From an uncultured Planctomycetales bacterium (GTDB lineage: Bacteria > Omnitrophota > Gorgyraeia > Zapsychrales > GWA2-47-8): a stretch of DNA of 57,881 nt. Positions 1 to 57,881 of this stretch are shown here, in pieces. Location: positions 3,784 through 61,664 of the forward strand of contig CAZCLW010000008.1 in the NCBI GenBank assembly GCA_964499685.1. Direction: 5' to 3'. Under the pieces are notes generated by a model. The model did not search any database. It was not told where the DNA came from and saw only the letters and a program-made list of their open reading frames with translations. The stretch's first letter is position 1, and the number at the start of each line of letters is the position of its first letter. Made by a program: the position numbers and the translations under genes.

Positions 1-372
1 CTCGAACTTCCTCTGGCGGGTCTCGGCCCGACCCGCACCCATGGCCGCAAATTCCTTAAAGCCGCTGAAGAGCGGCTGGCTCACCGTGAACCTGTGTTCC
101 GGGACCTCTCTCAATGAAAAGTTCGTGGAATCGCGTCCGTCCTGACGCCGGTCGGAGTAAATAAAGTGAGCTTTGGGCAGGATGGTGCTGAGGGCCTGGA
201 TAAACCGGGCTTCCGCGGCCCTGATCTCCTCGGCGCGGATGGCGACCGTTTCGCTTTGTTTCAAGGCAAGCTGATAACAATCATGTAAGGTAAGCGCCGG
301 AAGGGCTTGGGCGCCCGCGAAAGAGACCAGACAGATAAAAAGGCCAGAGATTAATAAACAAGTAAGCCGCAT
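1..372 (-). CDS. TolC-like outer membrane efflux protein, N-terminal part. The gene runs off the window start.
   Basis: My own translation of the minus strand from the ATG at 372 gives MRLTCLLISGLFICLVSFAGAQALPALTLHDCYQLALKQSETVAIRAEEIRAAEARF...FTVSQPLFSGFKEF. It has a signal peptide, the LTLxDCxxLAL opening and the SQPLFxG motif typical of TolC/OprM-family proteins. This frame is absent from the ORF track, probably because it has no stop inside the window. Confidence 0.6.
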   Translation of the reverse strand, partial: MRLTCLLISGLFICLVSFAGAQALPALTLHDCYQLALKQSETVAIRAEEIRAAEARFIQALSTILPKAHFIYSDRRQDGRDSTNFSLREVPEHRFTVSQPLFSGFKEFAAMGAGRAETRQRKFE

Positions 373-435
373 GAGAATGCATTTTAATATCTTACAAATA
401 AAAAGTCCACACTAATCGCCCACAGAAAAATGCCG

Positions 436-810
436 TCAAAAGCTTCTGGCCAATAAAACCCCGACCAAAAACGCCATAAGGCCGCCGGCAACACTGACCA
501 CGATATTCCAGACCGCCGCTATGCTCTGACCCCCTTTGGCCAGATAGACGGTCTCAAAGGCGAACGTCGAAAATGTCGTAAAGGCACCTAAAAACCCGAT
601 CGTCAAAAAGGCCCTGACGTCCTGGGAAAGCAGCTCCTTTTGTTCCGCCACCGTAACGATCACGCCCATAAAAAAGCAGCCTGATAAATTCACCACGAGA
701 GTGCCGAAGGGAAACTTCATCCCGAAGAATTGATCCGCCAGCATAGAAAGCGCATAGCGGGACACGGTCCCGAGCCCGCCGCCGGCCATCAGCAAAAGCC
801 ATTTGGTCAT
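436..810 (-). CDS. crcB: Fluoride ion channel CrcB/FluC
   Basis: 124 aa with four TM segments. Contains GGGLGTVSRY, GTLVVNLSGCF and GFLGAFTTFSTF, which are characteristic of the CrcB family. Confidence 0.9.
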   Translation of the reverse strand: MTKWLLLMAGGGLGTVSRYALSMLADQFFGMKFPFGTLVVNLSGCFFMGVIVTVAEQKELLSQDVRAFLTIGFLGAFTTFSTFAFETVYLAKGGQSIAAVWNIVVSVAGGLMAFLVGVLLARSF

Positions 811-821
811 TTTTTTCTCCC

Positions 822-1601
822 TTACATCTTTAACAGTTCGTTGACCCTTTTAAGCAATTTAATACCGCTGGCATCGATCAAGAAATCAACGGCACCCGCG
901 CTGAGCGCGCTTTCCTGTTCGCCGCCAAGGATCGTATTGCTGTAGATAAGGACGGGGATGTCTTTGACGCTCGGCATCCCCTTGACCAAGCCCACCAATT
1001 GTGCACCGCTCATTCCTTCCAGGACATACTTAGAAAGTATAATATCCGGGCAAAATCGCACCGCTTCCTCTAGGCATTCCGGCACGGAAGACATGATCTT
1101 GACCTCATAGCCGTAATCGCCAAAAATGGACTCAAGGCGCGGACAAAGCCACTGGTCATCTTCCAAGATTAAAATCTTCTTTTTTACCGCTTTAGCAGAA
1201 GGTGCGGGCTTGGCCGTCCCGGCCGGGTCTTTCGCAGGGCGCCCCAGGACTTTTTCTATTTTCGCCAAAAGATCTTCAGGCTTAAAAGGCTTTTCAATAA
1301 AATCATCTACGGCCATGGTCTCAAAATAATCGCGCATCTTGCGCCTGGCCGTCAATACAATGAACGGGATATCTTTACCGAAGGAAGATCCGCGCAACTT
1401 CTTCATCAACTGGTTGCCATCCACTTTCGGAAGCATGATATCGCAGACAATAAGGTCAGGCATGGCTTCCTGGGCCAGTTTAAATCCGGATTCGCCGTCA
1501 CCGGCCAGAAACACCTGATAGCCGGCGGATTCAAGCTCGATAGTGAGCAATTTCCGCATTTCAGGCTCGTCTTCGACGATCAGGATCTTACGTTTAGACA
1601 T
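822..1601 (-). CDS. Response regulator with a canonical N-terminal REC domain and a degenerate second REC-like (pseudo-receiver) domain
   Basis: REC1 has ILIVEDE ... DLIVCDIMLPKVDG ... VLTA ... KPF. The second domain has ILILEDD, but the phospho-acceptor position reads IILSKYVLEG (Lys instead of Asp) and the conserved Lys-Pro is absent. Confidence 0.8.
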   Translation of the reverse strand: MSKRKILIVEDEPEMRKLLTIELESAGYQVFLAGDGESGFKLAQEAMPDLIVCDIMLPKVDGNQLMKKLRGSSFGKDIPFIVLTARRKMRDYFETMAVDDFIEKPFKPEDLLAKIEKVLGRPAKDPAGTAKPAPSAKAVKKKILILEDDQWLCPRLESIFGDYGYEVKIMSSVPECLEEAVRFCPDIILSKYVLEGMSGAQLVGLVKGMPSVKDIPVLIYSNTILGGEQESALSAGAVDFLIDASGIKLLKRVNELLKM

Positions 1602-1602
1602 A

Positions 1603-1974
1603 TTATTCCCTGAGAAAATTATGGATCCGTTTGATCAGCAGTCCGGCATGAAAAGGCTTGGAAACATAATCATTCACGCCTAAATTCAATCCCTTTTGGA
1701 TCTCTTCTTCAAGGCCCTTTGCGGTCAGCATAATGACCGGCACATGTTTTAAATCCCGGTCTTTTTTCAATACCTCCAGGACCTGATAACCGTCCAGGAC
1801 CGGCAGCATGACATCGAGCACGATAAGGTCCGGCCTCATGTCCCGTGCCGAGCCTAATCCGGAACGTCCGTCAAAAGCCAGGACAACTTCATAGCCTTCC
1901 GTTTCCAATTCGATCTTCAGCAGAGCGGCCATTTCCTGTTCGTCCTCGATGACCAGGATCTTGTTTTTCGTCAT
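1603..1974 (-). CDS. Single-domain CheY-like response regulator
   Basis: 123 aa with ILVIEDE, DLIVLDVMLPVLDG, IMLTAKG and SKPF. The stop lies 1 nt before the start of the downstream REC gene. Confidence 0.85.
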   Translation of the reverse strand: MTKNKILVIEDEQEMAALLKIELETEGYEVVLAFDGRSGLGSARDMRPDLIVLDVMLPVLDGYQVLEVLKKDRDLKHVPVIMLTAKGLEEEIQKGLNLGVNDYVSKPFHAGLLIKRIHNFLRE

Positions 1975-4900
1975 ACCTTGTCCTCTTTCGATCTCGGCTG
2001 CGGGCCTGATTTGGGAATGATGAATAAAAATGTTGTTCCCTTGCCTTTTTCGCTTTCGACCCCGACGGTACCGCCATGCAGCTCAACAAGAGACTTGATG
2101 ATGCTTAATCCAAGGCCCGTGCCGTGTTTCCCCGGGCCGTAGGCCCTCTCCAGCTGCTCGAACCGCTGGAACAGCCTCGGCATGTCTTCCTTGGCGATCC
2201 CCGGCCCCGTATCCTTGACGGCAAACCGGCAATCCTTCTCTCTTTCCTCAAGCATGATTTCTACTTTCCCGCCAGGGGGTGTAAAATTCAAAGCGTTATT
2301 GATCAAATTGGACAATATCTGCAGGAATCTGCTCCGGTCAATATACAGCTTGATCTCCTTTTGCGGGCCTTGCAGCTGAAAATCTATTTTTTTCTTATCG
2401 GCCTGTAATTTCCACGCCTTATGGCTCTCTTCCAGCAGATGGACAATGTTGGTCCATTCGCGGTGAAGTTCCATGCGGCCAGCCTCGATCTTGGACACAT
2501 CCAAGATATCGTTGATGATAAGATTGAGCCTGTCCAGATTGGAACTGGCCATGGAAATGATCTCCTTTTGTTTGTCGGAGACTTCTCCCACTTTTTCCCT
2601 GAGGAGTAATGACAGGGCTTCTTTCGAAATCGCCAAGGGTGTGCGCAATTCATGAGAGACCGTGGAAATGAATTCCTGTTTTATCTCCAAAGATTTTTTC
2701 AGGGCCTGCTCGGCCTCGATGCGTTCCGTAATGTCCACGCATGAGCCGATATAGCCGGTGAATATACCGCCCGTCGTAAAACGCGGCACGCCGCTGTCCA
2801 GGATCCAGCGGTATTCGCCATCAAAACGCCGTAAACGATACTGCATCCGGAAGGGTTTTCGCTCTTTGAAAGAGCTGATGTACGTCTCCCGGCATTCTTC
2901 CAGATCATCAGGATGGATTCCCTGGGTCCATCCGTTGCCCAACTCCTGCTCCATAGGCCTGCCCCGGAAATCCAGCCATGATTTATTAAAAAAATTAAAA
3001 AGTGTGTCCCCTCCGGCCATCCAGATCATGACGGGCGCCGTATCAGCCATCAAATGAAAACGCGCCTCGCTTTCTCTCAACTCCTGTTCCGCTTTTTTCT
3101 GCTCGGTAATATCGCGCGCGATGGAGGAAGCACCGATGACCTTTCCCTCCTCATCTTTGACCGGGGAAATGCTCAGAGAAACGTGGATAAAGGCCCCGTC
3201 TTTACGCACACGGATGGTTTCCGTGTGCTGGATATGCTCGCCCCTACGAAGCGTTTCCAGGAAACTTGTGATCTCCTGTTTGCGGGCGGGCGGGGCGATA
3301 ATGGTAATGGACCGCCCGATCACTTCCCCAGCGGTATAACCGTAGAGCTTTTCGGCGCCTTTGTTCCAACTGGTGATAATGCCATCGAGGGATTTGCCGA
3401 TAATGGCATCCTCAGATGATTCCACGATAGCGGCCAACCGCTTGGCCATCGCCTCGGCCAGCTGACGCCGTTCAACTTCATTCCTTAATTCCGCGCTCCT
3501 GATCTTTTCCAGCTCCGTAATGGCCTTTTGATAATACAGCTCCTTTTCGATCTCGGAGACCTTCTTTTTATCCGAAATGTCGCGGATGATGGCGGTAAAG
3601 AACTTGCGGTCCCCCACAGACCAGGTGGACAGGGAGAGCTCAACGGGAAATTGCTCACCTCCCTTACGCATTCCGACAATCTCCACCGTCTTCCCGATAA
3701 TGTGAGCCTCACCGGTCGCGGCATAGCGGTTAAACCCTTTGTGGTGCTCTTCGCGCAAGTGGGGCGGGATAATATTGATGAGTGCTTTCCCTATGATTTC
3801 CTCCCTCTTGAACCTAAATATCCTCTCCGCCGATTTGTTCCAGGCAATGATCGTCCCTTCCGTATCCGCCGTTATGATGGCATCCTGGGCGGTCTCAAAG
3901 ACCGCCCTAAATTTCTCCTCATTTTCCCGCAGGGTCTCTTCATTCTTGCGCTGTTTGGTGATATCGCGCGCAACAATAAAAATATGCTTCTTCCCTTCAA
4001 AGTGGACGGGAACCACGCTTGTGTCCACAATAATCAGGGAGCCGTCCTTCTTGCGGAATTCGGTCTCCTCATGGGCCTTGTACGATTGCGGATTATTCAG
4101 GATCTCTTGGAATTTTTCGGGCATATAGTTGGTGTCCACCAATTCAAGGTGCATGTCCAGAAGTTCATCGGCAGAATATCCCAAGACGGCCGTGGCATAC
4201 CGGTTGACATATTCGATACACCCACTCTCATTGATGAGAAAATTGGCATCATTGGCGCTCCCGCTGATGAATTGAAAGCGGCGCAATTTTTCAAGGGTAA
4301 TAAGGATGACCCAGACTAATATAAGGGTCAGGACCAAAATCCCTATATAGATGGATACCATAAATGCTAATGCTTCCCGGCGGGGTGCAAAGGCTGCGAC
4401 GCTGGATTGCTTGGCCAGAACACCCCAGCCGTAAGGTGGAATGGGGGCATATGCGCAAAGCTGCTTTTCCTTTTCGACTGGATTATAAATGGTCTCCAAG
4501 CCGCTTTGGCCAGCCAAGATCTTCTGAACGACAGGGGCATGAGAGATGTCGACAATCTCTCCCTGGGCCGGAAGCTCGGGGTGGGCGACGACCCGGCCGT
4601 TTTTATCAACGACAACAATATAACCCGCTACCTCCTCGTTTACATTCTCGATCCATTCAAAAAATGTACCAAGTCCAATCTGCAGGGCCATGATGCCAAT
4701 GCGCGTGCCATCTTCGGCGTTGACTGGGATCGCGACCGTCACAACGTTGTATTGCGGCGACGCTGCCCGGCGGTAAGCTTCCGATACATAAGGCTGCCAG
4801 GATTCGGTCACACCTTTATACCAATCCCGGTAGGAAAAATCCATACCGACGGTCTCGCCGAGGGCCGGATAATCGGATCTCAGCACTCCATTAAGATCGG

Positions 4901-5258
4901 CCAAGAAAATACGTTCGATGAACGGCAGGTTTTCGGGGACATCCTTAAAAATCTGTACGGCCTCTACCCACTTGCTTTCGGCGACCAATTGGCGAAAACG
5001 TACCCGCGTGGCTAGGGCAACGCCTACTTCTTTAACGCGGTCCAGCTTTTCTTTTATGGTCGTAGCAGCCAAATAAACAACGGCCGAACGGCGGGCAAAA
5101 ATGGCATCGGTGATCGTATGATAAAGCCTGGTGCAGCTGAAAAAGGCGACGAGAATTAAAGGGACAACGGTTATGAGGAGAGCCCATGACCGGACCTGCC
5201 ACAAAGGGCGGTCGGCCACATGACGGTACAAAAATTTACTGATTGCTTGAAAAGCCAT
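1971..5258 (-). CDS. Multi-domain sensor histidine kinase: periplasmic Cache-like domain between two TM segments, several PAS domains, HisKA and HATPase_c
   Basis: 1095 aa. N-terminal TM, extracytoplasmic region, second TM. Repeated PAS-type segments (for example ARDITKQRK, IRDISDKKK, ARDITEQKKAE, CVDITERIEAE). H-box FISTVSHELRTPL. N/G boxes NLINNALNFTPPGG, DTGPGI and GTGLGLSI. It overlaps the downstream REC gene by 4 nt. Confidence 0.85.
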   Translation of the reverse strand: MAFQAISKFLYRHVADRPLWQVRSWALLITVVPLILVAFFSCTRLYHTITDAIFARRSAVVYLAATTIKEKLDRVKEVGVALATRVRFRQLVAESKWVEAVQIFKDVPENLPFIERIFLADLNGVLRSDYPALGETVGMDFSYRDWYKGVTESWQPYVSEAYRRAASPQYNVVTVAIPVNAEDGTRIGIMALQIGLGTFFEWIENVNEEVAGYIVVVDKNGRVVAHPELPAQGEIVDISHAPVVQKILAGQSGLETIYNPVEKEKQLCAYAPIPPYGWGVLAKQSSVAAFAPRREALAFMVSIYIGILVLTLILVWVILITLEKLRRFQFISGSANDANFLINESGCIEYVNRYATAVLGYSADELLDMHLELVDTNYMPEKFQEILNNPQSYKAHEETEFRKKDGSLIIVDTSVVPVHFEGKKHIFIVARDITKQRKNEETLRENEEKFRAVFETAQDAIITADTEGTIIAWNKSAERIFRFKREEIIGKALINIIPPHLREEHHKGFNRYAATGEAHIIGKTVEIVGMRKGGEQFPVELSLSTWSVGDRKFFTAIIRDISDKKKVSEIEKELYYQKAITELEKIRSAELRNEVERRQLAEAMAKRLAAIVESSEDAIIGKSLDGIITSWNKGAEKLYGYTAGEVIGRSITIIAPPARKQEITSFLETLRRGEHIQHTETIRVRKDGAFIHVSLSISPVKDEEGKVIGASSIARDITEQKKAEQELRESEARFHLMADTAPVMIWMAGGDTLFNFFNKSWLDFRGRPMEQELGNGWTQGIHPDDLEECRETYISSFKERKPFRMQYRLRRFDGEYRWILDSGVPRFTTGGIFTGYIGSCVDITERIEAEQALKKSLEIKQEFISTVSHELRTPLAISKEALSLLLREKVGEVSDKQKEIISMASSNLDRLNLIINDILDVSKIEAGRMELHREWTNIVHLLEESHKAWKLQADKKKIDFQLQGPQKEIKLYIDRSRFLQILSNLINNALNFTPPGGKVEIMLEEREKDCRFAVKDTGPGIAKEDMPRLFQRFEQLERAYGPGKHGTGLGLSIIKSLVELHGGTVGVESEKGKGTTFLFIIPKSGPQPRSKEDKV

Positions 5259-5274
5259 GCGCTATGGAAGTGTT

Positions 5275-5658
5275 TTATTGATTACCCAATAAGGCAATAA
5301 TCTTTCCCAATAACTCCTTGGCATCAAAAGGTTTGGCGATACTAGGATATTTTTGTTCATCGACGGTGATCATTTGCGCATCATGCTCCTCGCCTTTAGT
5401 CAAGAGGCCGGTAAGGAATATAACGGCGGTATTCTTCAGGGCAGGGGTTTCTTTGATCATGCGGATCGCGTCCGCCCCGCTCATGTCGGGCAGCAGGATA
5501 TCCATCAGGATCAATTCAGGTTTTATGCTTTTTGCCTTTTCGACGGCTTCTTTTCCGTTCCGGGCCTGAAAGGTACTATATCCTTCCGTGGTCAATTCTA
5601 TTTCCAGCAAGCGCAGGATCTGCGGTTCATCATCCACGAGCAGGATTTTGGCGGCCAT
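5275..5658 (-). CDS. Single-domain response regulator (REC)
   Basis: 127 aa with ILLVDDE, ELILMDILLPDMSG, FLTG and AKPF. Confidence 0.85.
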   Translation of the reverse strand: MAAKILLVDDEPQILRLLEIELTTEGYSTFQARNGKEAVEKAKSIKPELILMDILLPDMSGADAIRMIKETPALKNTAVIFLTGLLTKGEEHDAQMITVDEQKYPSIAKPFDAKELLGKIIALLGNQ

Positions 5659-5669
5659 AGTCCCTCCTG

Positions 5670-6374
5670 TTATTTTAAGAATGCCTTTATTTCTTCTAAA
5701 AGTGCTTCCATTTGAAAAGGCTTGGTGACATATTTTTCGGCGCCGATGACCCTTCCGCGAATGCGGTCCACGGTATCGGTCTTCGCCGTGATCATGATGA
5801 TGGGGGTGGCCACATCATTGTCCGTCCGGCGGATCTTGCGGCAGACTTCGTGGCCGTTGAGCTGGGGCAACATGAGGTCCAAAAGGATCAGGTCCGGCTT
5901 TTCCTTGTGATATTTTTCATAACCTTCTTTTCCATCGAAGGCGGTCACGACCTCATATCCTTCATGTTCCAACTCGATCTTGAGCAAGCTCACCATATCC
6001 GGCTCATCATCAACGACAAGGATTTTCTTCTTTGCGGGCATGATCAGTACCTTATTACAATAAAATTTTATGAACTTTTCTTCATCGGGACCAGCGGCCT
6101 CGATAATCTTTACACCGATTTTGGACCGTTCCATATCCTGTTCAGGCCTTTTCCAAACGGTCTTAACCTTTATAGAAACCGTTTCCCCTTTCTGGAGTTC
6201 GATCTTAAGGTCAATCTCCTCACCCTCGGCCACGGGCTCCCGCGCTACAAAACAAATGCCCTCGGCGCCCAAATTGATGACCGTACTTGTATAGACAGAG
6301 GCTTTGGCTCCCGCCAGCCTGTACCGGGCCGGAAGCTCAACGGAAATCCTCTGATATTTTCTCCTATCTTCCAT
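5670..6374 (-). CDS. PilZ-REC fusion protein: N-terminal PilZ-like c-di-GMP binding domain and C-terminal receiver
   Basis: The N-terminus has RRKYQR (RxxxR) followed by INLGAEGICF, resembling the (D/N)xSxxG PilZ motif with Ser replaced by Gly. The C-terminal half is a canonical REC (ILVVDDE, DLILLDLMLPQLNG, IMITAK, TKPF). Confidence 0.75.
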   Translation of the reverse strand: MEDRRKYQRISVELPARYRLAGAKASVYTSTVINLGAEGICFVAREPVAEGEEIDLKIELQKGETVSIKVKTVWKRPEQDMERSKIGVKIIEAAGPDEEKFIKFYCNKVLIMPAKKKILVVDDEPDMVSLLKIELEHEGYEVVTAFDGKEGYEKYHKEKPDLILLDLMLPQLNGHEVCRKIRRTDNDVATPIIMITAKTDTVDRIRGRVIGAEKYVTKPFQMEALLEEIKAFLK

Positions 6375-6485
6375 TTAGATTACAGCGGCCTTGGCCGGGG
6401 GCAGAACAAGTTTAGACGCAGAAAATATCTTTTATTATTATATATAACTTCGGCGATATGGCGAGATAATTTTGGATGATGTCGC

Positions 6486-7859
6486 CTAAACGGAAGAAAA
6501 ATCACGACGGGACTCAAGTAAAAAGATGTGTAATACGGCCAGGACCGCCGGGGCGAGCAAAAGCCGACTCATCGCGTCGAGCAAATAAAAAATATTCGGG
6601 TCAATGAGCCTTAAAAAGATGATCAAAAGCATGTGCAGCGCGATCAAAAAGAACAGATAGGATCCCTGATAGAACGGACGTTTTAACATCAGGCTCCTGA
6701 TCCATACAATGAGGAACGCTACCCAGATCACATTGAAATAAGCAAAGAAAACAAAATAAAAGAATAAAAAATAGACCGCTGCCGGTAAATGCTGAAAATT
6801 ATGCAGCAGGGACGACGGCGATAAGTTCGCGGTATTGATATGAATATTGCTTAGACCCAGCACAAATTTGGAAATAAGATGTGGCGCCGTGACGGCCAAC
6901 GCTATTAAGGGGTAAATGATAAACGCCCGTGCCGGATGAAGGCCTTTCTTTTCCTTATAAAGGAAAATACCCAACACCAGCCAATTCATCAGGCCGTAGA
7001 TGATCCCCTCGTTCTTTGTCCAGACCATGAGACCGGCAAAGACAGCCGAAAGGACAAACAGCGTGCGGTCCTTTGTTTCCATCCACCGGAACAATAAAGC
7101 AAGACTGACAATGTAATAGAAAAGGAGAATGGGTTCTGGTATGGCTCCAACCGCCCTCGACTGCAGCCCCGGCAGGGAGATTACCCAAAAGGCGGCCATA
7201 AGGCTCATCGTCCGGGGAATATACCGTCGGCAATAATAAAAAACGCACAGCATCAGCCCTATCAAAAACATCGGATAGATGACCCGCGGCAACTGGTCGT
7301 TCCAATAGCCCAGATTCAGCATAATCCAGGCTTCCATGAGCGGCACATGATGCGGATAGTCCCAGTTCCCCCAAACCGTCGCAAATTCCGCAAATCGCTC
7401 GAACGGGATACGCTGGTGCAAGAAATAGATCTTGGCCTTGAATCCCCAGACAGCCCAGTGGTCCCAGACGTCCTCGAAATAAATATAATTCAAGAGGAAC
7501 ACCATCGCGGCGCTCACAACGATCAAAAGGACAAGAAAGATGTCAAAAGGAAAATATGCCTCTCCGGTCCTTGATGTTCCTTTTGGAGAGACTCCCTCCC
7601 CTCGTATTGCCTTCAATCGCAGAACAGCCACAAGCGGAACGGCGCAGGAAAGAAATATCTTCAAGGGAGAGAAATCGATCTTCAGCACGGAAAAATAGAA
7701 CATCATGAGCGTTAACATGCCGAAGCCCAACCCGAACGAAAGAAATAATTTCTCACCGCGATAAAAAAGTTTGTGGCCGGGAAGGCAAGTCAAAGCCGCC
7801 CAGCCCAAGGCCATAGGAGCAAGCAATGCAAAAGATAGGTTCAGGAGATCAGCGGTCAT
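6486..7859 (-). CDS. Polytopic integral membrane protein, possibly a GT-C-type glycosyltransferase-like protein
   Basis: 457 aa, with more than 10 hydrophobic segments and aromatic-rich loops. I recognise no catalytic motif. The family call is inference from topology only. Confidence 0.45.
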   Translation of the reverse strand: MTADLLNLSFALLAPMALGWAALTCLPGHKLFYRGEKLFLSFGLGFGMLTLMMFYFSVLKIDFSPLKIFLSCAVPLVAVLRLKAIRGEGVSPKGTSRTGEAYFPFDIFLVLLIVVSAAMVFLLNYIYFEDVWDHWAVWGFKAKIYFLHQRIPFERFAEFATVWGNWDYPHHVPLMEAWIMLNLGYWNDQLPRVIYPMFLIGLMLCVFYYCRRYIPRTMSLMAAFWVISLPGLQSRAVGAIPEPILLFYYIVSLALLFRWMETKDRTLFVLSAVFAGLMVWTKNEGIIYGLMNWLVLGIFLYKEKKGLHPARAFIIYPLIALAVTAPHLISKFVLGLSNIHINTANLSPSSLLHNFQHLPAAVYFLFFYFVFFAYFNVIWVAFLIVWIRSLMLKRPFYQGSYLFFLIALHMLLIIFLRLIDPNIFYLLDAMSRLLLAPAVLAVLHIFLLESRRDFSSV

Positions 7860-8296
7860 TTCTTTCGTTTTAGCAAATACTTGCTTTCGCCAAAGGATGT
7901 ATGGATCTCATAGCCGTCCGGAACGCCGAAGTCGTCCACCATATAGACCAGGATATATTCCTTCAGAACGCTGTTGTTCCCGTAATTTTTGGGATACAGG
8001 TAGTACCGGGCCTTTTCGCGCAGATAGGAGTGCCGGATCTCAGGGGATTGCGGAACAATGACGGTGATCTCTCCATCCGGAGGGACGATCTCATCGCTTG
8101 CTTTCAGGATGGGATAATAATCAAGAAGCTGTCCGTCGAAGCTTGCCCAGAGATATTGCAGAGAATGGCGGTCAGCCGTCAGGGCGTAGGTAAAATAATC
8201 ACTCCGGCTGGCTATGAGCTTTATGTTCCAAAAGCAAACCGCGAACCACAGCCAGAAAAACGCGAAATATATCCTGGGCAAAGGGAACGAGGGCAT
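7856..8296 (-). CDS. Hypothetical membrane-anchored protein
   Basis: 146 aa with an N-terminal hydrophobic segment (IYFAFFWLWFAVCFW). It overlaps the downstream membrane protein gene by 4 nt. No recognisable domain. Confidence 0.4.
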   Translation of the reverse strand: MPSFPLPRIYFAFFWLWFAVCFWNIKLIASRSDYFTYALTADRHSLQYLWASFDGQLLDYYPILKASDEIVPPDGEITVIVPQSPEIRHSYLREKARYYLYPKNYGNNSVLKEYILVYMVDDFGVPDGYEIHTSFGESKYLLKRKK

Positions 8297-8302
8297 GGTT
8301 CT

Positions 8303-8875
8303 TTAATCCTCTTTCAAAAATAAGCTCAGAATGCTTGCCGTCAAAGCAAAAATGGCCATCAAGCTGAATAAAGCCTGAAACCCTAACTTCGTTGCCAACA
8401 GTCCGCCGGCAATGGCCGCGGCGCCTTCGAACATGGACCGATATCCATAAAAATCAGAATATATGGACCTCTCCTTGCCTTTTGTCAGGGCGGTGGCGAT
8501 CGCGGCGCTCCAAGACGGATTGATCACAACCTCTCCCAGCGCCAATAGCCCTTGGATCATCAACACATGAACGACATTATGGGCAAAAATATAGGACACA
8601 TAGCCTAAAAAGAAAATAAAATAGCCCGCGGCGATCATCAGCCGCTTACTGAACCTGCTCTCTTTTAACTGCCGGAAAGCGAAATAAAGCACGCCTTTTA
8701 AGATCGCGTAAAAGCCGATCGTTACCCCGGCGTCAACGATCGTCCCGCCGATATTTTTAATGAAAATAGCGTAGATCGGTGCTAATAAATTTATGCCGCC
8801 GTGGATAAAAATTGAGCAGGTTAAAAGAATTCTTATATTACGATGCATTTCAACCTTCTCGAGCCGCCCTGGCAA
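8303..8875 (-). CDS. Six-TM membrane protein, MFS-half-like
   Basis: 190 aa with about six hydrophobic helices, a general resemblance to one half of an MFS transporter. No diagnostic motif seen. Confidence 0.4.
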   Translation of the reverse strand: MPGRLEKVEMHRNIRILLTCSIFIHGGINLLAPIYAIFIKNIGGTIVDAGVTIGFYAILKGVLYFAFRQLKESRFSKRLMIAAGYFIFFLGYVSYIFAHNVVHVLMIQGLLALGEVVINPSWSAAIATALTKGKERSIYSDFYGYRSMFEGAAAIAGGLLATKLGFQALFSLMAIFALTASILSLFLKED

Positions 8876-10736
8876 CAGCTTCTATTTTTAAAGCTTCATT
8901 CAATTCATTCTGGGCCTTTTCCCCAAAGCCCAGGTCTTTTAAGGTCTGCGCCCGGCCGCGATAGGCCTTGGCCACGACGGAATAATTCCATAATCTTGGA
9001 TCGACCGGCTTGGTTACCCATTGGTCCAGGTTCAGCTCATGGCTTTCTATGACGGCCTTGTTTTCAGGCACATCTTTAAGAAAAATGACGGCGTCATAAT
9101 CCAAATAAACGAGTTTCCATTCCGGGTTCGCATACACGGCCCTTAAAAAATCGGCCGGGACCGGTGTATCCATGATGCTTAAAAAAACACCGGTGATATT
9201 ATATGCGTTAACCTGTCGTCGAAAATTTTCCTGGTCGTTTGTATTCAGGATATTGAGATAAGCCTTAAAAAATTCTGCACCATAAACTTCCGTCCTTCCA
9301 TCTATATACACTTTGATGTCGGGATAATTATGCGCGATCAGGCGGTGCCCCGCTGCCAAATTGTTGAAAAAATTCCCGCTTATCCTATTGTCCGTTAGAA
9401 AATCCATACCCTTATGCGCGAACCGCTGATCCGACAGGTAGCCATACGATCTCTTGATCTTCAGCGAATGCAGATCAAGATACTCTTCCGGTTTCATTTT
9501 CAAGCCGGCAGCAATGATAACGATCAAGACCATCCCGATGTGCACAAAAATAGGAACGACGCATTGAACGCGTTGCCAAAACCTAGAACTGACGATGCCG
9601 GGCGGGAGGCGAACTCCGGATAAATTGACCATGAGCGACAAATACGCCGCGCACTCAAAAAACAATATATTGCGGGCTGCTTTCAGCGAAAACGCCAGGA
9701 ACAGCGACCACAATAACAAAATACGCAGATCAATGCGCCGGTAATTAAGGAGAAATCCCGCGAAAGAAACGACAATGAGCAGCTTGTAGACGGGATGAAG
9801 ATAAAAAAAGAGCGAGCGGAATGTGATGGGCGGCTGCAGCTCACCTACAAAAGAATAAAAGAATTTTGCCTTCTCATTCGCCTCCAGCATGACTTGGAAA
9901 GGATACCAGAATCCTTGGACAAAGTACGGATTGACAAAACATGCCAGGAAGACCACCGCCAAGGCGATTTTGAGCCGGCCATATTCTTTGTCGGAGAGCC
10001 GTCCGGCGGCGTTCCATTCAAAAGGCAAAGGAATACGCCGCTTGACCGCTTCCGATATCAATAGAACCAAGACCAATAGCGGCCCTAAAATAAAAAACCC
10101 ATGGATGTTTGTCCATAGGACTTGCAGAAAAAAAAGAGTGTAAACGGTCCATGTCTTTTTTAAACCGAACCATAAAAAGCCGACAAATGTTACAGTGAAC
10201 CAGAGGCTTACCACATCAGGCCGCAACATGGACTTGCCCGAGTGCCCCATGAGGATCAGGAAAAGAAACGGGACCGCTAAAAAAATCCGTTCCCGTTTAT
10301 ATGTAAGAAGCAGAAGGATGGCAAAAATAGAGACCACCAATATCATCTGCAGAAGCACCACGCTCCGGTGGCCCAAAATATCCCTCAGGGCATTAAGCCC
10401 CGTTTGCCATAACCATTCATGGTTAACCCAAGGCTGCCCTTCCATTGTAAACGAAAACACTTCCGTTTCCGGGATGCCGTTTTGGGCAATATATTTTCCC
10501 GCCTTTAAGTGGAACCAGGTGTCTTCATCGGTGACGTTGACACCGGCACGCAGGGTGATCAGGGAGAATAAAGCCCCTATGGCGATCAAACCTAACGCCC
10601 AATTCACTTTCTTGCAGGTCTCATATTTAAAAAGTGGGTTTGTCATGACTAGTGCCCGGAAGACTTCGTAATATCGGAATACTAAAAATGTACCATAAAA
10701 AAGAAAACCGCAAGCAAAATACTTGCGGTTTCTCAT
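8850..10736 (-). CDS. Large polytopic membrane protein with a soluble C-terminal domain, function unknown
   Basis: 628 aa. The N-terminal two thirds are strongly hydrophobic multi-pass. The C-terminal 200 aa or so are soluble. It overlaps the downstream gene by 26 nt. Confidence 0.45.
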   Translation of the reverse strand: MRNRKYFACGFLFYGTFLVFRYYEVFRALVMTNPLFKYETCKKVNWALGLIAIGALFSLITLRAGVNVTDEDTWFHLKAGKYIAQNGIPETEVFSFTMEGQPWVNHEWLWQTGLNALRDILGHRSVVLLQMILVVSIFAILLLLTYKRERIFLAVPFLFLILMGHSGKSMLRPDVVSLWFTVTFVGFLWFGLKKTWTVYTLFFLQVLWTNIHGFFILGPLLVLVLLISEAVKRRIPLPFEWNAAGRLSDKEYGRLKIALAVVFLACFVNPYFVQGFWYPFQVMLEANEKAKFFYSFVGELQPPITFRSLFFYLHPVYKLLIVVSFAGFLLNYRRIDLRILLLWSLFLAFSLKAARNILFFECAAYLSLMVNLSGVRLPPGIVSSRFWQRVQCVVPIFVHIGMVLIVIIAAGLKMKPEEYLDLHSLKIKRSYGYLSDQRFAHKGMDFLTDNRISGNFFNNLAAGHRLIAHNYPDIKVYIDGRTEVYGAEFFKAYLNILNTNDQENFRRQVNAYNITGVFLSIMDTPVPADFLRAVYANPEWKLVYLDYDAVIFLKDVPENKAVIESHELNLDQWVTKPVDPRLWNYSVVAKAYRGRAQTLKDLGFGEKAQNELNEALKIEAVARAAREG

Positions 10737-10759
10737 TTAATTTGGCGGAGGTAACCACC

Positions 10760-13129
10760 TTATAATTCTATATATTTCAGCCTCAGCGCATTGGTAATGA
10801 CCGAAACGGAACTGAAGCTCATGGCGGCCCCGGCAATGATGGGGCTTAAAAGTATACCGAAGAATGGATAAAGTACGCCGGCCGCGATCGGCACACCCAA
10901 AGCATTATAGATAAACGCGAAGAAAAGGTTCTGCCGGATATTTTTCATGACCGCGCGGCTCAATCGGATCGCATTGGCCAAACCGTTAAGGTCGCCTTTA
11001 ACCAGCGTCATGGAGGCGCTTTCAATGGCGACATCCGTCCCGGTGCCCATGGCAACACCCACATGCGCCGCCGCCAAGGCCGGCGCATCATTGATCCCGT
11101 CCCCGGCCATCATGACCCGCGCGCCATTGGCGCTCAGCTTGCGCACAATTTCCTGTTTGTCTTTGGGATTGAGTTCTGCGTAAACTTCATCGATATTAAG
11201 CTTCCGGGCAACGGCGTGGCCGGTCGCCTTATTATCACCGGTGAGCAGAGCGATCTTTAATCCCATCTTATGCAGCTCTTCAATCGCTTGCGGCGTGGTT
11301 GCTTTGATCGGATCGGAAATCCCGACGAGGCCCACTTCTTTCCCGTCTAAAGCGATCCAGACGACCGTTTGCGCCTGTTCCTGGAAATTTTTAGCTTCCT
11401 TTTGCAGCACCTCGGAAATTTTTATGCCGGAGACAGCTAAAAACTTTTCTTTTCCTAATAATGCCGGCTTTCCGCGGATAAACCCTTTAATGCCGCTGCC
11501 GGTCACCGACTCAAATTTTTCGACCTTTTCTAACGGGATATTTTTATCCTTGGCCGAATCCAGAATGGCTTTAGCCAAAGGATGCTCGCTGCTTTGTTCC
11601 AGCGAGGCGGCAATTTTCAACAAGTCGCTTTCGTTTGTTCCTGGAGCTGTTCTGAAGCTCACGACTTTGGGTTTGCCCTCTGTCAGGGTTCCTGTCTTGT
11701 CCGTTAAAAGATAGGTCACTTGTTCCGCCCGCTCGATCGCCTCCGCATTTTTGATCAGAATGCCTGTCTGGGCGCCTTTCCCGACACCGACCATGATCGA
11801 CATGGGTGTCGCTAAACCCAGCGCACACGGACAGGCGATGATGATGACGGCGATCGCATTCACCAAGGCAAACCCTAAACGCGGTTCGGGACCCCAAAAC
11901 ATCCAAACAATAAAGGTCAGCACCGCTATCAAAAGCACGGCCGGGACAAAAATTCCGGAAACTTTATCCGCCATGCGCTGGATCGGTGCCTGGCTGCGCT
12001 GGGCTTCCGCTACCATGTGAATGATCTGCGAAAGCAGGGTTTCGGCGCCGACTTTTTCCACCCGCATCACAAAGGTGCCGGTTTGATTGATCGTCGCGCC
12101 GATCACACGGTCCCCTTCCTTTTTCTGGACCGGAATGGGCTCGCCGGAGATCATAGACTCGTCCACAGTACTTTTCCCCTCGAGCATGATCCCGTCCAGG
12201 GGGATCTTTTCGCCCGGCTTTACGCGCAGCAGGTCGCCTTTCATGACTTTTTCAACGGCGACATCTTCCTCTTGCCCTTCTTTGACCAAATGTGCTTCTT
12301 TGGCCGCCAATCCTAAAAGCGCGCGGATCGCCTGACCGGTCCCGGCCCTCGCTTTGGCTTCTAAAAATTGGCCTAATAACACCAAGACCGTGATGACCGT
12401 GGCCGCCTCAAAGTAAAGCGGAACCTCTCCATGTTCTTTGATCGACTCGGGAAAAATCCCCGGGAGCAGGACCCCCGAGAGGCTGTAAAGGTACGCTGTA
12501 CCCACGCCGATGGAGATCAGCGTAAACATATTCAAACTTTTATTAATGATCGAATTCCATCCCCGCTTAAAAAAGATCCATCCGCCCCAGAGAACAACCG
12601 GTGTCGCGAGGATCAACTGGGCCCATCGCAAAATACCGGATGGAATCAACTCATGAAGATCGAACCCGGCCGTCATTTCATCAAGCATCAAAATGAGGAA
12701 CGGAACGGTCAGGACCGCACTGATCCAGAATTTCCGGGAGAAAAATTTAACCTCATGGTCTTCTTGAGGCGATCCCCCCGCCGGCAAGACGGGTTCCAGC
12801 GCCATGCCGCATTTGGGACAGTCCCCCGGCTTATCGGACACCACTTCCGGATGCATCGGACAGGTATACTGACCGGGCTGGGCTGATCCGGCCGATTCAG
12901 TTTTTTTTGAGGGCGCATGATGTTTGTGATCGCCCCCGCAGCAGGAATCTTTCTCTGCCTTTACCGCATGCGATTTAGGCGCGGCATGATCATGTCCTGC
13001 GTGCGGCGTTTGTTTTTCGAATTTTTCTTGGCAATGCGCACTGCAAAAGAAATAATCTTTTCCATCTCTGGTCGTTTTTAATGCTGTTGTCTCATCGACG
13101 CTCATCCCGCAGATCGGGTCTTTAGCCAT
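10760..13129 (-). CDS. copA: Copper-translocating P1B-type ATPase with non-classical N-terminal metal-binding modules
   Basis: 789 aa with [11 protein letters not shown] (CPC), [17 protein letters not shown] and TGES-like SGEP. The N-terminus has a YHS/TRASH-type DPICGMSVD...FFCSAHC, a His-rich stretch [12 protein letters not shown]...CCGGDHKHH, and YTCPMHPEV...[11 protein letters not shown]. Confidence 0.93.
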
Positions 13130-13145
13130 GACAATCTCCTTTTGA

Positions 13146-14420
13146 TTAGATCTTTAACCGTAAAAAGGCCATATAAGACATTGGGTTCTCCCCATAAAAA
13201 TCTTCCAACCGGTCCGGGAGGAAATGGATTCCCGCCAGCCCCCCGATACCCCACTGCATATTATTTTTTTCCGGAAAATCGTAGATATACCCGAGGGAAA
13301 CTTTGGTGACATCGAATATTTCATGCTCCAGAGGCTCCTCGGTAAAAAGTTCATTTTTTTCCACCTGTTCGATCCGGCCAAGAAGGGTATGGGTTTTATT
13401 GATATTCAATGCCGATTCTAATAAATACGCATCCAGGATGGCTCCGGGATCATTGCTGTTTTGTCCCCAGGCGAAAGTAGTTTGCCAATTGCCCCACTCA
13501 AGAGGTTTATTATATGTTGCCGAAAAACTTAAACGCTCGGTGTCAACGTGCGGATGAAGCTGCTCCGGGCTTTTTATATCCCCATAGCTCGCCTGCAGCG
13601 ACCAGTTGGGGAACGGATTGAATGTCAGCCGTCCTGAATAAGAATCGAATTCGGGCGCTTCAATGTCCCAACGCTTCTCATCGGGCTCACGCCCGCGAAA
13701 CACGGACCCCTCCACTTTGACGTTGCTCCATACATAACCGAGCGTGGCGACCCCGAAAGTGATATGGGTGGAATCGAGCCAGTGGTGAGACAACGGCGCT
13801 TCCGGAATTTCCATACCAGAAAATCGGTGCATGAAGGCCGGCGGCCCCAAAGCCGGCTCTCCGGGCAACCCGAAGTAGGCAAATACGGAACTGTCCTCAT
13901 TTAAGGGGTGGCTGTAACTCGTGGCCAATTCCATAAAAAAATCATGGGGATGCTGCCGGTCGATCAAGGGAGTCTGGCCATCCGCTGTCTCACCGGTCTG
14001 CAGTAAGAGCGGATAACCTTTTTTTCCTATCGTGATGGGTTCTAGCGAAAACATCCCGCGCAAGCCCCACGTGCCTTTTCCCAGCGGCCGCCGGCCCATG
14101 AGCATAAACATATTGGAACTGAAAAATTTCTCATCCCCGCGGTCACCCTCTTGGTAATCATAAATGCCGGTCACAAAACCGTGCGCCATCCATGACCAGT
14201 CGCCCGCCTGAAAATGGACCCCCTCGTGCGGCGATGAATCCGGCTGCCAGCTTGTCCCCGACGCTTCTCTTGCTGCAGGGTACAGACCATATAAGCCTTG
14301 CATGACATGCTCTGGTTCATCCCCGGAGGGATCGCTTATATGGTGCCTATGTTCATGCTGGGCATAGGCTGTGACGGCAAAAATCCCCGCAGCTACAATC
14401 GTTAAAAATATCTTTCTCAT
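13146..14420 (-). CDS. Secreted protein with a His-rich N-terminus, possibly an outer-membrane beta-barrel, in the copper operon
   Basis: 424 aa. Signal peptide [20 protein letters not shown] followed by [10 protein letters not shown]. Alternating aromatic/Gly-rich segments run throughout. It sits between the MerR-like gene (4-nt overlap) and copA (16-nt gap). Confidence 0.45.
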
Positions 14421-14884
14421 TTTCTTCCCCCTATTCCGGTCTTGTTCCTGTTCTTTTTCTTTATTCCCTTATCCGCATCTATCTGAGGACAAATGATGAA
14501 TTCCATCTTCTTGGCTTCACCCGGCCCGATCCAACTCTGCAGTTTTTCTTCCAGGCGCTTCTTGAGAAGGGTCATTTCCCTGATCTTCAACTCGTACTCT
14601 TCGATCTTTTGATTGAAGAGCTCCCGGACCAGGCAACAGGTCGGGACCATGCCCTGACGGCTGCGGCCGAGGATCCGCCGGATATCGGCCAGTGTCAGTC
14701 CCAGCTCTTTCGCCTTCTTGATAAAGAGAAGTTTGTCGACATCACCTTGGGAATAAAGCCGGTATGCCGTCTCGGTCCTGCGCGGCCTCTTCAAGATCCG
14801 GAGCTCTTCATAAAACCGGATCGTCTTAACCGGGACCCCCGTGGCCTTGCTTAGTTCGCCTATAAAGATCCTTTGTCCTTCCAT
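14417..14884 (-). CDS. MerR-family transcriptional regulator (CueR-like by context)
   Basis: N-terminal HTH IGELSKATGVPVKTIRFYEELRIL, then YRLY and LLFIKKAKELGLTLADI. Cysteines lie in the dimerisation/effector region (VPTCCLV). It is the first gene of the operon that ends with copA. Confidence 0.85.
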   Translation of the reverse strand: MEGQRIFIGELSKATGVPVKTIRFYEELRILKRPRRTETAYRLYSQGDVDKLLFIKKAKELGLTLADIRRILGRSRQGMVPTCCLVRELFNQKIEEYELKIREMTLLKKRLEEKLQSWIGPGEAKKMEFIICPQIDADKGIKKKNRNKTGIGGRK

Positions 14885-14931
14885 GTCCGCTCCTTGGTTT
14901 TAAGACTTTGGGTGCTGTTTAACCTGACCAT

Positions 14932-14963
14932 AGTATAAACCCTCCAGTATAATGGAGAGTCAA
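14932..14963 (-). promoter_or_regulatory. MerR/CueR-type promoter: TTGACT, a 20-bp spacer containing an inverted repeat, then TATACT
   Basis: The minus strand reads TTGACT-CTCCATTATACTGGAGGGTT-TATACT. The over-long spacer contains the dyad CTCCA-N6-TGGAG (extended form ACTCTCCA/TGGAGGGT, 7 of 8 matches). It resembles the architecture of E. coli PcopA. It lies about 50 nt upstream of the MerR-like start. Confidence 0.55.
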
Positions 14964-14974
14964 GAATTTTTTTT

Positions 14975-15013
14975 TCAATAAAAAGAGCCCTGAAAAATCA
15001 TTATCAGGGCTCT
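14975..15013 (-). terminator. Rho-independent terminator after the DUF326 gene
   Basis: Perfect 10-bp stem (AGAGCCCTGA at 14984-14993, TCAGGGCTCT at 15004-15013) with a 10-nt loop. On the minus strand it is followed by TTTTTATTGAAAAA. Confidence 0.7.
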
Positions 15014-15040
15014 TTGAAAAACACCGCACGTGGCGTTCTT

Positions 15041-15385
15041 CTAATGCACTCCGGCGCCTGCCATTTCGCGGCAAGCCTCGGCGCATTCGAAACAGGCCTC
15101 GGCACATTCCTTGCAATGCTCCATTTTTTTGTGCTTTTCGCATTCTTCACCACAGGCCTGGCAAACTTCCGCGCAAAGAGCGCAGTATTTTTGAGCGAAC
15201 TCCGAACCCTTGGACATGACCGCCGCGGCGGCACGGCAGGCATCGGCACAGACACGATCAAGCTCGACGCACCTCACCATGGACTGGATATCGCTTTCAT
15301 GGAGACATTCGCCGGCGCAATGGTCACACACCATCGCACATTCATTGCAGATCTCGATGCATTCCTGATATTTTTCATGGGCCAT
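15041..15385 (-). CDS. Cysteine-rich four-helix-bundle copper-binding protein (DUF326 / Csp-like)
   Basis: 114 aa with repeated CxxxC/CxxC spacing (CIEICNECAMVCDHCAGEC, CADACRAA, CALCAEVCQACGEEC, CKECAEACFECAEAC). A strong RBS AAAGGAGG lies upstream. Confidence 0.85.
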   Translation of the reverse strand: MAHEKYQECIEICNECAMVCDHCAGECLHESDIQSMVRCVELDRVCADACRAAAAVMSKGSEFAQKYCALCAEVCQACGEECEKHKKMEHCKECAEACFECAEACREMAGAGVH

Positions 15386-15471
15386 AATGGACCTCCTTTG
15401 TTCAATTTTAATAATATGATTTCAGTATATTATTCTTTAAATTAAGAAGAGGTTAAAAATGGGTTAAGGGC

Positions 15472-16971
15472 CTAAGGAAGACAGCATATCCCGTTCTTGC
15501 CTTCTTTTTTTGCCTGATAAAGGGCCTGATCAGACTTCAAAATAAAATCACGCCCATCCAGATTCTTATGATGCGCCGAAATACCCATGCTTATAGTTAT
15601 GACCCTTTTTAATTTCAGATTCGAGACAGCCTTCCTGATTTTCTCGGCTATCACTTTTGCTTGCAATATACTTGTTTCGGGAAGAATGATAACAAATTCA
15701 TCTCCGGCATAACGGCAGAATATATCAACCTCGCGTAAACTGCGGCTGACCATCATGGCGATCTTTTTGAGCACCTTATCGCCTTCGAGATGTCCATGGA
15801 CATCGTTGTAGGATTTAAAGTCATCAATATCAAACATTAAAAGACAAGCCGGCCTGTTATACCTGAAAGAACGGTCGACTTCCTGCTTTAAAGTCTGCAT
15901 AAAGTAACGATGATTGTAGATCCCGGTCAGCGAGTCTTTTGTGGACAGGTATTCCAGTTCACGACAATAATTCGCATTCTCGATGGCAATAGCGGCCTGC
16001 TGAATGATCATGGCAAGAATTTTTGAATCCTTTTGTGTAAAAATATCCTCCCCCTGAGGACCCTTATCATTTACATTAAGAACACCGATGGTCTTATTAT
16101 GCAATTTAATCGGAAGGCTCAAGAACGATTTGCTTTTATAAGAAGCCCTGCTCTTCCTGGCAATGCCCGGCTCGGTCTCTATATTTGCCACCACCATCGG
16201 ATTTCCATCCTTGGCCACCACCCCCGCAATTGATTCTCCAAGTTTTACACGCGTATGACTGACGACGTGTTCCTCCAGTCCTTTTGCCCCTTTTATAATA
16301 AGCTCCCTGGAGTCATCATCCAACACCATCAATGAACAGCGCTGGGCATCCAATATCTGAACCACCTTTTCAATGATAAAGTCGATGAGATGATGCAATT
16401 CGAGGATGGAACTGATGCGCTGATCAATATTGAGGACCTGTTCGAGTTTTTGTTCTTCACTTGACAATTCTTTATGTAAGGCCTTGAGGTCATTTTCGGC
16501 CTTTTTGCGAGCCGTTATGTCCACACCCGACACGAGGATGCAGTGCGGCTTGCCCTCTTCTTGGAACAGGAGCTGAGAGGATGAAAATAATACGGTTTTA
16601 ACCGACCCATCTTTGGCATAAATACCTACTTCCAGATCAACTGTTTCCCCTCCTTCAAAACCTTTCTCAAACTGAGACAAGAACGCTTTCCGTTTATCCG
16701 GAATAATAAATTTAATAAGCGAATTATTTACAACTTCATGCTTGCGATAACCCAATTCCTCCAGAAATGCCTTATTGACGTTTTCGATCTTACCGTCCAA
16801 GCCAATGATCACACTAAAGGCAAGGTTTCTGTCAAACAGGAAGTTGTTTCTCTCTTTAATGTTTTCAACATATAGCCGCAGCGATGCCAATTCACCGGAA
16901 AGCTGATTTTTAGCTTTCTGCTCATTCTTATTCATAAATTTTATTGTAGCGCTTATCGCAGGAGACAACAA
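15472..16971 (-). CDS. PAS-GAF-GGDEF diguanylate cyclase
   Basis: 499 aa. It has a PAS-like segment, a GAF-like segment (SLMVLDDDSRELIIKGAKG...LSLPI...GVLNV), and a GGDEF domain with the RYAGDEF active site and a RxxD-like upstream context. The true start may be the internal MNKNEQ at 16935. Confidence 0.9.
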   Translation of the reverse strand: MLSPAISATIKFMNKNEQKAKNQLSGELASLRLYVENIKERNNFLFDRNLAFSVIIGLDGKIENVNKAFLEELGYRKHEVVNNSLIKFIIPDKRKAFLSQFEKGFEGGETVDLEVGIYAKDGSVKTVLFSSSQLLFQEEGKPHCILVSGVDITARKKAENDLKALHKELSSEEQKLEQVLNIDQRISSILELHHLIDFIIEKVVQILDAQRCSLMVLDDDSRELIIKGAKGLEEHVVSHTRVKLGESIAGVVAKDGNPMVVANIETEPGIARKSRASYKSKSFLSLPIKLHNKTIGVLNVNDKGPQGEDIFTQKDSKILAMIIQQAAIAIENANYCRELEYLSTKDSLTGIYNHRYFMQTLKQEVDRSFRYNRPACLLMFDIDDFKSYNDVHGHLEGDKVLKKIAMMVSRSLREVDIFCRYAGDEFVIILPETSILQAKVIAEKIRKAVSNLKLKRVITISMGISAHHKNLDGRDFILKSDQALYQAKKEGKNGICCLP

Positions 16972-16974
16972 TAC

Positions 16975-17010
16975 AATAAAAAAGACAACTCATCTAGATG
17001 AGTTGTCTTT
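16975..17010 (-). terminator. Rho-independent terminator directly downstream of the displaced tmRNA 3' fragment, probably the ancestral ssrA terminator
   Basis: Perfect 13-bp stem (AAAGACAACTCAT at 16981-16993, ATGAGTTGTCTTT at 16998-17010) with a 4-nt loop. On the minus strand it is followed by a T-run (TTTTTTATTG). Confidence 0.6.
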
Positions 17011-17013
17011 AAT

Positions 17014-17030
17014 TGGTGGAGGTGCCGGGG
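17014..17030. repeat. Distal attachment-site repeat: a 17-bp copy of the tmRNA 3' acceptor end
   Basis: TGGTGGAGGTGCCGGGG is identical to 27147-27163. On the minus strand it reads CCCCGGCACCTCCACCA. Confidence 0.75.
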
Positions 17031-17115
17031 GCAGAGAAAACAATAGTTAGAAACATCTACCCTGTAAACACTTATAAAGATTATAAAACATTCCAACACC
17101 ATTTCCACCACCAAT

Positions 17116-17925
17116 TTACTTATCGAACTTCGATTTGACTTTAATTAACCACTTAAATGAATAATCCTTACTCCATTCTAACACTCGATCCAGCATATAT
17201 TGATATATGAAAACTTCGTCGTACTGACTCTTCGAAAGGGCATCATTTAATTCGTTAAACCCCTTTAAATCTTCGACATAAACAATACCCATATTTTGTG
17301 AAATAGTATGCCCGCTAACGATTAAAAGCCAAGTTTGATCATACCCATCGCCTACTGATTTACTTTTTGCTTTTACAATGTTTATAAGCTCTACCTCATT
17401 CAAACCAACCATTCCTCCTGAATGATTCCACTCCCATGTGTAGTAACAATTAACCTTGGCAATTCTCACAAATTTTAAATACTCTGTCAATAAACTCTTG
17501 TCCGGTGGCTCGAAATCTTGATGAAACCCTGAAACATCTTTTAATTTTTCTTTTACAAATGAGAGCAATTGATTAGCAAACTCCCGGTGTTCTCTTTTAG
17601 GTGGCACTTTGAGCTTACTAAATCGAAGATAACAAGCGATGTCATCGAATTCATTATAAGCTTTACGTTCCTGTGAAATAGCATCTTGAAGCTTCTTCCA
17701 AGTTTCTTCAATACTACGACGAGGAATTCCTCCTTCACCTGTAGCATCAGAGTGAAATTCTGTTATTTCGGTGGCTATCTTTTTCTTTTGTGGAGAAACA
17801 ATAATATAGTCTGGAGGATCATCTCCTCTGGCAATACTGGAATCGTTCCAATTGATTAATGACAAAAAATTCTTAAGATAGAATTCTTCGTCATGTTCTT
17901 GACTAATTTTATTCTGGCTTGTCAT
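17116..17925 (-). CDS. Hypothetical protein at the island edge, with a weak PD-(D/E)xK-like signature
   Basis: 269 aa. The N-terminal region reads DDPPDYIIV...ATEITEFHSD, which could be a D...ExT/K nuclease-like core. The rest is not recognisable. Confidence 0.4.
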   Translation of the reverse strand: MTSQNKISQEHDEEFYLKNFLSLINWNDSSIARGDDPPDYIIVSPQKKKIATEITEFHSDATGEGGIPRRSIEETWKKLQDAISQERKAYNEFDDIACYLRFSKLKVPPKREHREFANQLLSFVKEKLKDVSGFHQDFEPPDKSLLTEYLKFVRIAKVNCYYTWEWNHSGGMVGLNEVELINIVKAKSKSVGDGYDQTWLLIVSGHTISQNMGIVYVEDLKGFNELNDALSKSQYDEVFIYQYMLDRVLEWSKDYSFKWLIKVKSKFDK

Positions 17926-17935
17926 CGCATTCCTT

Positions 17936-19012
17936 TTATATTCTAGTAGAGGCTAAAACTTTCTTTCGACCAACTTCTGTTGAAAACGAGTAATGTTTGA
18001 GCAATACATTGATATCAGTGTGGCCGGTAATGCCCATAACATCCTTTAGGGCTAAACCGTCTCGGGCTGCTTCGGTTACTAAAGACCTTCTAAAGTCGTG
18101 AGGCGTAATCCGTCTGTCGATGATTTCTTGACTAATCCTAACAAGGTAGTTCCTGTAGTGGTCCGCTTTAATTTTGTTGCGCTTAGAATTATAAAAAAGC
18201 CATTGGGTTTCGGAACCATCTGCTAAAAAAACCTTAATTACCTTGGCTAAGTCTGCATCAATAGATTCTAAAACAAAATCCTTCTTATTTTTTCTAATAG
18301 CTGCTTCCAGTTTTATTGATATCGGCTCTTTCCCTTCCATCTCAATGTTATATCTTTTGATACTGAGGGTTTCTTCTATTCGCCAGCCTAACCTCATTAG
18401 AAAGTAGGTTACACCGAAATAGCAGGGTCTATCCACCTTAACAAAATCTAGTAAAGCTATTTTATCCTCTTTGCTTATAGGAGTAAAACTTTTGCTACTA
18501 TATTCTGGTCTCTTAATATCTTCCAAGAATTCTGTTATTCCCTTTTCACAATAACCCAAACGCGCCAGACGTCGAATAATTGCTTTAAGCGTTCCTAATT
18601 CTGAACGCCAGCCGGCTATTCTTTTAAGATCCATCGTTACATAGTTCTTGTATTCGTATAAACACTCTAGCCTGAGGTCAGTGAGTCTTTTAATTATCGG
18701 ATATCTTGATGGAAGAAAGGTCAAAAAAAATAGGTCAAATGTGCTACGACTCCTATTTCGGGTTTTATATGCCAGACTGTCTGACTCCATATCTCTTATC
18801 AATTGGTTCCTCAGAACATTAAAGTCAGCGTTCAACTTATTATGATTATTAGATTGGAAGCTTGATAAATATTCATCCATTAACTTTATTTTAATATTGT
18901 AAGCCTCTCGAAATGAAAGAGCCCTAACGCGCCGCTGATACCGCTTCATGCCTTTACCAAGCCTAAAGTTTATTTCGTAAACACCTTTAGCAATTTTTCT
19001 TACGCCATCCAT
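17936..19012 (-). CDS. int: Tyrosine recombinase / phage-type integrase
   Basis: 358 aa. The C-terminal catalytic domain has GWRIEETLSI (Arg I), HDFRRSLVT (HxxR) and GHTDINVLLKHYSF (His...Tyr). Confidence 0.9.
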   Translation of the reverse strand: MDGVRKIAKGVYEINFRLGKGMKRYQRRVRALSFREAYNIKIKLMDEYLSSFQSNNHNKLNADFNVLRNQLIRDMESDSLAYKTRNRSRSTFDLFFLTFLPSRYPIIKRLTDLRLECLYEYKNYVTMDLKRIAGWRSELGTLKAIIRRLARLGYCEKGITEFLEDIKRPEYSSKSFTPISKEDKIALLDFVKVDRPCYFGVTYFLMRLGWRIEETLSIKRYNIEMEGKEPISIKLEAAIRKNKKDFVLESIDADLAKVIKVFLADGSETQWLFYNSKRNKIKADHYRNYLVRISQEIIDRRITPHDFRRSLVTEAARDGLALKDVMGITGHTDINVLLKHYSFSTEVGRKKVLASTRI

Positions 19013-19029
19013 CCCTTATCTCCATAAAA

Positions 19030-19080
19030 TAAAAAGGAACACCTTTGAATCAGGACTCCCAATCCTGATAAGTGTGTTCC
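19030..19080 (-). terminator. Hairpin plus T-tract between the small ORF and the integrase gene
   Basis: Outer arms are GGAACAC (19036-19042) and GTGTTCC (19074-19080). Inner arms are ATCAGGA and TCCTGAT. On the minus strand it is followed by TTTTTATTTTAT. Confidence 0.5.
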
Positions 19081-19108
19081 CTCGAAAACACGTCTGTATA
19101 ATTTAAGA

Positions 19109-19324
19109 CTACAACTTAAACTTTTCGGTTCGCTTAACTGAAAATCTACTTTTTGCTATCTTTAATTCTTCTTCGACTGCGGTAAAGATTTTATCCATCT
19201 CGTCCTGACCATACTCGTAGTGATTCCGGTTTCCTAAGTTGCCAATCAAACGAATTTCATGTAAAAGTCGATCAACACGTTTCGGTGCAACTCTCTTGAA
19301 TTTTTGATGCGGTGTCTCTGTCAT
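19109..19324 (-). CDS. Small hypothetical protein (71 aa)
   Basis: Basic N-terminus (KFKRVAPKRVDRLL). No domain recognised. It lies between the two recombinase genes. Confidence 0.4.
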   Translation of the reverse strand: MTETPHQKFKRVAPKRVDRLLHEIRLIGNLGNRNHYEYGQDEMDKIFTAVEEELKIAKSRFSVKRTEKFKL

Positions 19325-19387
19325 TTATATTCTCCGTATAGCAGTTATATGGAGAATCTAAAGCATATATGATAACATGTCAAGAGT

Positions 19388-20161
19388 TTATTTTTGAACC
19401 CTTAAGAACAGGCGCCTACTGATAAGTGGCTGGTGAACGCCTTTCACTGAAATATCACCAAAAGAACTTTCACCACAATACAGGCTATTGCCCAACAAAT
19501 ACTTCAGGGAGTCGATTGAGAACTGCTTTCCCCTCTTGGAGACAACACCATGACGATTTAGAGATTTAATAATTCTTGTATAACTAAAACCTTTTGATCT
19601 CCACCTAAAGATTTTATCAACCCAATTGGATTCATTCTCATCAGGAATCAACACATCATCTAGTTTTCGATATCCAAAAGGAATGGGACCAGAACCTCGC
19701 TCCCCATTCTTAGCATTATTAATTCGCCCTTCTTTCAGCCTAGAGGCAATTACATCTTTTTCAAGCTCTGCGAAGATGTCGGCAATACGCTTAAAAGCTT
19801 TCTGCAAAGGATCTTCCATATCATAGTCAGGGTCGCAGACAGAATGCAGCTCAACATCATATTTCTTAAATTGAGTTTCAATCCATAAGGCAACAGTCAA
19901 CTCTCGACTTAGCCTGTCCTGCTTATAAACAATTACTCTTTTGACTTTACCGGATTCACAATCTTTAAGAAGCCCCAAGAGACCGGGCCTATCTTTGACC
20001 GCACCACTTATACCCCGATCTTCATAAAATACTTCAACCTCTAACTTATGCTCCTCACAGTATTCAATGATCTTACGCTTCTGGATTTCCAGACCGTCCC
20101 CATTTTCAACTTGATTTGCTGTAGAAACCCTCAAATATCCGACGATACCATTTGAATTCAT
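19388..20161 (-). CDS. Serine recombinase (resolvase catalytic domain plus recombinase domain, short form)
   Basis: 257 aa with GYLRVSTANQ (catalytic Ser), RGISGA, VIVYKQDRLSRE, then a recombinase-domain-like GPIPFGYRK...W..KIF. It lacks the long zinc-ribbon/coiled-coil tail of large serine integrases. Confidence 0.88.
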   Translation of the reverse strand: MNSNGIVGYLRVSTANQVENGDGLEIQKRKIIEYCEEHKLEVEVFYEDRGISGAVKDRPGLLGLLKDCESGKVKRVIVYKQDRLSRELTVALWIETQFKKYDVELHSVCDPDYDMEDPLQKAFKRIADIFAELEKDVIASRLKEGRINNAKNGERGSGPIPFGYRKLDDVLIPDENESNWVDKIFRWRSKGFSYTRIIKSLNRHGVVSKRGKQFSIDSLKYLLGNSLYCGESSFGDISVKGVHQPLISRRLFLRVQK

Positions 20162-20330
20162 ATAACACCTCTCTTTCTACAATAGTAGAACCATAATTTT
20201 AGCTAGGTGTCAAATATTGGCTTTGGAAGGAAGACGGAAACAAAGGTCTAAATTGTAGGAACTTACTGAGGGATAATCATTTAGATATAAAAAAGGAAAA
20301 GTTTTTTAGAAAAATCTTTAGTAAATATAA

Positions 20331-21518
20331 TTAAATAAGCTTCCTAATTTGATTTAGCTGACTTTTAAGCGACTTGCCACCAAGTATATTATCAAAATAT
20401 TTTTCTACGCCTCCATAATGGAACTTTATCCTGTCCTTCCCGAAAAAGTCAATATATCTAGTCACCGCAAAACATCTTTTCAAATCTTCACTGATCTTAT
20501 GCGGAGGCCTATCGCTTCCTCTTAGGACAACATCAATTACTACAGCAGGATTAACTGCTCTCCTCACTAATGTTCTAAAATGATAATCGGCCTCGGGCAA
20601 CGAGTAACCAATAAACACAATTTTATTGGCTTCGGATAACTCTACATAGGCATTGTTCCATACAGATTGAATATGAGTATTATCAAATATTTTTAAAAAC
20701 GTGGGCGTTATAATGAAAGATTCAAGGATTGGTTTCATATCTTTATTAAATTTATTGCAGTGTGTACAAATTCGCTTCTTTACATATAATTCCCACACAT
20801 TCTCAGTTGAGCCGAGACCTGTAAATAACTTTTCGCAATTGGGACATAGTAACCAATTTGTTGATCCATGCAATTTTAATAATTTGATATTATATACCCG
20901 TTTTGCTCTTTGCAAGATTGATGGAATATGTTTTGCTCGTTTGCCGACTTTAGAAGAATAGCAACAAAAATCGACACCTATCTTTCTATGTCCATTGACT
21001 GAAACAAGACAATGTTCTATCGAACTTTCAACTAACGAATCCCAGTTTAAAGATATAATACTGAATGGATCCTTTCTTAACCCTGCCTTCATCCTCTCAA
21101 TAATTAAATAAGCTGCAAATCTTCTGTAAAAATCATCTTTCTTTTCAGCATATTTATTAATCGCATTATGAAAAAGAATTAAAATTAATCGCTTCAAGGC
21201 GTCACGAGTATTATCTAAAGATCGCCAAGTATCGCCTAAACAATAATTTCTTTTTGCAATTGATTGATCCAAGAGGGTAAAAACATCTTCCAGCGGTGGG
21301 GTGGCATTGGAGGTAAATATTCTTTTCAAAAATTTCTCTACAAGCTGCTTATTTGGTAAAACCTCATTTGTTACCAAATCCAAATCTGGGCCACTTAAGA
21401 TATCGATGTCTAAATCAAAAACTTTCTTTAAAATCTGACGCTGAACCGGCACCTCCCCAGCGACTGAGAATCCAGCTCCTAAAATATATACGGTCTTTGA
21501 CGTTATAGTTTTTTTCAT
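20331..21518 (-). CDS. SIR2-like (SIR2_2 / defence-type sirtuin fold) protein with a CxxC...CxxC zinc ribbon
   Basis: 395 aa with YILGAGFS (Rossmann Gly loop), ISLNWDSLVE (the TTNYD-like motif of SIR2_2 proteins), LKLHGSTNWLLCPNC...CTHC (sirtuin-style HG plus Zn ribbon) and VFIGYSLPEADYH. Confidence 0.75.
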   Translation of the reverse strand: MKKTITSKTVYILGAGFSVAGEVPVQRQILKKVFDLDIDILSGPDLDLVTNEVLPNKQLVEKFLKRIFTSNATPPLEDVFTLLDQSIAKRNYCLGDTWRSLDNTRDALKRLILILFHNAINKYAEKKDDFYRRFAAYLIIERMKAGLRKDPFSIISLNWDSLVESSIEHCLVSVNGHRKIGVDFCCYSSKVGKRAKHIPSILQRAKRVYNIKLLKLHGSTNWLLCPNCEKLFTGLGSTENVWELYVKKRICTHCNKFNKDMKPILESFIITPTFLKIFDNTHIQSVWNNAYVELSEANKIVFIGYSLPEADYHFRTLVRRAVNPAVVIDVVLRGSDRPPHKISEDLKRCFAVTRYIDFFGKDRIKFHYGGVEKYFDNILGGKSLKSQLNQIRKLI

Positions 21519-21533
21519 TCTTTAACATTACCT

Positions 21534-22886
21534 TCAGAGCCCTTGAATAATTCGCGACCAAGTCCGACAATGCTCTACACTGATTGACTTCGAATGGTTG
21601 GCGAAAATCTGAATTGTATCATCAAGCGTGTCTAGAATATTCTGCTTTGTCATTGGCTGTCGATACTCTTTATGTTTCGACCACATGTAATGTGACACTG
21701 TTAATTTCTTTGTTTCGGGCAACGGGTACGATTTTCCACTCTTAGTGTTTCCAGTAATACCGTATTTTGCAAAATCAACTTCGGGGTCTGTTCTTATTAC
21801 TGCTCTACATTGCTTACAATCGCAAACTTTCTTAAAGTAGGAACCTACATTTTTGTTGCCTTCAACAATTCTTATCGCTCTAAAAGCGTCTCTATACAAC
21901 AATCTTGCATGAAGAGACGGAAAATAAAATTTTGCAGTTGGGAATCCTCCGCCAACAGGCACAACGCCTCGAGTTTCTCCATATTCCAAACTATGAGCGA
22001 CTCCTATCAAATTCTTGATAATTCCGCTTTTTCCTAAAGCTACAGAAAAATAACTACCATATAAATTAATGACGGGAGCCACCCTGCCGAGATGCTGAAG
22101 GAAATGAATAAATGCTTCTAAAGTTTTCTGATTGGCTTCTTGCTCTACAAGAGAATCGACCCAAATAAGAAAATAGTCGGGTCTGGTAGAACTGTATGCA
22201 TTTACCAACGTTCTCAGATTGCTTGGACTTGTCAGCAAGTCTTGCGATATTGTAATTTGAAGCGCTAATTTCTTATTAAACTTTTTAGATATACTTTTTG
22301 AAGCATTAGCACATTTAATATTTATATCAAGCCACTGTGCGACATTAGAAGGTCGAAGGAAAAAATATGGAGCAACCAACATGAGAGGCGTAAAGATTGA
22401 TTGGGTTTTTATATTAGAGTATTGATAATATGGAGTGGCATCTGATTTATTTATTTCATCCGATATTGCCCGCATCTGAAAAGTCAAGACCCTCTTACAA
22501 AAATCACTTAATATTTTCTTATTCCTAAAATCAGCTGGTTCTAATGGCCTCGATTGTTTCACAACACTACTTAAAACAGGCTCTCCGTAAACATCGATTA
22601 ACTTCTGAAGAGATAATTTAACTTTTCCGGATCTCATGCCGGACTTAGCGGTTATGTTTGCTATATCATGCTGAAAGGCGTGTGTTTGAGGGTCGATAAA
22701 ATACGGTTTATTTTTGGCTTTTATGGACAAGAAGGTAGCCAATGCACCTCGCATATATGCTAAAATACCAGCGTTGATGATGAGATCGTCATATGTACTA
22801 AGAAACTCCCCCAAAAGAAATTCCTGATCTCCAGCTGTGCCAAAACGCACTAAATGAGAACCCGATAGAGAGCTTTGCTTTTTCAA
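21534..22886 (-). CDS. 450-aa protein of unknown function, with a CxCxxC motif and possible TGT/DpdA-like TIM-barrel features
   Basis: A TTG start directly abuts the upstream TAG stop, with an AGAGGA RBS inside the upstream gene. It contains YFIDPQTHAFQ (compare the DSGGFQ / DSGAF strand-end Asp of TGT/DpdA) and VCDCKQC followed by downstream His residues (compare the TGT Zn site CxCxxC...H). This is motif-level resemblance only. Confidence 0.35.
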   Translation of the reverse strand: MKKQSSLSGSHLVRFGTAGDQEFLLGEFLSTYDDLIINAGILAYMRGALATFLSIKAKNKPYFIDPQTHAFQHDIANITAKSGMRSGKVKLSLQKLIDVYGEPVLSSVVKQSRPLEPADFRNKKILSDFCKRVLTFQMRAISDEINKSDATPYYQYSNIKTQSIFTPLMLVAPYFFLRPSNVAQWLDINIKCANASKSISKKFNKKLALQITISQDLLTSPSNLRTLVNAYSSTRPDYFLIWVDSLVEQEANQKTLEAFIHFLQHLGRVAPVINLYGSYFSVALGKSGIIKNLIGVAHSLEYGETRGVVPVGGGFPTAKFYFPSLHARLLYRDAFRAIRIVEGNKNVGSYFKKVCDCKQCRAVIRTDPEVDFAKYGITGNTKSGKSYPLPETKKLTVSHYMWSKHKEYRQPMTKQNILDTLDDTIQIFANHSKSISVEHCRTWSRIIQGL

Positions 22887-23306
22887 CTATGTCCTCTGAT
22901 TTGTTTTAAGATATTTTCTAAGATGAGAACGAGCCGTAGACCAAGTATCACTAGATTTGGGAGCTTCTAAAGCGATTTCAAATGGCCAGCTACCTTTTTC
23001 AGAATAAAATTTTAATCCTACGCCTGCTTCACTTAACGCTCTTTTCATCTCTTGCGTAATCTCTCGTTTTGGCATGCAAATATAGGCAAAATCAGCACCT
23101 AATCTATGATCAGATGATTGCTTTATCGCCCTACGCCAATCTTTGATCTTGAATTCAACTGTTATGATAAACTTATGCTTAATGTACACTAAATCCACCA
23201 TCCTTCCAAGAAAAGGGACTTCGCAACAAACCAAAAAAGAAGACATTCGTCTTATTTTCTTATAGGCTCCATTCACTATTCTTTTTTCGGTTGTTTTAGT
23301 AGCCAT
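22887..23306 (-). CDS. Small PD-(D/E)xK-like nuclease-fold protein (139 aa)
   Basis: I use the internal start MATKTTEKR at 23306, which has a GAGG RBS 8 nt upstream and lies 2 nt after the upstream stop. The core reads GRMVDLVYI...IITVEFKIKDW...QSSDH...YICMP, which fits a D...ExK nuclease motif. Confidence 0.5.
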   Translation of the reverse strand: MATKTTEKRIVNGAYKKIRRMSSFLVCCEVPFLGRMVDLVYIKHKFIITVEFKIKDWRRAIKQSSDHRLGADFAYICMPKREITQEMKRALSEAGVGLKFYSEKGSWPFEIALEAPKSSDTWSTARSHLRKYLKTNQRT

Positions 23307-23308
23307 GA

Positions 23309-23911
23309 TTAGGACCTCAGAATTTTGTCGCTTATCTTTGATTTCTCGGTCGTTTCTGGATACTTTGTGTATACGTATTTTAAAAGGGCAGTTAAAGAAA
23401 CACCTGCACAACGCTCCTTAAATTTGTCCAGTATTTCCCATTGACTTGAGTTGAATGTATCAACAAGTTTATCTTTAACAAAACTCTTTCCTTTTTGACT
23501 CAAAGAAAATTCCACAGAGTCCATTTTAGGATTGTCGGCCTCTACGACGCCTGAGTTTGCCTGCCAATACTTATATTCCGATTCTTCTTCTTGACTTGGT
23601 TTTCTATTGGCTAGACTCTTGGCGGTCACAAAATTCAAATTGACTAAAAACTCCAAATCAACATACACCTGCTCCGAAAATGGACCAAAGTCATGCGGGT
23701 CAAATTTAGGAAAAATATCATCCGGAACTGCTTGGCCTAGATTAAATTTCTTCCGTATCTCCTTATCAAAAAGAAAAACCATTTTCATTAATCGAGTACG
23801 GTCCTGTATAGGTTCACAGATTTTACCTTTATGCCCGCGAGCATATAATAAAACCATTATTAAGTCTTTCGTACTTGTTAGTTTACTCATTGCATTCACC
23901 CCAGTATTCAT
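23309..23911 (-). CDS. Panacea/SocA-like (DUF4065) wHTH protein
   Basis: 200 aa. The stretch RTRLMKMVFLFDKEI...FDPHDFGPFSEQVYVDLEFL resembles the DUF4065 pattern (LxKLLY..D...., then ...GP.S..vy..l). The start may be MSKLTS at 23890, which has a GGGGTGA RBS. Confidence 0.45.
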   Translation of the reverse strand: MNTGVNAMSKLTSTKDLIMVLLYARGHKGKICEPIQDRTRLMKMVFLFDKEIRKKFNLGQAVPDDIFPKFDPHDFGPFSEQVYVDLEFLVNLNFVTAKSLANRKPSQEEESEYKYWQANSGVVEADNPKMDSVEFSLSQKGKSFVKDKLVDTFNSSQWEILDKFKERCAGVSLTALLKYVYTKYPETTEKSKISDKILRS

Positions 23912-24063
23912 TTGATTTATAACTGATTATAATTCTAAGATTATACAAAATCAATACAACAAGCAAATATCACCCCGAGGGCAATATTTACCACACATAC
24001 AGTGAAAGTCTAATTATCCGCCTAGTAAATTACTCTCTGAGAGAGTGCTTGGGGTAAAATCTT

Positions 24064-24576
24064 TCAGGAAGACAGTTCTATGCTTGTAACCTTCCGTTCT
24101 GCTCTTTGTTGATACGCAGAATCCTTCAATCTTTCATAGATTTTCTTTGCTTCGGGGAGGCCTTGCAGATTAAGGGTGCGGTCTGATTTATCCAGCGAAG
24201 TTACGGCGATTGTTCCAGTCTTAAATATTCGATCCCAAATACCTTGCTTAAAGTTGATATCTTTAATTCTCCAGACATCAGAAGTCTCGTGATTTCGACT
24301 TAGAAGGCCTGTCGTCCGATCAATTATTTTTGATGTAATTTTATAATCTTCTGTATTGACATTAATCGCCAAGCCGATGAGAAAAAGCAATCCTAGCCCA
24401 TACACTGGAATGAAAAGAATACACAATATAAGAGGGGTCACATAACCCTTCCAAGATGCCTTACCCTCATACAGTACTTCTTCTTTCGATGGAGATGAGC
24501 TTAAATCCTTTTTACAATGTCTACAGAAAATTGCCTCATCTTGAATTTCCTCTGCACAGAAAGGACATTTTTTCAT
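24064..24576 (-). CDS. Zinc-ribbon, two TM helices and a bPH (DUF304-like) domain membrane protein
   Basis: 170 aa. N-terminal CPFCAEEI...CRHC ribbon, then two hydrophobic helices, then YKITSKIIDRTTGLLSRNHETSDVWRIKDINFKQGIWDRIFKTGTI, typical of membrane-flanked bacterial PH domains. Confidence 0.6.
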   Translation of the reverse strand: MKKCPFCAEEIQDEAIFCRHCKKDLSSSPSKEEVLYEGKASWKGYVTPLILCILFIPVYGLGLLFLIGLAINVNTEDYKITSKIIDRTTGLLSRNHETSDVWRIKDINFKQGIWDRIFKTGTIAVTSLDKSDRTLNLQGLPEAKKIYERLKDSAYQQRAERKVTSIELSS

Positions 24577-24668
24577 ATTACTCTCCTATTAAAGGGTTAG
24601 TCTAAATATGAAATTTTGTAGACGATAGTCTGTAGATATATAGCCTACAATGTGGGATTGTATATCCC

Positions 24669-24905
24669 ATGAGCAGTAAAGGCAAGATAAAAGTTGTTCC
24701 TGAGAAATTTGGACTTATAGTTCGCAGACGACGCCACAACCTCAATCTTTCTCAGGAAGAATTTGCCGAGAAGGCTGGTATCCATAGGACTTACGTCAGC
24801 GATATAGAACTCGGCAAGGTTGACATCAGCCTCACTGTTGCCACTAAGATCGCATCCGCTTTAAAAACGCCCCTCAGTTCTCTTCTCAAAGAATCAGAAC
24901 GATAA
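24669..24905 (+). CDS. XRE-family helix-turn-helix transcriptional regulator
   Basis: 78 aa with LNLSQEEFAEKAGIHRTYVSDIELGK, a classic Cro/CI HTH. It is divergent from the bPH gene. Confidence 0.88.
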   Translation: MSSKGKIKVVPEKFGLIVRRRRHNLNLSQEEFAEKAGIHRTYVSDIELGKVDISLTVATKIASALKTPLSSLLKESER

Positions 24906-25031
24906 CCCTCTAGTAGCCTCAACATTGAAATTTCAGAAATTAAAAAGGGAAAATCCTTTGCTAATTATTGAACGTGGCTACTAAGTCAAACTACGAAGTT
25001 CAGAGGCTATTCAGTTAGTCTTGCACAAACC

Positions 25032-26351
25032 CTAATAGCATTCCTTCCATGTCTTGCCTGAACGGATAGTAACAGGAAACTTGAGACCGTTGATCTCCAT
25101 CTCCATGATAGCTCTAATCTGAGCCTTGCTTTGCTCCAACAGATTATCTGAGACAGTGAACAGAATACCGTCGTGCAACATCGTATTGATAATAAACCCT
25201 GCTTGATGAAGACCAACCATGGCAAACTTAACAATATCAGCTGCGGTTCCCTGAATCTGGTGATTGACGACCCTGCGTTCTGCTTTCTTACTGGCTGAGA
25301 TGTTGGGAGAGTTAATGTCGAGAAGAAACCGCCTACGACCATAGAACGTGTCAGAATATCCAGAGACCCTTGCCTTTTCAATCTGTTCCATTTTGTAACG
25401 TTCAATCTCAGGAATATTTTTCTTATAAGCGTCCATTAACTTTTGGGCTTCGCCAGTTGTGATGTTAAGCTTCCGAGCAAGACCAACAGCTTCCTGACCG
25501 TATGATTGACCAAAATTGAGAGCCTTACCCAACTTCCTTTGGTTGTCAGTGACAGAGTGGTATGGAATACCTTTCATATCAGCCACAACTTTACGGTGAA
25601 GATCGAGACCAGTAGCCCAACAATTTTTAAAGTAAATGTCGTGGGCCAAAGCGGACAGAATCCTTAGCTCGAAAGAATCATAGTCCGCTAAAACAAAAGA
25701 ACAGCCTGAATCAGCATGGATAACATCTCTAGCCAGTTCTGGGATGGATTGAAAAGAATAATTCTTGGTATAGAGCCTACCGGATGGACAGGTATCGACA
25801 TAGCGACAGAATATCTTGCCAGTATCTTTGTTAGTAGCCTTGTGAATGGCCTTGAGTGATGAGAGTAAATCCTCTAACTCCCGATATTTAGTTATCTGAT
25901 CAGTAACAGGATTATTAATGTTACGCAGGATATATCTTGAAGTGGATGGACGACCTGACTTAGTTTTCTGAACTTTAACCGCTAACTTTGACAACAAAAT
26001 ATCTGCAACATCTTTGGAACTATTGAAGTTAATTTGGTCTGAAATCCCTAATACTTCACACAAATTCTGTCCTAATTCTGCTTTATGAAATTCTACTTTC
26101 CTGATGAGTACTTCCAGCTCGACTAGGTCAACGTTTAAACCTCTGTTTTCCATCGAGGCAATAACGTTCATCGTGTCCTGCTCTAAATCTTTTATCATCT
26201 GGCTGTGCATAGTAATTTCTTCGTAGTCCTCGTTTAGTAATATCAAGGGAGCGTTCCCCCGACCGCCCCCTTGATTAATAGATAAACCATCACGTTTTTT
26301 AGACGTCAAGAAAAATTTTTGAGCAAATAATTTACTCGTCGACATTTTCAT
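25032..26351 (-). CDS. Family A DNA polymerase, polymerase domain only, with no recognisable exonuclease domains
   Basis: 439 aa. Motif A is LADYDSFELRIL, motif B is RKLGKALNFGQSYG, then GRRR and NHQIQGTAADI. Motif C reads MLHDGILF (HDG instead of HDE). The start overlaps the Rep stop (ATGA). Confidence 0.88.
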   Translation of the reverse strand: MKMSTSKLFAQKFFLTSKKRDGLSINQGGGRGNAPLILLNEDYEEITMHSQMIKDLEQDTMNVIASMENRGLNVDLVELEVLIRKVEFHKAELGQNLCEVLGISDQINFNSSKDVADILLSKLAVKVQKTKSGRPSTSRYILRNINNPVTDQITKYRELEDLLSSLKAIHKATNKDTGKIFCRYVDTCPSGRLYTKNYSFQSIPELARDVIHADSGCSFVLADYDSFELRILSALAHDIYFKNCWATGLDLHRKVVADMKGIPYHSVTDNQRKLGKALNFGQSYGQEAVGLARKLNITTGEAQKLMDAYKKNIPEIERYKMEQIEKARVSGYSDTFYGRRRFLLDINSPNISASKKAERRVVNHQIQGTAADIVKFAMVGLHQAGFIINTMLHDGILFTVSDNLLEQSKAQIRAIMEMEINGLKFPVTIRSGKTWKECY

Positions 26352-26812
26352 TGATACCTTCGGCGAATAGTATATTTATCAAAATTAACAAAGGATGGCT
26401 TAATGTACTTGCTGGCAAGATACCAGCTACCGCTCGACTCTTTTTGATATGGTTCAACTTCTGCTCTTCCGAACATTCGGTACCATTTATCCTGAATTAT
26501 TGAACAACCTTCTGGTTTTATTCCGCTAGTTAGAAGATGAATATGGACGCCATTTCGTGGGTCTTGGCCCTCAAAAACCACAAATACTCTGACAGGGTCA
26601 GAGGTTTTATTTCTTTCTTTGGGAAGGTGGTATTTAATGAAACGCTTTAAATCTCTGACTGCAGTTGGAAGAAATGTAACTTTTCGAAAGGTGAATGTTA
26701 TCCATAAATCCCAATCAAAGGAAGAAATCCAATTCTCTAACGCGATGACTTTGGGGTCATTGATTCTGGGTTCTAAGTCTTCACCAATCTTTATTCTTCG
26801 GGGGAAATTCAT
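26348..26812 (-). CDS. HUH-superfamily rolling-circle replication initiator (Rep)-like protein
   Basis: 154 aa. Motif I-like WITFTF, motif II VHIHLL (H-hydrophobic-H), motif III-like WYLASKYIKP (Tyr-containing YxxxKY). Confidence 0.6.
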   Translation of the reverse strand: MNFPRRIKIGEDLEPRINDPKVIALENWISSFDWDLWITFTFRKVTFLPTAVRDLKRFIKYHLPKERNKTSDPVRVFVVFEGQDPRNGVHIHLLTSGIKPEGCSIIQDKWYRMFGRAEVEPYQKESSGSWYLASKYIKPSFVNFDKYTIRRRYQ

Positions 26813-27033
26813 ATTTACTTTTGGATATAGCGATATACAAGAGAGTCCTTTTGAGACCCATTTTAATTTGGCTGCTCTATATCGTTTATCGACATGCCTA
26901 TCGGTGGATTAGCCAGCCCGATAGATTTGCCGACATAGTTAATACCTTGTGCAAAGCAAAAATTTACTCAGTCGAAAGAAATTCCACCACCACCGCACCA
27001 CCACAAATGAGGAAAAATTGCTAAAGATGAAAC

Positions 27034-27059
27034 AAAAAAGCCCCAGCTTGTGCTGAGGC
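27034..27059 (-). terminator. Rho-independent terminator about 90 nt downstream of the tmRNA 3' end, supplied by the island
   Basis: The minus strand reads GCCTCAGC-ACAA-GCTGGGGC followed by TTTTTTGTTT. The 8-bp stem has one mismatch. Confidence 0.5.
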
Positions 27060-27146
27060 ATATTTGTGTGAATCCTATTCAAAACAGGGGGTTTTTGCAA
27101 GTTTCCAGAGAAAATTAGCAACAGTTGGAAACTGTGATAAAAAGAA

Positions 27147-27163
27147 TGGTGGAGGTGCCGGGG
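27147..27163. repeat. Proximal attachment-site repeat, which is the functional 3' end of ssrA
   Basis: TGGTGGAGGTGCCGGGG is identical to 17014-17030. Confidence 0.75.
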
Positions 27164-27537
27164 ATCGAACCCGGGTCCTTGGGCTCCATTGCATAAGCGT
27201 CTACATGCGTAGTCTGTTTTTGATTTCATCCCGCTCCTTTAAACAGACAAACGTGAACGGGACTATCTTCCTTAAGTTTCGCTCCGCCGACGAAAGCGAT
27301 CGGTGGAGCTATCCTGCTAGGGTCATCCTAAAGAGCCGCAGGAACTCTCCCTAAGACGGCATCGCGCTATTAGGCGATGGCTGGTTCGCTGTTGAAAACG
27401 TTATTCACGATTTCTTCAGCTTGCGCTAACGTTGTGTCGTTTGCGTGTATGTGTGCCTAGATGATTAACGAGGCCAACCAGGCTTCCTCGGCATGCGACC
27501 TATACACTGAGAACTCAAGTCGAGACCAATCACCCCC
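27147..27537 (-). ncRNA. ssrA: tmRNA (SsrA), 391 nt
   Basis: The minus strand starts GGGGGTGATTGGTCTCGAC and ends GGGTTCGATCCCCGGCACCTCCACCA. The acceptor stem GGGGGUG/CACCUCC has the G3:U pair, and the T-arm is CCGGG-TTCGATC-CCCGG. The internal tag frame GCA AAC GAC ... GCC TAA TAG encodes ANDTTLAQAEEIVNNVFNSEPAIA. smpB lies 1.3 kb away. Confidence 0.93.
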
Positions 27538-27554
27538 ATATATAGGTAAACATA

Positions 27555-27583
27555 ATTATAAAGGATGATGGCCGAAATGACAA
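27555..27583 (-). promoter_or_regulatory. Sigma70-like promoter for ssrA
   Basis: The minus strand reads TTGTCA, a 17-bp spacer, then TATAAT. It ends 17 nt upstream of the mature tmRNA 5' end. Confidence 0.5.
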
Positions 27584-27593
27584 GAAAGTGCCT

Positions 27594-28862
27594 TTAGCGC
27601 CCCTTTTCTTCGAGCGCGCGCAAGGCGCTTCTCGCAGTGATGTCTTTGGGGTTGGCCTTGAGCCAAAAATTCAAATAAGCCCTTTCATTTTTCCAAAAGG
27701 CGTTGTGCTGGCGCGCCAACAGGATCAGGGTAAGAAAAATGAGCGCAAGCCCTGCACGCCAGGCTTTAGACGGTATTTTAGGCTTTAACGACAAGAGGCC
27801 ATAAGCCGTCAACGTAAAAAAACCGATCGAAGCAAATGCAAACCAATGGGGTTCGATGATCACGACCTTGCCGCCCAAATGCGCGTACACAAGGCTGGCC
27901 GGAACATAAAAAATGAACCCTGTAAGAAAAAATCCAAGTGCGAAAGACAAAACACTTTTTTTCCAGCGCGTGAATAAATAAACACACACAAAGACCGTCA
28001 GCCAAAACATAAGATTCAAGATGAATAAAGAGCCGTCCGCGGCGATCACCGTCCAGTTAACAAGGATAATCTCGACGGGGACGATCAATCTTGAGATGTA
28101 CCAGTACGCCAACGGAAAAAGCGCGGCCACGTAGGACGTCCAGCCTATGGGAAGCGCCAGCCAGGCACCAATTGGTCTCTGATCGATCTGGCTTCTGAGC
28201 AGGATAAACAGCAGCAAGACCGTGGCGAACGGCAGCATGTAACGGATGACCGCGGCCCATTTTTCTCTATAAAAGAAATAGGTGATCAAAATAAGATACA
28301 ACGGCAGGCTGATGCTGAGTTCGTGACTGAATAAACTTAAAGCGTACAAAAGAAGGCACACAAAATACCATTCCCACTTTTTCTCCCGGAGAAAATGCAT
28401 CCATGCCACGGTACCCAATTGCATCAGCAAAATAAAAAGTATCAGCCCGCTTCCCGTCTTGTAATTAACCAGCAGATTATTGATCGGATGGACCGTGTAA
28501 AGACTGGCGGCCAGCAAGGCCAGCTTTTCATTGTTCAATAAATTATGTAAAATATAAAAGAACAGCCAGCCGGTGGCGATGAACATGATCAAATTCGCCG
28601 CATGGTAACCAATGGGGTTTTGACCAAAGGCCATGTGAAGGAGCTTATACAAAAGTAAGGCCGCCGGCCGGAAGATCCCCTGAAAACCCTGAAGGATCAA
28701 CGAGGCCCCAGAGGAAAGACCTATCCCGTCCTTAGGATTGAAAAACATGACCTCATCCAGGTAAAATTCGTGCGCCAACGCGTTCCCGTAGGAGACCAGC
28801 GCCAGGGCTAAAATCAGAACATAAGGGAAAACGGAAGATTTGAAAAGACGCTCGGGGATCAT
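27594..28862 (-). CDS. Polytopic membrane protein, GT-C-like by topology only
   Basis: 422 aa with about 11 hydrophobic segments. It overlaps smpB by 4 nt. No catalytic motif recognised. Confidence 0.45.
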   Translation of the reverse strand: MIPERLFKSSVFPYVLILALALVSYGNALAHEFYLDEVMFFNPKDGIGLSSGASLILQGFQGIFRPAALLLYKLLHMAFGQNPIGYHAANLIMFIATGWLFFYILHNLLNNEKLALLAASLYTVHPINNLLVNYKTGSGLILFILLMQLGTVAWMHFLREKKWEWYFVCLLLYALSLFSHELSISLPLYLILITYFFYREKWAAVIRYMLPFATVLLLFILLRSQIDQRPIGAWLALPIGWTSYVAALFPLAYWYISRLIVPVEIILVNWTVIAADGSLFILNLMFWLTVFVCVYLFTRWKKSVLSFALGFFLTGFIFYVPASLVYAHLGGKVVIIEPHWFAFASIGFFTLTAYGLLSLKPKIPSKAWRAGLALIFLTLILLARQHNAFWKNERAYLNFWLKANPKDITARSALRALEEKGR

Positions 28863-29311
28863 TTTCGCTGTTTGACGACCCGGTCCAGACCGCGCTCGAT
28901 GTCGCGTTTTTTGATGTCTTCGCGCCGGTCATACTGCTTTTTGCCTTTACCGAGAGCGATCTCGACTTTCACGAACCCGCGTTTATTGAAATAAAGCTTC
29001 GTCGGGATAAGGATGAGCTTTTTCTGGGCGACCAGGCCGATGATCTTCAGGATCTCCTTTTTATGCAAAAGGAGCTTGCGCGGCCGGTCAGGGTCTTCGT
29101 TCATGAGGCCGGCCTGCAGATAAGGGGCGATATGGAGGTTGTAGAGATACAGTTCCTCGCCCTGCATGCGGGCAAAACTGTCTTTGAAGTTGACCTCCCC
29201 GGCACGGACGGATTTGACCTCCCCGCCGGTCAAGGCGATACCGCACTCCCAGTGGTCCGTAAAGAAATAGTCGCGGAAGGCTTTTTTGTTCGTGGCGATC
29301 GTTGCCGACAT
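28859..29311 (-). CDS. smpB: SsrA-binding protein SmpB
   Basis: 150 aa with NKKAFRDYF, GIALTGGEVKS, LYLYNLHIAPY, RPRKLLLHKKEI, ALGKGKKQYDRREDIKKRD. Confidence 0.93.
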   Translation of the reverse strand: MSATIATNKKAFRDYFFTDHWECGIALTGGEVKSVRAGEVNFKDSFARMQGEELYLYNLHIAPYLQAGLMNEDPDRPRKLLLHKKEILKIIGLVAQKKLILIPTKLYFNKRGFVKVEIALGKGKKQYDRREDIKKRDIERGLDRVVKQRK

Positions 29312-29540
29312 ACTTATTTTTCTCTGAAATTTTTTAGAATGAAATAAGTATAGTACTGATTTCCTCTAACACCTTTATTGAAAAATCAGTACATGATGGG
29401 TGAGATTATAACATAAAATTGACATCCCAAAGCTTTCTTTAGTATACTGTGTATTCCTTAAAGGAATGCGGAACCCTTTTCGCCTGTCCCTGACTCAAAG
29501 GGTTCCTTAGTTCTATCTAAATAAACACCGATTGTAAACT

Positions 29541-29625
29541 GCGGAAGTGGCGGAATTGGTATACGCGTACGTCTCAGAAGCGTATGGCGAAAGCCTTGAG
29601 AGTTCGAGTCTCTCCTTCCGCACCA
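29541..29625 (+). tRNA. tRNA-Leu (anticodon CAG), type II with a long variable arm and encoded CCA
   Basis: Acceptor stem GCGGAAG/CTTCCGC. Anticodon stem-loop TACGT-CTCAGAA-GCGTA. Variable arm GGCGAAAGCC. T-arm GAGAG-TTCGAGT-CTCTC. Ends in ACCA. Confidence 0.9.
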
Positions 29626-29706
29626 TTTTATATTTGTCCTTGCAGTTCCTTTCTTCGCATAATACAATAGGGCAATTTTAAAAGAAGCAAAAAAAGGATT
29701 TACCCC

Positions 29707-32388
29707 ATGGATGAAAGCAATGTAAACGGCAAGACCTATCAGGTCGATGAAGTCGAGATCCGGGACTGGCTCGCTTCATTGGACTACGTCCTGAAGCATG
29801 GGACCGATGAACAGGCCCAAAAGATCCTCCAGCAGCTTCAGATCCGCGCCCAAGAGGCCGGCGTCACTCTTCCCTTTGTCGCCAACACTCCTTATATCAA
29901 TACCATACCGGTTGAAAAGCAGCCCCCCTTCCCGGGAAACCGTGAGATCGAGCGGCGCATCAAAAGCATTGTCCGCTGGAACGCCATGGCCATGGTGGTC
30001 CGCGGCAATAAGGCTGAAGCCGGCATAGGCGGTCATATCTCGACCTTTGCCTCTTCCGCCACCCTTTTTGAGATCGGGTTTAACCACTTTTTCCGGGCCC
30101 GGACCGATGATTTTTGCGGGGATTTTGTCTTTTTCCAGGGGCACGCTTCCCCCGGTGTTTATTCGCGCGCTTTCGTGGAAGGGCGTTTGACCGAAAAGAA
30201 CCTGGAGAACTTCCGCCGTGAACTGCAGCCTGAAGGCGGACTTTCTTCATATCCGCACCCCTGGCTCATGCCGAACTTCTGGCAATTCCCGACCGTATCC
30301 ATGGGCCTGGGGCCCATCATGTCCATTTACCTGGCCCGTTTCAACCGCTATCTCGAAGACCGCGGATTGAAGCCCAAAGACGACCATAAAGTCTGGGCCT
30401 TTATCGGTGACGGCGAATGCGATGAACCCGAAACCCTGGGCGCCATTCATCTTGCCTCGCGCGAAAAGCTAGATAATCTTATCTTTGTCATCAACTGCAA
30501 CCTCCAGCGCCTCGACGGACCCGTACGCGGCAACGGCAAGATCATCCAGGAACTTGAAGCCCTTTTCCGCGGCGCGCAATGGAACGTCGTCAAAGTCATC
30601 TGGGGGAGCGACTGGGACCCGCTTTTGGAAAAAGACAACGAAGGCCTGCTCGCCAAACGCATGGGCGAAGTGGTCGACGGCCAGTACCAAAAATATTCCG
30701 TCTCACCGGGCGATTATATCCGCGAGGATTTCTTCGGCGCCCATCCCAAATTAATGGAAATGGTCCGCCACCTTTCCGATGATGAACTGCAAAAGATGAA
30801 GCGCGGTGGCCATGATCCGGAAAAAGTATACGCCGCCTATAAAGCCGCCGTGGCCTTCAAAGGCGCGCCCACCGTTATTCTGGCCAAGACCATCAAAGGC
30901 TACGGCCTGGGCGAAAGCGGCGAGGGTAAGAATATCACGCATCAGCAGAAAAAACTCAATCAGGACGAGCTGAAAGAATTCCGTACGCGCTTTAACATCC
31001 CGATCCAGGACGACAAGGTCGTCGACACTCCCTTCTACCGTCCGCCGGAAGATTCGCCGGAAATGAAATACCTGCGCGAACGCCGCGAGAGCCTGGGCGG
31101 TTATCTGCCTCAACGTTTTGAAACCAGCACACCGCTTCAAACCCCTTCGGAAGAACTGTTCGAAGAATTTTATGCCGGTACCGAAGGCCGGGAAGTTTCC
31201 ACGACCATGGCGTATGTCCGCATCCTGACCAAACTGCTCAAAGATCCGGGCGTGGGTAAACTGATCGTCCCGATCATTCCGGACGAAGCCCGCACCTTTG
31301 GTATGGAAGCGCTCTTTCGTCAATGCGGCATCTATTCCCATGTCGGCCAGCTTTATGAACCCGTCGACAAAGACAGCCTGCTGTATTATAAGGAAGCCAA
31401 GGACGGACAGATCCTGGAAGAAGGCATCAACGAAGCCGGTTCCATGTCATCTTTCATTGCCGCCGGCACCGCCTATTCCACACAAGGCATCAACACCATT
31501 CCGTTTTATACCTATTATTCGATGTTCGGGCCGCAGCGCGTGGGAGACCTCATCTGGGCCGCTGCGGATATGCGCTGCCGCGGTTTTATGGCCGGCGCCA
31601 CATCGGGACGCACGACCCTAAACGGAGAAGGCTTGCAGCATCAGGACGGACACAGCCATCTTCTCTTTTCATCCGTGCCCACATGCCTGGCCTACGATCC
31701 GGCCTTCGCATATGAACTGGCTGTCATTATCCGCGACGGTATTCACCGTATGTACGAAAAACAGGAAAGTGTGTTTTATTACTTGAGTATCGGCAATGAA
31801 AATTATGCCATGCCGCCCATGCCCGAAGGGGTCAAGGAAGGCATCTTAAAGGGCATATACAAATTCAAGGCCTCGGATAAAAAAGACGCTAAATTAAAGG
31901 CCCACCTGTTCGGCAGCGGCGCGATCATGAACCAGGTCGTCGAAGCGCAGAAGATCCTGGAAGAAAAATATAACGTCTCCACCGACGTCTGGAGCGTCAC
32001 CAGCTACAACCAATTGCGTAAAGAAGCTTTGGAAATAGAACGATGGAACATGTTCCATCCGACGGAAAAACCTAAAGTCCCTTATATCACGCAATCTGTG
32101 GCGGACGAAAAAGGTGTGTTCATCGCCGCCTCCGATTATATGAAGGCCTTGCCCGATGGGATATCCAAATGGGTACCGCAGGGATTATTCTCTCTGGGGA
32201 CCGACGGTTTCGGCCGCAGCGAAAGCCGCAAAGCCTTACGTGATTTCTTTGAAGTGGATGCACGCCACATCACCTTCGCGACACTAGTCGAGCTTCACCG
32301 TAAAGGCGAAGTAAAACAGGACGTGCTTTCCAGGGCGATGAAGGATCTGCATATCAACCCGGATAAATTAAATCCGATGGTATCATAG
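29707..32388 (+). CDS. aceE: Pyruvate dehydrogenase E1 component, homodimeric type
   Basis: 893 aa. The length and sequence are typical of AceE (GGHISTFASSATL, GDGECDEPE, NCNLQRLDGPVRGN). Confidence 0.93.
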   Translation: MDESNVNGKTYQVDEVEIRDWLASLDYVLKHGTDEQAQKILQQLQIRAQEAGVTLPFVANTPYINTIPVEKQPPFPGNREIERRIKSIVRWNAMAMVVRGNKAEAGIGGHISTFASSATLFEIGFNHFFRARTDDFCGDFVFFQGHASPGVYSRAFVEGRLTEKNLENFRRELQPEGGLSSYPHPWLMPNFWQFPTVSMGLGPIMSIYLARFNRYLEDRGLKPKDDHKVWAFIGDGECDEPETLGAIHLASREKLDNLIFVINCNLQRLDGPVRGNGKIIQELEALFRGAQWNVVKVIWGSDWDPLLEKDNEGLLAKRMGEVVDGQYQKYSVSPGDYIREDFFGAHPKLMEMVRHLSDDELQKMKRGGHDPEKVYAAYKAAVAFKGAPTVILAKTIKGYGLGESGEGKNITHQQKKLNQDELKEFRTRFNIPIQDDKVVDTPFYRPPEDSPEMKYLRERRESLGGYLPQRFETSTPLQTPSEELFEEFYAGTEGREVSTTMAYVRILTKLLKDPGVGKLIVPIIPDEARTFGMEALFRQCGIYSHVGQLYEPVDKDSLLYYKEAKDGQILEEGINEAGSMSSFIAAGTAYSTQGINTIPFYTYYSMFGPQRVGDLIWAAADMRCRGFMAGATSGRTTLNGEGLQHQDGHSHLLFSSVPTCLAYDPAFAYELAVIIRDGIHRMYEKQESVFYYLSIGNENYAMPPMPEGVKEGILKGIYKFKASDKKDAKLKAHLFGSGAIMNQVVEAQKILEEKYNVSTDVWSVTSYNQLRKEALEIERWNMFHPTEKPKVPYITQSVADEKGVFIAASDYMKALPDGISKWVPQGLFSLGTDGFGRSESRKALRDFFEVDARHITFATLVELHRKGEVKQDVLSRAMKDLHINPDKLNPMVS

Positions 32389-32462
32389 TGTCAAGCTTCA
32401 AGTGTCAGGTTTAAAGCAAATCCACTTGACACTTAAAACTTGAAACCTAAAACTAACTGATT

Positions 32463-33788
32463 ATGCTCGAATTCAAACTTCCTGAATTAGGCGAAAACAT
32501 CACCGGCGGGACAGCGGTCAAGATCAACGTCAAGGCCGGCGACCAGGTCAAAAAGGACCAGCCGCTCGTGGAGATCGAGACCGACAAGGCGACGATCGAG
32601 GTCCCTTCTCCTGCCGACGGTGTCATTAAAGAAATTTTGATCAAAGAGAACAGCCAGATCAAAGTCGGCCAGACGCTGATGAAGATCGAGGCTGGCGCAG
32701 CCGCCAAAGCCGAGGCCCCTTCAAAGCCGGAGGCCAAACCTGCCGCCAAAGAAACGCCAAAGCCCCCAACCAAACCAGAAGCTCCGGCCAAAACCAAACC
32801 TGCTGAATCCGAACACCCGGACCGCGTCAAGCCGCCGATCGCCACCCCGGATGCACAGATCATTCCGCAGATGACCGTGGCCCCGGCCGCCAAAGAAGTC
32901 CCGGCGCCGCCTTCGGTACGTAAATTTGCCCGCGAGATCGGTATTGATATCACCCAGGTCCCCGGTTCAGGTCCTGGCGGACGCATCTCCACCGATGATG
33001 TCAAGGCTTTCGCCAAGCGCCTCAACACCGGCGCGGTTGCCCGCGGTGCCGGCGCAGGTGTGGCCCAGCCGCCCTTGCCTAATTTTGCCAAATGGGGCTC
33101 AGTCGAACGTAAACCTATGAACAATATCCGCCGGAAAACCGCGGAGCATTTAAGCCATTCCTGGAACGCCATCCCGCATGTCACGCAATTCGACAAGACC
33201 GATATTACGGAGTTGGAACGCTTGCGCAAGAAAATCTCGACCAAAGACAAAAAGGTCACGATCACACCGTTTATCATGAAAGTCATGGCCTCGGCCTTGA
33301 AAACATTCCCGCAATTCAATACCAGCGTGGACATGGGTACCAGCGAAGTCGTTTACAAAAAATATTATCATATCGGTGTGGCCGTGGACACGGACCGCGG
33401 GCTTATCGTCCCGGTCGTGCGCGATGTCGACAAGAAAAGTATTTTACAGCTCGCCGATGAATTGAATGAGATCGCCGAAAAGGCCCGCAACAAAAAGACA
33501 TCCTTGGAAGAAATGCAGGGCGGCTGTTTTACCCTGACCAATTTGGGTGGTATCGGCGGGACATCGTTCACGCCTATCGTTAACTGGCCGGAAGTCGCCA
33601 TCCTCGGCGTTTCCCGCGCCCAATGGGAACCGACCTATATCGACAATCAATTTATCCCGCGGCTCATGCTTCCCCTTTCCTTGTCCTACGATCACCGTGT
33701 CATCGACGGCGCGGACGGGGCAAGATTTTTACGCTGGATCTGCGATGCCATTCAGCAGCCCTTTTTGATGGAATTGGAACGAAGCTGA
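32463..33788 (+). CDS. aceF: Dihydrolipoamide acetyltransferase (E2) with a single lipoyl domain
   Basis: Lipoyl motif VEIETDKATIEVPSP, an Ala/Pro-rich linker, peripheral subunit-binding domain PSVRKFAREIGIDITQVPGSGPGGRI, and catalytic motif SYDHRVIDGA. Confidence 0.92.
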   Translation: MLEFKLPELGENITGGTAVKINVKAGDQVKKDQPLVEIETDKATIEVPSPADGVIKEILIKENSQIKVGQTLMKIEAGAAAKAEAPSKPEAKPAAKETPKPPTKPEAPAKTKPAESEHPDRVKPPIATPDAQIIPQMTVAPAAKEVPAPPSVRKFAREIGIDITQVPGSGPGGRISTDDVKAFAKRLNTGAVARGAGAGVAQPPLPNFAKWGSVERKPMNNIRRKTAEHLSHSWNAIPHVTQFDKTDITELERLRKKISTKDKKVTITPFIMKVMASALKTFPQFNTSVDMGTSEVVYKKYYHIGVAVDTDRGLIVPVVRDVDKKSILQLADELNEIAEKARNKKTSLEEMQGGCFTLTNLGGIGGTSFTPIVNWPEVAILGVSRAQWEPTYIDNQFIPRLMLPLSLSYDHRVIDGADGARFLRWICDAIQQPFLMELERS

Positions 33789-33798
33789 TCCCCTTGCT

Positions 33799-35214
33799 AT
33801 GCCAAATAATCATACACAACTAGTCGTTATCGGCGGCGGTCCCGGAGGATACGCCGCGGCTTTCCGCGCGGCTGACTTAGGCCTGCAGGTTGCAGTCGTG
33901 GATTCAGAGAAGAATCCCGGCGGCGTCTGCGTTTACCGCGGATGCATCCCGTCAAAAGCCCTGCTGCATGCGGCCAAGGTCCTTTCGGAAGCGCGCGAAG
34001 CCAAAGAGATGGGCATTGAGTTCGCCCAGCCCAAGATCGACGTCAATAAATTAAGAGAATGGAAAAACGGGGTTGTGGCCAAACTGACCGGCGGGGCGGG
34101 CATGCTTTCCAAACAGCGCAAGGTCAACTGGATCCAGGGCCAAGCCACGTTCATCAATTCCTCTTCGCTTAAGATCAAGAAGGCCGACGGCGGCGAACAG
34201 ACCCTTTCGTTCGACCATGCGGTCATCGCGACCGGCTCTTACCCTATCAGCCTTCCCTTCGCCCCCAAGTCGCCGCGCGTACTGGACTCAACGACGGCGC
34301 TGGACCTGGCCGATGTCCCGGAAAAACTTTTGGTCATCGGCGGCGGATACATCGGGTTAGAACTGGGCACGGTTTATCAGGCATTGGGCAGCAAGGTCTC
34401 GGTCGTTGAAATGCTTCCCAATCTGCTCATGGGCGCGGACAGGGACCTCGCCATGGTCCTGGAAAAAAGACTGCAAAAAATATTCAGCGCAATCAAGGTG
34501 AGTACGAAAGTCACTAAAATGGAAGAAAGCAAAAGCGGCATTGCGGTCACGTTTGAAGACGGCAGCGGAAAGAGCTCCACCGAGGAATACGATAAAGTTT
34601 TGGTCGCTATCGGCCGCAAACCCAATTCCAAAAATTTAGGGCTTGAGAATACCAAGGTAAAGGTCAACGAAAAAGGATTTATTACGATAAACGGCCAGCG
34701 CCAGACGACCGATCCCAAAATTTACGCGATCGGGGATGTGGCCGGCGAACCCATGCTGGCGCATAAAGCGACCCATGAAGGATTGGTCGCCGTGGAAGCG
34801 ATCGCCGGACACAAGGTCGCCTTTGAACCCAACGCCATCCCGGCCGTTGTCTTCACCGACCCTGAGATCGCCTGGTGCGGCTTGACCGAAAACGAAGCCA
34901 AAAAAGAGAACCGCCAAATCGAAGTGGTGAAATATCCTTGGGGCGCTTCCGGACGGGCGGTAACGCTTAATCGTACCGACGGATTGACCAAACTCATCAT
35001 CGATCCTCAGTCGCAGCGGGTTTTAGGAATGGCGATCGTGGGGGTAGGCGCGGGCGAACTCATCGCCGAAGGCGTTCTGGCGGTCGAGATGGGCGCTCTG
35101 GCCGCGGACATCAAATTAACCATCCATCCTCATCCCACCCTGACCGAAACGGTCATGGAAACAGCCGAAACCTTTTTCGGCCAAAGCATCCATTTTTATA
35201 AACCAAAAAAATAA
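33799..35214 (+). CDS. lpdA: Dihydrolipoyl dehydrogenase (E3)
   Basis: GGGPGGY FAD motif, redox-active GGVCVYRGCIPSK, NAD motif VIGGGYIGLE, and C-terminal HPHPTLTE. Confidence 0.93.
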   Translation: MPNNHTQLVVIGGGPGGYAAAFRAADLGLQVAVVDSEKNPGGVCVYRGCIPSKALLHAAKVLSEAREAKEMGIEFAQPKIDVNKLREWKNGVVAKLTGGAGMLSKQRKVNWIQGQATFINSSSLKIKKADGGEQTLSFDHAVIATGSYPISLPFAPKSPRVLDSTTALDLADVPEKLLVIGGGYIGLELGTVYQALGSKVSVVEMLPNLLMGADRDLAMVLEKRLQKIFSAIKVSTKVTKMEESKSGIAVTFEDGSGKSSTEEYDKVLVAIGRKPNSKNLGLENTKVKVNEKGFITINGQRQTTDPKIYAIGDVAGEPMLAHKATHEGLVAVEAIAGHKVAFEPNAIPAVVFTDPEIAWCGLTENEAKKENRQIEVVKYPWGASGRAVTLNRTDGLTKLIIDPQSQRVLGMAIVGVGAGELIAEGVLAVEMGALAADIKLTIHPHPTLTETVMETAETFFGQSIHFYKPKK

Positions 35215-35288
35215 AAGCCACATGTCACAAGTCAAATGTCACATGTAAAGCATTCATGTGACTTGTGACCTGTGTCATGTGACTTGTA

Positions 35289-35681
35289 TTAAACTTCCTG
35301 CCCCAGCGTGGCCTTGATCACCTTTTTGACATCGTCGATCTCGAACGGTTTTTTCAGGCAGGTGACCGCGCCCAATTCCTTGGCCTTGGTCTTTTTATCC
35401 TCCACCGAATAACCGCTCATCATGACCACCGGAAGCCGCGGGGCGTTCTTCTTGATGTCCTCCAGCAACTGCACGCCGTCGCGCTCAGGCATGACGATAT
35501 CGACAAAGGCAATATCAAAATCTTGGTTCTTGATCGCCTCCAGGGCCTCAAAGGCACTATTGACGATCGTAATGATATGGCCGCCGTAACCGAGCGTAAA
35601 ATCGAAGAGATCGCCGATCACTTTCTTGTCGTCTACAACCAGGATACGTAATTTATTCATGTTAATATAAGTATACCTCAA
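35289..35681 (-). CDS. Single-domain response regulator (REC)
   Basis: 130 aa with ILVVDDK, DIAFVDIVMPERDG, VMMSG and KKPF. Confidence 0.85.
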   Translation of the reverse strand: MRYTYINMNKLRILVVDDKKVIGDLFDFTLGYGGHIITIVNSAFEALEAIKNQDFDIAFVDIVMPERDGVQLLEDIKKNAPRLPVVMMSGYSVEDKKTKAKELGAVTCLKKPFEIDDVKKVIKATLGQEV

Positions 35682-35707
35682 AAATTACTTCTGGGAAACC
35701 ATAACTT

Positions 35708-37204
35708 CTATTTATCGGCTACAGGAAAACGCAAATGGAAGATATTCCCCTTCCCGCCCCGGCCCTCGATCTCCATGCGCCCGCCGTGTTCAGCCAAAAG
35801 GTCCTGGCACAGGGCCACGCCCACGCCCGAGGCCTTTGACCGGGTCGAAAAGAACGGCTCCACGGCGACCGCCCGCTCTTCATCGGAAAGCTCAGGGGCG
35901 GTGTCTTCGAAGGAAACAACGACCTCCTTCTGCGCGTTATCCAGACGCGTGATGACTTTGAGAGCGCGTTCACTGCCGCGCGGCATATTCTCAAAAGCGT
36001 TGAGCGCACTGACCAAAAGATTCATGAAAACCTGCTGCAGAAGTACACTGTCGGCAAACACGGGCGGCAGGCCTTCGGCCAACGCCAGGTCCCATCTCAC
36101 CCGGCGGATCCGCAGCTCGTCGGTGAGCAGATTGGTCGCGCGCTTGACCACGACATTGATGTCCACATTTTCTTTCTGGATCTCGCGATGGCGCACGAGA
36201 TTGGTCAGGTCCTCCAGCATGCGCTTGATGTAGACGGACTGCTCTTCGATATGGCAGATAGGTTTATAAAACGGTTCGTCCGGCTTCATTTCTTTTTTCA
36301 GGAAACGCGTGAATCCGTGGATGGCGGTGACCGGCTGACTGATCTGATGCAGGATGCCGGCGCTTAAGCTCGCCAGGGCCGATTTCTTTCCGGTCTCAAG
36401 CAGTTTAAGCTGGGTGGTGCGCAGATCATGCAGTACGTGAGAGAGCTCTTTGGTCTTGAGCTCCACCTGACGTTCCAAATTTTCGGCATGCCGCTGGATG
36501 GTGTTCGCATAGGACATGAGCTTAAAACAGGTCAGGCCGATGATGAAGGCCAGAAAACCGATAAATCCCGACGGATACAAATAAGCCTGGGGTGCGCAGG
36601 CCGCGATATCCATGGCCGCCATGGACAGCACCACGAAACTGAAAATGAAAAGCTTCAGGCTTTTCTTCTCGAGCGTGTCGTTGATGACAAAATGATAGTG
36701 GAGAAGATTGATGAGGCTGACCACGATACCTAAAACAAAAAAGCTGAGCACGACCGGATAGAGAAATCCGGCTGTGGGATAAAACCCGAAAAAATCCTTC
36801 TTGATATCGATAAAAAAATTCGGGCTCTGGCATAAGGGGATGAGTCCCACGGCCAGAACATAAAAAGCGATCATATAATTCCGCTGGACCGCGTAACGGC
36901 GGGTCAGATCAACGGAAAGATGAAAGACCGTCGGCGGAGTAAAGATAAATCCCAGATACAAAAAATGGCTCCAGAATAATGCCAATTGACTGGATTTGGT
37001 GCTCAATAGGAGCACGCAGCTGTACAGCCACAGGGCCGCGGCGAAAGAAAAATAGAGCAAGACTTGGCTGAGAGGGGATTTCTGGTCGAGGCTGTAAAGG
37101 AAAATACTGAAGATCAGGATAAGCGTTGCCACCAAAAACGGCGCAACCGCGTAAGGATTGAGGGCATACTGCCCGAAATCGAAGATAAAATTAAAAACTG
37201 TCAT
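35708..37204 (-). CDS. Membrane sensor histidine kinase with a multi-pass N-terminal sensor, HisKA-like and HATPase_c domains
   Basis: 498 aa with about seven N-terminal TM helices, then SLSAGILHQISQP (H-box-like), NLLVSALNA and GVGVALC/HGG G-boxes. Confidence 0.85.
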   Translation of the reverse strand: MTVFNFIFDFGQYALNPYAVAPFLVATLILIFSIFLYSLDQKSPLSQVLLYFSFAAALWLYSCVLLLSTKSSQLALFWSHFLYLGFIFTPPTVFHLSVDLTRRYAVQRNYMIAFYVLAVGLIPLCQSPNFFIDIKKDFFGFYPTAGFLYPVVLSFFVLGIVVSLINLLHYHFVINDTLEKKSLKLFIFSFVVLSMAAMDIAACAPQAYLYPSGFIGFLAFIIGLTCFKLMSYANTIQRHAENLERQVELKTKELSHVLHDLRTTQLKLLETGKKSALASLSAGILHQISQPVTAIHGFTRFLKKEMKPDEPFYKPICHIEEQSVYIKRMLEDLTNLVRHREIQKENVDINVVVKRATNLLTDELRIRRVRWDLALAEGLPPVFADSVLLQQVFMNLLVSALNAFENMPRGSERALKVITRLDNAQKEVVVSFEDTAPELSDEERAVAVEPFFSTRSKASGVGVALCQDLLAEHGGRMEIEGRGGKGNIFHLRFPVADK

Positions 37205-37258
37205 ATTTGTTTCAGTATAACATATATTTTTTCCCCATGAATCAATGATGAGATTTTT

Positions 37259-37729
37259 TTAAGGGTCTGACGGCGCTGTTTTCAACCGGAACGTCAACCG
37301 GTCCCCTTCTTTCAGGCCGATCTCGGCGGTTTTGCCGGCATTCAGCTCCAGAACATAGCCGGCTTTCACCGGTGAAGTATAAACCGTGCACGGATCTTCC
37401 TCACAGGGCGGCGCGTTCTGCTGAATAAAAACGACCTGCCGGGAAGCATTTAACCAGATGATGTCGAGCGGGATAAGCGTATCCTTCATCCAGAAACTAT
37501 GCCGCCTGTCCTCGGAAAATACGAATAGCATTCCCGCATCGGGCGCCAAAGAAGGACGGAATTGCAGGCCGCGGCTCAATTCCGGACCTTTACTCACCAC
37601 TTCCACGTTAAAACAAGTTTCGCGCAAGCACACTTGGTCGCCCTGCGCGGAGGAAATATGACAAGCAGAGACACTCAGTAAAAGGAAAATGCCCACAAAA
37701 AAAGGCCTTTGGGTCAAAAGGTTATTCAT
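37259..37729 (-). CDS. DUF192-family secreted protein
   Basis: 156 aa with a signal peptide. Contains GMLFVF, FWMKDTLIPLDIIWL and YVLELNAG, typical of DUF192/COG1430. Confidence 0.7.
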   Translation of the reverse strand: MNNLLTQRPFFVGIFLLLSVSACHISSAQGDQVCLRETCFNVEVVSKGPELSRGLQFRPSLAPDAGMLFVFSEDRRHSFWMKDTLIPLDIIWLNASRQVVFIQQNAPPCEEDPCTVYTSPVKAGYVLELNAGKTAEIGLKEGDRLTFRLKTAPSDP

Positions 37730-38513
37730 TGCCCATCAAATTTAAGTAATCGCGGAAGTGGAGCTCTCCGCTGATATTCTTATTGGCCGAGGAGATCCGC
37801 TCCCCTAAGTACGGATGCGTGCGCCAATAACTTAATTCACGCAAAGGTTCTTTTTTTTCATTGTCACGCAGAATGGTGAGGACCTCGATCATGGCTTGGG
37901 GATCATAACCTGCCTTTTTCATGTATTTCACGCCCAATTCATCGGATTGGAATTCATCCTCGCGGGAGTGGGCCAAAAAGACCGACATATACGCAACCTG
38001 AGCTCCCTGCGCCAGATCACCATCGCCGGAGGCGACGGAAACGACCGCCAGCAGCGCGTAACCATAAGCGGCCTGCAATCTTTTCATCGCATGCTTGGCG
38101 GCGATATGCGCGACCTCATGGGCAATGACGCCGGCCAGTTGATCATCGGTCTCCAGCTTATCCAGCAGGCCTTTGAAAATGTAAATATATCCGCCGGGAA
38201 GACTGACCGCGTTCACCGTGTCCTCATCGATAACGCGGATGACATAGACCAGCTCCTGACGGTCACAGACCTCGACGATGCGGTCCAGGACACGCTGGAC
38301 ACGCTCATTATCCTCAACATTGCTGCTGATCGTGTAATGCGTCTCGATCTGCTGCGCCACGCCCTCGCCTATTTTGATCTCCTTCTCAGTTCCATGCAAT
38401 AAAGTCTCTTCTTGCCGGGTAGCCAAGTTGTATTGAGAGGTGCAGCCGCAGAAAATAAGCAGGCAACCGATGGAGAAAAAATTTCTTAAGCGGTAAATGT
38501 TCTTAGAATACAT
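37722..38513 (-). CDS. M48-family zinc metallopeptidase, a lipoprotein
   Basis: Lipobox LIFCGC, HExxH motif AHEVAHIAAKH, a downstream SREDEFQSD glutamate, and overall BepA/YfgC-like organisation. Confidence 0.85.
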   Translation of the reverse strand: MYSKNIYRLRNFFSIGCLLIFCGCTSQYNLATRQEETLLHGTEKEIKIGEGVAQQIETHYTISSNVEDNERVQRVLDRIVEVCDRQELVYVIRVIDEDTVNAVSLPGGYIYIFKGLLDKLETDDQLAGVIAHEVAHIAAKHAMKRLQAAYGYALLAVVSVASGDGDLAQGAQVAYMSVFLAHSREDEFQSDELGVKYMKKAGYDPQAMIEVLTILRDNEKKEPLRELSYWRTHPYLGERISSANKNISGELHFRDYLNLMGNE

Positions 38514-39090
38514 AAATATCGAATTTTTTTAATATTTCACGGAGCTTGGCCATGGGGAGGCCGATAACATTCGTGTAACATCCTTCAATGCGGCGGATGA
38601 ACAAAGCGCCATGGCCTTCGATATCAAACCCTCCGGCCTTGTCCAACGGAAACATCTTGGCGTGATAACGGTCGATCTCTTTGTTCGAAAGGCGGTTCAT
38701 GAAAACCTTGGTCTTTTCATAATCGACGGCCGTTTTCCCGGTGGCGGCGTCGATGACGGCCAGGCCCGTGTAGACCCAATGCGGCCGCGAAAAAAGCACC
38801 TGCAGGGTCTTTTTGGCCTCACGTAAATCACGCGGCTTACCGATAACCTGCCGGTGCCCGCTATAAACAAGCGTATCGGCCCCGACGACAATGCCGCGCT
38901 TGACCCTCTGGGCGACATCCTTCGCTTTAAGGAGGGCGTTGTGCTTGACCAGCGCCGAACAGGACGCGCGAAGCTTATGCACCTCTTCCACGCGGCTGGG
39001 AACGATTTTAAAACGCAGGCCGCACTGACGGAACAAATTCCGCCGCTGAGGTGAAGTGGAAGCCAAAATAAGTTCAGTCATAAGGATCAA
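38503..39090 (-). CDS. maf: Maf-like nucleoside triphosphate pyrophosphatase
   Basis: LILASTSPQRRNLF, VGADTLV, GKPRD, DKAGGFDIEG, VIGLPM. Confidence 0.9.
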   Translation of the reverse strand: MILMTELILASTSPQRRNLFRQCGLRFKIVPSRVEEVHKLRASCSALVKHNALLKAKDVAQRVKRGIVVGADTLVYSGHRQVIGKPRDLREAKKTLQVLFSRPHWVYTGLAVIDAATGKTAVDYEKTKVFMNRLSNKEIDRYHAKMFPLDKAGGFDIEGHGALFIRRIEGCYTNVIGLPMAKLREILKKFDIYVF

Positions 39091-39647
39091 CTAAGGAAGT
39101 CAGAAGCCTTGAAGAGAGACAACAGGGTGCATCCTTGCTTGGCCAGGGCCTCTTTCGCGCCTTCATTGCGGTCAATGACGCACACGGCTCTTTTTACACG
39201 GATATTATACTTTTTCAGGACTTCGATGGACTCCAGGAACGCCTTTCCGGTCGTGGCCACGTCGTCGATCAAAATGACCTCACTCCCTTCCGGAATCAGC
39301 GGGCCTTCGATCTGCTGCTGCTTTCCGTGCGGCTTGGGAGCCTTGCGGACAATGAACGTGTTGACCGGTTTACCGGCCTGAAAACTTAAGACAGCGATCG
39401 CGCCGACCAGCGGGTCCGCCCCCAGGGTGGGGCCGCCGATAGCGGCGACGTTTTCATTCTTCACCATCTCGAGGATCAATTTGGCACTTAAACAGGCGCC
39501 TTCGGCACTAAGCGTCACCCGCCGGGCATCGATGTAATAATCGCTTTCCTTGCCCGAGGAGAGGATTATTTTTTCCTTAAAAAATGCGTTCTTCTTGAGG
39601 ATATGAAGCAGCTGCTGTCTGTCCTGCTGAACATCGGCTGGGCACAT
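39087..39647 (-). CDS. pyrE: Orotate phosphoribosyltransferase
   Basis: LSSGKESDYYIDARR and the PRPP-binding loop VILIDDVATTGKA. Confidence 0.9.
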   Translation of the reverse strand: MCPADVQQDRQQLLHILKKNAFFKEKIILSSGKESDYYIDARRVTLSAEGACLSAKLILEMVKNENVAAIGGPTLGADPLVGAIAVLSFQAGKPVNTFIVRKAPKPHGKQQQIEGPLIPEGSEVILIDDVATTGKAFLESIEVLKKYNIRVKRAVCVIDRNEGAKEALAKQGCTLLSLFKASDFLS

Positions 39648-39652
39648 AATAA

Positions 39653-40132
39653 TTATTCCTTTATTAAGATCGTTGAATTCGGTTGGGTCTGCGTCGGCGC
39701 AGCCGGCGCTGCGGCGGAAGATCCTGCCTCTTTGGGCTCAGGCGGCGAAATTACCTTAAGGCTGCCCGGTACATCCAATTTTCTTCTTTGAATTTCTTCA
39801 AACAGAAAAATCTTGTATTTCAAAAGATCTTTATGTTTCTGGTATTGCTGCGGGGTGAATCCGGAAGTCTGATGGAACATCTGACTTGCTTCCATTTCGA
39901 CCAGAACGTCGATGTAGGTATTAAGGAGCACCTCATCGGTCAATTGGATGATCGCGCTTTTATCCAGGATGGGGATCTGATACAGAAACGCCCAGCCAGG
40001 CGGGACAACGGCCAAGCTGACGGCCAAAGCGCCTGCGGTCAGAGCCATGCGAAGATAGAAAAAGGAATTATTCTTATTCATAGTTTCAGGATAGCGATGG
40101 TTTATTATACGTTCTCGCTCCCGCGCATTCAA
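39653..40132 (-). CDS. Hypothetical membrane-anchored or secreted protein
   Basis: 159 aa with one hydrophobic segment (LTAGALAVSLAVV) and an Ala/Pro-rich C-terminus. No domain recognised. Confidence 0.4.
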   Translation of the reverse strand: MNARERERIINHRYPETMNKNNSFFYLRMALTAGALAVSLAVVPPGWAFLYQIPILDKSAIIQLTDEVLLNTYIDVLVEMEASQMFHQTSGFTPQQYQKHKDLLKYKIFLFEEIQRRKLDVPGSLKVISPPEPKEAGSSAAAPAAPTQTQPNSTILIKE

Positions 40133-40206
40133 GCTGATTTATGCTGAAAAAACGCCCCGCCGGGCCGCAATTGACACGCTCAGACCGGTCGTGTTAGGAT
40201 AGCGCC

Positions 40207-40929
40207 ATGCTGAAGGGTTTATGGCGCGGAATTTCTGATTTTATCTATCCTCCCGTGTGCCTTCTTTGCCAAAAGGGCCTCGCCGACGCCCCCTTTCATG
40301 CCTGCCTGTGCTCTTTTTGCACTCAAACGATCGAACTTAACCATCCGCCTTTTTGCGGAAAATGCTCTGCCAATCTTAGCGATGCCGGTCAAACGGTATG
40401 CTCCCGCTGCCGGCGTCAGGAGTTGTATTTCGACCGGGCCTGGAGCATTTGCCTCTATAACGAAGCGGTCCGCCGCCTGATCCATCTTTTTAAATACGGC
40501 CAGAAGATCGGCCTGCGCCGGGAATTCAGCCGGCTGATTTTGGATTTTACGCAGGCCTACCGTATCGACCTCTCCGTGTACGATTACGTCGTTCCCATTC
40601 CTCTGCATTCCGCCCGCTTGCGTGAGCGCGGCTATAACCAGGCACACCTTTTGGCCGAGGCGATCGCCCGTCAAACAGCCGCTCCGCTCAATACAGGTCT
40701 GCGGCGCATACGCCACACGCCCTACCAAGCCAGCCGTTCCCAAAAAGAGCGCTGGACAAACATTTCCGACGCCTTTAAAATAAAACATCCTTTGCAATTT
40801 TCAAAACGGCGCGTGCTTCTCGTCGATGATCTGATGACGACCGGCGCGACCGTCTCGGAAGCGGCCCGTCTCTTAAAGGAAGCCGGGGCGGCGCGGGTCG
40901 ATGTCCTGACACTGGCCTCCGCCAGCTAA
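40207..40929 (+). CDS. comF: ComF-family phosphoribosyltransferase-like protein
   Basis: N-terminal Cys clusters (CLLC...CSFC...CGKC...CSRC), RGYNQA, and PRT loop LLVDDLMTTGAT. Confidence 0.8.
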   Translation: MLKGLWRGISDFIYPPVCLLCQKGLADAPFHACLCSFCTQTIELNHPPFCGKCSANLSDAGQTVCSRCRRQELYFDRAWSICLYNEAVRRLIHLFKYGQKIGLRREFSRLILDFTQAYRIDLSVYDYVVPIPLHSARLRERGYNQAHLLAEAIARQTAAPLNTGLRRIRHTPYQASRSQKERWTNISDAFKIKHPLQFSKRRVLLVDDLMTTGATVSEAARLLKEAGAARVDVLTLASAS

Positions 40930-40969
40930 GGACAAAAACCGCGATAGAAGCGCGGATATCAGTGGACCC

Positions 40970-42064
40970 ATGCGCATATTACGCAACTACCTTTTAAAAG
41001 AATGCATTTTCCCTTTCTTCCTGGCCCTGGGAGTCTTGACCTGTATTTTTCTTCTCGGAAACCTTGTCCAGCTCGCCAATCTGGTCATCAATAAAGGCGT
41101 CAGTCTGAGCCTTATCGGAAAGATTTTCATCCTCTATGTTCCTGTTCTTCTCGGTTACACTTTGCCGATCGCCTGCCTGGTCAGCGTCATTCTGGCCTTT
41201 AGCCGCTTATCGTTCGACAATGAGATCCTGGCCATCCGCGCCAACGGCGTGCATCTGCAGAGGATCCTGATCCCTTTTATCTTTATCGGCCTTATCCTGA
41301 GCCTGATCTCCGTCATCCTCAATGAAAAGATCATCCCTTACGCGCATTATGAACAAAAAAAGATGCTCAAGAACCTCGGTGTCCAGAACCCCACCGCCCT
41401 TCTGGAAGCGGGACTTTTCATCCATTCATTCCGGAACCAGATCCTTTTTATCCATAAGATCGAAGGCAACAAGATGTACAATGTCACGATCTATCAGCCG
41501 CAGCCTGATGGGAAACCGACCCGCACCATCATCGCCAAACGCGGCGAGTTCACAGCGGTTCCCGGAAAAGACCAGATAAAACTAAAGCTCATCGACGGCA
41601 CTTCCGACGAGCCTAATCTCAAAAACCCGGAAAGTTTTTATAAATTGAATTTTCAGAATTATTTTATGACCCTGGACCTTTCGGAGAAGAGCAAAGAGAT
41701 CGAGAAAAAACCCCGCAGCATGACCCTGCGCGAACTGCGCGAAGAAAAGGCGCGCCTGGAAGAACTCCGGGTCGAGGACACCGCCCGGTTGGATACGGAG
41801 TTCCACCGTAAAATAAGCTGGTCATTCTCGGCGCTGATCTTCATTCTTTTAGGGCTGCCGATCGCCATCATCACGCACCGCCGGGAAAAGGCGGCTAACG
41901 TGATCCTGGCGGTTTTGTGCGCGGCACTGTACTACCTTATCTCCATGGGGTGTGAAGCGGTCGGGATCAAGAACCTCGCCCCGGCCGCCCTTATCATGTG
42001 GGTCCCGAATATCCTGGCCGGCACCTTGGCCCTGGGGCTGAACGTTAAACTATGCAGGTCATGA
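40970..42064 (+). CDS. lptF: LptF/LptG-family LPS export permease
   Basis: 364 aa with YjgP/YjgQ topology (three TM helices, a periplasmic beta-jellyroll region, three TM helices). N-terminal ILRNYLLKE. Paired with a second homologue 1 nt downstream. Confidence 0.75.
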   Translation: MRILRNYLLKECIFPFFLALGVLTCIFLLGNLVQLANLVINKGVSLSLIGKIFILYVPVLLGYTLPIACLVSVILAFSRLSFDNEILAIRANGVHLQRILIPFIFIGLILSLISVILNEKIIPYAHYEQKKMLKNLGVQNPTALLEAGLFIHSFRNQILFIHKIEGNKMYNVTIYQPQPDGKPTRTIIAKRGEFTAVPGKDQIKLKLIDGTSDEPNLKNPESFYKLNFQNYFMTLDLSEKSKEIEKKPRSMTLRELREEKARLEELRVEDTARLDTEFHRKISWSFSALIFILLGLPIAIITHRREKAANVILAVLCAALYYLISMGCEAVGIKNLAPAALIMWVPNILAGTLALGLNVKLCRS

Positions 42065-42065
42065 C

Positions 42066-43175
42066 ATGCGTATCGTAGACCGCTATATCATCAAATCGAT
42101 CATCAGGATGTTTTTTTCCTGTGTTCTGATCTTTGCCTTTCTGTATATCCTCATCGACATCGCCAGTAATCTGGACGACCTTATCGAGCGCCAGGTCCCG
42201 CTTGATATCCTGGCCCAGTATTATTCCACGTTCCTGCCCATTATCCTGGTCCAGACCTCGTCGGTCGCCGCCCTGATCGCGACGCTGTTCACCTACAGCC
42301 AGCTCAATCACCATAACGAGATCATCGCCCTACGGACCAGCGGGCTAAATTTCTGGCGCATCACCAAACCGGCGATATTCTTCGGGATATTCGTTTCGGC
42401 CGTGATCTTTTGGCTCAATGAAAACGTTGTGCCCGAGGCCGAGGCCCTTTCGTCCAAGATCAAAAACGAGAACATGAACGTGAGCGCCAGCCGCAGCGCC
42501 CGCGCCCGGTCCAAAATAACCAACATGACGTTTTATGGGCTGAAGAACCGCCTCTATTTCATCGATTCTTTTGACCCCAACACGTATGAGCTTGAAGGGA
42601 TAACCATTGTCGGTTACGACGAGAATCAGAACATCCGCGAGAAGATCGTGGCCCTCAAAGGAAAATGGGCGGGCATCGCCTGGAAATTTTTTACCTGCCA
42701 CATTTCGGAGTTCGAAGGAACGGACATGCGGGTACCCGTCAAGGTGAAGATTTATGACGAGAAATTAATGGATATCAAGGAAACGCCGCAGGATTTCCTG
42801 CGCCAGAACCTCAATGTTTCCTCGATGAACATCGAACAGCTCTACGACTATATCCAGAAGTTCTCCAACAGCGGGGCAGTCAAGGCCCTCAACAATCTGC
42901 GTGTTGACCTGCACCAGAAGACCACGCTCCCTTTGAGCAGCATTGTCCTCATTCTCGTCGGGCTTCCCTTTGCCATGATGACCGGACGGCGTAAGGCCGT
43001 GACCTTTACATCCCTGGGGATCGCCATTATCATCGGATTTTTGTATTATGTGTCGAACGCGGTGGGATTGGCCTTGGGGAAAGGCGGACTGTTCCCGCCC
43101 ATGCTCGCCGCCTGGATGACACCGCTGGTCTTTATAGCCCTCGCGATGTATTTCATCAAAGTAAAATTTAATTAA
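42066..43175 (+). CDS. lptG: LptF/LptG-family LPS export permease
   Basis: 369 aa with N-terminal IVDRYIIK and the same topology as the preceding gene. Confidence 0.75.
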   Translation: MRIVDRYIIKSIIRMFFSCVLIFAFLYILIDIASNLDDLIERQVPLDILAQYYSTFLPIILVQTSSVAALIATLFTYSQLNHHNEIIALRTSGLNFWRITKPAIFFGIFVSAVIFWLNENVVPEAEALSSKIKNENMNVSASRSARARSKITNMTFYGLKNRLYFIDSFDPNTYELEGITIVGYDENQNIREKIVALKGKWAGIAWKFFTCHISEFEGTDMRVPVKVKIYDEKLMDIKETPQDFLRQNLNVSSMNIEQLYDYIQKFSNSGAVKALNNLRVDLHQKTTLPLSSIVLILVGLPFAMMTGRRKAVTFTSLGIAIIIGFLYYVSNAVGLALGKGGLFPPMLAAWMTPLVFIALAMYFIKVKFN

Positions 43176-43262
43176 TGAGTGCGTAACTTCTGGAATGCAA
43201 TGAACAGAAGTCACTGCCCGAATTAATCCCGCGAGCGCTTTTTGCGACACGGGATTCCCTCA

Positions 43263-44411
43263 TTAATTCTTATACACTTTTCCCAGACGATTACCTAAGC
43301 TGCAGATGACTTCATAATTGATGGTATCGGCCAGTTCGGCCAGATCATCGGCCGAGATCTCTTCCTTGCCTTGAGCCCCCATCACAACGACCTCATCACC
43401 CAATTGGACATTCTTGACTTTAGAAACATCCACGATGACTTGGTCCATGGTCACCCGGCCCAAGATGTCGCACACTTTTCCGCCGATCAAGACGCTTGCC
43501 TGGTTCGAAAAGGAACGAAAATACCCGTCGCTGTAGCCGATGGGGATGGTCGCGACCCGCATCCTTTTTTTGGCGATAAAGGTGCGGCCGTAGCTGATGC
43601 TGCGTCCCGGGCCGATATCTTTCAAGAATATGACCTTGGATTTGACCGTCATGGCCGGCTTTAATTTTATTTTTCTTTTTAAAAACTTGTCGGGATAGAG
43701 GCCGTAGAACATAAGGCCGGCGCGCGCCAGATTAAGGATCCGGTGCTTATAACCGGCCAGACCCATACTGTTGGCGGCATGGATGTAGGGCACGATCAAG
43801 CCCAGACGGTCGAGCTGTTTGACGATATCGGCAAGGAGTTTGATCTGTTTTTGCGTGAAAGAGCGGTGCTTGTCCGCCGAAGCCAAATGAGTGTAAAGGC
43901 CTTTGATGGACAACTGCGGCAGCTCCATGATCTTTTTGATGAATTCCTTGGCTTCCCGGTGCCAGATCCCGAGCCGGCCCATGCCGGTGTCGACTTTGAC
44001 ATGCACGTCGATACGGCGGTTCCTGACCGCGGCCCTTTCGTTGAGGCGCTGAGCGAATTCATATGTGCACACCGTCGGGCTGAGATTATATTCGATGATC
44101 TCCTCGACAGAAGAGGCCATCGTGCTTTCGAACAATAAAATGGGTTTGCTGAGGATGCCGTGCGTGCGCAATTCAACGCCCTCGGCAACGTTGGAAACGC
44201 CGAAAAACTCAACGCCCAGGCGGTCCAAAAGATTGGCCACAGGCAGCATGCCGTGGCCGTAGGCGTCCGCCTTAATGACCGCAAGCAGCCCGATGGGGGC
44301 TTTAGAACGCGGAGGTCTCTGTTGATAGGCGAGCTTTTTCAGTTCTTTATAATTATGCTCGATCGCTTTGAGGTCTATCTCCGCCCAGGTTAAGGGAGAA
44401 TCGTTGAGCAT
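43263..44411 (-). CDS. alr: Alanine racemase
   Basis: PLP-Lys motif AVIKADAYGHG, ANS..L, YGLYP, and a C-terminal beta domain with GYSDGY. Confidence 0.92.
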   Translation of the reverse strand: MLNDSPLTWAEIDLKAIEHNYKELKKLAYQQRPPRSKAPIGLLAVIKADAYGHGMLPVANLLDRLGVEFFGVSNVAEGVELRTHGILSKPILLFESTMASSVEEIIEYNLSPTVCTYEFAQRLNERAAVRNRRIDVHVKVDTGMGRLGIWHREAKEFIKKIMELPQLSIKGLYTHLASADKHRSFTQKQIKLLADIVKQLDRLGLIVPYIHAANSMGLAGYKHRILNLARAGLMFYGLYPDKFLKRKIKLKPAMTVKSKVIFLKDIGPGRSISYGRTFIAKKRMRVATIPIGYSDGYFRSFSNQASVLIGGKVCDILGRVTMDQVIVDVSKVKNVQLGDEVVVMGAQGKEEISADDLAELADTINYEVICSLGNRLGKVYKN

Positions 44412-44459
44412 GGTCGTGAAATTTCAGCGCTGGACCTGACCCCGCCTTGCGGGATCCTT

Positions 44460-45131
44460 TTAAGGCTTGACTTGACAATCTTCCGGATAAAGATACAACG
44501 GCAACAGACGGTCAATGTCGTCGAACTGCCTTTTTTCGATGCGGGGTTTGGCCAGTTCCCACAAGGATTTAGCCCGGGGCGGCCAATACTTCTTATCTTC
44601 GCAGATGCCGTTATGCGCCGTTATCTTGGCGCGGAAGATGTCCACCGCATCGCCGGTAAAAACGGTCCGGCCCTGTATCTTTTGTAATACATTATCCGCG
44701 GTGGTTAGTAAATACTTACTTTGTCTTTTTAGACTTCCCTTCTGGCGGCGGTAAAGGGCTGAATAGACCATTTGCCGGCGGGCGTCCGTGACAACACAGA
44801 CGTCCTCCGTATCTTGTTTGCGAACATTGTAGGCAATCGTATCCAGTGACGGGATCCCGATGATGGGTTTCCCCGTGGCAAGGCTTAAGGCCTTGACGGT
44901 CGAAAGCCCTACGCGCAGACTAGTAAAGGATCCTGGGCCCAATCCGACGATGAATCCATCGATCTTGGCCAGAGGCACCTTGGCTTTTTTGAGGGCGCGC
45001 TCGATTTCCGGAACGATCGAGGAGGAGAGGATCTTGTCCTTGAGGACATTGCGCTCGGTAACGACTTTTCCGCCGCGCGCGACGGCAAGGCTGAAATGTT
45101 TAGTGGAGGTCTCGATGGCTAGGTAGTTCAT
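44460..45131 (-). CDS. tsaB: tRNA t6A biosynthesis protein TsaB
   Basis: LAIETSTKHFSLAV and GLGPGSFTSLRVGLSTVKAL. Confidence 0.88.
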   Translation of the reverse strand: MNYLAIETSTKHFSLAVARGGKVVTERNVLKDKILSSSIVPEIERALKKAKVPLAKIDGFIVGLGPGSFTSLRVGLSTVKALSLATGKPIIGIPSLDTIAYNVRKQDTEDVCVVTDARRQMVYSALYRRQKGSLKRQSKYLLTTADNVLQKIQGRTVFTGDAVDIFRAKITAHNGICEDKKYWPPRAKSLWELAKPRIEKRQFDDIDRLLPLYLYPEDCQVKP

Positions 45132-45592
45132 GATCTTAATTTCCCGAGAAGAACGCTGTATTGTTCACCATGAGGGCAGAGCGTGATCGTACGCTCGTTC
45201 TCTCCCGCGTGACTGAACCGTACTTCCATAAATTCCTCCGGGAGCAGGCTCTTTAATTTGTCGGCCCACTCTACGACGGCGATCCCGTCGCCGAAGAGGA
45301 ACTCCTCGTAACCGATGTTAAGGATTTCTTTAATGTCATCCATCCGGTAAAGGTCGAAGTGGTAGAGCGGCCGCTTTCCTTCATAGATATTCATCAGCGT
45401 AAACGTCGGGCTATGGACCTTGTTCATCTTGATCTTTAGTCCTTGCGCCAGGCCTTTCGTGAACGTTGTTTTTCCGCTGCCCAAGTCCCCGTAGAGACAG
45501 ACGATGTCACCGGCCTTGAGGTGCCCGGCCAGATGTTTGGCCAGCGCCCATGTTTCTTCTTCGCTGTGGGAAGTAACGGTAAAGGGATCCAT
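45128..45592 (-). CDS. tsaE: tRNA t6A biosynthesis ATPase TsaE
   Basis: The start is set at MDPFTV (45592), 2 nt after the thiL stop. Contains GDLGSGKTTFTKG (P-loop), SPTFTL and HFDLYR. The longer ORF-track N-terminus overlaps thiL and looks non-coding. Confidence 0.85.
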   Translation of the reverse strand: MDPFTVTSHSEEETWALAKHLAGHLKAGDIVCLYGDLGSGKTTFTKGLAQGLKIKMNKVHSPTFTLMNIYEGKRPLYHFDLYRMDDIKEILNIGYEEFLFGDGIAVVEWADKLKSLLPEEFMEVRFSHAGENERTITLCPHGEQYSVLLGKLRS

Positions 45593-45593
45593 T

Positions 45594-46505
45594 TTAAAAA
45601 TGTGTGTAACCCCGCAGAAGCAACGGACGGACTTTGCCGTTTTGGCCAACGAGCCGCGCCCCTTTTCCGGGGACAATTTTACCGATAGGATAAAAAGGAA
45701 ACCGCGATCCCCTTGTCCGTGCGCGCCGAACATCCGACGGCGAAAGCGTAAAAAGCAACTCAAAGTCCTCGCCATCATAGAGGGCGTTGCTGAGCGTTGT
45801 TCCCTTATTCCGAGGAATAAGCTCTTCAAAAAGGACAGCGCCCACCCGGCTTTCTTCCAAAATGTGCCCCAGGTCGGCCGTCAATCCGTCGGAGATATCG
45901 ATCATCGCGGTCGGCTTGAACCGTTTGACCAGAAGCTGCGCTTCGGCCACTCTAGGCACAAATGACAGATGCTTGCCTGTTGCCAAAGAACGGCCCAGCG
46001 CGCCGCTGACAAAAATAGTGTCACCTGGCCGGGCACCGGAACGCAGAACATATTCGTTTTTCTTAACCAGTCCTAACAATGCGATATTGACGGACACCTT
46101 ATTCGCCCTGACCGTGTCCCCGCCTACGATCGAAACAGAAAATTTCTTTCCAACTTTTTCTATTCCTTTGTACAGCGCCCGGACGTAACTTATCTTTGTT
46201 TTGGCCGGGAGCGCAAGCGAAACGACCGCGTACGTCGGCTTACCACCCATCGCCGCAATGTCGCTGATGTTGCAGCCTAATGCTTTGTAACCCACGCCCA
46301 ATGGGTCCTCAGAAGGAAAAAAATGCACGCCTTCCGCGATCAGGTCCGTCGTGAACAAAAGATAATGTTGCCGGTCGTACGGCAAGACCGCGGTGTCGTC
46401 ACCGATGCCGACAATCACTTTGTTATACCGGTGAAGCTGCCGTCGGAGCAATCCGATGAGGCCGAATTCGCCCGCATCACTTACGTTTTTGGCTCTTTTT
46501 TCCAT
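45594..46505 (-). CDS. thiL: Thiamine-monophosphate kinase
   Basis: GEFGLIGLL, IGDDTAVL, DLIAEGVHF, GGDT and DISDGL. The start is uncertain. The ORF extends to 46559 and overlaps mtnA, so I used the internal Met at 46505. Confidence 0.85.
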   Translation of the reverse strand: MEKRAKNVSDAGEFGLIGLLRRQLHRYNKVIVGIGDDTAVLPYDRQHYLLFTTDLIAEGVHFFPSEDPLGVGYKALGCNISDIAAMGGKPTYAVVSLALPAKTKISYVRALYKGIEKVGKKFSVSIVGGDTVRANKVSVNIALLGLVKKNEYVLRSGARPGDTIFVSGALGRSLATGKHLSFVPRVAEAQLLVKRFKPTAMIDISDGLTADLGHILEESRVGAVLFEELIPRNKGTTLSNALYDGEDFELLFTLSPSDVRRARTRGSRFPFYPIGKIVPGKGARLVGQNGKVRPLLLRGYTHF

Positions 46506-47544
46506 GGTCAACAAGGGTGCGCTTGATGTTCGGCGCAAAAGGCGGATAAATGATCCCATGCTCGGTGATGATGGCCGTGATCAGGGAATGATGAGTGACA
46601 TCAAAAGCGGGATTGTAAACCTTCACTTTGGAGGGGGCCGTCGATAAGCTGGCAAAATTCTTCACTTCCTCGGCAGAGCGCTCTTCGATAGGGATTTCTT
46701 TTCCGCTTCGGATATTAAGGTCAAAGGTCGAACGCGGGGCCACAATGTAGAACGGGATACCATGATGCTTGGCCAAGACCGCCAGGCTGTAAGTGCCGAT
46801 CTTATTGGCGGTATCCCCGTTGGCGGCGATGCGGTCCGCGCCGGTAAAGATGGCATCGACTTTTCCCTGCCGCATGACGGTCGCGGCCATGTTGTCGCAG
46901 ATCAGTGTCGTATCGATCCCTTCGCGCAAAAGTTCCCACGTGGTCAGCCGCGCGCCCTGAAGGAGCGGCCGCGTTTCACAGGCAAAGACCTTGAATTTCT
47001 TTCCTTGCTTCTTCGCGCTGTACATAACACCCAGCGCCGTGCCGTAATCGACGGTGGCCAAAGCGCCGGCGTTACAGACGGTCATGATCTGCTGCCTGGA
47101 CTTGATGAGTTTGGCGCCGAAATCACCCATCAGGCGGCAGACACGCCGGTCTTCGTTATAAATCGCATCAGCCTCTTCTTTAAGCGATTTCTTAAGTTCA
47201 GGAACGGAAGAGTGACGATGGGCTTCCACGACTTCTTTCATCCGGTCTAAAGCGTTGAAAAGATTGACCGCGGTGGGGCGTGAACTGCCGATGTATTTTG
47301 AAACCCGCTCAAATTGCTGCAGGAAACGGCGCTTGTCTTTGCCGGTAAAATCTTTTAACCCCAGAACAACACCGTAAGCGGCAGCCACCCCGATCGCCGG
47401 TGCCCCGCGCACTGCCAGGGTCTTGATCGCATGCCACATGGTCTTGACGTCGCGGCAGTAAATGTATTCGAGCTTGTTGGGAAGCTTACGCTGGTCGATG
47501 ATCCGCGCGCAGCCGTCAGTCCATTTTATCGTCGAGATAGCCAT
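46477..47544 (-). CDS. mtnA: S-methyl-5-thioribose-1-phosphate isomerase (eIF-2B alpha/beta/delta family)
   Basis: IIDQRKLP, LAVRGAPAIGVAAAYG, TRPLLQGARLT, GADRIAANGDTANKIGTY. Confidence 0.85.
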   Translation of the reverse strand: MAISTIKWTDGCARIIDQRKLPNKLEYIYCRDVKTMWHAIKTLAVRGAPAIGVAAAYGVVLGLKDFTGKDKRRFLQQFERVSKYIGSSRPTAVNLFNALDRMKEVVEAHRHSSVPELKKSLKEEADAIYNEDRRVCRLMGDFGAKLIKSRQQIMTVCNAGALATVDYGTALGVMYSAKKQGKKFKVFACETRPLLQGARLTTWELLREGIDTTLICDNMAATVMRQGKVDAIFTGADRIAANGDTANKIGTYSLAVLAKHHGIPFYIVAPRSTFDLNIRSGKEIPIEERSAEEVKNFASLSTAPSKVKVYNPAFDVTHHSLITAIITEHGIIYPPFAPNIKRTLVDHGKKSQKRK

Positions 47545-49070
47545 TATTTTTTCTCCCTGCCTGCCGGCGAGGCAGGCACTTCGATACGAGGAAATAAAGC
47601 TTCATGCGCTTTCAATTTCGTCCCGGCCCTTAACTTTCCCCACTCCGGCCTGGTCCCTTGTGCGCCCAGGATCTCTAGTACTATGGCTGTTTTCTCCGGC
47701 ATGACCGGCGATAGCAATACCGCGCTAATGCGCAATCCTTCTGTTGCTGTATAAAGAATATTCCCGGCAGCCGCTAAATTCTCTTTTGCCACTTTCCAGG
47801 GAGCCTGTGTTTCGATATATTTATTGACCGCACGCACCAAAACGATGATCTCTTCAATGGCTTCCTGTACCTTAAACGCGTTGATCAAGGCCCGGACCTT
47901 GGTCGGAAGCGCCTGGGCCTGTTTTTCAATTTCCTGCGCGGCCGCATCGGGCCCTTTAAGGGCCGGTACAATCCCTTCAAAATTCTTGGAGATAAGTCCA
48001 CTTACGCGATTGAGCAGATTGCCGAAATCATTCGCCAGATCGCTGTTATACCGCTTGATAAAATTCTCGATCGTGAAATTGGCATCATCGCCCAGGATCA
48101 TCTCCCGCATCAGATAATAACGCACCGCATCCACGCCGTATTGATCAACCAAGTCCAGTGGATTGACCACATTCCCTAGCGATTTGCTCATCTTGGTCTC
48201 GCCGATCAGCCACCAGCCGTGAGCGAATATGCTCTTAGGCAGCGGAACGCCCATGGCCATAAGCATGGTCGACCAATAGACGGAATGTGTGGTCAGGATA
48301 TCTTTCCCGATCAGATGCACGTCCGCCGGCCACCATTTATTGAATCTTTTATCGTCGGAAAGATAACCCGGCACGCTGACATAGTTGATCAGCGCGTCAA
48401 ACCAGACATAGGTGACATAATCCTTATCGAACGGTATCTCGATCCCCCAGCTTAAGCGCGCCTTGGGCCGCGAAATGCACAGATCCGAAAGCGGCTGTTT
48501 TAAAAACCCCAGTATCTCGTTACGCCGGTGGGCCGGGCGGATATAATCAGGGTTCTTCTCGATGTATTCGATGAGCTTCTGCTGATACTTGCCCATCTTA
48601 AAGAAATAATTCTTCTCTTTGAGCCGTTTGACGTCGCGGAACTGACCCGATTCTTTTTCGGTCTCGGTGATAAAGCGTTCTTCCGCGACCGAATACCAGC
48701 CTTCATACTCGTCGGGATAGATCTCACCGGCCTCATACAATTTCTGCAAGACCGCCTGGACGATCTTTTTGTGCCGCTCCTGGGTCGTGCGGATAAAATC
48801 GTCGTTGCTGATATTGAGTTTTTTCCATAATTCCACAAAGCGCGGGGCAAATTCATCGCAGTGGGTCTGGGGGGAAACGCCGTGTTTTTCCGCCGCCTGT
48901 TGGACCTTCTGGCCGTGTTCATCGACACCGGTCAGAAAAAAAACATCGTCGCCCGCCACCCGGTGGTAACGTGCCAGCACGTCCGCCAGGATGGTCGTAT
49001 AGGCATGGCCGATATGCGGTTTATCATTGACGTAATAGATGGGTGTCGTGACGTAGAATTTGTTCGGCAT
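47544..49070 (-). CDS. metG: Methionine--tRNA ligase (short form)
   Basis: TTPIYYVNDKPHIGHAYT (HIGH) and KMSKSLGN (KMSKS). At 508 aa it has no C-terminal tRNA-binding extension. Confidence 0.93.
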   Translation of the reverse strand: MPNKFYVTTPIYYVNDKPHIGHAYTTILADVLARYHRVAGDDVFFLTGVDEHGQKVQQAAEKHGVSPQTHCDEFAPRFVELWKKLNISNDDFIRTTQERHKKIVQAVLQKLYEAGEIYPDEYEGWYSVAEERFITETEKESGQFRDVKRLKEKNYFFKMGKYQQKLIEYIEKNPDYIRPAHRRNEILGFLKQPLSDLCISRPKARLSWGIEIPFDKDYVTYVWFDALINYVSVPGYLSDDKRFNKWWPADVHLIGKDILTTHSVYWSTMLMAMGVPLPKSIFAHGWWLIGETKMSKSLGNVVNPLDLVDQYGVDAVRYYLMREMILGDDANFTIENFIKRYNSDLANDFGNLLNRVSGLISKNFEGIVPALKGPDAAAQEIEKQAQALPTKVRALINAFKVQEAIEEIIVLVRAVNKYIETQAPWKVAKENLAAAGNILYTATEGLRISAVLLSPVMPEKTAIVLEILGAQGTRPEWGKLRAGTKLKAHEALFPRIEVPASPAGREKK

Positions 49071-49081
49071 GACCTGAGGGC

Positions 49082-49879
49082 TTAATTTTCGTGGCCTTGG
49101 GCAAAGACAAGCTTGACGATCTTCCCTTCGCCCACATCGACGTTGACGATGCGTTTGAGGATATTGACGTCCACCACCCGCCCTTTGCCGTCGGGAGTAT
49201 TGATCTTATCGCCGATATGCGGCAACGTCTTGGCAAATTCCTTGTACACGGTGAACTCATAGGCCATGCAGCATTTGATGCGGCCGCATACGCCCGAGAT
49301 CCGGGAAGGATTAAGGGGCAGATTCTGTTCCTTGGCCATTTTGATGGAGAGCTGATGGAAACCTTTCATGTACGATGAGCAGCAGAGTTCCCGGCCGCAG
49401 ACCCCATAACCGCCGATGATCTTGGCCTTGTCACGCACACCGATCTGCTTGAGCTCGATGCGTACGCGGAAGACCTTGGCCAGGTCTTTGACCAGGCCTC
49501 TAAAATCGATCCGGCCTTCGGCCGTAAAGAAGAAGATGATCTTGCTGCTGTCGAACGAATATTCGGCCTTGACGATCTGCATGTCCAGCTTGCGGTCCGT
49601 GATTTTCTGCGCGCAGAGGTTGAGGGCGTCCTCGGCCTTCATGCGGTTATTGGCGATCTGCTTAAGATCCCCTTCGGTTGCCTGCCGCAGGACTTTGCCT
49701 TCTAGGTTCTCCATTTTTCCTTCGCAGGCCTTGGACACGTCGGAGACCACGCGTCCGAACTCGGAGCCGCGCTCGACTTCCAAAATGATATGATCGTCCC
49801 GGTTACAGACGATGTCGTTTAAATCCGCCTTGATCACGGGACGGTAATCCCCTAACTTCACTTCAACGATCTTACCCAT
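49082..49879 (-). CDS. PSP1-domain protein (RicT/YaaT-like)
   Basis: GGYGVCGRELCCSSYM and ISGVCGRIKCCMAYE, typical of the PSP1 C-terminal domain. It sits in the conserved tmk-holB-yaaT order. Confidence 0.8.
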   Translation of the reverse strand: MGKIVEVKLGDYRPVIKADLNDIVCNRDDHIILEVERGSEFGRVVSDVSKACEGKMENLEGKVLRQATEGDLKQIANNRMKAEDALNLCAQKITDRKLDMQIVKAEYSFDSSKIIFFFTAEGRIDFRGLVKDLAKVFRVRIELKQIGVRDKAKIIGGYGVCGRELCCSSYMKGFHQLSIKMAKEQNLPLNPSRISGVCGRIKCCMAYEFTVYKEFAKTLPHIGDKINTPDGKGRVVDVNILKRIVNVDVGEGKIVKLVFAQGHEN

Positions 49880-50820
49880 ATTTTCTCCTTGAGCAGCAAC
49901 AACGCGATCTTCACGTTCAGATTATCGTTGAACAACTGTATGGTCTTGACGATCTGGTCGATGATCGCGTTGACTTCTTCGTTAGTAAAATGCGAAACCG
50001 TTTTGTTAAGGTCCTTGATCCGGTCCGCATGGATGGCGCTTTCGGCGCCCGAGCCCTGCTGCAGCAGCAGGCTGTCCCTGAACCAGCTCCACAGAACGAA
50101 CAACGCCTCGCGGGTCTGCTCTTTGTCGCTTAATATCTTTTTAAGATACGGATCACTCGGCGGCGCAAAGACCATCTGATCGATGATCTCATTTTTGCGC
50201 TTCAGGAATCCCTTCTCCTGCAGCTCGCGCGCCTGACCCCAGCATCCCTGGGCGTACGCGCTTAAAAACAAGGCATCTTCGTTTGTTATATGATAGTCCT
50301 TTTGGAGATAATTCGCAAGCTTTGCCCGGCCCGCCGGGAAGAAATAGACCGGCTGGCAGCGGGAACGGATCGTACCGAGATTCTTCTCCGGGACCGAGGT
50401 GGTGAGGATAAGCAGGCTGGTCGCCGAAGGCTCTTCCAAAGTTTTCAGCAGCGCGTTGGCCGCCTCCAGAGTGAGCGTTTCCGCGTTACGGATAATAAAG
50501 ACCTTGTACCGGGCCTCAAAAGGGCGTAGTTGGACTTGGGCGATCAAGTCTCTTATTTCTTCGATCTTGATGGTCTCGCCCAGGCCACAGGAAAGGACCT
50601 TGACGTCCGGATGGCTGCCGCTTTCAATTCTCCGGCAGGAAATGCACTCACAGGGGAGCGTCCCGCTTTCGCAGTTGACCGTCTTGGCGATTTCCCGGGC
50701 GGTCTCGAATTTCCCTACTCCGGAAGGGCCAATGAACATGTAGGCATGGGCCAGCCGCTTTTGCTTTAACCGCGCGGCAAAGCGGTCCAAGATCTCCTTA
50801 TGAACGGTGATGACGGACAT
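49858..50820 (-). CDS. holB: DNA polymerase III delta-prime subunit
   Basis: HAYMFIGPSGVGKFETA (degenerate P-loop), a Zn module CESGTLPCECISC, LEEP and SRCQ. Confidence 0.85.
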   Translation of the reverse strand: MSVITVHKEILDRFAARLKQKRLAHAYMFIGPSGVGKFETAREIAKTVNCESGTLPCECISCRRIESGSHPDVKVLSCGLGETIKIEEIRDLIAQVQLRPFEARYKVFIIRNAETLTLEAANALLKTLEEPSATSLLILTTSVPEKNLGTIRSRCQPVYFFPAGRAKLANYLQKDYHITNEDALFLSAYAQGCWGQARELQEKGFLKRKNEIIDQMVFAPPSDPYLKKILSDKEQTREALFVLWSWFRDSLLLQQGSGAESAIHADRIKDLNKTVSHFTNEEVNAIIDQIVKTIQLFNDNLNVKIALLLLKEKIWVRSLK

Positions 50821-50821
50821 T

Positions 50822-51448
50822 TTATTTTATCTTTAACAATTTATCGATGGAGCGGCGCACAACCGCGAAGATCTCTTCTTTGGTGCGGTCCACTTTTATG
50901 ACCTGGATCCGGCGCGGTTCTTTTTGGGCTAAGGTCAGATAACCTCGACGGACGCGGTTATGGTACGCAACCGAACGCAATTCAATGCGGTCTTTGATCT
51001 TCCCTTTGCGCGAGAGCCCCTTTTTGACCTCAATATCGAACAAGAATGTTTGATCGGGACTGATCCCGTGCGTGACGAAGCGGCCCAGTTCTTTGATGAA
51101 CCGGATATCCACGCCATAGCCATAACCCTGATAAACGACCGTTGAGTCCAGAAAACGGTCGCAGAGAACAATCTTTCCTTTATCCAAGGCCGGTTTGATG
51201 ACTTCTTCGACGAGTTGGGCGCGCGCGGCCATGTACAGCAGCGTCTCACATTCTTTATTCATGGCCTTATTTTTCACGTCCAAAAGAATATGGCGCACCG
51301 CCTGACTGATCTTCACCCCGCCCGGCTCAAACACGAACAAGACCGGTTTCTTCTTGCGCCGAAGATATTGATAGACCATCTTGGCCTGCGTGCTTTTACC
51401 GGAGCCTTCCGCGCCTTCGAACGTGATGAATTTGCCCTTCATAGCCAT
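50822..51448 (-). CDS. tmk: Thymidylate kinase
   Basis: ITFEGAEGSGKSTQ, CDRFLDSTVVYQG. Confidence 0.92.
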   Translation of the reverse strand: MAMKGKFITFEGAEGSGKSTQAKMVYQYLRRKKKPVLFVFEPGGVKISQAVRHILLDVKNKAMNKECETLLYMAARAQLVEEVIKPALDKGKIVLCDRFLDSTVVYQGYGYGVDIRFIKELGRFVTHGISPDQTFLFDIEVKKGLSRKGKIKDRIELRSVAYHNRVRRGYLTLAQKEPRRIQVIKVDRTKEEIFAVVRRSIDKLLKIK

Positions 51449-52845
51449 CTCCAGGTCTGGCCCTGTTTTCCGTCCTCGACGGCAATACCCTGTTTTTTGA
51501 GGATATCCCGCAATTCGTCGGAGCGTTTGAAATTCTTCTTGGCCCGCGCCTCGGCGCGCTCATCCAGGAATTTTTGCTGTTCGGCGGAAAGCTCTCTGTC
51601 CTTTTCCTGGCCGAACAGGCCGAAGACATCTTTCGCCAGCGTTTCCAGCTCATCCACCGCCGCATAAATGATACCTAAGTAATTCTTTTCTTTGGCCCCG
51701 CGGTCGATGAATTTATTGGTCGCATTGATGAGATCAAAAAGCGCGGCCAGCGCCGCGGGTGTGTTGAAATCATCGTCCATGGCCCGGATGAATTTTTCCT
51801 TATGGTCCTCAATAAAATCGACCTTGGCCTCCTTGACCGCGTTTTTATCCTTCAAAAGATCATAGGCTTTCCAGAACAGAATATCGAAACGCTGCAGGGC
51901 CTGATGCGCCTCTTCGATCTCGCCCAGACTGAAATCGATATTGCTGCGGTAATGCGACTGCAAGAAAAATATCTTGATATCATCGGCGGTGAAACCCTCC
52001 AGGGCTTTTTGAACGGTCACGAAATTCCCCAACGATTTGGCCATCTTCTGGCCGTTGACCGTGATGAGGCCGTGATGCAACCAGTATTTCGCAAAGGGTT
52101 TTTCGGTCAGGGCTTCCGACTGGGCGATCTCATTTTCATGGTGCGGAAAGACAAGGTCGCGGCCGCCGGCGTGGATGTCGAGCGTCTGGGTCTTCAGGTG
52201 CTTCATGCTCATGCAAGAGCATTCAATATGCCAGCCCGGCCGGCCGAAGCCCCACGGGCTTTCCCAGGACGGTTCGTTCTCTTTCGATCGCTTCCAGAGG
52301 GCGAAATCCAGGGCATCCTTTTTGTTCTCGTCCTTGTCGATCCGGACGGCCTCCAGCATCTGATCGACGCTTTGGCCGGACAGCTTTCCGTAATCTTTGA
52401 ACTTGCGCACATTAAAATACACGCTTCCGTCGACGACATAGGCATAATCCCGGTCGATGAGCCCCTGGATATGCTTGATCATATCGCCAATGTCTTCTGT
52501 CGCCTTCGGTTCCTTATCGGCCTTATTCACGCCCAGAGAGGCCATGTCGCGGTAGTAAGAGGCGATATTGCTCTCCGCCACCTCCCGGCTGGATTTTTTT
52601 TGCTCGCTGGCTTTATTGATGATCTTATCGTCGATGTCGGTGATGTTACGGACGAAATGCACGTCATAACCGCGGTACTTCAAATATCGCCGGATCACGT
52701 CAAAAATATAGAGGCTGCGGGCATGCCCGATGTGGCACTCATCATAGACCGTGACCCCGCAGGTGTACATGTTCACGGCTTTGCCTTTTAAGGGGACAAA
52801 TTCTTCCTTACGCTTGGTGAGGGTGTTGTAGAGAAAAATACCCAT
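51439..52845 (-). CDS. cysS: Cysteine--tRNA ligase
   Basis: CGVTVYDECHIGHARS (HIGH), GWHIECS, KMAKSLGN (KMSKS). Confidence 0.93.
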   Translation of the reverse strand: MGIFLYNTLTKRKEEFVPLKGKAVNMYTCGVTVYDECHIGHARSLYIFDVIRRYLKYRGYDVHFVRNITDIDDKIINKASEQKKSSREVAESNIASYYRDMASLGVNKADKEPKATEDIGDMIKHIQGLIDRDYAYVVDGSVYFNVRKFKDYGKLSGQSVDQMLEAVRIDKDENKKDALDFALWKRSKENEPSWESPWGFGRPGWHIECSCMSMKHLKTQTLDIHAGGRDLVFPHHENEIAQSEALTEKPFAKYWLHHGLITVNGQKMAKSLGNFVTVQKALEGFTADDIKIFFLQSHYRSNIDFSLGEIEEAHQALQRFDILFWKAYDLLKDKNAVKEAKVDFIEDHKEKFIRAMDDDFNTPAALAALFDLINATNKFIDRGAKEKNYLGIIYAAVDELETLAKDVFGLFGQEKDRELSAEQQKFLDERAEARAKKNFKRSDELRDILKKQGIAVEDGKQGQTWRWL

Positions 52846-52847
52846 GT

Positions 52848-53534
52848 TTAGGATTTCGGATTGTTGAGCTTATCTTCCAGGGTCTTGATCCGCTTGAGCA
52901 GCTCGATCATGTTCTGCATGATCGGATCGGAAACATGGACATGGTCCATGGTCGCATCGAGGCGCTGGCCGTCCTGACGGGTGATGCGTCCGGGGACACC
53001 GACGACGGTGGAATTGGGCGGGACATTCTTGATCACGACCGCGTTGGCGCCCACATAGGAGTTGGAACCGATTTCGATATTCCCCAGAATTTTGGCGCCG
53101 GTGCCGACGACCACATTATCTCTGAGCGTGGGATGGCGTTTTCCGGTCTCCTTGCCGGTCCCGCCGAGGGTCACGCCCTGGAACAGGGTGACGTTATTGC
53201 CGATAATGGTGGTCTCGCCGATGACGACCCCCATGCCGTGATCGATGAAAAGTCCCCGGCCGATCGCAGCGCCAGGATGGATCTCGACGCCGGTCAGAAA
53301 ACGCGCCAATTGCGAGATAAGCCGCGGAAAAAAGGGGATCTTGATCCGCCAGAGAAAATTAGACACACGATAGGCCATGATGGCATGGACGCCCGGATAA
53401 AGAAGTGCTACCTGCAGCACGCCGCGCGCAGCCGGATCGCGGTCCTGGGCCGCCTTGATCTCATCGAAAAAGAAAACAAAGGTCACGACCACAAAAAGGC
53501 CGATAGCGATAAGAAAACCGAAAAACACTTCCAT
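52848..53534 (-). CDS. cysE: Serine O-acetyltransferase
   Basis: Left-handed beta-helix hexapeptide repeats (GAAIGRGLFIDHGMGVVIGETTIIGNNVTLFQGVTLGG) and DRDPAARG near the N-terminus. Confidence 0.88.
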   Translation of the reverse strand: MEVFFGFLIAIGLFVVVTFVFFFDEIKAAQDRDPAARGVLQVALLYPGVHAIMAYRVSNFLWRIKIPFFPRLISQLARFLTGVEIHPGAAIGRGLFIDHGMGVVIGETTIIGNNVTLFQGVTLGGTGKETGKRHPTLRDNVVVGTGAKILGNIEIGSNSYVGANAVVIKNVPPNSTVVGVPGRITRQDGQRLDATMDHVHVSDPIMQNMIELLKRIKTLEDKLNNPKS

Positions 53535-53610
53535 AAGTTCTCCTGCTTTTGCTGAATTAAAGATTCCCTGAATGTCCTATTCTATAATTTTGACCGTCGG
53601 ATTTCCAGCT

Positions 53611-54087
53611 TCATTTTGCCAGGAGGGCAACGGCATAAGCCGCGATCCCCTCGCCTTTGCCGATGAAGCCCAAACCCTCCTGAGTGGTCGCCTTGACGTT
53701 GACCGTCCCCGCTTCCAGCCCCAAAACCGAAGCGATCTTGGCGCCCATGGGCTTTTTAAAATCCTTCAGCCGGGGCTCCTCCGCCAGGATGGCAACATCG
53801 ACATTTTCCACTCTATAACCATCCTTTTTGACCATCTGGTGGACCGTCTCCAACAGTTTCAGGCTGGAAATGTCCTTATACTTTTTATCCGTGTTGGGAA
53901 AATGCTCGCCGATATCACCTTTACCCAAGCCGCCCAAAAGCGCATCGCAGACTGCATGCAGCACAACATCCGCATCCGAATGACCATCCAACCCTTTGAA
54001 ATGAGGGATCTCCACTCCGCCCAAGACCAGCTTCCGGCCCTTGACCAGGCGGTGCACGTCATAACCGATTCCGACACGATACGGCAT
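53611..54087 (-). CDS. ispF: 2-C-methyl-D-erythritol 2,4-cyclodiphosphate synthase
   Basis: RVGIGYDVHRL, GHSDADVVLHA, GDIGEHFP, KATTQEGLGFIG. Confidence 0.93.
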   Translation of the reverse strand: MPYRVGIGYDVHRLVKGRKLVLGGVEIPHFKGLDGHSDADVVLHAVCDALLGGLGKGDIGEHFPNTDKKYKDISSLKLLETVHQMVKKDGYRVENVDVAILAEEPRLKDFKKPMGAKIASVLGLEAGTVNVKATTQEGLGFIGKGEGIAAYAVALLAK

Positions 54088-54089
54088 AT

Positions 54090-54779
54090 CTACTTTTTCT
54101 TTTTTCCCGAAGACAACAAGGCCTGGGCCATGATCAGGTCTTCAGGGGTTGTTATTTTTAAATTCCTGTAATCGCCCATGACGACGGAAACGGGAACACC
54201 CAGGGCTTCGACCATCACGGCATCGTCCGTTGCTGACCCTTGGGCCTCCCGATGGGCCTTTAGAAGTGTTTCTTTATGAAAAGCCTGGGGCGTTTGGACT
54301 TCCCAGACATTTTCCCGCTGGATCGTTTCCGCGACCTGCATTTTGCCGGGATCCACCTTTTTGATGGTGGGTTTGACCGGCACCGCAACAATGACGGCCT
54401 GATGCCGCTTGAGCTGTTCGACCACTTGAGCGAGGAGTTCGCCCGTTACCAACGGCCGCACGCCGTCGTGAACGACCACCGCTTCCGTGTCCTTATCCAG
54501 CACCTTAAGACCGTTAAACACCGAGTCCCGACGGGTCTTTCCGCCGGCAACAATGTGAGCTATCTTTTTCAGGCCCTGACGGGAAACCGTCTCTTTAAAA
54601 TCCTTTAAATGGGACGGCGGCACAACAACGACAATACTTTTTATCAAAGGGCTGGCCTCAAAAACTTCCAACGCATACAGGAATAAAGGTTTTCCGTTCA
54701 AAGAGACCAACGGCTTGGGCAGCGTGTTCTTGAACCTCTTGCCTTCGCCGGCCATGGGGATAACAGCCTGTATCTTCAT
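54090..54779 (-). CDS. ispD: 2-C-methyl-D-erythritol 4-phosphate cytidylyltransferase
   Basis: VIPMAGEGKRF, VVVHDGVRP, QTPQAF. It is directly upstream of ispF. Confidence 0.9.
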   Translation of the reverse strand: MKIQAVIPMAGEGKRFKNTLPKPLVSLNGKPLFLYALEVFEASPLIKSIVVVVPPSHLKDFKETVSRQGLKKIAHIVAGGKTRRDSVFNGLKVLDKDTEAVVVHDGVRPLVTGELLAQVVEQLKRHQAVIVAVPVKPTIKKVDPGKMQVAETIQRENVWEVQTPQAFHKETLLKAHREAQGSATDDAVMVEALGVPVSVVMGDYRNLKITTPEDLIMAQALLSSGKKKK

Positions 54780-54782
54780 AAG

Positions 54783-55760
54783 CTATCTTAATTTGGCAAA
54801 AACCATGCGCCCCGCCTGGGTCTGCAGCACGGAATTGACGACCACTTTCACTCTCTGGCCGATCATCTTCCTGGCCTCGCCGACAACGACCATGGTCCCA
54901 TCGTCGAGATACCCGACGGCCTGATGGTGTTCTTTCCCTTCTTTGACCAGCCGGATATCCAGCTCCTCGCCGGCGACAACGACGATCCTGAGGGCATTGG
55001 CCAGATCGCTGATATTGAAGGCCTCCAAACCCGCCAACCGGATCACCTGCGTTAAATTATGGTCGGTCGTGCAGATCTTGGCATCGAGCACCTTGGCCAG
55101 GCGGACCAGCTTCGTATCGACACCGGCGTCCCCCGAAGCCTCATCTTCCTGGATACGCACATCGACCTCCGGGTCCTTTTGCATGGCCTTTAATATCTCC
55201 AGGCCGCGGCGTCCCTTTTGCCGCTTGAGCTCTTCGCTTGAATCGGCAAGTCTTTGCAGTTCCGACAGGACAAAGCGCGGCACGATCAGCCGGCCTTCCA
55301 GCAATTTGGTCTTGTAAATATCCACGATACGCCCGTCGATAATAGCGCTAGTATCAAGCAAAATGACTTCTTCCCGGATGTCTTGGCGTTTGAAACGCAC
55401 ATACGGGATAATGACATTAAACTCGTCCTTCCCGCGCAGGGCCATGACCGCGCCCAGATAGGAAAATGTGATCGTGATGATGACCCGCGAAATGGCTTTT
55501 TCATATTCTTCCAGCGGCAGCAAAGAAAGGATATCCGAGATCAGCTTGGCCATGAACAGCCCCAGTAAGAGCCCAAAGACCATACTGGAAAGGCCGCGCA
55601 CCGAAACGCTGCGCAAATTCCTCTCGGCGATGATAAGAAGAAAACCGCAGAGAGCACCGATCACCGCGCCCAGGACGGCTTGCTGGGAAATGGAACCTAT
55701 ATAAAAACCCACGATCAAACTGATCGCCAAAAAGAAACCACGGACAAAAAGTAAAGTCAT
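54783..55760 (-). CDS. Membrane-anchored PIN/TRAM-domain protein (YacL-like)
   Basis: N-terminal TM helices, a PIN-like LLDTSAIIDGRI...TTDHNL, and a C-terminal TRAM-like beta domain (GQRVKVVVNSVLQT). Confidence 0.8.
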   Translation of the reverse strand: MTLLFVRGFFLAISLIVGFYIGSISQQAVLGAVIGALCGFLLIIAERNLRSVSVRGLSSMVFGLLLGLFMAKLISDILSLLPLEEYEKAISRVIITITFSYLGAVMALRGKDEFNVIIPYVRFKRQDIREEVILLDTSAIIDGRIVDIYKTKLLEGRLIVPRFVLSELQRLADSSEELKRQKGRRGLEILKAMQKDPEVDVRIQEDEASGDAGVDTKLVRLAKVLDAKICTTDHNLTQVIRLAGLEAFNISDLANALRIVVVAGEELDIRLVKEGKEHHQAVGYLDDGTMVVVGEARKMIGQRVKVVVNSVLQTQAGRMVFAKLR

Positions 55761-55780
55761 AGATGTGTTCTCCCAAAAAG

Positions 55781-57154
55781 TTAGAGGTTGTCCACCGCTT
55801 CTTTGACGGTCTGAACGCCGACGACCGCAATTTTCTGCTGCTGAAGGTTTTGCTGGATATTAATGTTGTTTTTGGGGATGATGCATCTTTTGAACCCCAG
55901 CCGTTCGGCCTCGATGATACGCGGCATAATCTGGCTCACACTCCTTACTTCCGCCGAGAGCCCTACCTCGCCTAAAAAGACCGTATCGGCCGGAACGGTC
56001 CGGTCGAGCAAGGCCGAGGCAACCGCCACGATCACAGCCAGGTCCGCCGCCGGGTCCACGATCCGTATCCCTCCGACGACGTTCAGAAAAATATCCTTGT
56101 CCATTAAATTCAGATTCAAACGCTTTTCCAGGACCGCGACCAAAAGCGCCAGGCGGTTGGCATCGAAGCCCTGTGCCTTGTGGCGGACCACGCCGAAACT
56201 CGAACGGCTCACCAATCCCTGGATCTCAACGAGCAAAGGCCGCGTTCCCTCGATGATAGGAACAACGACTGAACCCGATGATTGCTGCGGACGTTCTGCC
56301 AGAAAGATCTTCGATGGATTGGACACTTCAGCCAGCCCGGCGGAGGTCATTTCGAAGACGCCTATTTCATTGGTCGAACCGAAGCGGTTCTTGGTCGTGC
56401 GCAGGATCCGGTAGGTCGAAAAACGTTCACCTTCAAAATATAGGACCGTGTCGACGATATGTTCCAGAACGCGGGGGCCCGCCAGCATCCCTTCTTTGGT
56501 GACATGGCCGATCAGGAACATCGCTATCCCAAGGCTCTTTGCTTTTTGCGTCAGGAACGCGGCGCATTCGCGCACTTGACTGACACTGCCCGGACTGGAA
56601 CCGATCTCCGGATGGAAAATGACCTGGATGGAATCAACGATCACTACCTCCGGCTTAACCGAGTCGATGTAATTGGAAATGGCGCTCAGCTCCAGCTGAT
56701 TGACGATATAAAATTGTTTTTGCTTATCCTGCGTCAGGCGGTCGGCGCGCAGCTTGGCCTGCTGGACCGATTCTTCACCGCTGATATAAAGGACCTTGCG
56801 GCCGTTGTTACTCAAAGCACAACCGATCTGTAACGAAAGCGTGGATTTACCGATGCCCGGGTCGCCGCCGATCAGCGTCACAGAACCGGGAATAATGCCT
56901 CCCCCCATGACGCGGTCAAATTCCAGGATCCCTGTCGTAAAGCGCGCCTTGGCTTCGACGGACACATCGGCGAGCAGGACAGGACGTTCCTGGCTGAGGG
57001 CGGTTTTAGGCGCGGCAGCGGAACCGCCCTGCGCGGAGACGATCTCTTCGACGAGCGAATTCCAGCTTTCGCATTCGGCGCATTTACCGACCCAGCGCGG
57101 ATATTGCGCCCCGCAATTCTGGCAAATATAAACTGTTTTTGTCTTCAATGACAT
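55781..57154 (-). CDS. radA: DNA repair protein RadA/Sms
   Basis: Zn finger YICQNCGA...CAEC, Walker A GGDPGIGKSTL, KNRFG, and a C-terminal Lon-like domain. Confidence 0.93.
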   Translation of the reverse strand: MSLKTKTVYICQNCGAQYPRWVGKCAECESWNSLVEEIVSAQGGSAAAPKTALSQERPVLLADVSVEAKARFTTGILEFDRVMGGGIIPGSVTLIGGDPGIGKSTLSLQIGCALSNNGRKVLYISGEESVQQAKLRADRLTQDKQKQFYIVNQLELSAISNYIDSVKPEVVIVDSIQVIFHPEIGSSPGSVSQVRECAAFLTQKAKSLGIAMFLIGHVTKEGMLAGPRVLEHIVDTVLYFEGERFSTYRILRTTKNRFGSTNEIGVFEMTSAGLAEVSNPSKIFLAERPQQSSGSVVVPIIEGTRPLLVEIQGLVSRSSFGVVRHKAQGFDANRLALLVAVLEKRLNLNLMDKDIFLNVVGGIRIVDPAADLAVIVAVASALLDRTVPADTVFLGEVGLSAEVRSVSQIMPRIIEAERLGFKRCIIPKNNINIQQNLQQQKIAVVGVQTVKEAVDNL

Positions 57155-57158
57155 GAAT

Positions 57159-57881
57159 TTAAAAACCTATGCGGCGTTCGATCCCGAACATATCGGATGA
57201 ACCACTGCCGCTGGTCTCTCCCAATTTATCCTTCCGCATCATATATTTGACCTCGGTCGTTGCCCCGCTTTTTTCTTTTTGGATACGCTTGAGCGTCCAT
57301 TCCAGTTTTGACGGGTCCTGTGTCGCCAAGGGCGCCTTGGTCAGAGCGGTCAGCTGCTTGGGAAAGTTTTCTATGTCCTCAAGGTTCAGGCTGCCGTCAA
57401 TTGTAAAGGTAAAACCGCTGGTCTCGGTTATCATGGAATCATAAAGATTGACGATGGGATAAACACCTTCCAGATTGATCAAAATGGAATCATAGGCCAG
57501 ATCCTGCACGTGCCCGTTATAACTGGTCAATTGTCCCTGCACGGTGGGACGGTCAAGCGAGCCGCTTATCGCGATCGTGCCGGAAACAAACCCTGATGAA
57601 TCGATCCCGATGGGCTCCGTGCCGCGGTGTGTCCAAAACCACAAGAAGTCCTCCATGGGTACGTCGGTCAAATTGATCCTTACATCGACCGGAAAAGGCC
57701 GGCTAAGTCCGATCTGCCCGCCAATTTTGGCATATCCCAGCAGGAGCGATTCCAGCACGAGGATATTATCTTGAATGGTAAAAATGCCGGCCATCTCTTC
57801 GATAGGCTTGGCGTTGATAAGCGTATAACGGCTCTCGATGTGACCGGCAATGGAGCGCTTGGGTGAGTCCTTTATTTCCAC
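57159..57881 (-). CDS. Hypothetical protein, C-terminal part. The gene continues beyond the window end.
   Basis: 240 aa of an open frame reaching the window edge. Beta-rich, Gly/Ser/Thr-rich sequence. No domain recognised. Confidence 0.4.
   Translation of the reverse strand: MEIKDSPKRSIAGHIESRYTLINAKPIEEMAGIFTIQDNILVLESLLLGYAKIGGQIGLSRPFPVDVRINLTDVPMEDFLWFWTHRGTEPIGIDSSGFVSGTIAISGSLDRPTVQGQLTSYNGHVQDLAYDSILINLEGVYPIVNLYDSMITETSGFTFTIDGSLNLEDIENFPKQLTALTKAPLATQDPSKLEWTLKRIQKEKSGATTEVKYMMRKDKLGETSGSGSSDMFGIERRIGF

Follow-up and report, generated by a model that had tools for sequence, protein, structure and literature searches.

A conserved three-gene core with exchangeable effector modules, carried on an island at ssrA, suggests an undescribed system for conflict or phage defence

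Four coupled genes in the window (the whole stretch of 57,881 nucleotides that was analysed) belong to a cassette present in more than 100 loci of more than 15 phyla, in which the constant unit is the trio g1-g2-g3 and the SIR2 gene, g4, is optional. We propose that it works as a mobile abortive-infection or conflict cassette of toxin–antitoxin-like type, in which three conserved core proteins are combined with a killing module that can be exchanged, a reading that we think is probably, if by no means securely, right.

Results

The cassette genes and the promoter candidate upstream of them are as follows.

20331-21518, minus strand: g4 ORF, 395 aa; SIR2 (SIR2_2-like) protein with a sirtuin-type zinc ribbon; variable effector module
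21534-22886, minus strand: g3 ORF, 450 aa, TTG start; predicted TGT-fold protein, signature protein of the cassette
22887-23306, minus strand: g2 ORF, 139 aa counted from the ATG; minimal PD-(D/E)xK nuclease-like protein
23309-23911, minus strand: g1 ORF, 200 aa; Panacea/SocA-like winged-helix protein, putative antitoxin or regulator
23926-23954, minus strand: candidate sigma-70-like promoter, TTGATT-17-TATAAT upstream of g1; consensus match only

The genes follow one another almost without interruption. Only the two nucleotides TC lie between the g1 stop (TAA, 23311-23309) and the g2 ATG at 23306, a longer TTG-initiated g2 ORF extending to 23411; the g2 stop (TAG, 22889-22887) lies directly against the g3 TTG at 22886, with AGAGGA 5 nt upstream of this TTG; and a 15-nt spacer separates the g3 TGA from the g4 ATG at 21518. 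As homologues of g1, g3 and g4 are numerous in databases (n = 121, 183 and 644, respectively, with a best non-self E of 3.5e-159 for g3), these ORFs are real genes and not chance frames. Since the g1 homologues align only from residue 8, translation of g1 probably begins at the ATG at 23890, for a protein of 193 aa. Promoter-type sites are no more frequent in the region than in shuffled sequence, and the match upstream of g1 is weak evidence for a promoter. A previous sequence-only reading had described these four minus-strand ORFs and their junctions, and quoted motifs in g4 (GAGFS, SLNWDSL, KLHGS, CPNC…CTHC, FIGYSLPEAD), g3 (CDCKQC) and g2 (VDL…VEFK); all coordinates, stop and start positions and motifs were reproduced. 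Its domain guesses for the four proteins also hold, mostly below curated thresholds or at the level of fold only.

Across 185,579 GTDB species genomes, the g3 family was found in only 47, and every complete locus of these 47 genomes carries g1-g2-g3 as overlapping or near-abutting genes; the trio recurs in a further 80 metagenome loci. The phyla concerned include CPR bacteria, Planctomycetota, Bacillota (the isolate Moorella mulderi DSM 14980) and Archaea, a patchy spread that fits horizontal transfer. What varies is the additional gene: in the GTDB set, SIR2 is found in 21 loci, a transmembrane (TM) protein in 25 and a PIN domain protein (PF01850, 6e-8) in 1. In about half of the loci, SIR2 is absent and a membrane protein of ~160-195 aa with 2-3 predicted TM helices is encoded between g1 and g2, the slot that a PIN RNase occupies in two archaeal loci. 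The metagenome set displays the same effector classes and adds a second PIN as well as TM proteins that are more divergent. Moreover, plasmid pNG400 of Haloarcula marismortui carries the trio alone (hhalign probabilities of 99.3, 96.7 and 98.1%), which suggests that toxicity may already lie in g2 or g3. The expectation that the four genes would be conserved together as a cassette was borne out, as they are tightly coupled in many phyla, but the definition of the system as SIR2-based has to be given up, given the swap of SIR2 for a membrane or PIN protein and its absence from pNG400. The variable genes also differ in place, SIR2 following g3 and the TM and PIN genes following g1, and permuted loci divide into the pairs g1-g2 and g3-g4; SIR2 may therefore be a partner of g3 rather than being restrained by g1.

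In the window, the cassette is cargo of an AT-rich element of 10.1 kb that has inserted at ssrA. GC content is 35-39% over ~17-27 kb compared to ~52% outside, and the tmRNA gene is called at 27147-27537 on the minus strand, with its 3' end at the first of these coordinates. The element is bounded by identical direct repeats.

17014-17030: copy of the 17-nt direct repeat TGGTGGAGGTGCCGGGG at the distal limit of the island
27147-27163: proximal copy, lying in ssrA at its 3' end; attachment site

A serine recombinase gene (19388-20161) and a tyrosine integrase gene (17936-19012) are adjacent, which confirms the AT-rich island beside recombinases recognized earlier, and an Omnitrophota MAG has the same element backbone. 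Elsewhere, neighbours are mixed: R-M, MADS, resolvase, integrase and recombinase genes recur alongside many housekeeping genes, the cassette of an actinobacterial MAG adjoins a BglII/MT-A70 R-M system and HigBA, and one copy of the locus (L016) is decayed. Such mobility could also reflect plain addiction, i.e., a multi-gene PanA-type toxin–antitoxin (TA) system that stabilizes its carrier elements or plasmids by post-segregational killing and has no role in phage defence. The carrier is an integrative element here and a plasmid in Haloarcula, resolvases, integrases and transposases recur beside the cassette, g1 comes from an antitoxin domain family, and membrane toxins, PIN and SIR2 are also classical toxin types. 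Nevertheless, many loci have no obvious mobile gene nearby and belong to long chromosomal contigs, and the conserved g2 and g3 exceed the needs of a simple addiction module. We regard addiction alone as unlikely, although many TA systems have proved to act in defence, so that the addiction and defence readings are not exclusive.

By sequence comparison, g1 belongs to the Panacea/SocA family. PF13274 (SocA_Panacea) is matched by 22 of 39 g1 homologues (best E = 1.2e-7) but not by the g1 of the window itself, which gives a partial PADLOC match (PDC-M19A, 6e-10); the Haloarcula homologue is named "SocA domain-containing antitoxin" at NCBI. In Foldseek, the g1 AF2 model (pLDDT 83) matches the DarTG complex 7yk3 best, through chain B (E = 7e-3, prob 0.97), which we take to be the Panacea-like C-terminal domain of DarG; winged-helix proteins come next. 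Panacea-domain proteins neutralize very diverse toxins through direct binding. Altogether, we read g1 as antitoxin-type because of the SocA_Panacea matches, the DarTG-chain structure and the TM and PIN genes at the PanT position.

Neither g1 nor g2 of the window reached a curated family threshold in Pfam, PADLOC or NCBIfam. For g2, the guess of a PD-(D/E)xK nuclease is nonetheless strengthened by its conserved D38-E51-x-K53-Q63 residues and by consistent weak family matches: E7, E51, K53 and Q63 are invariant in 35 homologues and D38 is kept in at least 90%, the D…ExK core of the profile aligns with two PD-(D/E)xK proteins, 3dnx and 1y88, with E-values short of the threshold, and the homologues match MmcB-like (8/35), REase_MTES_1575 (3/35) and PDDEXK_9 (3/35) models weakly.

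The third core protein, whose family comprises 971 representatives at 50% identity clustering, gave zero matches in Pfam, PADLOC, NCBIfam and PHROG. At fold level, its AF2 model (pLDDT 92.8, pTM 0.92) is predicted to be a (beta/alpha)8 barrel of TGT fold that retains, at its C-terminus, the zinc subdomain associated with nucleic acids: as the sequence-only reading had supposed, tRNA-guanine transglycosylases make up all of the top 50 Foldseek PDB matches (E from 2.6e-5, prob 1.0, TM 0.45-0.58). In the close family, C355, C357, C360 and H399 form an invariant CxCxxC…H zinc site, and D65, E304, C355, C360 and H399 stay invariant even with archaeal members included. Invariant residues follow barrel strands, D65/P66 behind strand 62-65 and H298/Y302/G303/E304 at or just past strand 293-299. 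In the model, this arrangement fits an enzyme or a ligand-binding protein, the catalytic face of the barrel bearing an invariant pocket of polar residues, among them D65 and E304. Against E. coli Tgt, the g3 profile aligned only at the zinc motif (CDCYTC in Tgt) and not at the catalytic Asp residues; beyond this motif, no sequence-level similarity to TGT or DpdA was detected.

The fold raises the alternative of a Dpd-like modification–restriction system, in which g3 would mark host DNA as self by inserting a non-canonical base and g2 would cleave DNA that lacks the mark. DpdA is indeed a TGT-family DNA transglycosylase of an R-M system (PMC10164549), g3 combines the TGT fold with a zinc site as in transglycosylases acting on nucleic acids, and a PD-(D/E)xK nuclease gene always lies beside it. 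However, DpdB and DpdD-K, which Dpd needs, are absent from the cassette, no QueC/D/E or FolE base-biosynthesis gene is found in it or recurs among its neighbours, and a BFVD structure search with g3 matched no phage DpdA-like structure. As R-M logic would also leave the Panacea protein and the interchangeable SIR2, membrane and PIN modules unexplained, we hold this reading to be improbable.

The SIR2 assignment of g4 is reinforced by motifs invariant among its homologues, namely G14-A15-G16, W159, D160, H217-G218-S219 and C225, with N158, C228, C251 and C254 conserved in at least 90%. PADLOC SIR2 models match weakly, at about 1e-6, and the Aga_SIR2 match is weak as well, Pfam SIR2 gives E = 0.0036, below the Pfam cutoff, and the g4 profile matches the SIR2-like structure 8w9l (2e-4), Sir2Af2 and SIRT3 with the NxD and HG motifs aligned. 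The catalytic motifs (GAG, NxD, HG) are intact, which fits an active enzyme, and the sirtuin-type zinc ribbon leaves room for a deacylase or an ADP-ribosyltransferase activity instead of plain NAD+ hydrolysis. This canonical ribbon, the partial matches to Pfam SIR2 and SIRT3/Sir2Af2 and the TGT fold of g3 would also be expected of housekeeping enzymes, an ordinary sirtuin deacylase and a tRNA-modifying TGT paralogue linked by chance. Yet NCBIfam deacylase (CobB-type) models fail on g4 (E ≥ 0.07 against cutoffs of >200 bits), the g3 family is patchy across phyla and lacks a sequence-level TGT match, SIR2 is dispensable and the cassette sits on a foreign island, all of which makes this explanation highly improbable.

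Discussion

We propose a model of a conflict cassette in which defence function, biochemical activities, trigger, binding partners and NAD+ depletion are all inferred. In the resting cell, g1 would silence the toxic parts by binding, by autorepression or by both. Upon infection or another disturbance, g3 might recognize, excise or exchange a base in invading DNA or in tRNA, and g2 would cut nucleic acid upon this trigger. Restraint by g1 would then be lost, and the SIR2 protein could use up NAD+ or ADP-ribosylate a target, resulting in growth arrest. In sister cassettes, the same core would drive the 2–3-TM membrane protein or the PIN RNase.

The gene combination had been put forward as undescribed, and this still stands: no described system matches the cassette in PADLOC, Pfam, NCBIfam, PHROGs or our literature search. 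A new core, which would act as sensor and enzyme, together with swappable effectors suggests that the cassette is a conflict or phage-defence system of its own.

Several known systems share parts of it. In 7-deazaguanine DNA modification–restriction, DpdA requires the ParB-like ATPase DpdB, and the restriction side requires DpdD-K (PMC10164549). Both systems have a TGT-superfamily protein outside tRNA modification, in a conflict system on genomic islands, but the cassette, which also lacks DpdC, pairs it with Panacea, nuclease and SIR2 partners. Cap10 of type IV CBASS is another TGT-fold protein, repurposed in an anti-phage system, where it no longer has a zinc site, acts together with the QueC-like Cap9 and binds a CD-NTase tagged with 7-deazaguanine (bioRxiv 10.1101/2025.04.06.647259). 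In contrast, g3 retains CxCxxC…H and matches no PADLOC model, and its cassette has neither a CD-NTase nor a QueC-like gene.

With ThsA (Thoeris), DSR1/DSR2, SIR2–HerA and SIR2-APAZ/pAgo, the cassette shares a SIR2 protein with intact motifs in a mobile multigene setting, and the best solved-structure match of g4, 8w9l, is itself a "SIR2-like domain-containing protein." However, g4 has the zinc ribbon of canonical sirtuins and is an optional part of the system to which it belongs, and no TIR, SLOG, HerA, pAgo/APAZ or large DSR C-terminal domain accompanies it; as noted earlier, Pfam and PADLOC reveal no SLOG, HerA, pAgo, TIR or STAND partner. DarTG is likewise a TA/defence module with NAD+-dependent chemistry, and its M. 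tuberculosis chain 7yk3_B is the best, albeit weak (TM about 0.35), structural match of g1, but g1 has no macrodomain and the cassette no DarT-like toxin.

PanA–PanT modules are a further relative. Small membrane toxins or RNases encoded beside PanA are frequent among its experimentally validated partners, and the PanAT survey of Kurata et al. 2022 covered bicistronic pairs, excluding operons of more than 3 genes (PMC8832971). In our cassette, SIR2 is not adjacent to g1, and neutralization by g1 is only putative. Still, the g1 family matches the Panacea domain (DUF4065), the TM and PIN genes of sister cassettes belong to validated PanT toxin classes and stand in the same position, directly after g1, and one antitoxin-type protein is paired with unrelated toxic modules, to which the cassette adds two invariant extra partners, a PD-(D/E)xK nuclease-like and a TGT-like protein.

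A four-gene cassette on an integrative element at ssrA

As far as our searches extended, the cassette carried by the window is a real, conserved and undescribed gene set of the conflict-system type. It consists of four consecutive minus-strand genes, here g1 to g4, and an ORF listing together with direct reading of the minus strand confirmed the gene order, the junctions and every motif quoted in the sequence-only reading. The genes of the cassette and their neighbors on the integrated element are as follows:

23309-23911, minus strand: g1, Panacea/SocA-like protein, 200 aa as an ORF
22887-23306, minus strand: g2, PD-(D/E)xK-like protein, 139 aa
21534-22886, minus strand: g3, TGT-fold protein, 450 aa, TTG start
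20331-21518, minus strand: g4, SIR2 protein, 395 aa
24064-24576, minus strand: membrane protein with an N-terminal zinc ribbon and a bPH_2 domain, immediately upstream of the cassette
24669-24905, plus strand: XRE-type HTH protein, divergent to the zinc-ribbon/bPH_2 gene
25032-26351: family-A DNA polymerase, polymerase domain only, 439 aa
26348-26812: G2P-like Rep
17116-17925, minus strand: ORF of 269 aa at the island edge, by the integrase, without a match in Pfam or PHROGs

The TAA stop of g1 is followed after 2 bases by the ATG of g2, the TAG of g2 directly abuts the TTG of g3 with an AGAGGA 5 nt upstream, and g4 is preceded by a 15-nt spacer. The database gene call for g1 (P0121) has 159 aa versus 200 aa for the mechanical ORF; since the g1 homologues align from residue 8, the ATG at 23890 is the likelier start. 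Scans for promoters and terminators in the window performed no better than shuffled controls.

The proposed location on a mobile, AT-rich island at ssrA with recombinases was borne out. The cassette stretch has a GC content of 35 to 39% against a background of ~52%, and a 17-nt direct repeat (17014-17030 and 27147-27163) delimits an integrated element of 10.1 kb carrying a serine recombinase and a tyrosine integrase. The proximal repeat copy starts at the very nucleotide where the minus-strand tmRNA gene (27147-27537) has its 3' end. This tmRNA gene has a predicted tag peptide, ANDTTLAQAEEIVNNVFNSEPAIA, which is unusually long at 24 residues. The element also carries a conserved 71-aa protein, and its backbone recurs in an Omnitrophota MAG, with identities of 33% for Rep, 60% for the polymerase and 66% for the serine recombinase; it may represent an uncharacterized family of self-replicating integrative elements. 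The bPH_2 protein is annotated as a "membrane-flanked domain" of the PHROG moron category, and its gene could be a further cargo or an exclusion gene of the element. Just outside the island, in a zone of intermediate GC content, lies a PAS-GAF-GGDEF diguanylate cyclase gene (15472-16971, minus strand), which is probably a host gene.

A constant core with a swappable effector

The same four genes were found in three contexts of g3 homologues, namely in Omnitrophota, Actinobacteria and Binataceae MAGs, and a scan of 185,579 species genomes yielded 47 loci in more than 15 phyla, including CPR groups, Planctomycetota, Verrucomicrobiota, Bacteroidota, Spirochaetota and Bacillota (the isolate Moorella mulderi DSM 14980, NZ_LTBC01000003.1) as well as one Methanosarcinales archaeon. 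The genes thus form a cassette that is co-conserved well beyond the window: according to tblastn and ORF maps, g1, g2 and g3 occur together in every complete locus, with reading frames that overlap or nearly abut. The fourth gene varies. SIR2 is encoded in 21 loci, where it follows g3; of these, one is permuted to g3-g4-g1-g2, one has decayed and two are cut by contig ends. Another 25 loci are devoid of SIR2 and encode, between g1 and g2, a protein of 160 to 195 aa with two or three predicted transmembrane (TM) helices, and the single archaeal locus has a PIN-domain protein (PF01850, 6e-8) at this place. The SIR2, TM and PIN classes were all repeated among 80 further metagenome loci, of which 29 encode SIR2, 22 a recognizable TM protein, at least 8 a divergent TM protein and one more a PIN protein.

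The sequence-only interpretation is thus upheld in part. The label "SIR2-based", under which the system had been proposed, fits poorly, as SIR2 is present in 21 of the 47 loci and the constant part is g1-g2-g3. A better name is a Panacea–nuclease–TGT-like core that carries an exchangeable effector. At least three modules, SIR2 among them, can stand in for one another, and all are classical cell-killing or growth-arresting effectors.

Rearranged and reduced loci are informative on the architecture of the cassette. The permuted arrangements point to g1-g2 and g3-g4 as sub-pairs, and two predicted viral contigs from IMG/VR (L054 and L055, ~9965-13850), in which g3-g4 on one strand converge with g1-g2 on the other, hint at two functional sub-modules. 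A decayed copy in a Verrucomicrobiae MAG (L016, CAVQPQ010000003.1, 9986-12951) has g3 shortened to an ORF of 376 aa, and its SIR2 gene is reduced to a remnant of 65 residues ~1.3 kb downstream. Plasmid pNG400 of Haloarcula marismortui ATCC 43049 (NC_006392.1, 4006-6242) encodes remote homologues of g1, g2 and g3 (hhalign probabilities of 99.3, 96.7 and 98.1%, respectively), the first being named by NCBI [quoted passage not shown]. This trio adjoins an HNH endonuclease and ParA, and an effector gene is absent from the locus, which suggests that the core may already be toxic or functional alone.

A tblastn search with g3 against 72,556 plasmids recovered the Haloarcula pNG400 only, and the same search against 50,697 GenBank phages returned nothing. 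The cassette was found on 3 of 2.9 million IMG/VR contigs, and so is not a typical phage gene set. Recurring flanking genes encode resolvases, DNA methyltransferases, type I specificity subunits, HNH nucleases, MADS components and integrases, and in an actinobacterial MAG the cassette is located between a BglII/MT-A70 restriction-modification pair and HigBA; many housekeeping genes are also found among the 141 flanking ORFs. A fifth conserved partner gene was sought among these 141 ORFs, and none emerged. Altogether, conflict systems typically display what is seen here: an exchange of effectors around a constant core, a patchy cross-phylum spread, mobile carriage and, at times, decay.

Predicted functions of the four proteins

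The domain assignments of the sequence-only reading held for the four proteins at the family or fold level, with matches that mostly do not exceed curated thresholds. For g3, no match was found in Pfam, NCBIfam, PADLOC or PHROGs, nor among PDB chain sequences in a sequence-profile search, and none of 41 family members matches the Pfam TGT family. Its structural model, obtained with AlphaFold2 from 41 homologues, is of high confidence (pLDDT 92.8, pTM 0.92), and a Foldseek search of the PDB placed bacterial tRNA-guanine transglycosylases in all of the top 50 positions (E from 2.6e-5, probability of 1.0, TM scores of 0.45 to 0.58). When the g3 profile was aligned by hhalign with Escherichia coli Tgt, the CDCYTC zinc motif alone was aligned; the zinc signature CxCxxC...H (C355, C357, C360 and H399) is invariant. 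The model thus places g3 as a predicted member of the TGT superfamily, by its (beta/alpha)8 barrel and its C-terminal CxCxxC...H zinc subdomain. In a TIM barrel, catalysis usually takes place on the face formed by the strand ends; TGT has D102/D280 (Zymomonas mobilis numbering) as its pair of catalytic Asp residues. In the g3 model, the invariant D65 and P66 follow strand 62-65, and the invariant H298, Y302, G303 and E304 are at or just after strand 293-299; D65 and E304 remain invariant when archaeal members (~20 to 25% identity) are added. No DpdA-like or other convincing match was obtained by Foldseek among viral structures (BFVD), and there are no TGT genes among the cassette loci collected. 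An exhaustive HMMER search gave 971 family representatives, 755 of them at E <= 1e-10, nearly all stand-alone proteins of 430 to 475 aa.

The g4 protein is essentially a SIR2 domain with a tail of ~60 aa. In an alignment of 21 cassette-linked homologues, G14-A15-G16, W159, D160, H217, G218 and S219 are invariant, N158 is kept in at least 90%, and the four cysteines of the zinc ribbon are invariant or nearly so. These motifs align at the profile level with the solved SIR2-like protein 8w9l, Sir2Af2 and SIRT3, and g4 is assigned on this sequence basis to the SIR2 superfamily through its putative GAG(I/F)S NAD loop, NxD and catalytic His of HG. Individual scores were low: Pfam SIR2 gave E = 0.0036 (17.7 bits, under the 24-bit cutoff), the generic SIR2 models of PADLOC matched weakly (~1e-6), and Aga_SIR2 matched partially, over the SIR2 core only (residues 116-226, 1.8e-6). 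An ordinary housekeeping deacylase of the CobB/Sir2 type was rejected, NCBIfam NF001752 scoring 12.6 bits (E = 0.074) against a cutoff of 221 and the context being a mobile cassette and not conserved housekeeping surroundings. With its canonical sirtuin zinc ribbon, g4 could act as an NADase, an ADP-ribosyltransferase or a deacylase.

Although g1 of the window has no significant match in Pfam, 22 of 39 cassette-linked homologues match SocA_Panacea (PF13274; best 1.2e-7), and relatives are named "YwgA" by JGI. For the g1 model, built with database homologues (pLDDT 83), the top structural match is one chain of the toxin-antitoxin complex DarTG, followed by winged-helix DNA-binding proteins; a sequence-profile search against PDB chains gave nothing, and PADLOC returned the candidate PDC-M19A over 77 residues only. 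In g2, E7, D38 (at least 90%), E51-x-K53 and Q63 are conserved among 35 homologues, 16 of which weakly match Pfam families of PD-(D/E)xK nucleases. The core of the g2 profile aligns at sub-threshold level with the PD-(D/E)xK structures 3dnx (E = 0.07) and 1y88 (E = 0.6), and PADLOC gave only matches at E >= 0.008. By its conserved D...(D/E)xK core, g2 is a predicted member of the PD-(D/E)xK nuclease superfamily.

Proposed model and implications

We favor the cassette as a putative toxin-antitoxin-like abortive-infection module. The Panacea domain neutralizes many unrelated toxins by direct binding, and the validated PanT toxins, encoded beside PanA, are often small membrane proteins or RNases (PMC8832971). 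The abortive-infection reading is based on the conflict-system features above, on this property of the Panacea domain and on the TM and PIN genes sitting beside g1 like PanT. In the proposed model, g1 would restrain the toxic parts through a presumed binding partner, g3 with g2 would supply a nucleic-acid-directed sensing or enzymatic step on a presumed target, and in the window SIR2 would execute growth arrest, most simply via NAD+ consumption. A rather unlikely extension is that g3 is the first of a novel class of immune enzymes acting on nucleobases in nucleic acids, the resulting event freeing the interchangeable SIR2, membrane or PIN effectors from the Panacea-type inhibitor. For instance, bases in invading DNA, of the 7-deazaguanine type or others, could be recognized or excised by g3, or a tRNA base could be exchanged or removed.

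If confirmed, the abortive-infection module would add a new multigene conflict system whose signature protein is an unclassified branch of the TGT fold, with ~970 sequence clusters and no Pfam family, and would stretch the "universal antitoxin" idea of Panacea from two-gene pairs to a larger machine. Following Dpd and type IV CBASS, it would also be the third independent case in which prokaryotic immunity has recruited a queuosine-pathway-type enzyme, and it may uncover a novel mechanism for detecting foreign or modified nucleic acids; most of the promise rests with the activity of the TGT-like protein. Members of the g3 family come mainly from uncultured lineages (CPR, Omnitrophota and Planctomycetota), which may be why it was missed by reference-genome-centered screens. 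The natural versions, with SIR2, a membrane protein, a PIN RNase or, in pNG400, no effector, constitute a ready-made dissection of the system, and the pNG400 trio, in a cultured and genetically tractable haloarchaeon, is a convenient experimental entry point.

Comparison with known systems

As previously suggested, the cassette matches no described system in the libraries and papers searched: no single PADLOC v2.0 system or candidate was matched by all its components, and no description of it was found in the open full-text literature on the gene combination, PDC-M19 or YwgA. Likewise, Pfam and PADLOC searches of the four proteins upheld the view that the known partner modules of SIR2 are lacking. 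Thoeris associates the TIR protein ThsB with ThsA, in which SIR2 (or TM) is fused to SLOG, whereas no TIR or SLOG match was obtained in the four cassette proteins. In SIR2–HerA (Nezha), a HerA-type ATPase/helicase is encoded beside SIR2; in contrast, the cassette lacks an ATPase, and its 141 neighbors include no conserved fifth gene. DSR1 and DSR2 are single large proteins in which SIR2 is N-terminal and an extended sensor region makes up the C-terminal part, unlike g4, which at 395 aa is without a large sensor domain. SPARSA combines a short prokaryotic Argonaute with a SIR2-fused APAZ, whereas PADLOC detected neither pAgo nor APAZ in the cassette and its Aga_SIR2 matches are partial.

Regarding g3, the TGT fold has two known uses in prokaryotic conflict, DpdA and Cap10, and the cassette differs from both. 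The Dpd system combines genes for modification (DpdA, DpdB and DpdC) with genes for restriction (DpdD-K), and type IV CBASS consists of a CD-NTase, the QueC-like Cap9, the TGT-like Cap10 and an effector. DpdA depends on DpdB, a ParB-like ATPase, and on an extensive set of restriction genes (PMC10164549), whereas the cassette has the TGT-fold protein only, with no ParB-like or other Dpd component in it or recurring nearby. Cap10 has lost the zinc site and is partnered by a QueC-like enzyme and a CD-NTase (bioRxiv 10.1101/2025.04.06.647259); in contrast, g3 retains the zinc site and has no PADLOC match, and neither a CD-NTase nor a QueC-like protein is present. HhH-type glycosylases directed against 7-deazaguanine phage DNA illustrate that enzymes targeting bases can serve as stand-alone defenses (bioRxiv 10.1101/2025.10.29.685425), but their fold is unrelated to that of g3.

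A likeness to PanAT is that the TM and PIN genes of the cassette occupy exactly the position of PanT, beside g1. The PanAT survey deliberately left out operons of more than three genes (PMC8832971), and, unlike a PanAT operon of two or at most three genes, in which PanA neutralizes the toxin next to it, the cassette comprises four genes, three of which are invariant.

Follow-up and report, generated by a model that had tools for sequence, protein, structure and literature searches.

We identified, in the window (the whole stretch of DNA analysed, 57,881 nucleotides from an uncultured Planctomycetales bacterium), a gene whose 450-amino acid product is predicted to have the fold of tRNA-guanine transglycosylases (TGTs), in which a C-terminal zinc subdomain is firmly attached to a (β/α)8 barrel, yet lies outside the TGT/DpdA sequence family. 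For annotation, the gene is the founding member of a branch that has diverged strongly within the TGT-fold superfamily. An as yet undescribed anti-phage or toxin-antitoxin-like system probably has this protein as its core, because the gene always sits in a mobile cassette together with genes for an antitoxin-like protein, a small putative nuclease and an exchangeable cell-killing module. The results below on predicted fold, conserved residues, linkage of the genes, exchange of effectors and mobility were all computed here.

Predicted fold and remodelled active site

The gene and the sequence features on which the structural argument draws are as follows.

21534-22886, minus strand: open reading frame of the TGT-fold protein, 450 amino acids, predicted (β/α)8 barrel plus C-terminal zinc subdomain
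22668-22703, minus strand: β3-end motif YFIDPQTHAFQH (residues 62-73), the positional counterpart of TGT D102 / DpdA D95 in DSGG[FY]Q
21975-21977, minus strand: E304, in the conserved post-β8 loop H298-G-x-x-Y-G-E304-x-R306...P-V-G-G-G-x-P
21807-21827, minus strand: putative CxCxxC zinc motif VCDCKQC (residues 354-360), the segment that hhalign aligns to canonical TGT most confidently
21690-21692, minus strand: H399, proposed fourth zinc ligand, invariant in 87/87 homologs

The open reading frame starts with a TTG codon that directly abuts the stop codon of the upstream gene and is preceded, 5 nt upstream, by a GAGGA Shine-Dalgarno sequence. A housekeeping TGT identity for the gene was ruled out; the canonical TGT of the genome is encoded elsewhere (519 bits).

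A template-free AlphaFold2 model of the protein (pLDDT 92.6, pTM 0.92) places the barrel strands at residues 11-15, 34-38, 62-65, 169-171, 206-213, 238-243, 272-274 and 293-299. When this model was compared to the PDB with Foldseek, the best 50 matches were all TGT enzymes, which bears out the initial annotation's suggestion of a TGT-type TIM barrel. VIA-align comparison to 48,161 chains gave a consistent ranking, with ArcTGT, TGT, QTRT2 and DpdA as the best four (Z 21.7 to 16.0). ArcTGT aligned over 303 residues at 3.5 Å (Z 21.7), bacterial TGT at Z 19.8-21.0 (model residues 1-426 against chain residues 11-383), QTRT2 at Z 17.0 and DpdA (PDB 7UI4) at Z 16.0 over 278 residues, whereas other, generic TIM barrels scored no higher than 14.6. 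A search of the BFVD viral structures returned no match at E≤1e-3.

Sequence comparison does not recover this relationship. Pfam, PADLOC (its DpdA model included), NCBIfam and PHROGs models gave zero matches to the protein, the Pfam TGT profile (PF01702) matched 0/87 family members even at E≤1, and neither phmmer nor an hmmsearch with the family profile returned anything meaningful from the PDB, TGT not being among the results. Alignment of the family to nine diverse TGTs with hhalign reached a probability of 13% (pairwise P 0.0022); local alignment to 21 closely related TGTs covered the zinc motif alone, and global mode produced a meaningless end-to-end join. A search for the PADLOC DpdA model PDLC02807 in 301 genomes of the phylum found nothing and is uninformative, since control genomes also gave nothing. 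The TGT/DpdA likeness first noted from short motifs thus holds at the level of predicted fold and fails at the level of sequence family. A search for longer, fused forms of the protein found none, which is weak evidence.

In TGT and DpdA, D102/D95 serves as the general acid/base, D156/D130 recognizes the base and D280/D256 is the nucleophile, while G229-G230/G206-G207 in the β6-α6 loop reads the 7-substituent (PMC10164549). We compared these positions to 87 homologs of the protein, with identity down to 24%, taking residue equivalences from the DSSP strand order rather than from a coordinate superposition. The general acid/base is matched by D65 (87/87), which is followed by an equally invariant P66 and is the last residue of the model strand 62-65, that is, at the C-terminal end of β3, as D102 is in TGT. 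No conserved Asp occurs at residues 167-177, a segment after β4 that reads P-x-x-[LV]-[IV]-A-P-Y-F, or within residues 292-330. The Gly-rich β6-α6 loop is not kept either, and the end of β6 reads W242 (87/87)-[IV]-D244 (62/87)-x-x-x-E248 (84/87). As none of these three features (the Asp that recognizes the base, the nucleophilic Asp, the Gly-rich loop) is conserved, the protein would have a TGT fold and yet be no canonical transglycosylase.

Conservation is nonetheless dense around the barrel mouth, where N38, T68, Y174, W242, E248, H298, E304, R306 and Y321 form a polar pocket. At the C-terminal ends of the strands, about 25 positions (polar, aromatic or glycine) are kept in at least 90% of members, against an overall identity of 24-50%. 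In the post-β8 loop, H298 (83/87), E304 (86/87) and R306 (84/87) are maintained and E301 is present in just 46/87, making E304 a candidate for the catalytic carboxylate that would replace the nucleophile Asp of TGT.

The C-terminal CxCxxC...H arrangement is predicted to be a TGT-type zinc site. The initial annotation had pointed out an Asp-containing strand motif, VCDCKQC and two His residues about 39 and 45 residues further on. All are present in the open reading frame, with D65, C355 (86/87), C357 (84/87), C360 (86/87) and H399 each kept in 84 to 87 of the 87 homologs; the Asp, Cys and His motifs are therefore no chance occurrence. The two His residues fared differently: H399, 39 residues past C360, is invariant, and H405, 45 residues past C360, showed no conservation among the homologs, leaving H399 as the only credible fourth ligand. 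The distance from CxCxxC to the His, at least 39 residues, is explained by an inserted hairpin.

Cassette partners, exchangeable effectors and mobility

Genes for an SIR2-like and a nuclease-like protein adjoin the TGT-fold gene, as had been noted initially, and a further conserved gene lies upstream of the latter.

20331-21518, minus strand: SIR2-like effector, 395 amino acids, directly downstream of the TGT-fold gene
22887-23306, minus strand: p174, a minimal PD-(D/E)xK-like protein of ~139 amino acids, directly upstream of the TGT-fold gene (coordinates after correction of the start to M36 of a 174-amino acid ORF)
23309-23911, minus strand: p200, an acidic 200-amino acid protein built on a winged-helix core; its closest structural match is the DarG C-terminal (DarT-binding) chain of DarTG
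23926-23954, minus strand: promoter-like site TTGATT-17-TATAAT, just upstream of p200

The cassette genes are tightly packed and equipped with Shine-Dalgarno sites; the promoter-like site is weak, since such sites are no more frequent in the region than expected by chance. Linkage is strict: p200 and p174 lie beside the TGT-fold gene in 38/38 genome loci that have upstream sequence and in 33/33 metagenome loci with enough flank.

The SIR2 neighbor is matched by the PADLOC SIR2 model (E 1.6e-6) and scores 17.7 bits with Pfam SIR2, under the cut-off of 24. In 17 partner SIR2 proteins, G14-A-G16, N158-W159-D160 and H217-G-S show at least 90% conservation or full invariance, and a four-Cys ribbon is conserved among the partners; the catalytic residues of the SIR2 protein are intact. 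In 31 p174 sequences, D38 is conserved in at least 90% and E51, K53 and Q63 are invariant (D38...E51-x-K53, Q63), and the profile matches of p174 are weak and to uncharacterized proteins (3dnx, E 0.046; 1y88, E 0.36).

The best match of p200, the DarG chain of 7yk3, is weak by every measure (HMM E 1.1, Foldseek E 6e-3, VIA-align Z 7.8), and structure searches also show a resemblance to wHTH regulators. Pfam models, SocA_Panacea (PF13274) included, gave no match to p200; it partially matches PADLOC PDC-M19A, and its atlas feature neighbors include clusters with 20-21% SocA_Panacea. p200 is acidic and p174 basic. A complex prediction of the TGT-like protein with both gave no verdict either way (median 0.26 against a mark of 0.32).

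The fourth gene of the cassette varies. Among the genome loci it encodes SIR2 at 20 (one of them degraded) and, at 18, a membrane protein predicted to have 2-3 TM helices. One archaeal locus has a PIN domain (PF01850) instead. Effector type follows the tree of the TGT-like protein (3 changes versus 13.7 for shuffles), and phyla are mixed inside the clades of this tree. We propose that the fourth gene is a swappable killing module that would act through NAD+ consumption (SIR2), as a membrane protein or as a PIN RNase.

In the window, the cassette is carried by an integrative element.

17014-27163, no strand: integrative element of ~10 kb carrying the cassette, with exact 17-bp direct repeats at both ends
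17014-17030 and 27147-27163, no strand: the 17-bp direct repeats, the right-hand copy being the 3' end of the tmRNA gene
27147-27537, minus strand: tmRNA gene, the integration site of the element

The cassette is accessory, horizontally mobile and self-contained. It occurs in 2/151 genomes of the same order, where canonical TGT was present in 25/25, and on three IMG/VR contigs. The family comprises 677 clusters at 50% identity (several hundred members) and spans at least 12 bacterial phyla, CPR bacteria included, plus one archaeon; Moorella mulderi DSM 14980 is a cultured carrier. Flanking regions are heterogeneous, with some recombinase, R-M and MADS genes and a modest enrichment in defense genes.

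A proposed mechanism and its alternatives

As the best overall explanation, we hold with moderate confidence that the divergent TGT-fold protein forms the core of the cassette and senses or processes invader nucleic acid in an abortive infection or toxin-antitoxin-like response. The most likely role of the protein itself is to sense nucleic acid or process bases at the core of an abortive-infection-type system. Invader nucleic acid would be detected or processed by the TGT-fold protein with p174; detection would relieve a p200-mediated restraint on the effector, and the freed effector would arrest or kill the cell. The initial annotation's idea of a sensor or modifier acting toward the nuclease-like and SIR2 proteins would fit the strict gene linkage.

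D65 and the pocket are kept, and the guanine-reading Asp, Gly-rich loop and Asp nucleophile are replaced. We therefore infer that the protein probably still binds a ligand or catalyzes a reaction, presumably on nucleic acid, with a flipped-out base or some other N-glycosidic site as substrate, and that it is probably no exchanger of guanine or 7-deazaguanine. The conserved pocket could equally suit a small-molecule reaction. A bolder version, to which we give a low probability, makes the protein a new kind of immune sensor or enzyme. It would flip out an invader nucleobase, for example a hypermodified one in a phage or one at a position in a phage tRNA, and inspect (or excise) it, acting via the small putative nuclease and the antitoxin-like adaptor to cause NAD+ depletion, membrane damage or RNA cleavage. 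If true, immunity would have recruited the TGT fold a fourth time in a mechanistically distinct way, Dpd, type IV CBASS and BRC being the earlier cases.

We consider it unlikely that the protein is a genuine DpdA-like base exchanger that marks host DNA, with p174 as the cognate nuclease of an R-M-like system, p200 as its controller and the SIR2, TM or PIN protein as a back-up suicide arm. Of the three Asp residues that TGT and DpdA invariantly have, two are missing, as is the Gly-rich loop, even though TGT and DpdA are the nearest structures and the acid/base Asp and zinc subdomain are kept. The invariably adjoining PD-(D/E)xK-like gene and the resemblance of the p200 winged-helix core to R-M controller proteins would suit such a system, but DpdB and DpdC are unlinked to the cassette loci, and of the 18 Pfam families that recur (at least two occurrences) among 126 flanking ORFs, none is a queuosine or preQ0 family. 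One carrier genome (Saccharimonadales, completeness unknown) also shows no canonical TGT, and effector swapping is typical of abortive infection and less so of R-M.

Another reading, which strikes us as quite improbable, takes the protein for a glycosidase-type TIM-barrel hydrolase that uses a pair of carboxylates (such as E304 with D65 or E248) and serves as an enzyme in the effector or signal chemistry rather than as a sensor. Its target would be an N- or O-glycosidic bond, for instance in ADP-ribose, in an NAD-derived product or in a phage DNA base that is hypermodified or glycosylated. GH5, GH35 and GH53 barrels do rank just after the TGT group (VIA-align Z 13-14.6), and the conserved acidic residues are Glu, unlike the Asp set of TGT; against this, TGT-family chains outscore the glycosidases by 1.4 to 7 Z units and have the zinc subdomain in common with the protein. 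An NAD-cleaving SIR2 adjoins in type A cassettes, but the protein is equally conserved in membrane- and PIN-effector cassettes that lack SIR2, which argues that its chemistry is independent of SIR2 products.

Similarly poor prospects attach to a catalytically dead, QTRT2-like scaffold that would merely bridge p174 and p200 to the effector. Loss of the canonical nucleophile and base-reading Asp, together with the third-best structural rank of the non-catalytic TGT paralog QTRT2, would favor it, but the strand-end positions are too well kept (D65, P66 and W242 in 87/87, E304 in 86/87), and such conservation is usual for an active site or specific ligand pocket. A protein-directed TGT in the manner of Cap10, which would bind a nucleobase conjugated to a partner protein, or transfer it, and thereby license the effector, is very unlikely: Cap10 is a precedent for re-purposing of the fold in anti-phage defense and its chain 9ntn_B is among the structural matches, but at a VIA-align Z of 12.8, below generic barrels, with no QueC-like Cap9 or CD-NTase in or near the cassette and with the opposite pattern of zinc site and Asp residues.

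Comparison with known systems

TGT-fold enzymes were long held to act on tRNA only, until DpdA (DNA) and Cap10 (protein) revealed repeated re-purposing of the fold in phage defense. A comparison of the cassette to described defense systems found none that match, the partial PDC-M19A match of p200 aside. Literature on TGT, DpdA or Panacea with SIR2 or anti-phage function yielded just Dpd, type IV CBASS and BRC and no account of the cassette itself, and nothing was found on PDC-M19.

Canonical TGT and ArcTGT (PF01702) share with the protein the barrel and the C-terminal CxCxxC...H zinc subdomain (Z about 20-22 over ~300 residues) and a β3-end Asp followed by an aromatic-Gln pair. The present family differs in a helical insertion of ~100 residues between β3 and β4, in lacking equivalents of D156, the Gly-Gly loop and D280, and in showing no detectable HMM similarity; its gene is accessory and mobile, whereas the host holds its own canonical TGT.

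DpdA, the DNA preQ0 insertase of Dpd restriction-modification, likewise places a TGT fold in a phage-defense context near nucleases. It retains all three catalytic and recognition Asp residues, whereas the present family keeps only the β3-end one. The partners of DpdA are DpdB, DpdC and genes for the synthesis of preQ0 (PMC10164549), none of which is linked to the present cassette. Cap10 of type IV CBASS (PDB 9NTN) is a TGT-fold protein recruited as an abortive-infection regulator; it has lost the zinc site and tRNA-binding surfaces and retains nucleobase-reading residues and D248/H226, the reverse of the present family, which has the zinc ligands and lacks the Asp set.

BREX-related capture (BRC) TGT/GNAT modules offer another case in which a TGT homolog is predicted to have been recruited to a defense locus (NAR 2026, PMC12839542). 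BRC loci center on HerA/FtsK, PglZ, BrxC-like and STAND proteins (PMC12839542), which the present cassette lacks, and the BRC description has no SIR2, TM or PIN effector.

The effector side recalls the SIR2-effector systems Thoeris ThsA, DSR1/2, SIR2-HerA and SPARSA: the cassette has an intact SIR2 NADase-type module, interchangeable with membrane or PIN toxins. The acidic p200, weakly DarG-C-terminal/winged-helix-like, is reminiscent of an antitoxin or adaptor and so recalls Panacea/DarTG-type toxin-antitoxin pairs. To our knowledge, no SIR2-effector or Panacea/DarTG-type system has a TGT-fold protein or the present gene set. If the cassette is a defense system, it would place a new class of sensor or enzyme ahead of SIR2, membrane and PIN effectors. 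The comparison would also provide an annotation for a family now wholly 'hypothetical', as a further TGT-fold branch invisible to sequence profiles that has a remodelled active site and conserved partners of its own.

A conserved protein family with a predicted TGT fold

The target is a genuine, conserved protein, whose TTG start codon abuts the preceding gene's stop codon and follows a GAGGA Shine-Dalgarno sequence 5 nt upstream. The initial annotation had described a catalytic-Asp-like strand motif and a CxCxxC motif with histidines 39 and 45 residues later. Both were found, the histidines (H399 and H405) being counted from the last cysteine of VCDCKQC:

21534-22886, minus strand: target open reading frame, 450 codons
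22668-22703, minus strand: motif YFIDPQTHAFQH, target residues 62-73
21807-21827, minus strand: motif VCDCKQC, target residues 354-360

A word-indexed search returned 183 relatives at E <= 1e-3, all labelled 'hypothetical' and devoid of Pfam domains, and an exhaustive HMMER search placed 677 clusters (50% identity) in the family, 179 of them below 1e-30. Across an alignment of 87 sequences (down to 24% identity), D65, P66, W242, G314, H399, E407, and W443 are invariant and the zinc-motif cysteines are retained in 86 (C355), 84 (C357), and 86 (C360) members; H405, unlike the invariant H399, varies.

The proposed kinship to tRNA-guanine transglycosylases (TGTs) found no support from profiles, as none of the 87 family members reaches Pfam TGT (PF01702) even at E <= 1. 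The Pfam, PADLOC, NCBIfam, and PHROGs libraries gave no match to the target either, and PDB searches with its sequence and with the family profile found nothing. The predicted structure, by contrast with these profiles, bears the resemblance out. Template-free AlphaFold2 prediction from 44 homologs yielded a confident model (mean pLDDT 92.6, pTM 0.92), in which eight beta/alpha units lead into a helical C-terminal subdomain bearing the cysteines. The top 50 Foldseek matches in PDB are exclusively TGTs (E ~5e-5, probability 1.0, full-length alignments), and TGT-superfamily chains occupy ranks 1-4 in an independent VIA-align search of 48,161 representative chains.

VIA-align matches to the target model
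Archaeosine TGT 1iq8: Z 21.7 (303 residues, 3.5 A)
Z. mobilis TGT: Z 19.8
QTRT2: Z 17.0
DNA preQ0 insertase DpdA 7ui4: Z 16.0
Generic TIM barrels, mostly glycosidases, ranked after TGT-superfamily chains: Z <= 14.6
Cap10: Z 12.8

Re-aligning the Foldseek list gave dozens of TGT entries at Z 20-21.7, with model residues 1-426 matched to TGT 11-383, so that the alignment covers the zinc subdomain as well as the barrel. A family-level hhalign comparison with nine diverse TGTs was faintly positive (358 columns, pairwise P 0.0022, yet probability 13%), its best-supported block being the zinc motif. On the strength of the model, the target is a new branch of the TGT fold that is invisible to profiles.

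A remodelled predicted active site

According to the DpdA structure paper (PMC10164549), TGT and DpdA share three invariant aspartates in the active site, namely the general acid/base (D95 in DpdA, D102 in TGT), the base-recognition residue (D130, D156), and the nucleophile (D256, D280). The paper also notes a Gly-rich loop between beta6 and alpha6 and, following beta5, a His/Gln-Gly. We inferred equivalent target residues from strand order, using model DSSP and the 87-sequence conservation table. Beta3 would be closed by D65, as TGT's is by D102, with F71-Q72 following where TGT and DpdA have [FY]-Q. Beta4 ends in P173-Y174-F175 without an Asp, beta6 ends in W242-x-D244...E248 without Gly-Gly, and beta8 is followed by conserved H298, E304 (86/87), R306, and a P-V-G-G-G-x-P loop, with no conserved Asp. 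The modelled target thus keeps the zinc site and beta3 Asp within a TGT fold, its pocket remodelled yet strongly conserved, and lacks several defining TGT/DpdA features; we therefore leave it outside the TGT/DpdA family. Cap10, the TGT-fold protein of type IV CBASS, shows the reverse pattern, having lost the zinc site and nucleic-acid surfaces and kept the base-reading and catalytic aspartates (bioRxiv 10.1101/2025.04.06.647259).

Classical DpdA-type guanine/7-deazaguanine exchange by the target is unlikely because both residues and pathway genes are missing. Queuosine/preQ0 families are absent from the Pfam families recurring in at least two of 126 flanking ORFs, and PF01702 has no match in a cassette-bearing Saccharimonadales genome from the CPR, 1.2 Mb in size and of unstated completeness. 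If the latter absence holds, the TGT-fold protein operates without a host queuosine/TGT pathway.

A mobile cassette with interchangeable effectors

In the window, the cassette consists of p200, p174, the target, and SIR2, with spacers of 2, 0, and 15 nt and ribosome-binding sites; the real start of p174 is M36 (~139 aa). Scans identified 39 loci in genomes, 80 in metagenomes, and 3 in viral collections. Wherever a genome locus included upstream sequence (38 loci), and wherever a metagenome locus had at least 1.3 kb of flank on each side (33 loci), relatives of p200 and p174 adjoin the target gene. Type A, with SIR2 directly downstream, accounts for 20 genome loci (of which one is degraded) and for 28 of these 33 metagenome loci. 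In type B (18 genome and five metagenome loci), SIR2 is replaced by a protein of 158-205 aa, predicted to have two or three TM helices and encoded between p200 and p174; in the sole archaeal locus, a PIN domain (PF01850, 33.8 bits) occupies this position. The target is thus obligately linked to two small proteins, and the toxic module is swappable.

The target-SIR2 and p200-p174 pairs have a different mutual orientation in two viral contigs and in one from Halanaerobiales, and the type A cassette is therefore two bicistronic modules. In the IMG/VR contigs classed viral (L064:6001-9849 and L065:6001-9746), the pairs are convergent, and in L065 a serine recombinase adjoins the cassette, as in the window. 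Prophages or satellites may carry the cassette. Some copies look decayed: L011:6986-9948 has a TGT-like ORF shortened to 376 aa and a SIR2 remnant of just 65 aa, and in-frame stops interrupt SIR2 at L012:8404-9675 and p174 at L020:1940-2347.

The window cassette rides on a ~10-kb element with an exact 17-bp repeat at both ends, one copy being the tmRNA 3' end. In addition to a family A polymerase, this island encodes tyrosine and serine recombinases, and it has the following features:

25032-26812, minus strand: exonuclease-less family A DNA polymerase (PF00476, E 7e-76), behind a small upstream ORF
17116-17925, minus strand: 269-aa ORF at the island's left end beside the tyrosine integrase, cargo without family; sole match PADLOC LmuA, E 0.009
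24064-24576, minus strand: membrane-type protein with zinc ribbon and bacterial PH domain (bPH_2, E 3.5e-11), just upstream of the cassette

Between the bPH_2 gene and the cassette lie a promoter-like site and a terminator-like hairpin (23992-23962). Polymerase, cassette, and serine recombinase occur in identical order in an Omnitrophota MAG (L001; polA 60% and recombinase 66% identical), indicating that the whole mobile element, beyond the cassette alone, is common to both; PADLOC labels that polymerase (L001:2830-4005) 'RTasPolA'.

Carriers include Omnitrophota, Patescibacteria/CPR, Planctomycetota, Verrucomicrobiota, Acidobacteriota, Bacillota, Bacteroidota, Ignavibacteriota, Zixibacteria, Cloacimonadota, Kryptoniota, and one Methanosarcinales archaeon. 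The only cultured carrier found, Moorella mulderi DSM 14980, has a second SIR2-like region ~1 kb upstream of its cassette (L015:2479-4971; tblastn E 6e-15 to the window SIR2), in an 831-aa protein, possibly the product of a SIR2-based defence gene next to the cassette. Within the host's order, the family occurs in 2 of 151 sampled genomes (90 at least 90% complete), versus canonical TGT in 25/25; the host's own canonical TGT is on a different contig. When 38 copies were placed in a maximum-likelihood tree, phyla were mixed inside clades, one clade comprised 18 of the 19 SIR2-linked copies (support 98/96), and effector type required only three changes versus 13.7 with shuffled labels. Flanks are heterogeneous (126 ORFs, 156 Pfam families), and include a handful of genes for resolvases, integrases, type I R-M, MADS, and HNH proteins. 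The cassette is thus sporadic, on mobile DNA, and horizontally transferred.

Proposed function and known TGT-fold defence systems

A fixed core with an interchangeable effector is the usual layout of abortive-infection defence systems and toxin-antitoxin-like conflict modules. Since the cassette combines such a core with SIR2, membrane, or PIN effectors, it probably serves defence or conflict. The partner SIR2s retain a four-Cys ribbon together with the GAG motif, N158-W-D160, and H217, and p174 has D38...E51-x-K53 and an invariant Q63. The p200 model (pLDDT 83.8) has a predicted winged-helix core. Its top match by three methods, each weak, is the C-terminal chain of DarG from the DarTG toxin-antitoxin complex (HMM E 1.1, Foldseek E 6e-3, VIA Z 7.8), and its language-model features lead to clusters with SocA/Panacea and PadR. 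The only defence-library match is partial, of p200 to candidate model PDC-M19A. We suggest that p200 could act as an antitoxin-like restraint or regulator. Our best guess is that the target would be a nucleic-acid-directed sensor or processing enzyme, since its zinc subdomain is kept and its post-beta8 loop and zinc region form its positively charged part; the TGT zinc subdomain stabilises nucleic-acid binding (bioRxiv 10.1101/2025.04.06.647259).

Full-text searches found no description of this cassette in the literature. TGT homologs are known from the Dpd defence context (PMC10164549), from type IV CBASS as Cap10 (bioRxiv 10.1101/2025.04.06.647259), and from predicted BRC systems (PMC12839542), none of which carries this gene set. 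The present cassette would be another of immune type to have recruited the TGT fold.
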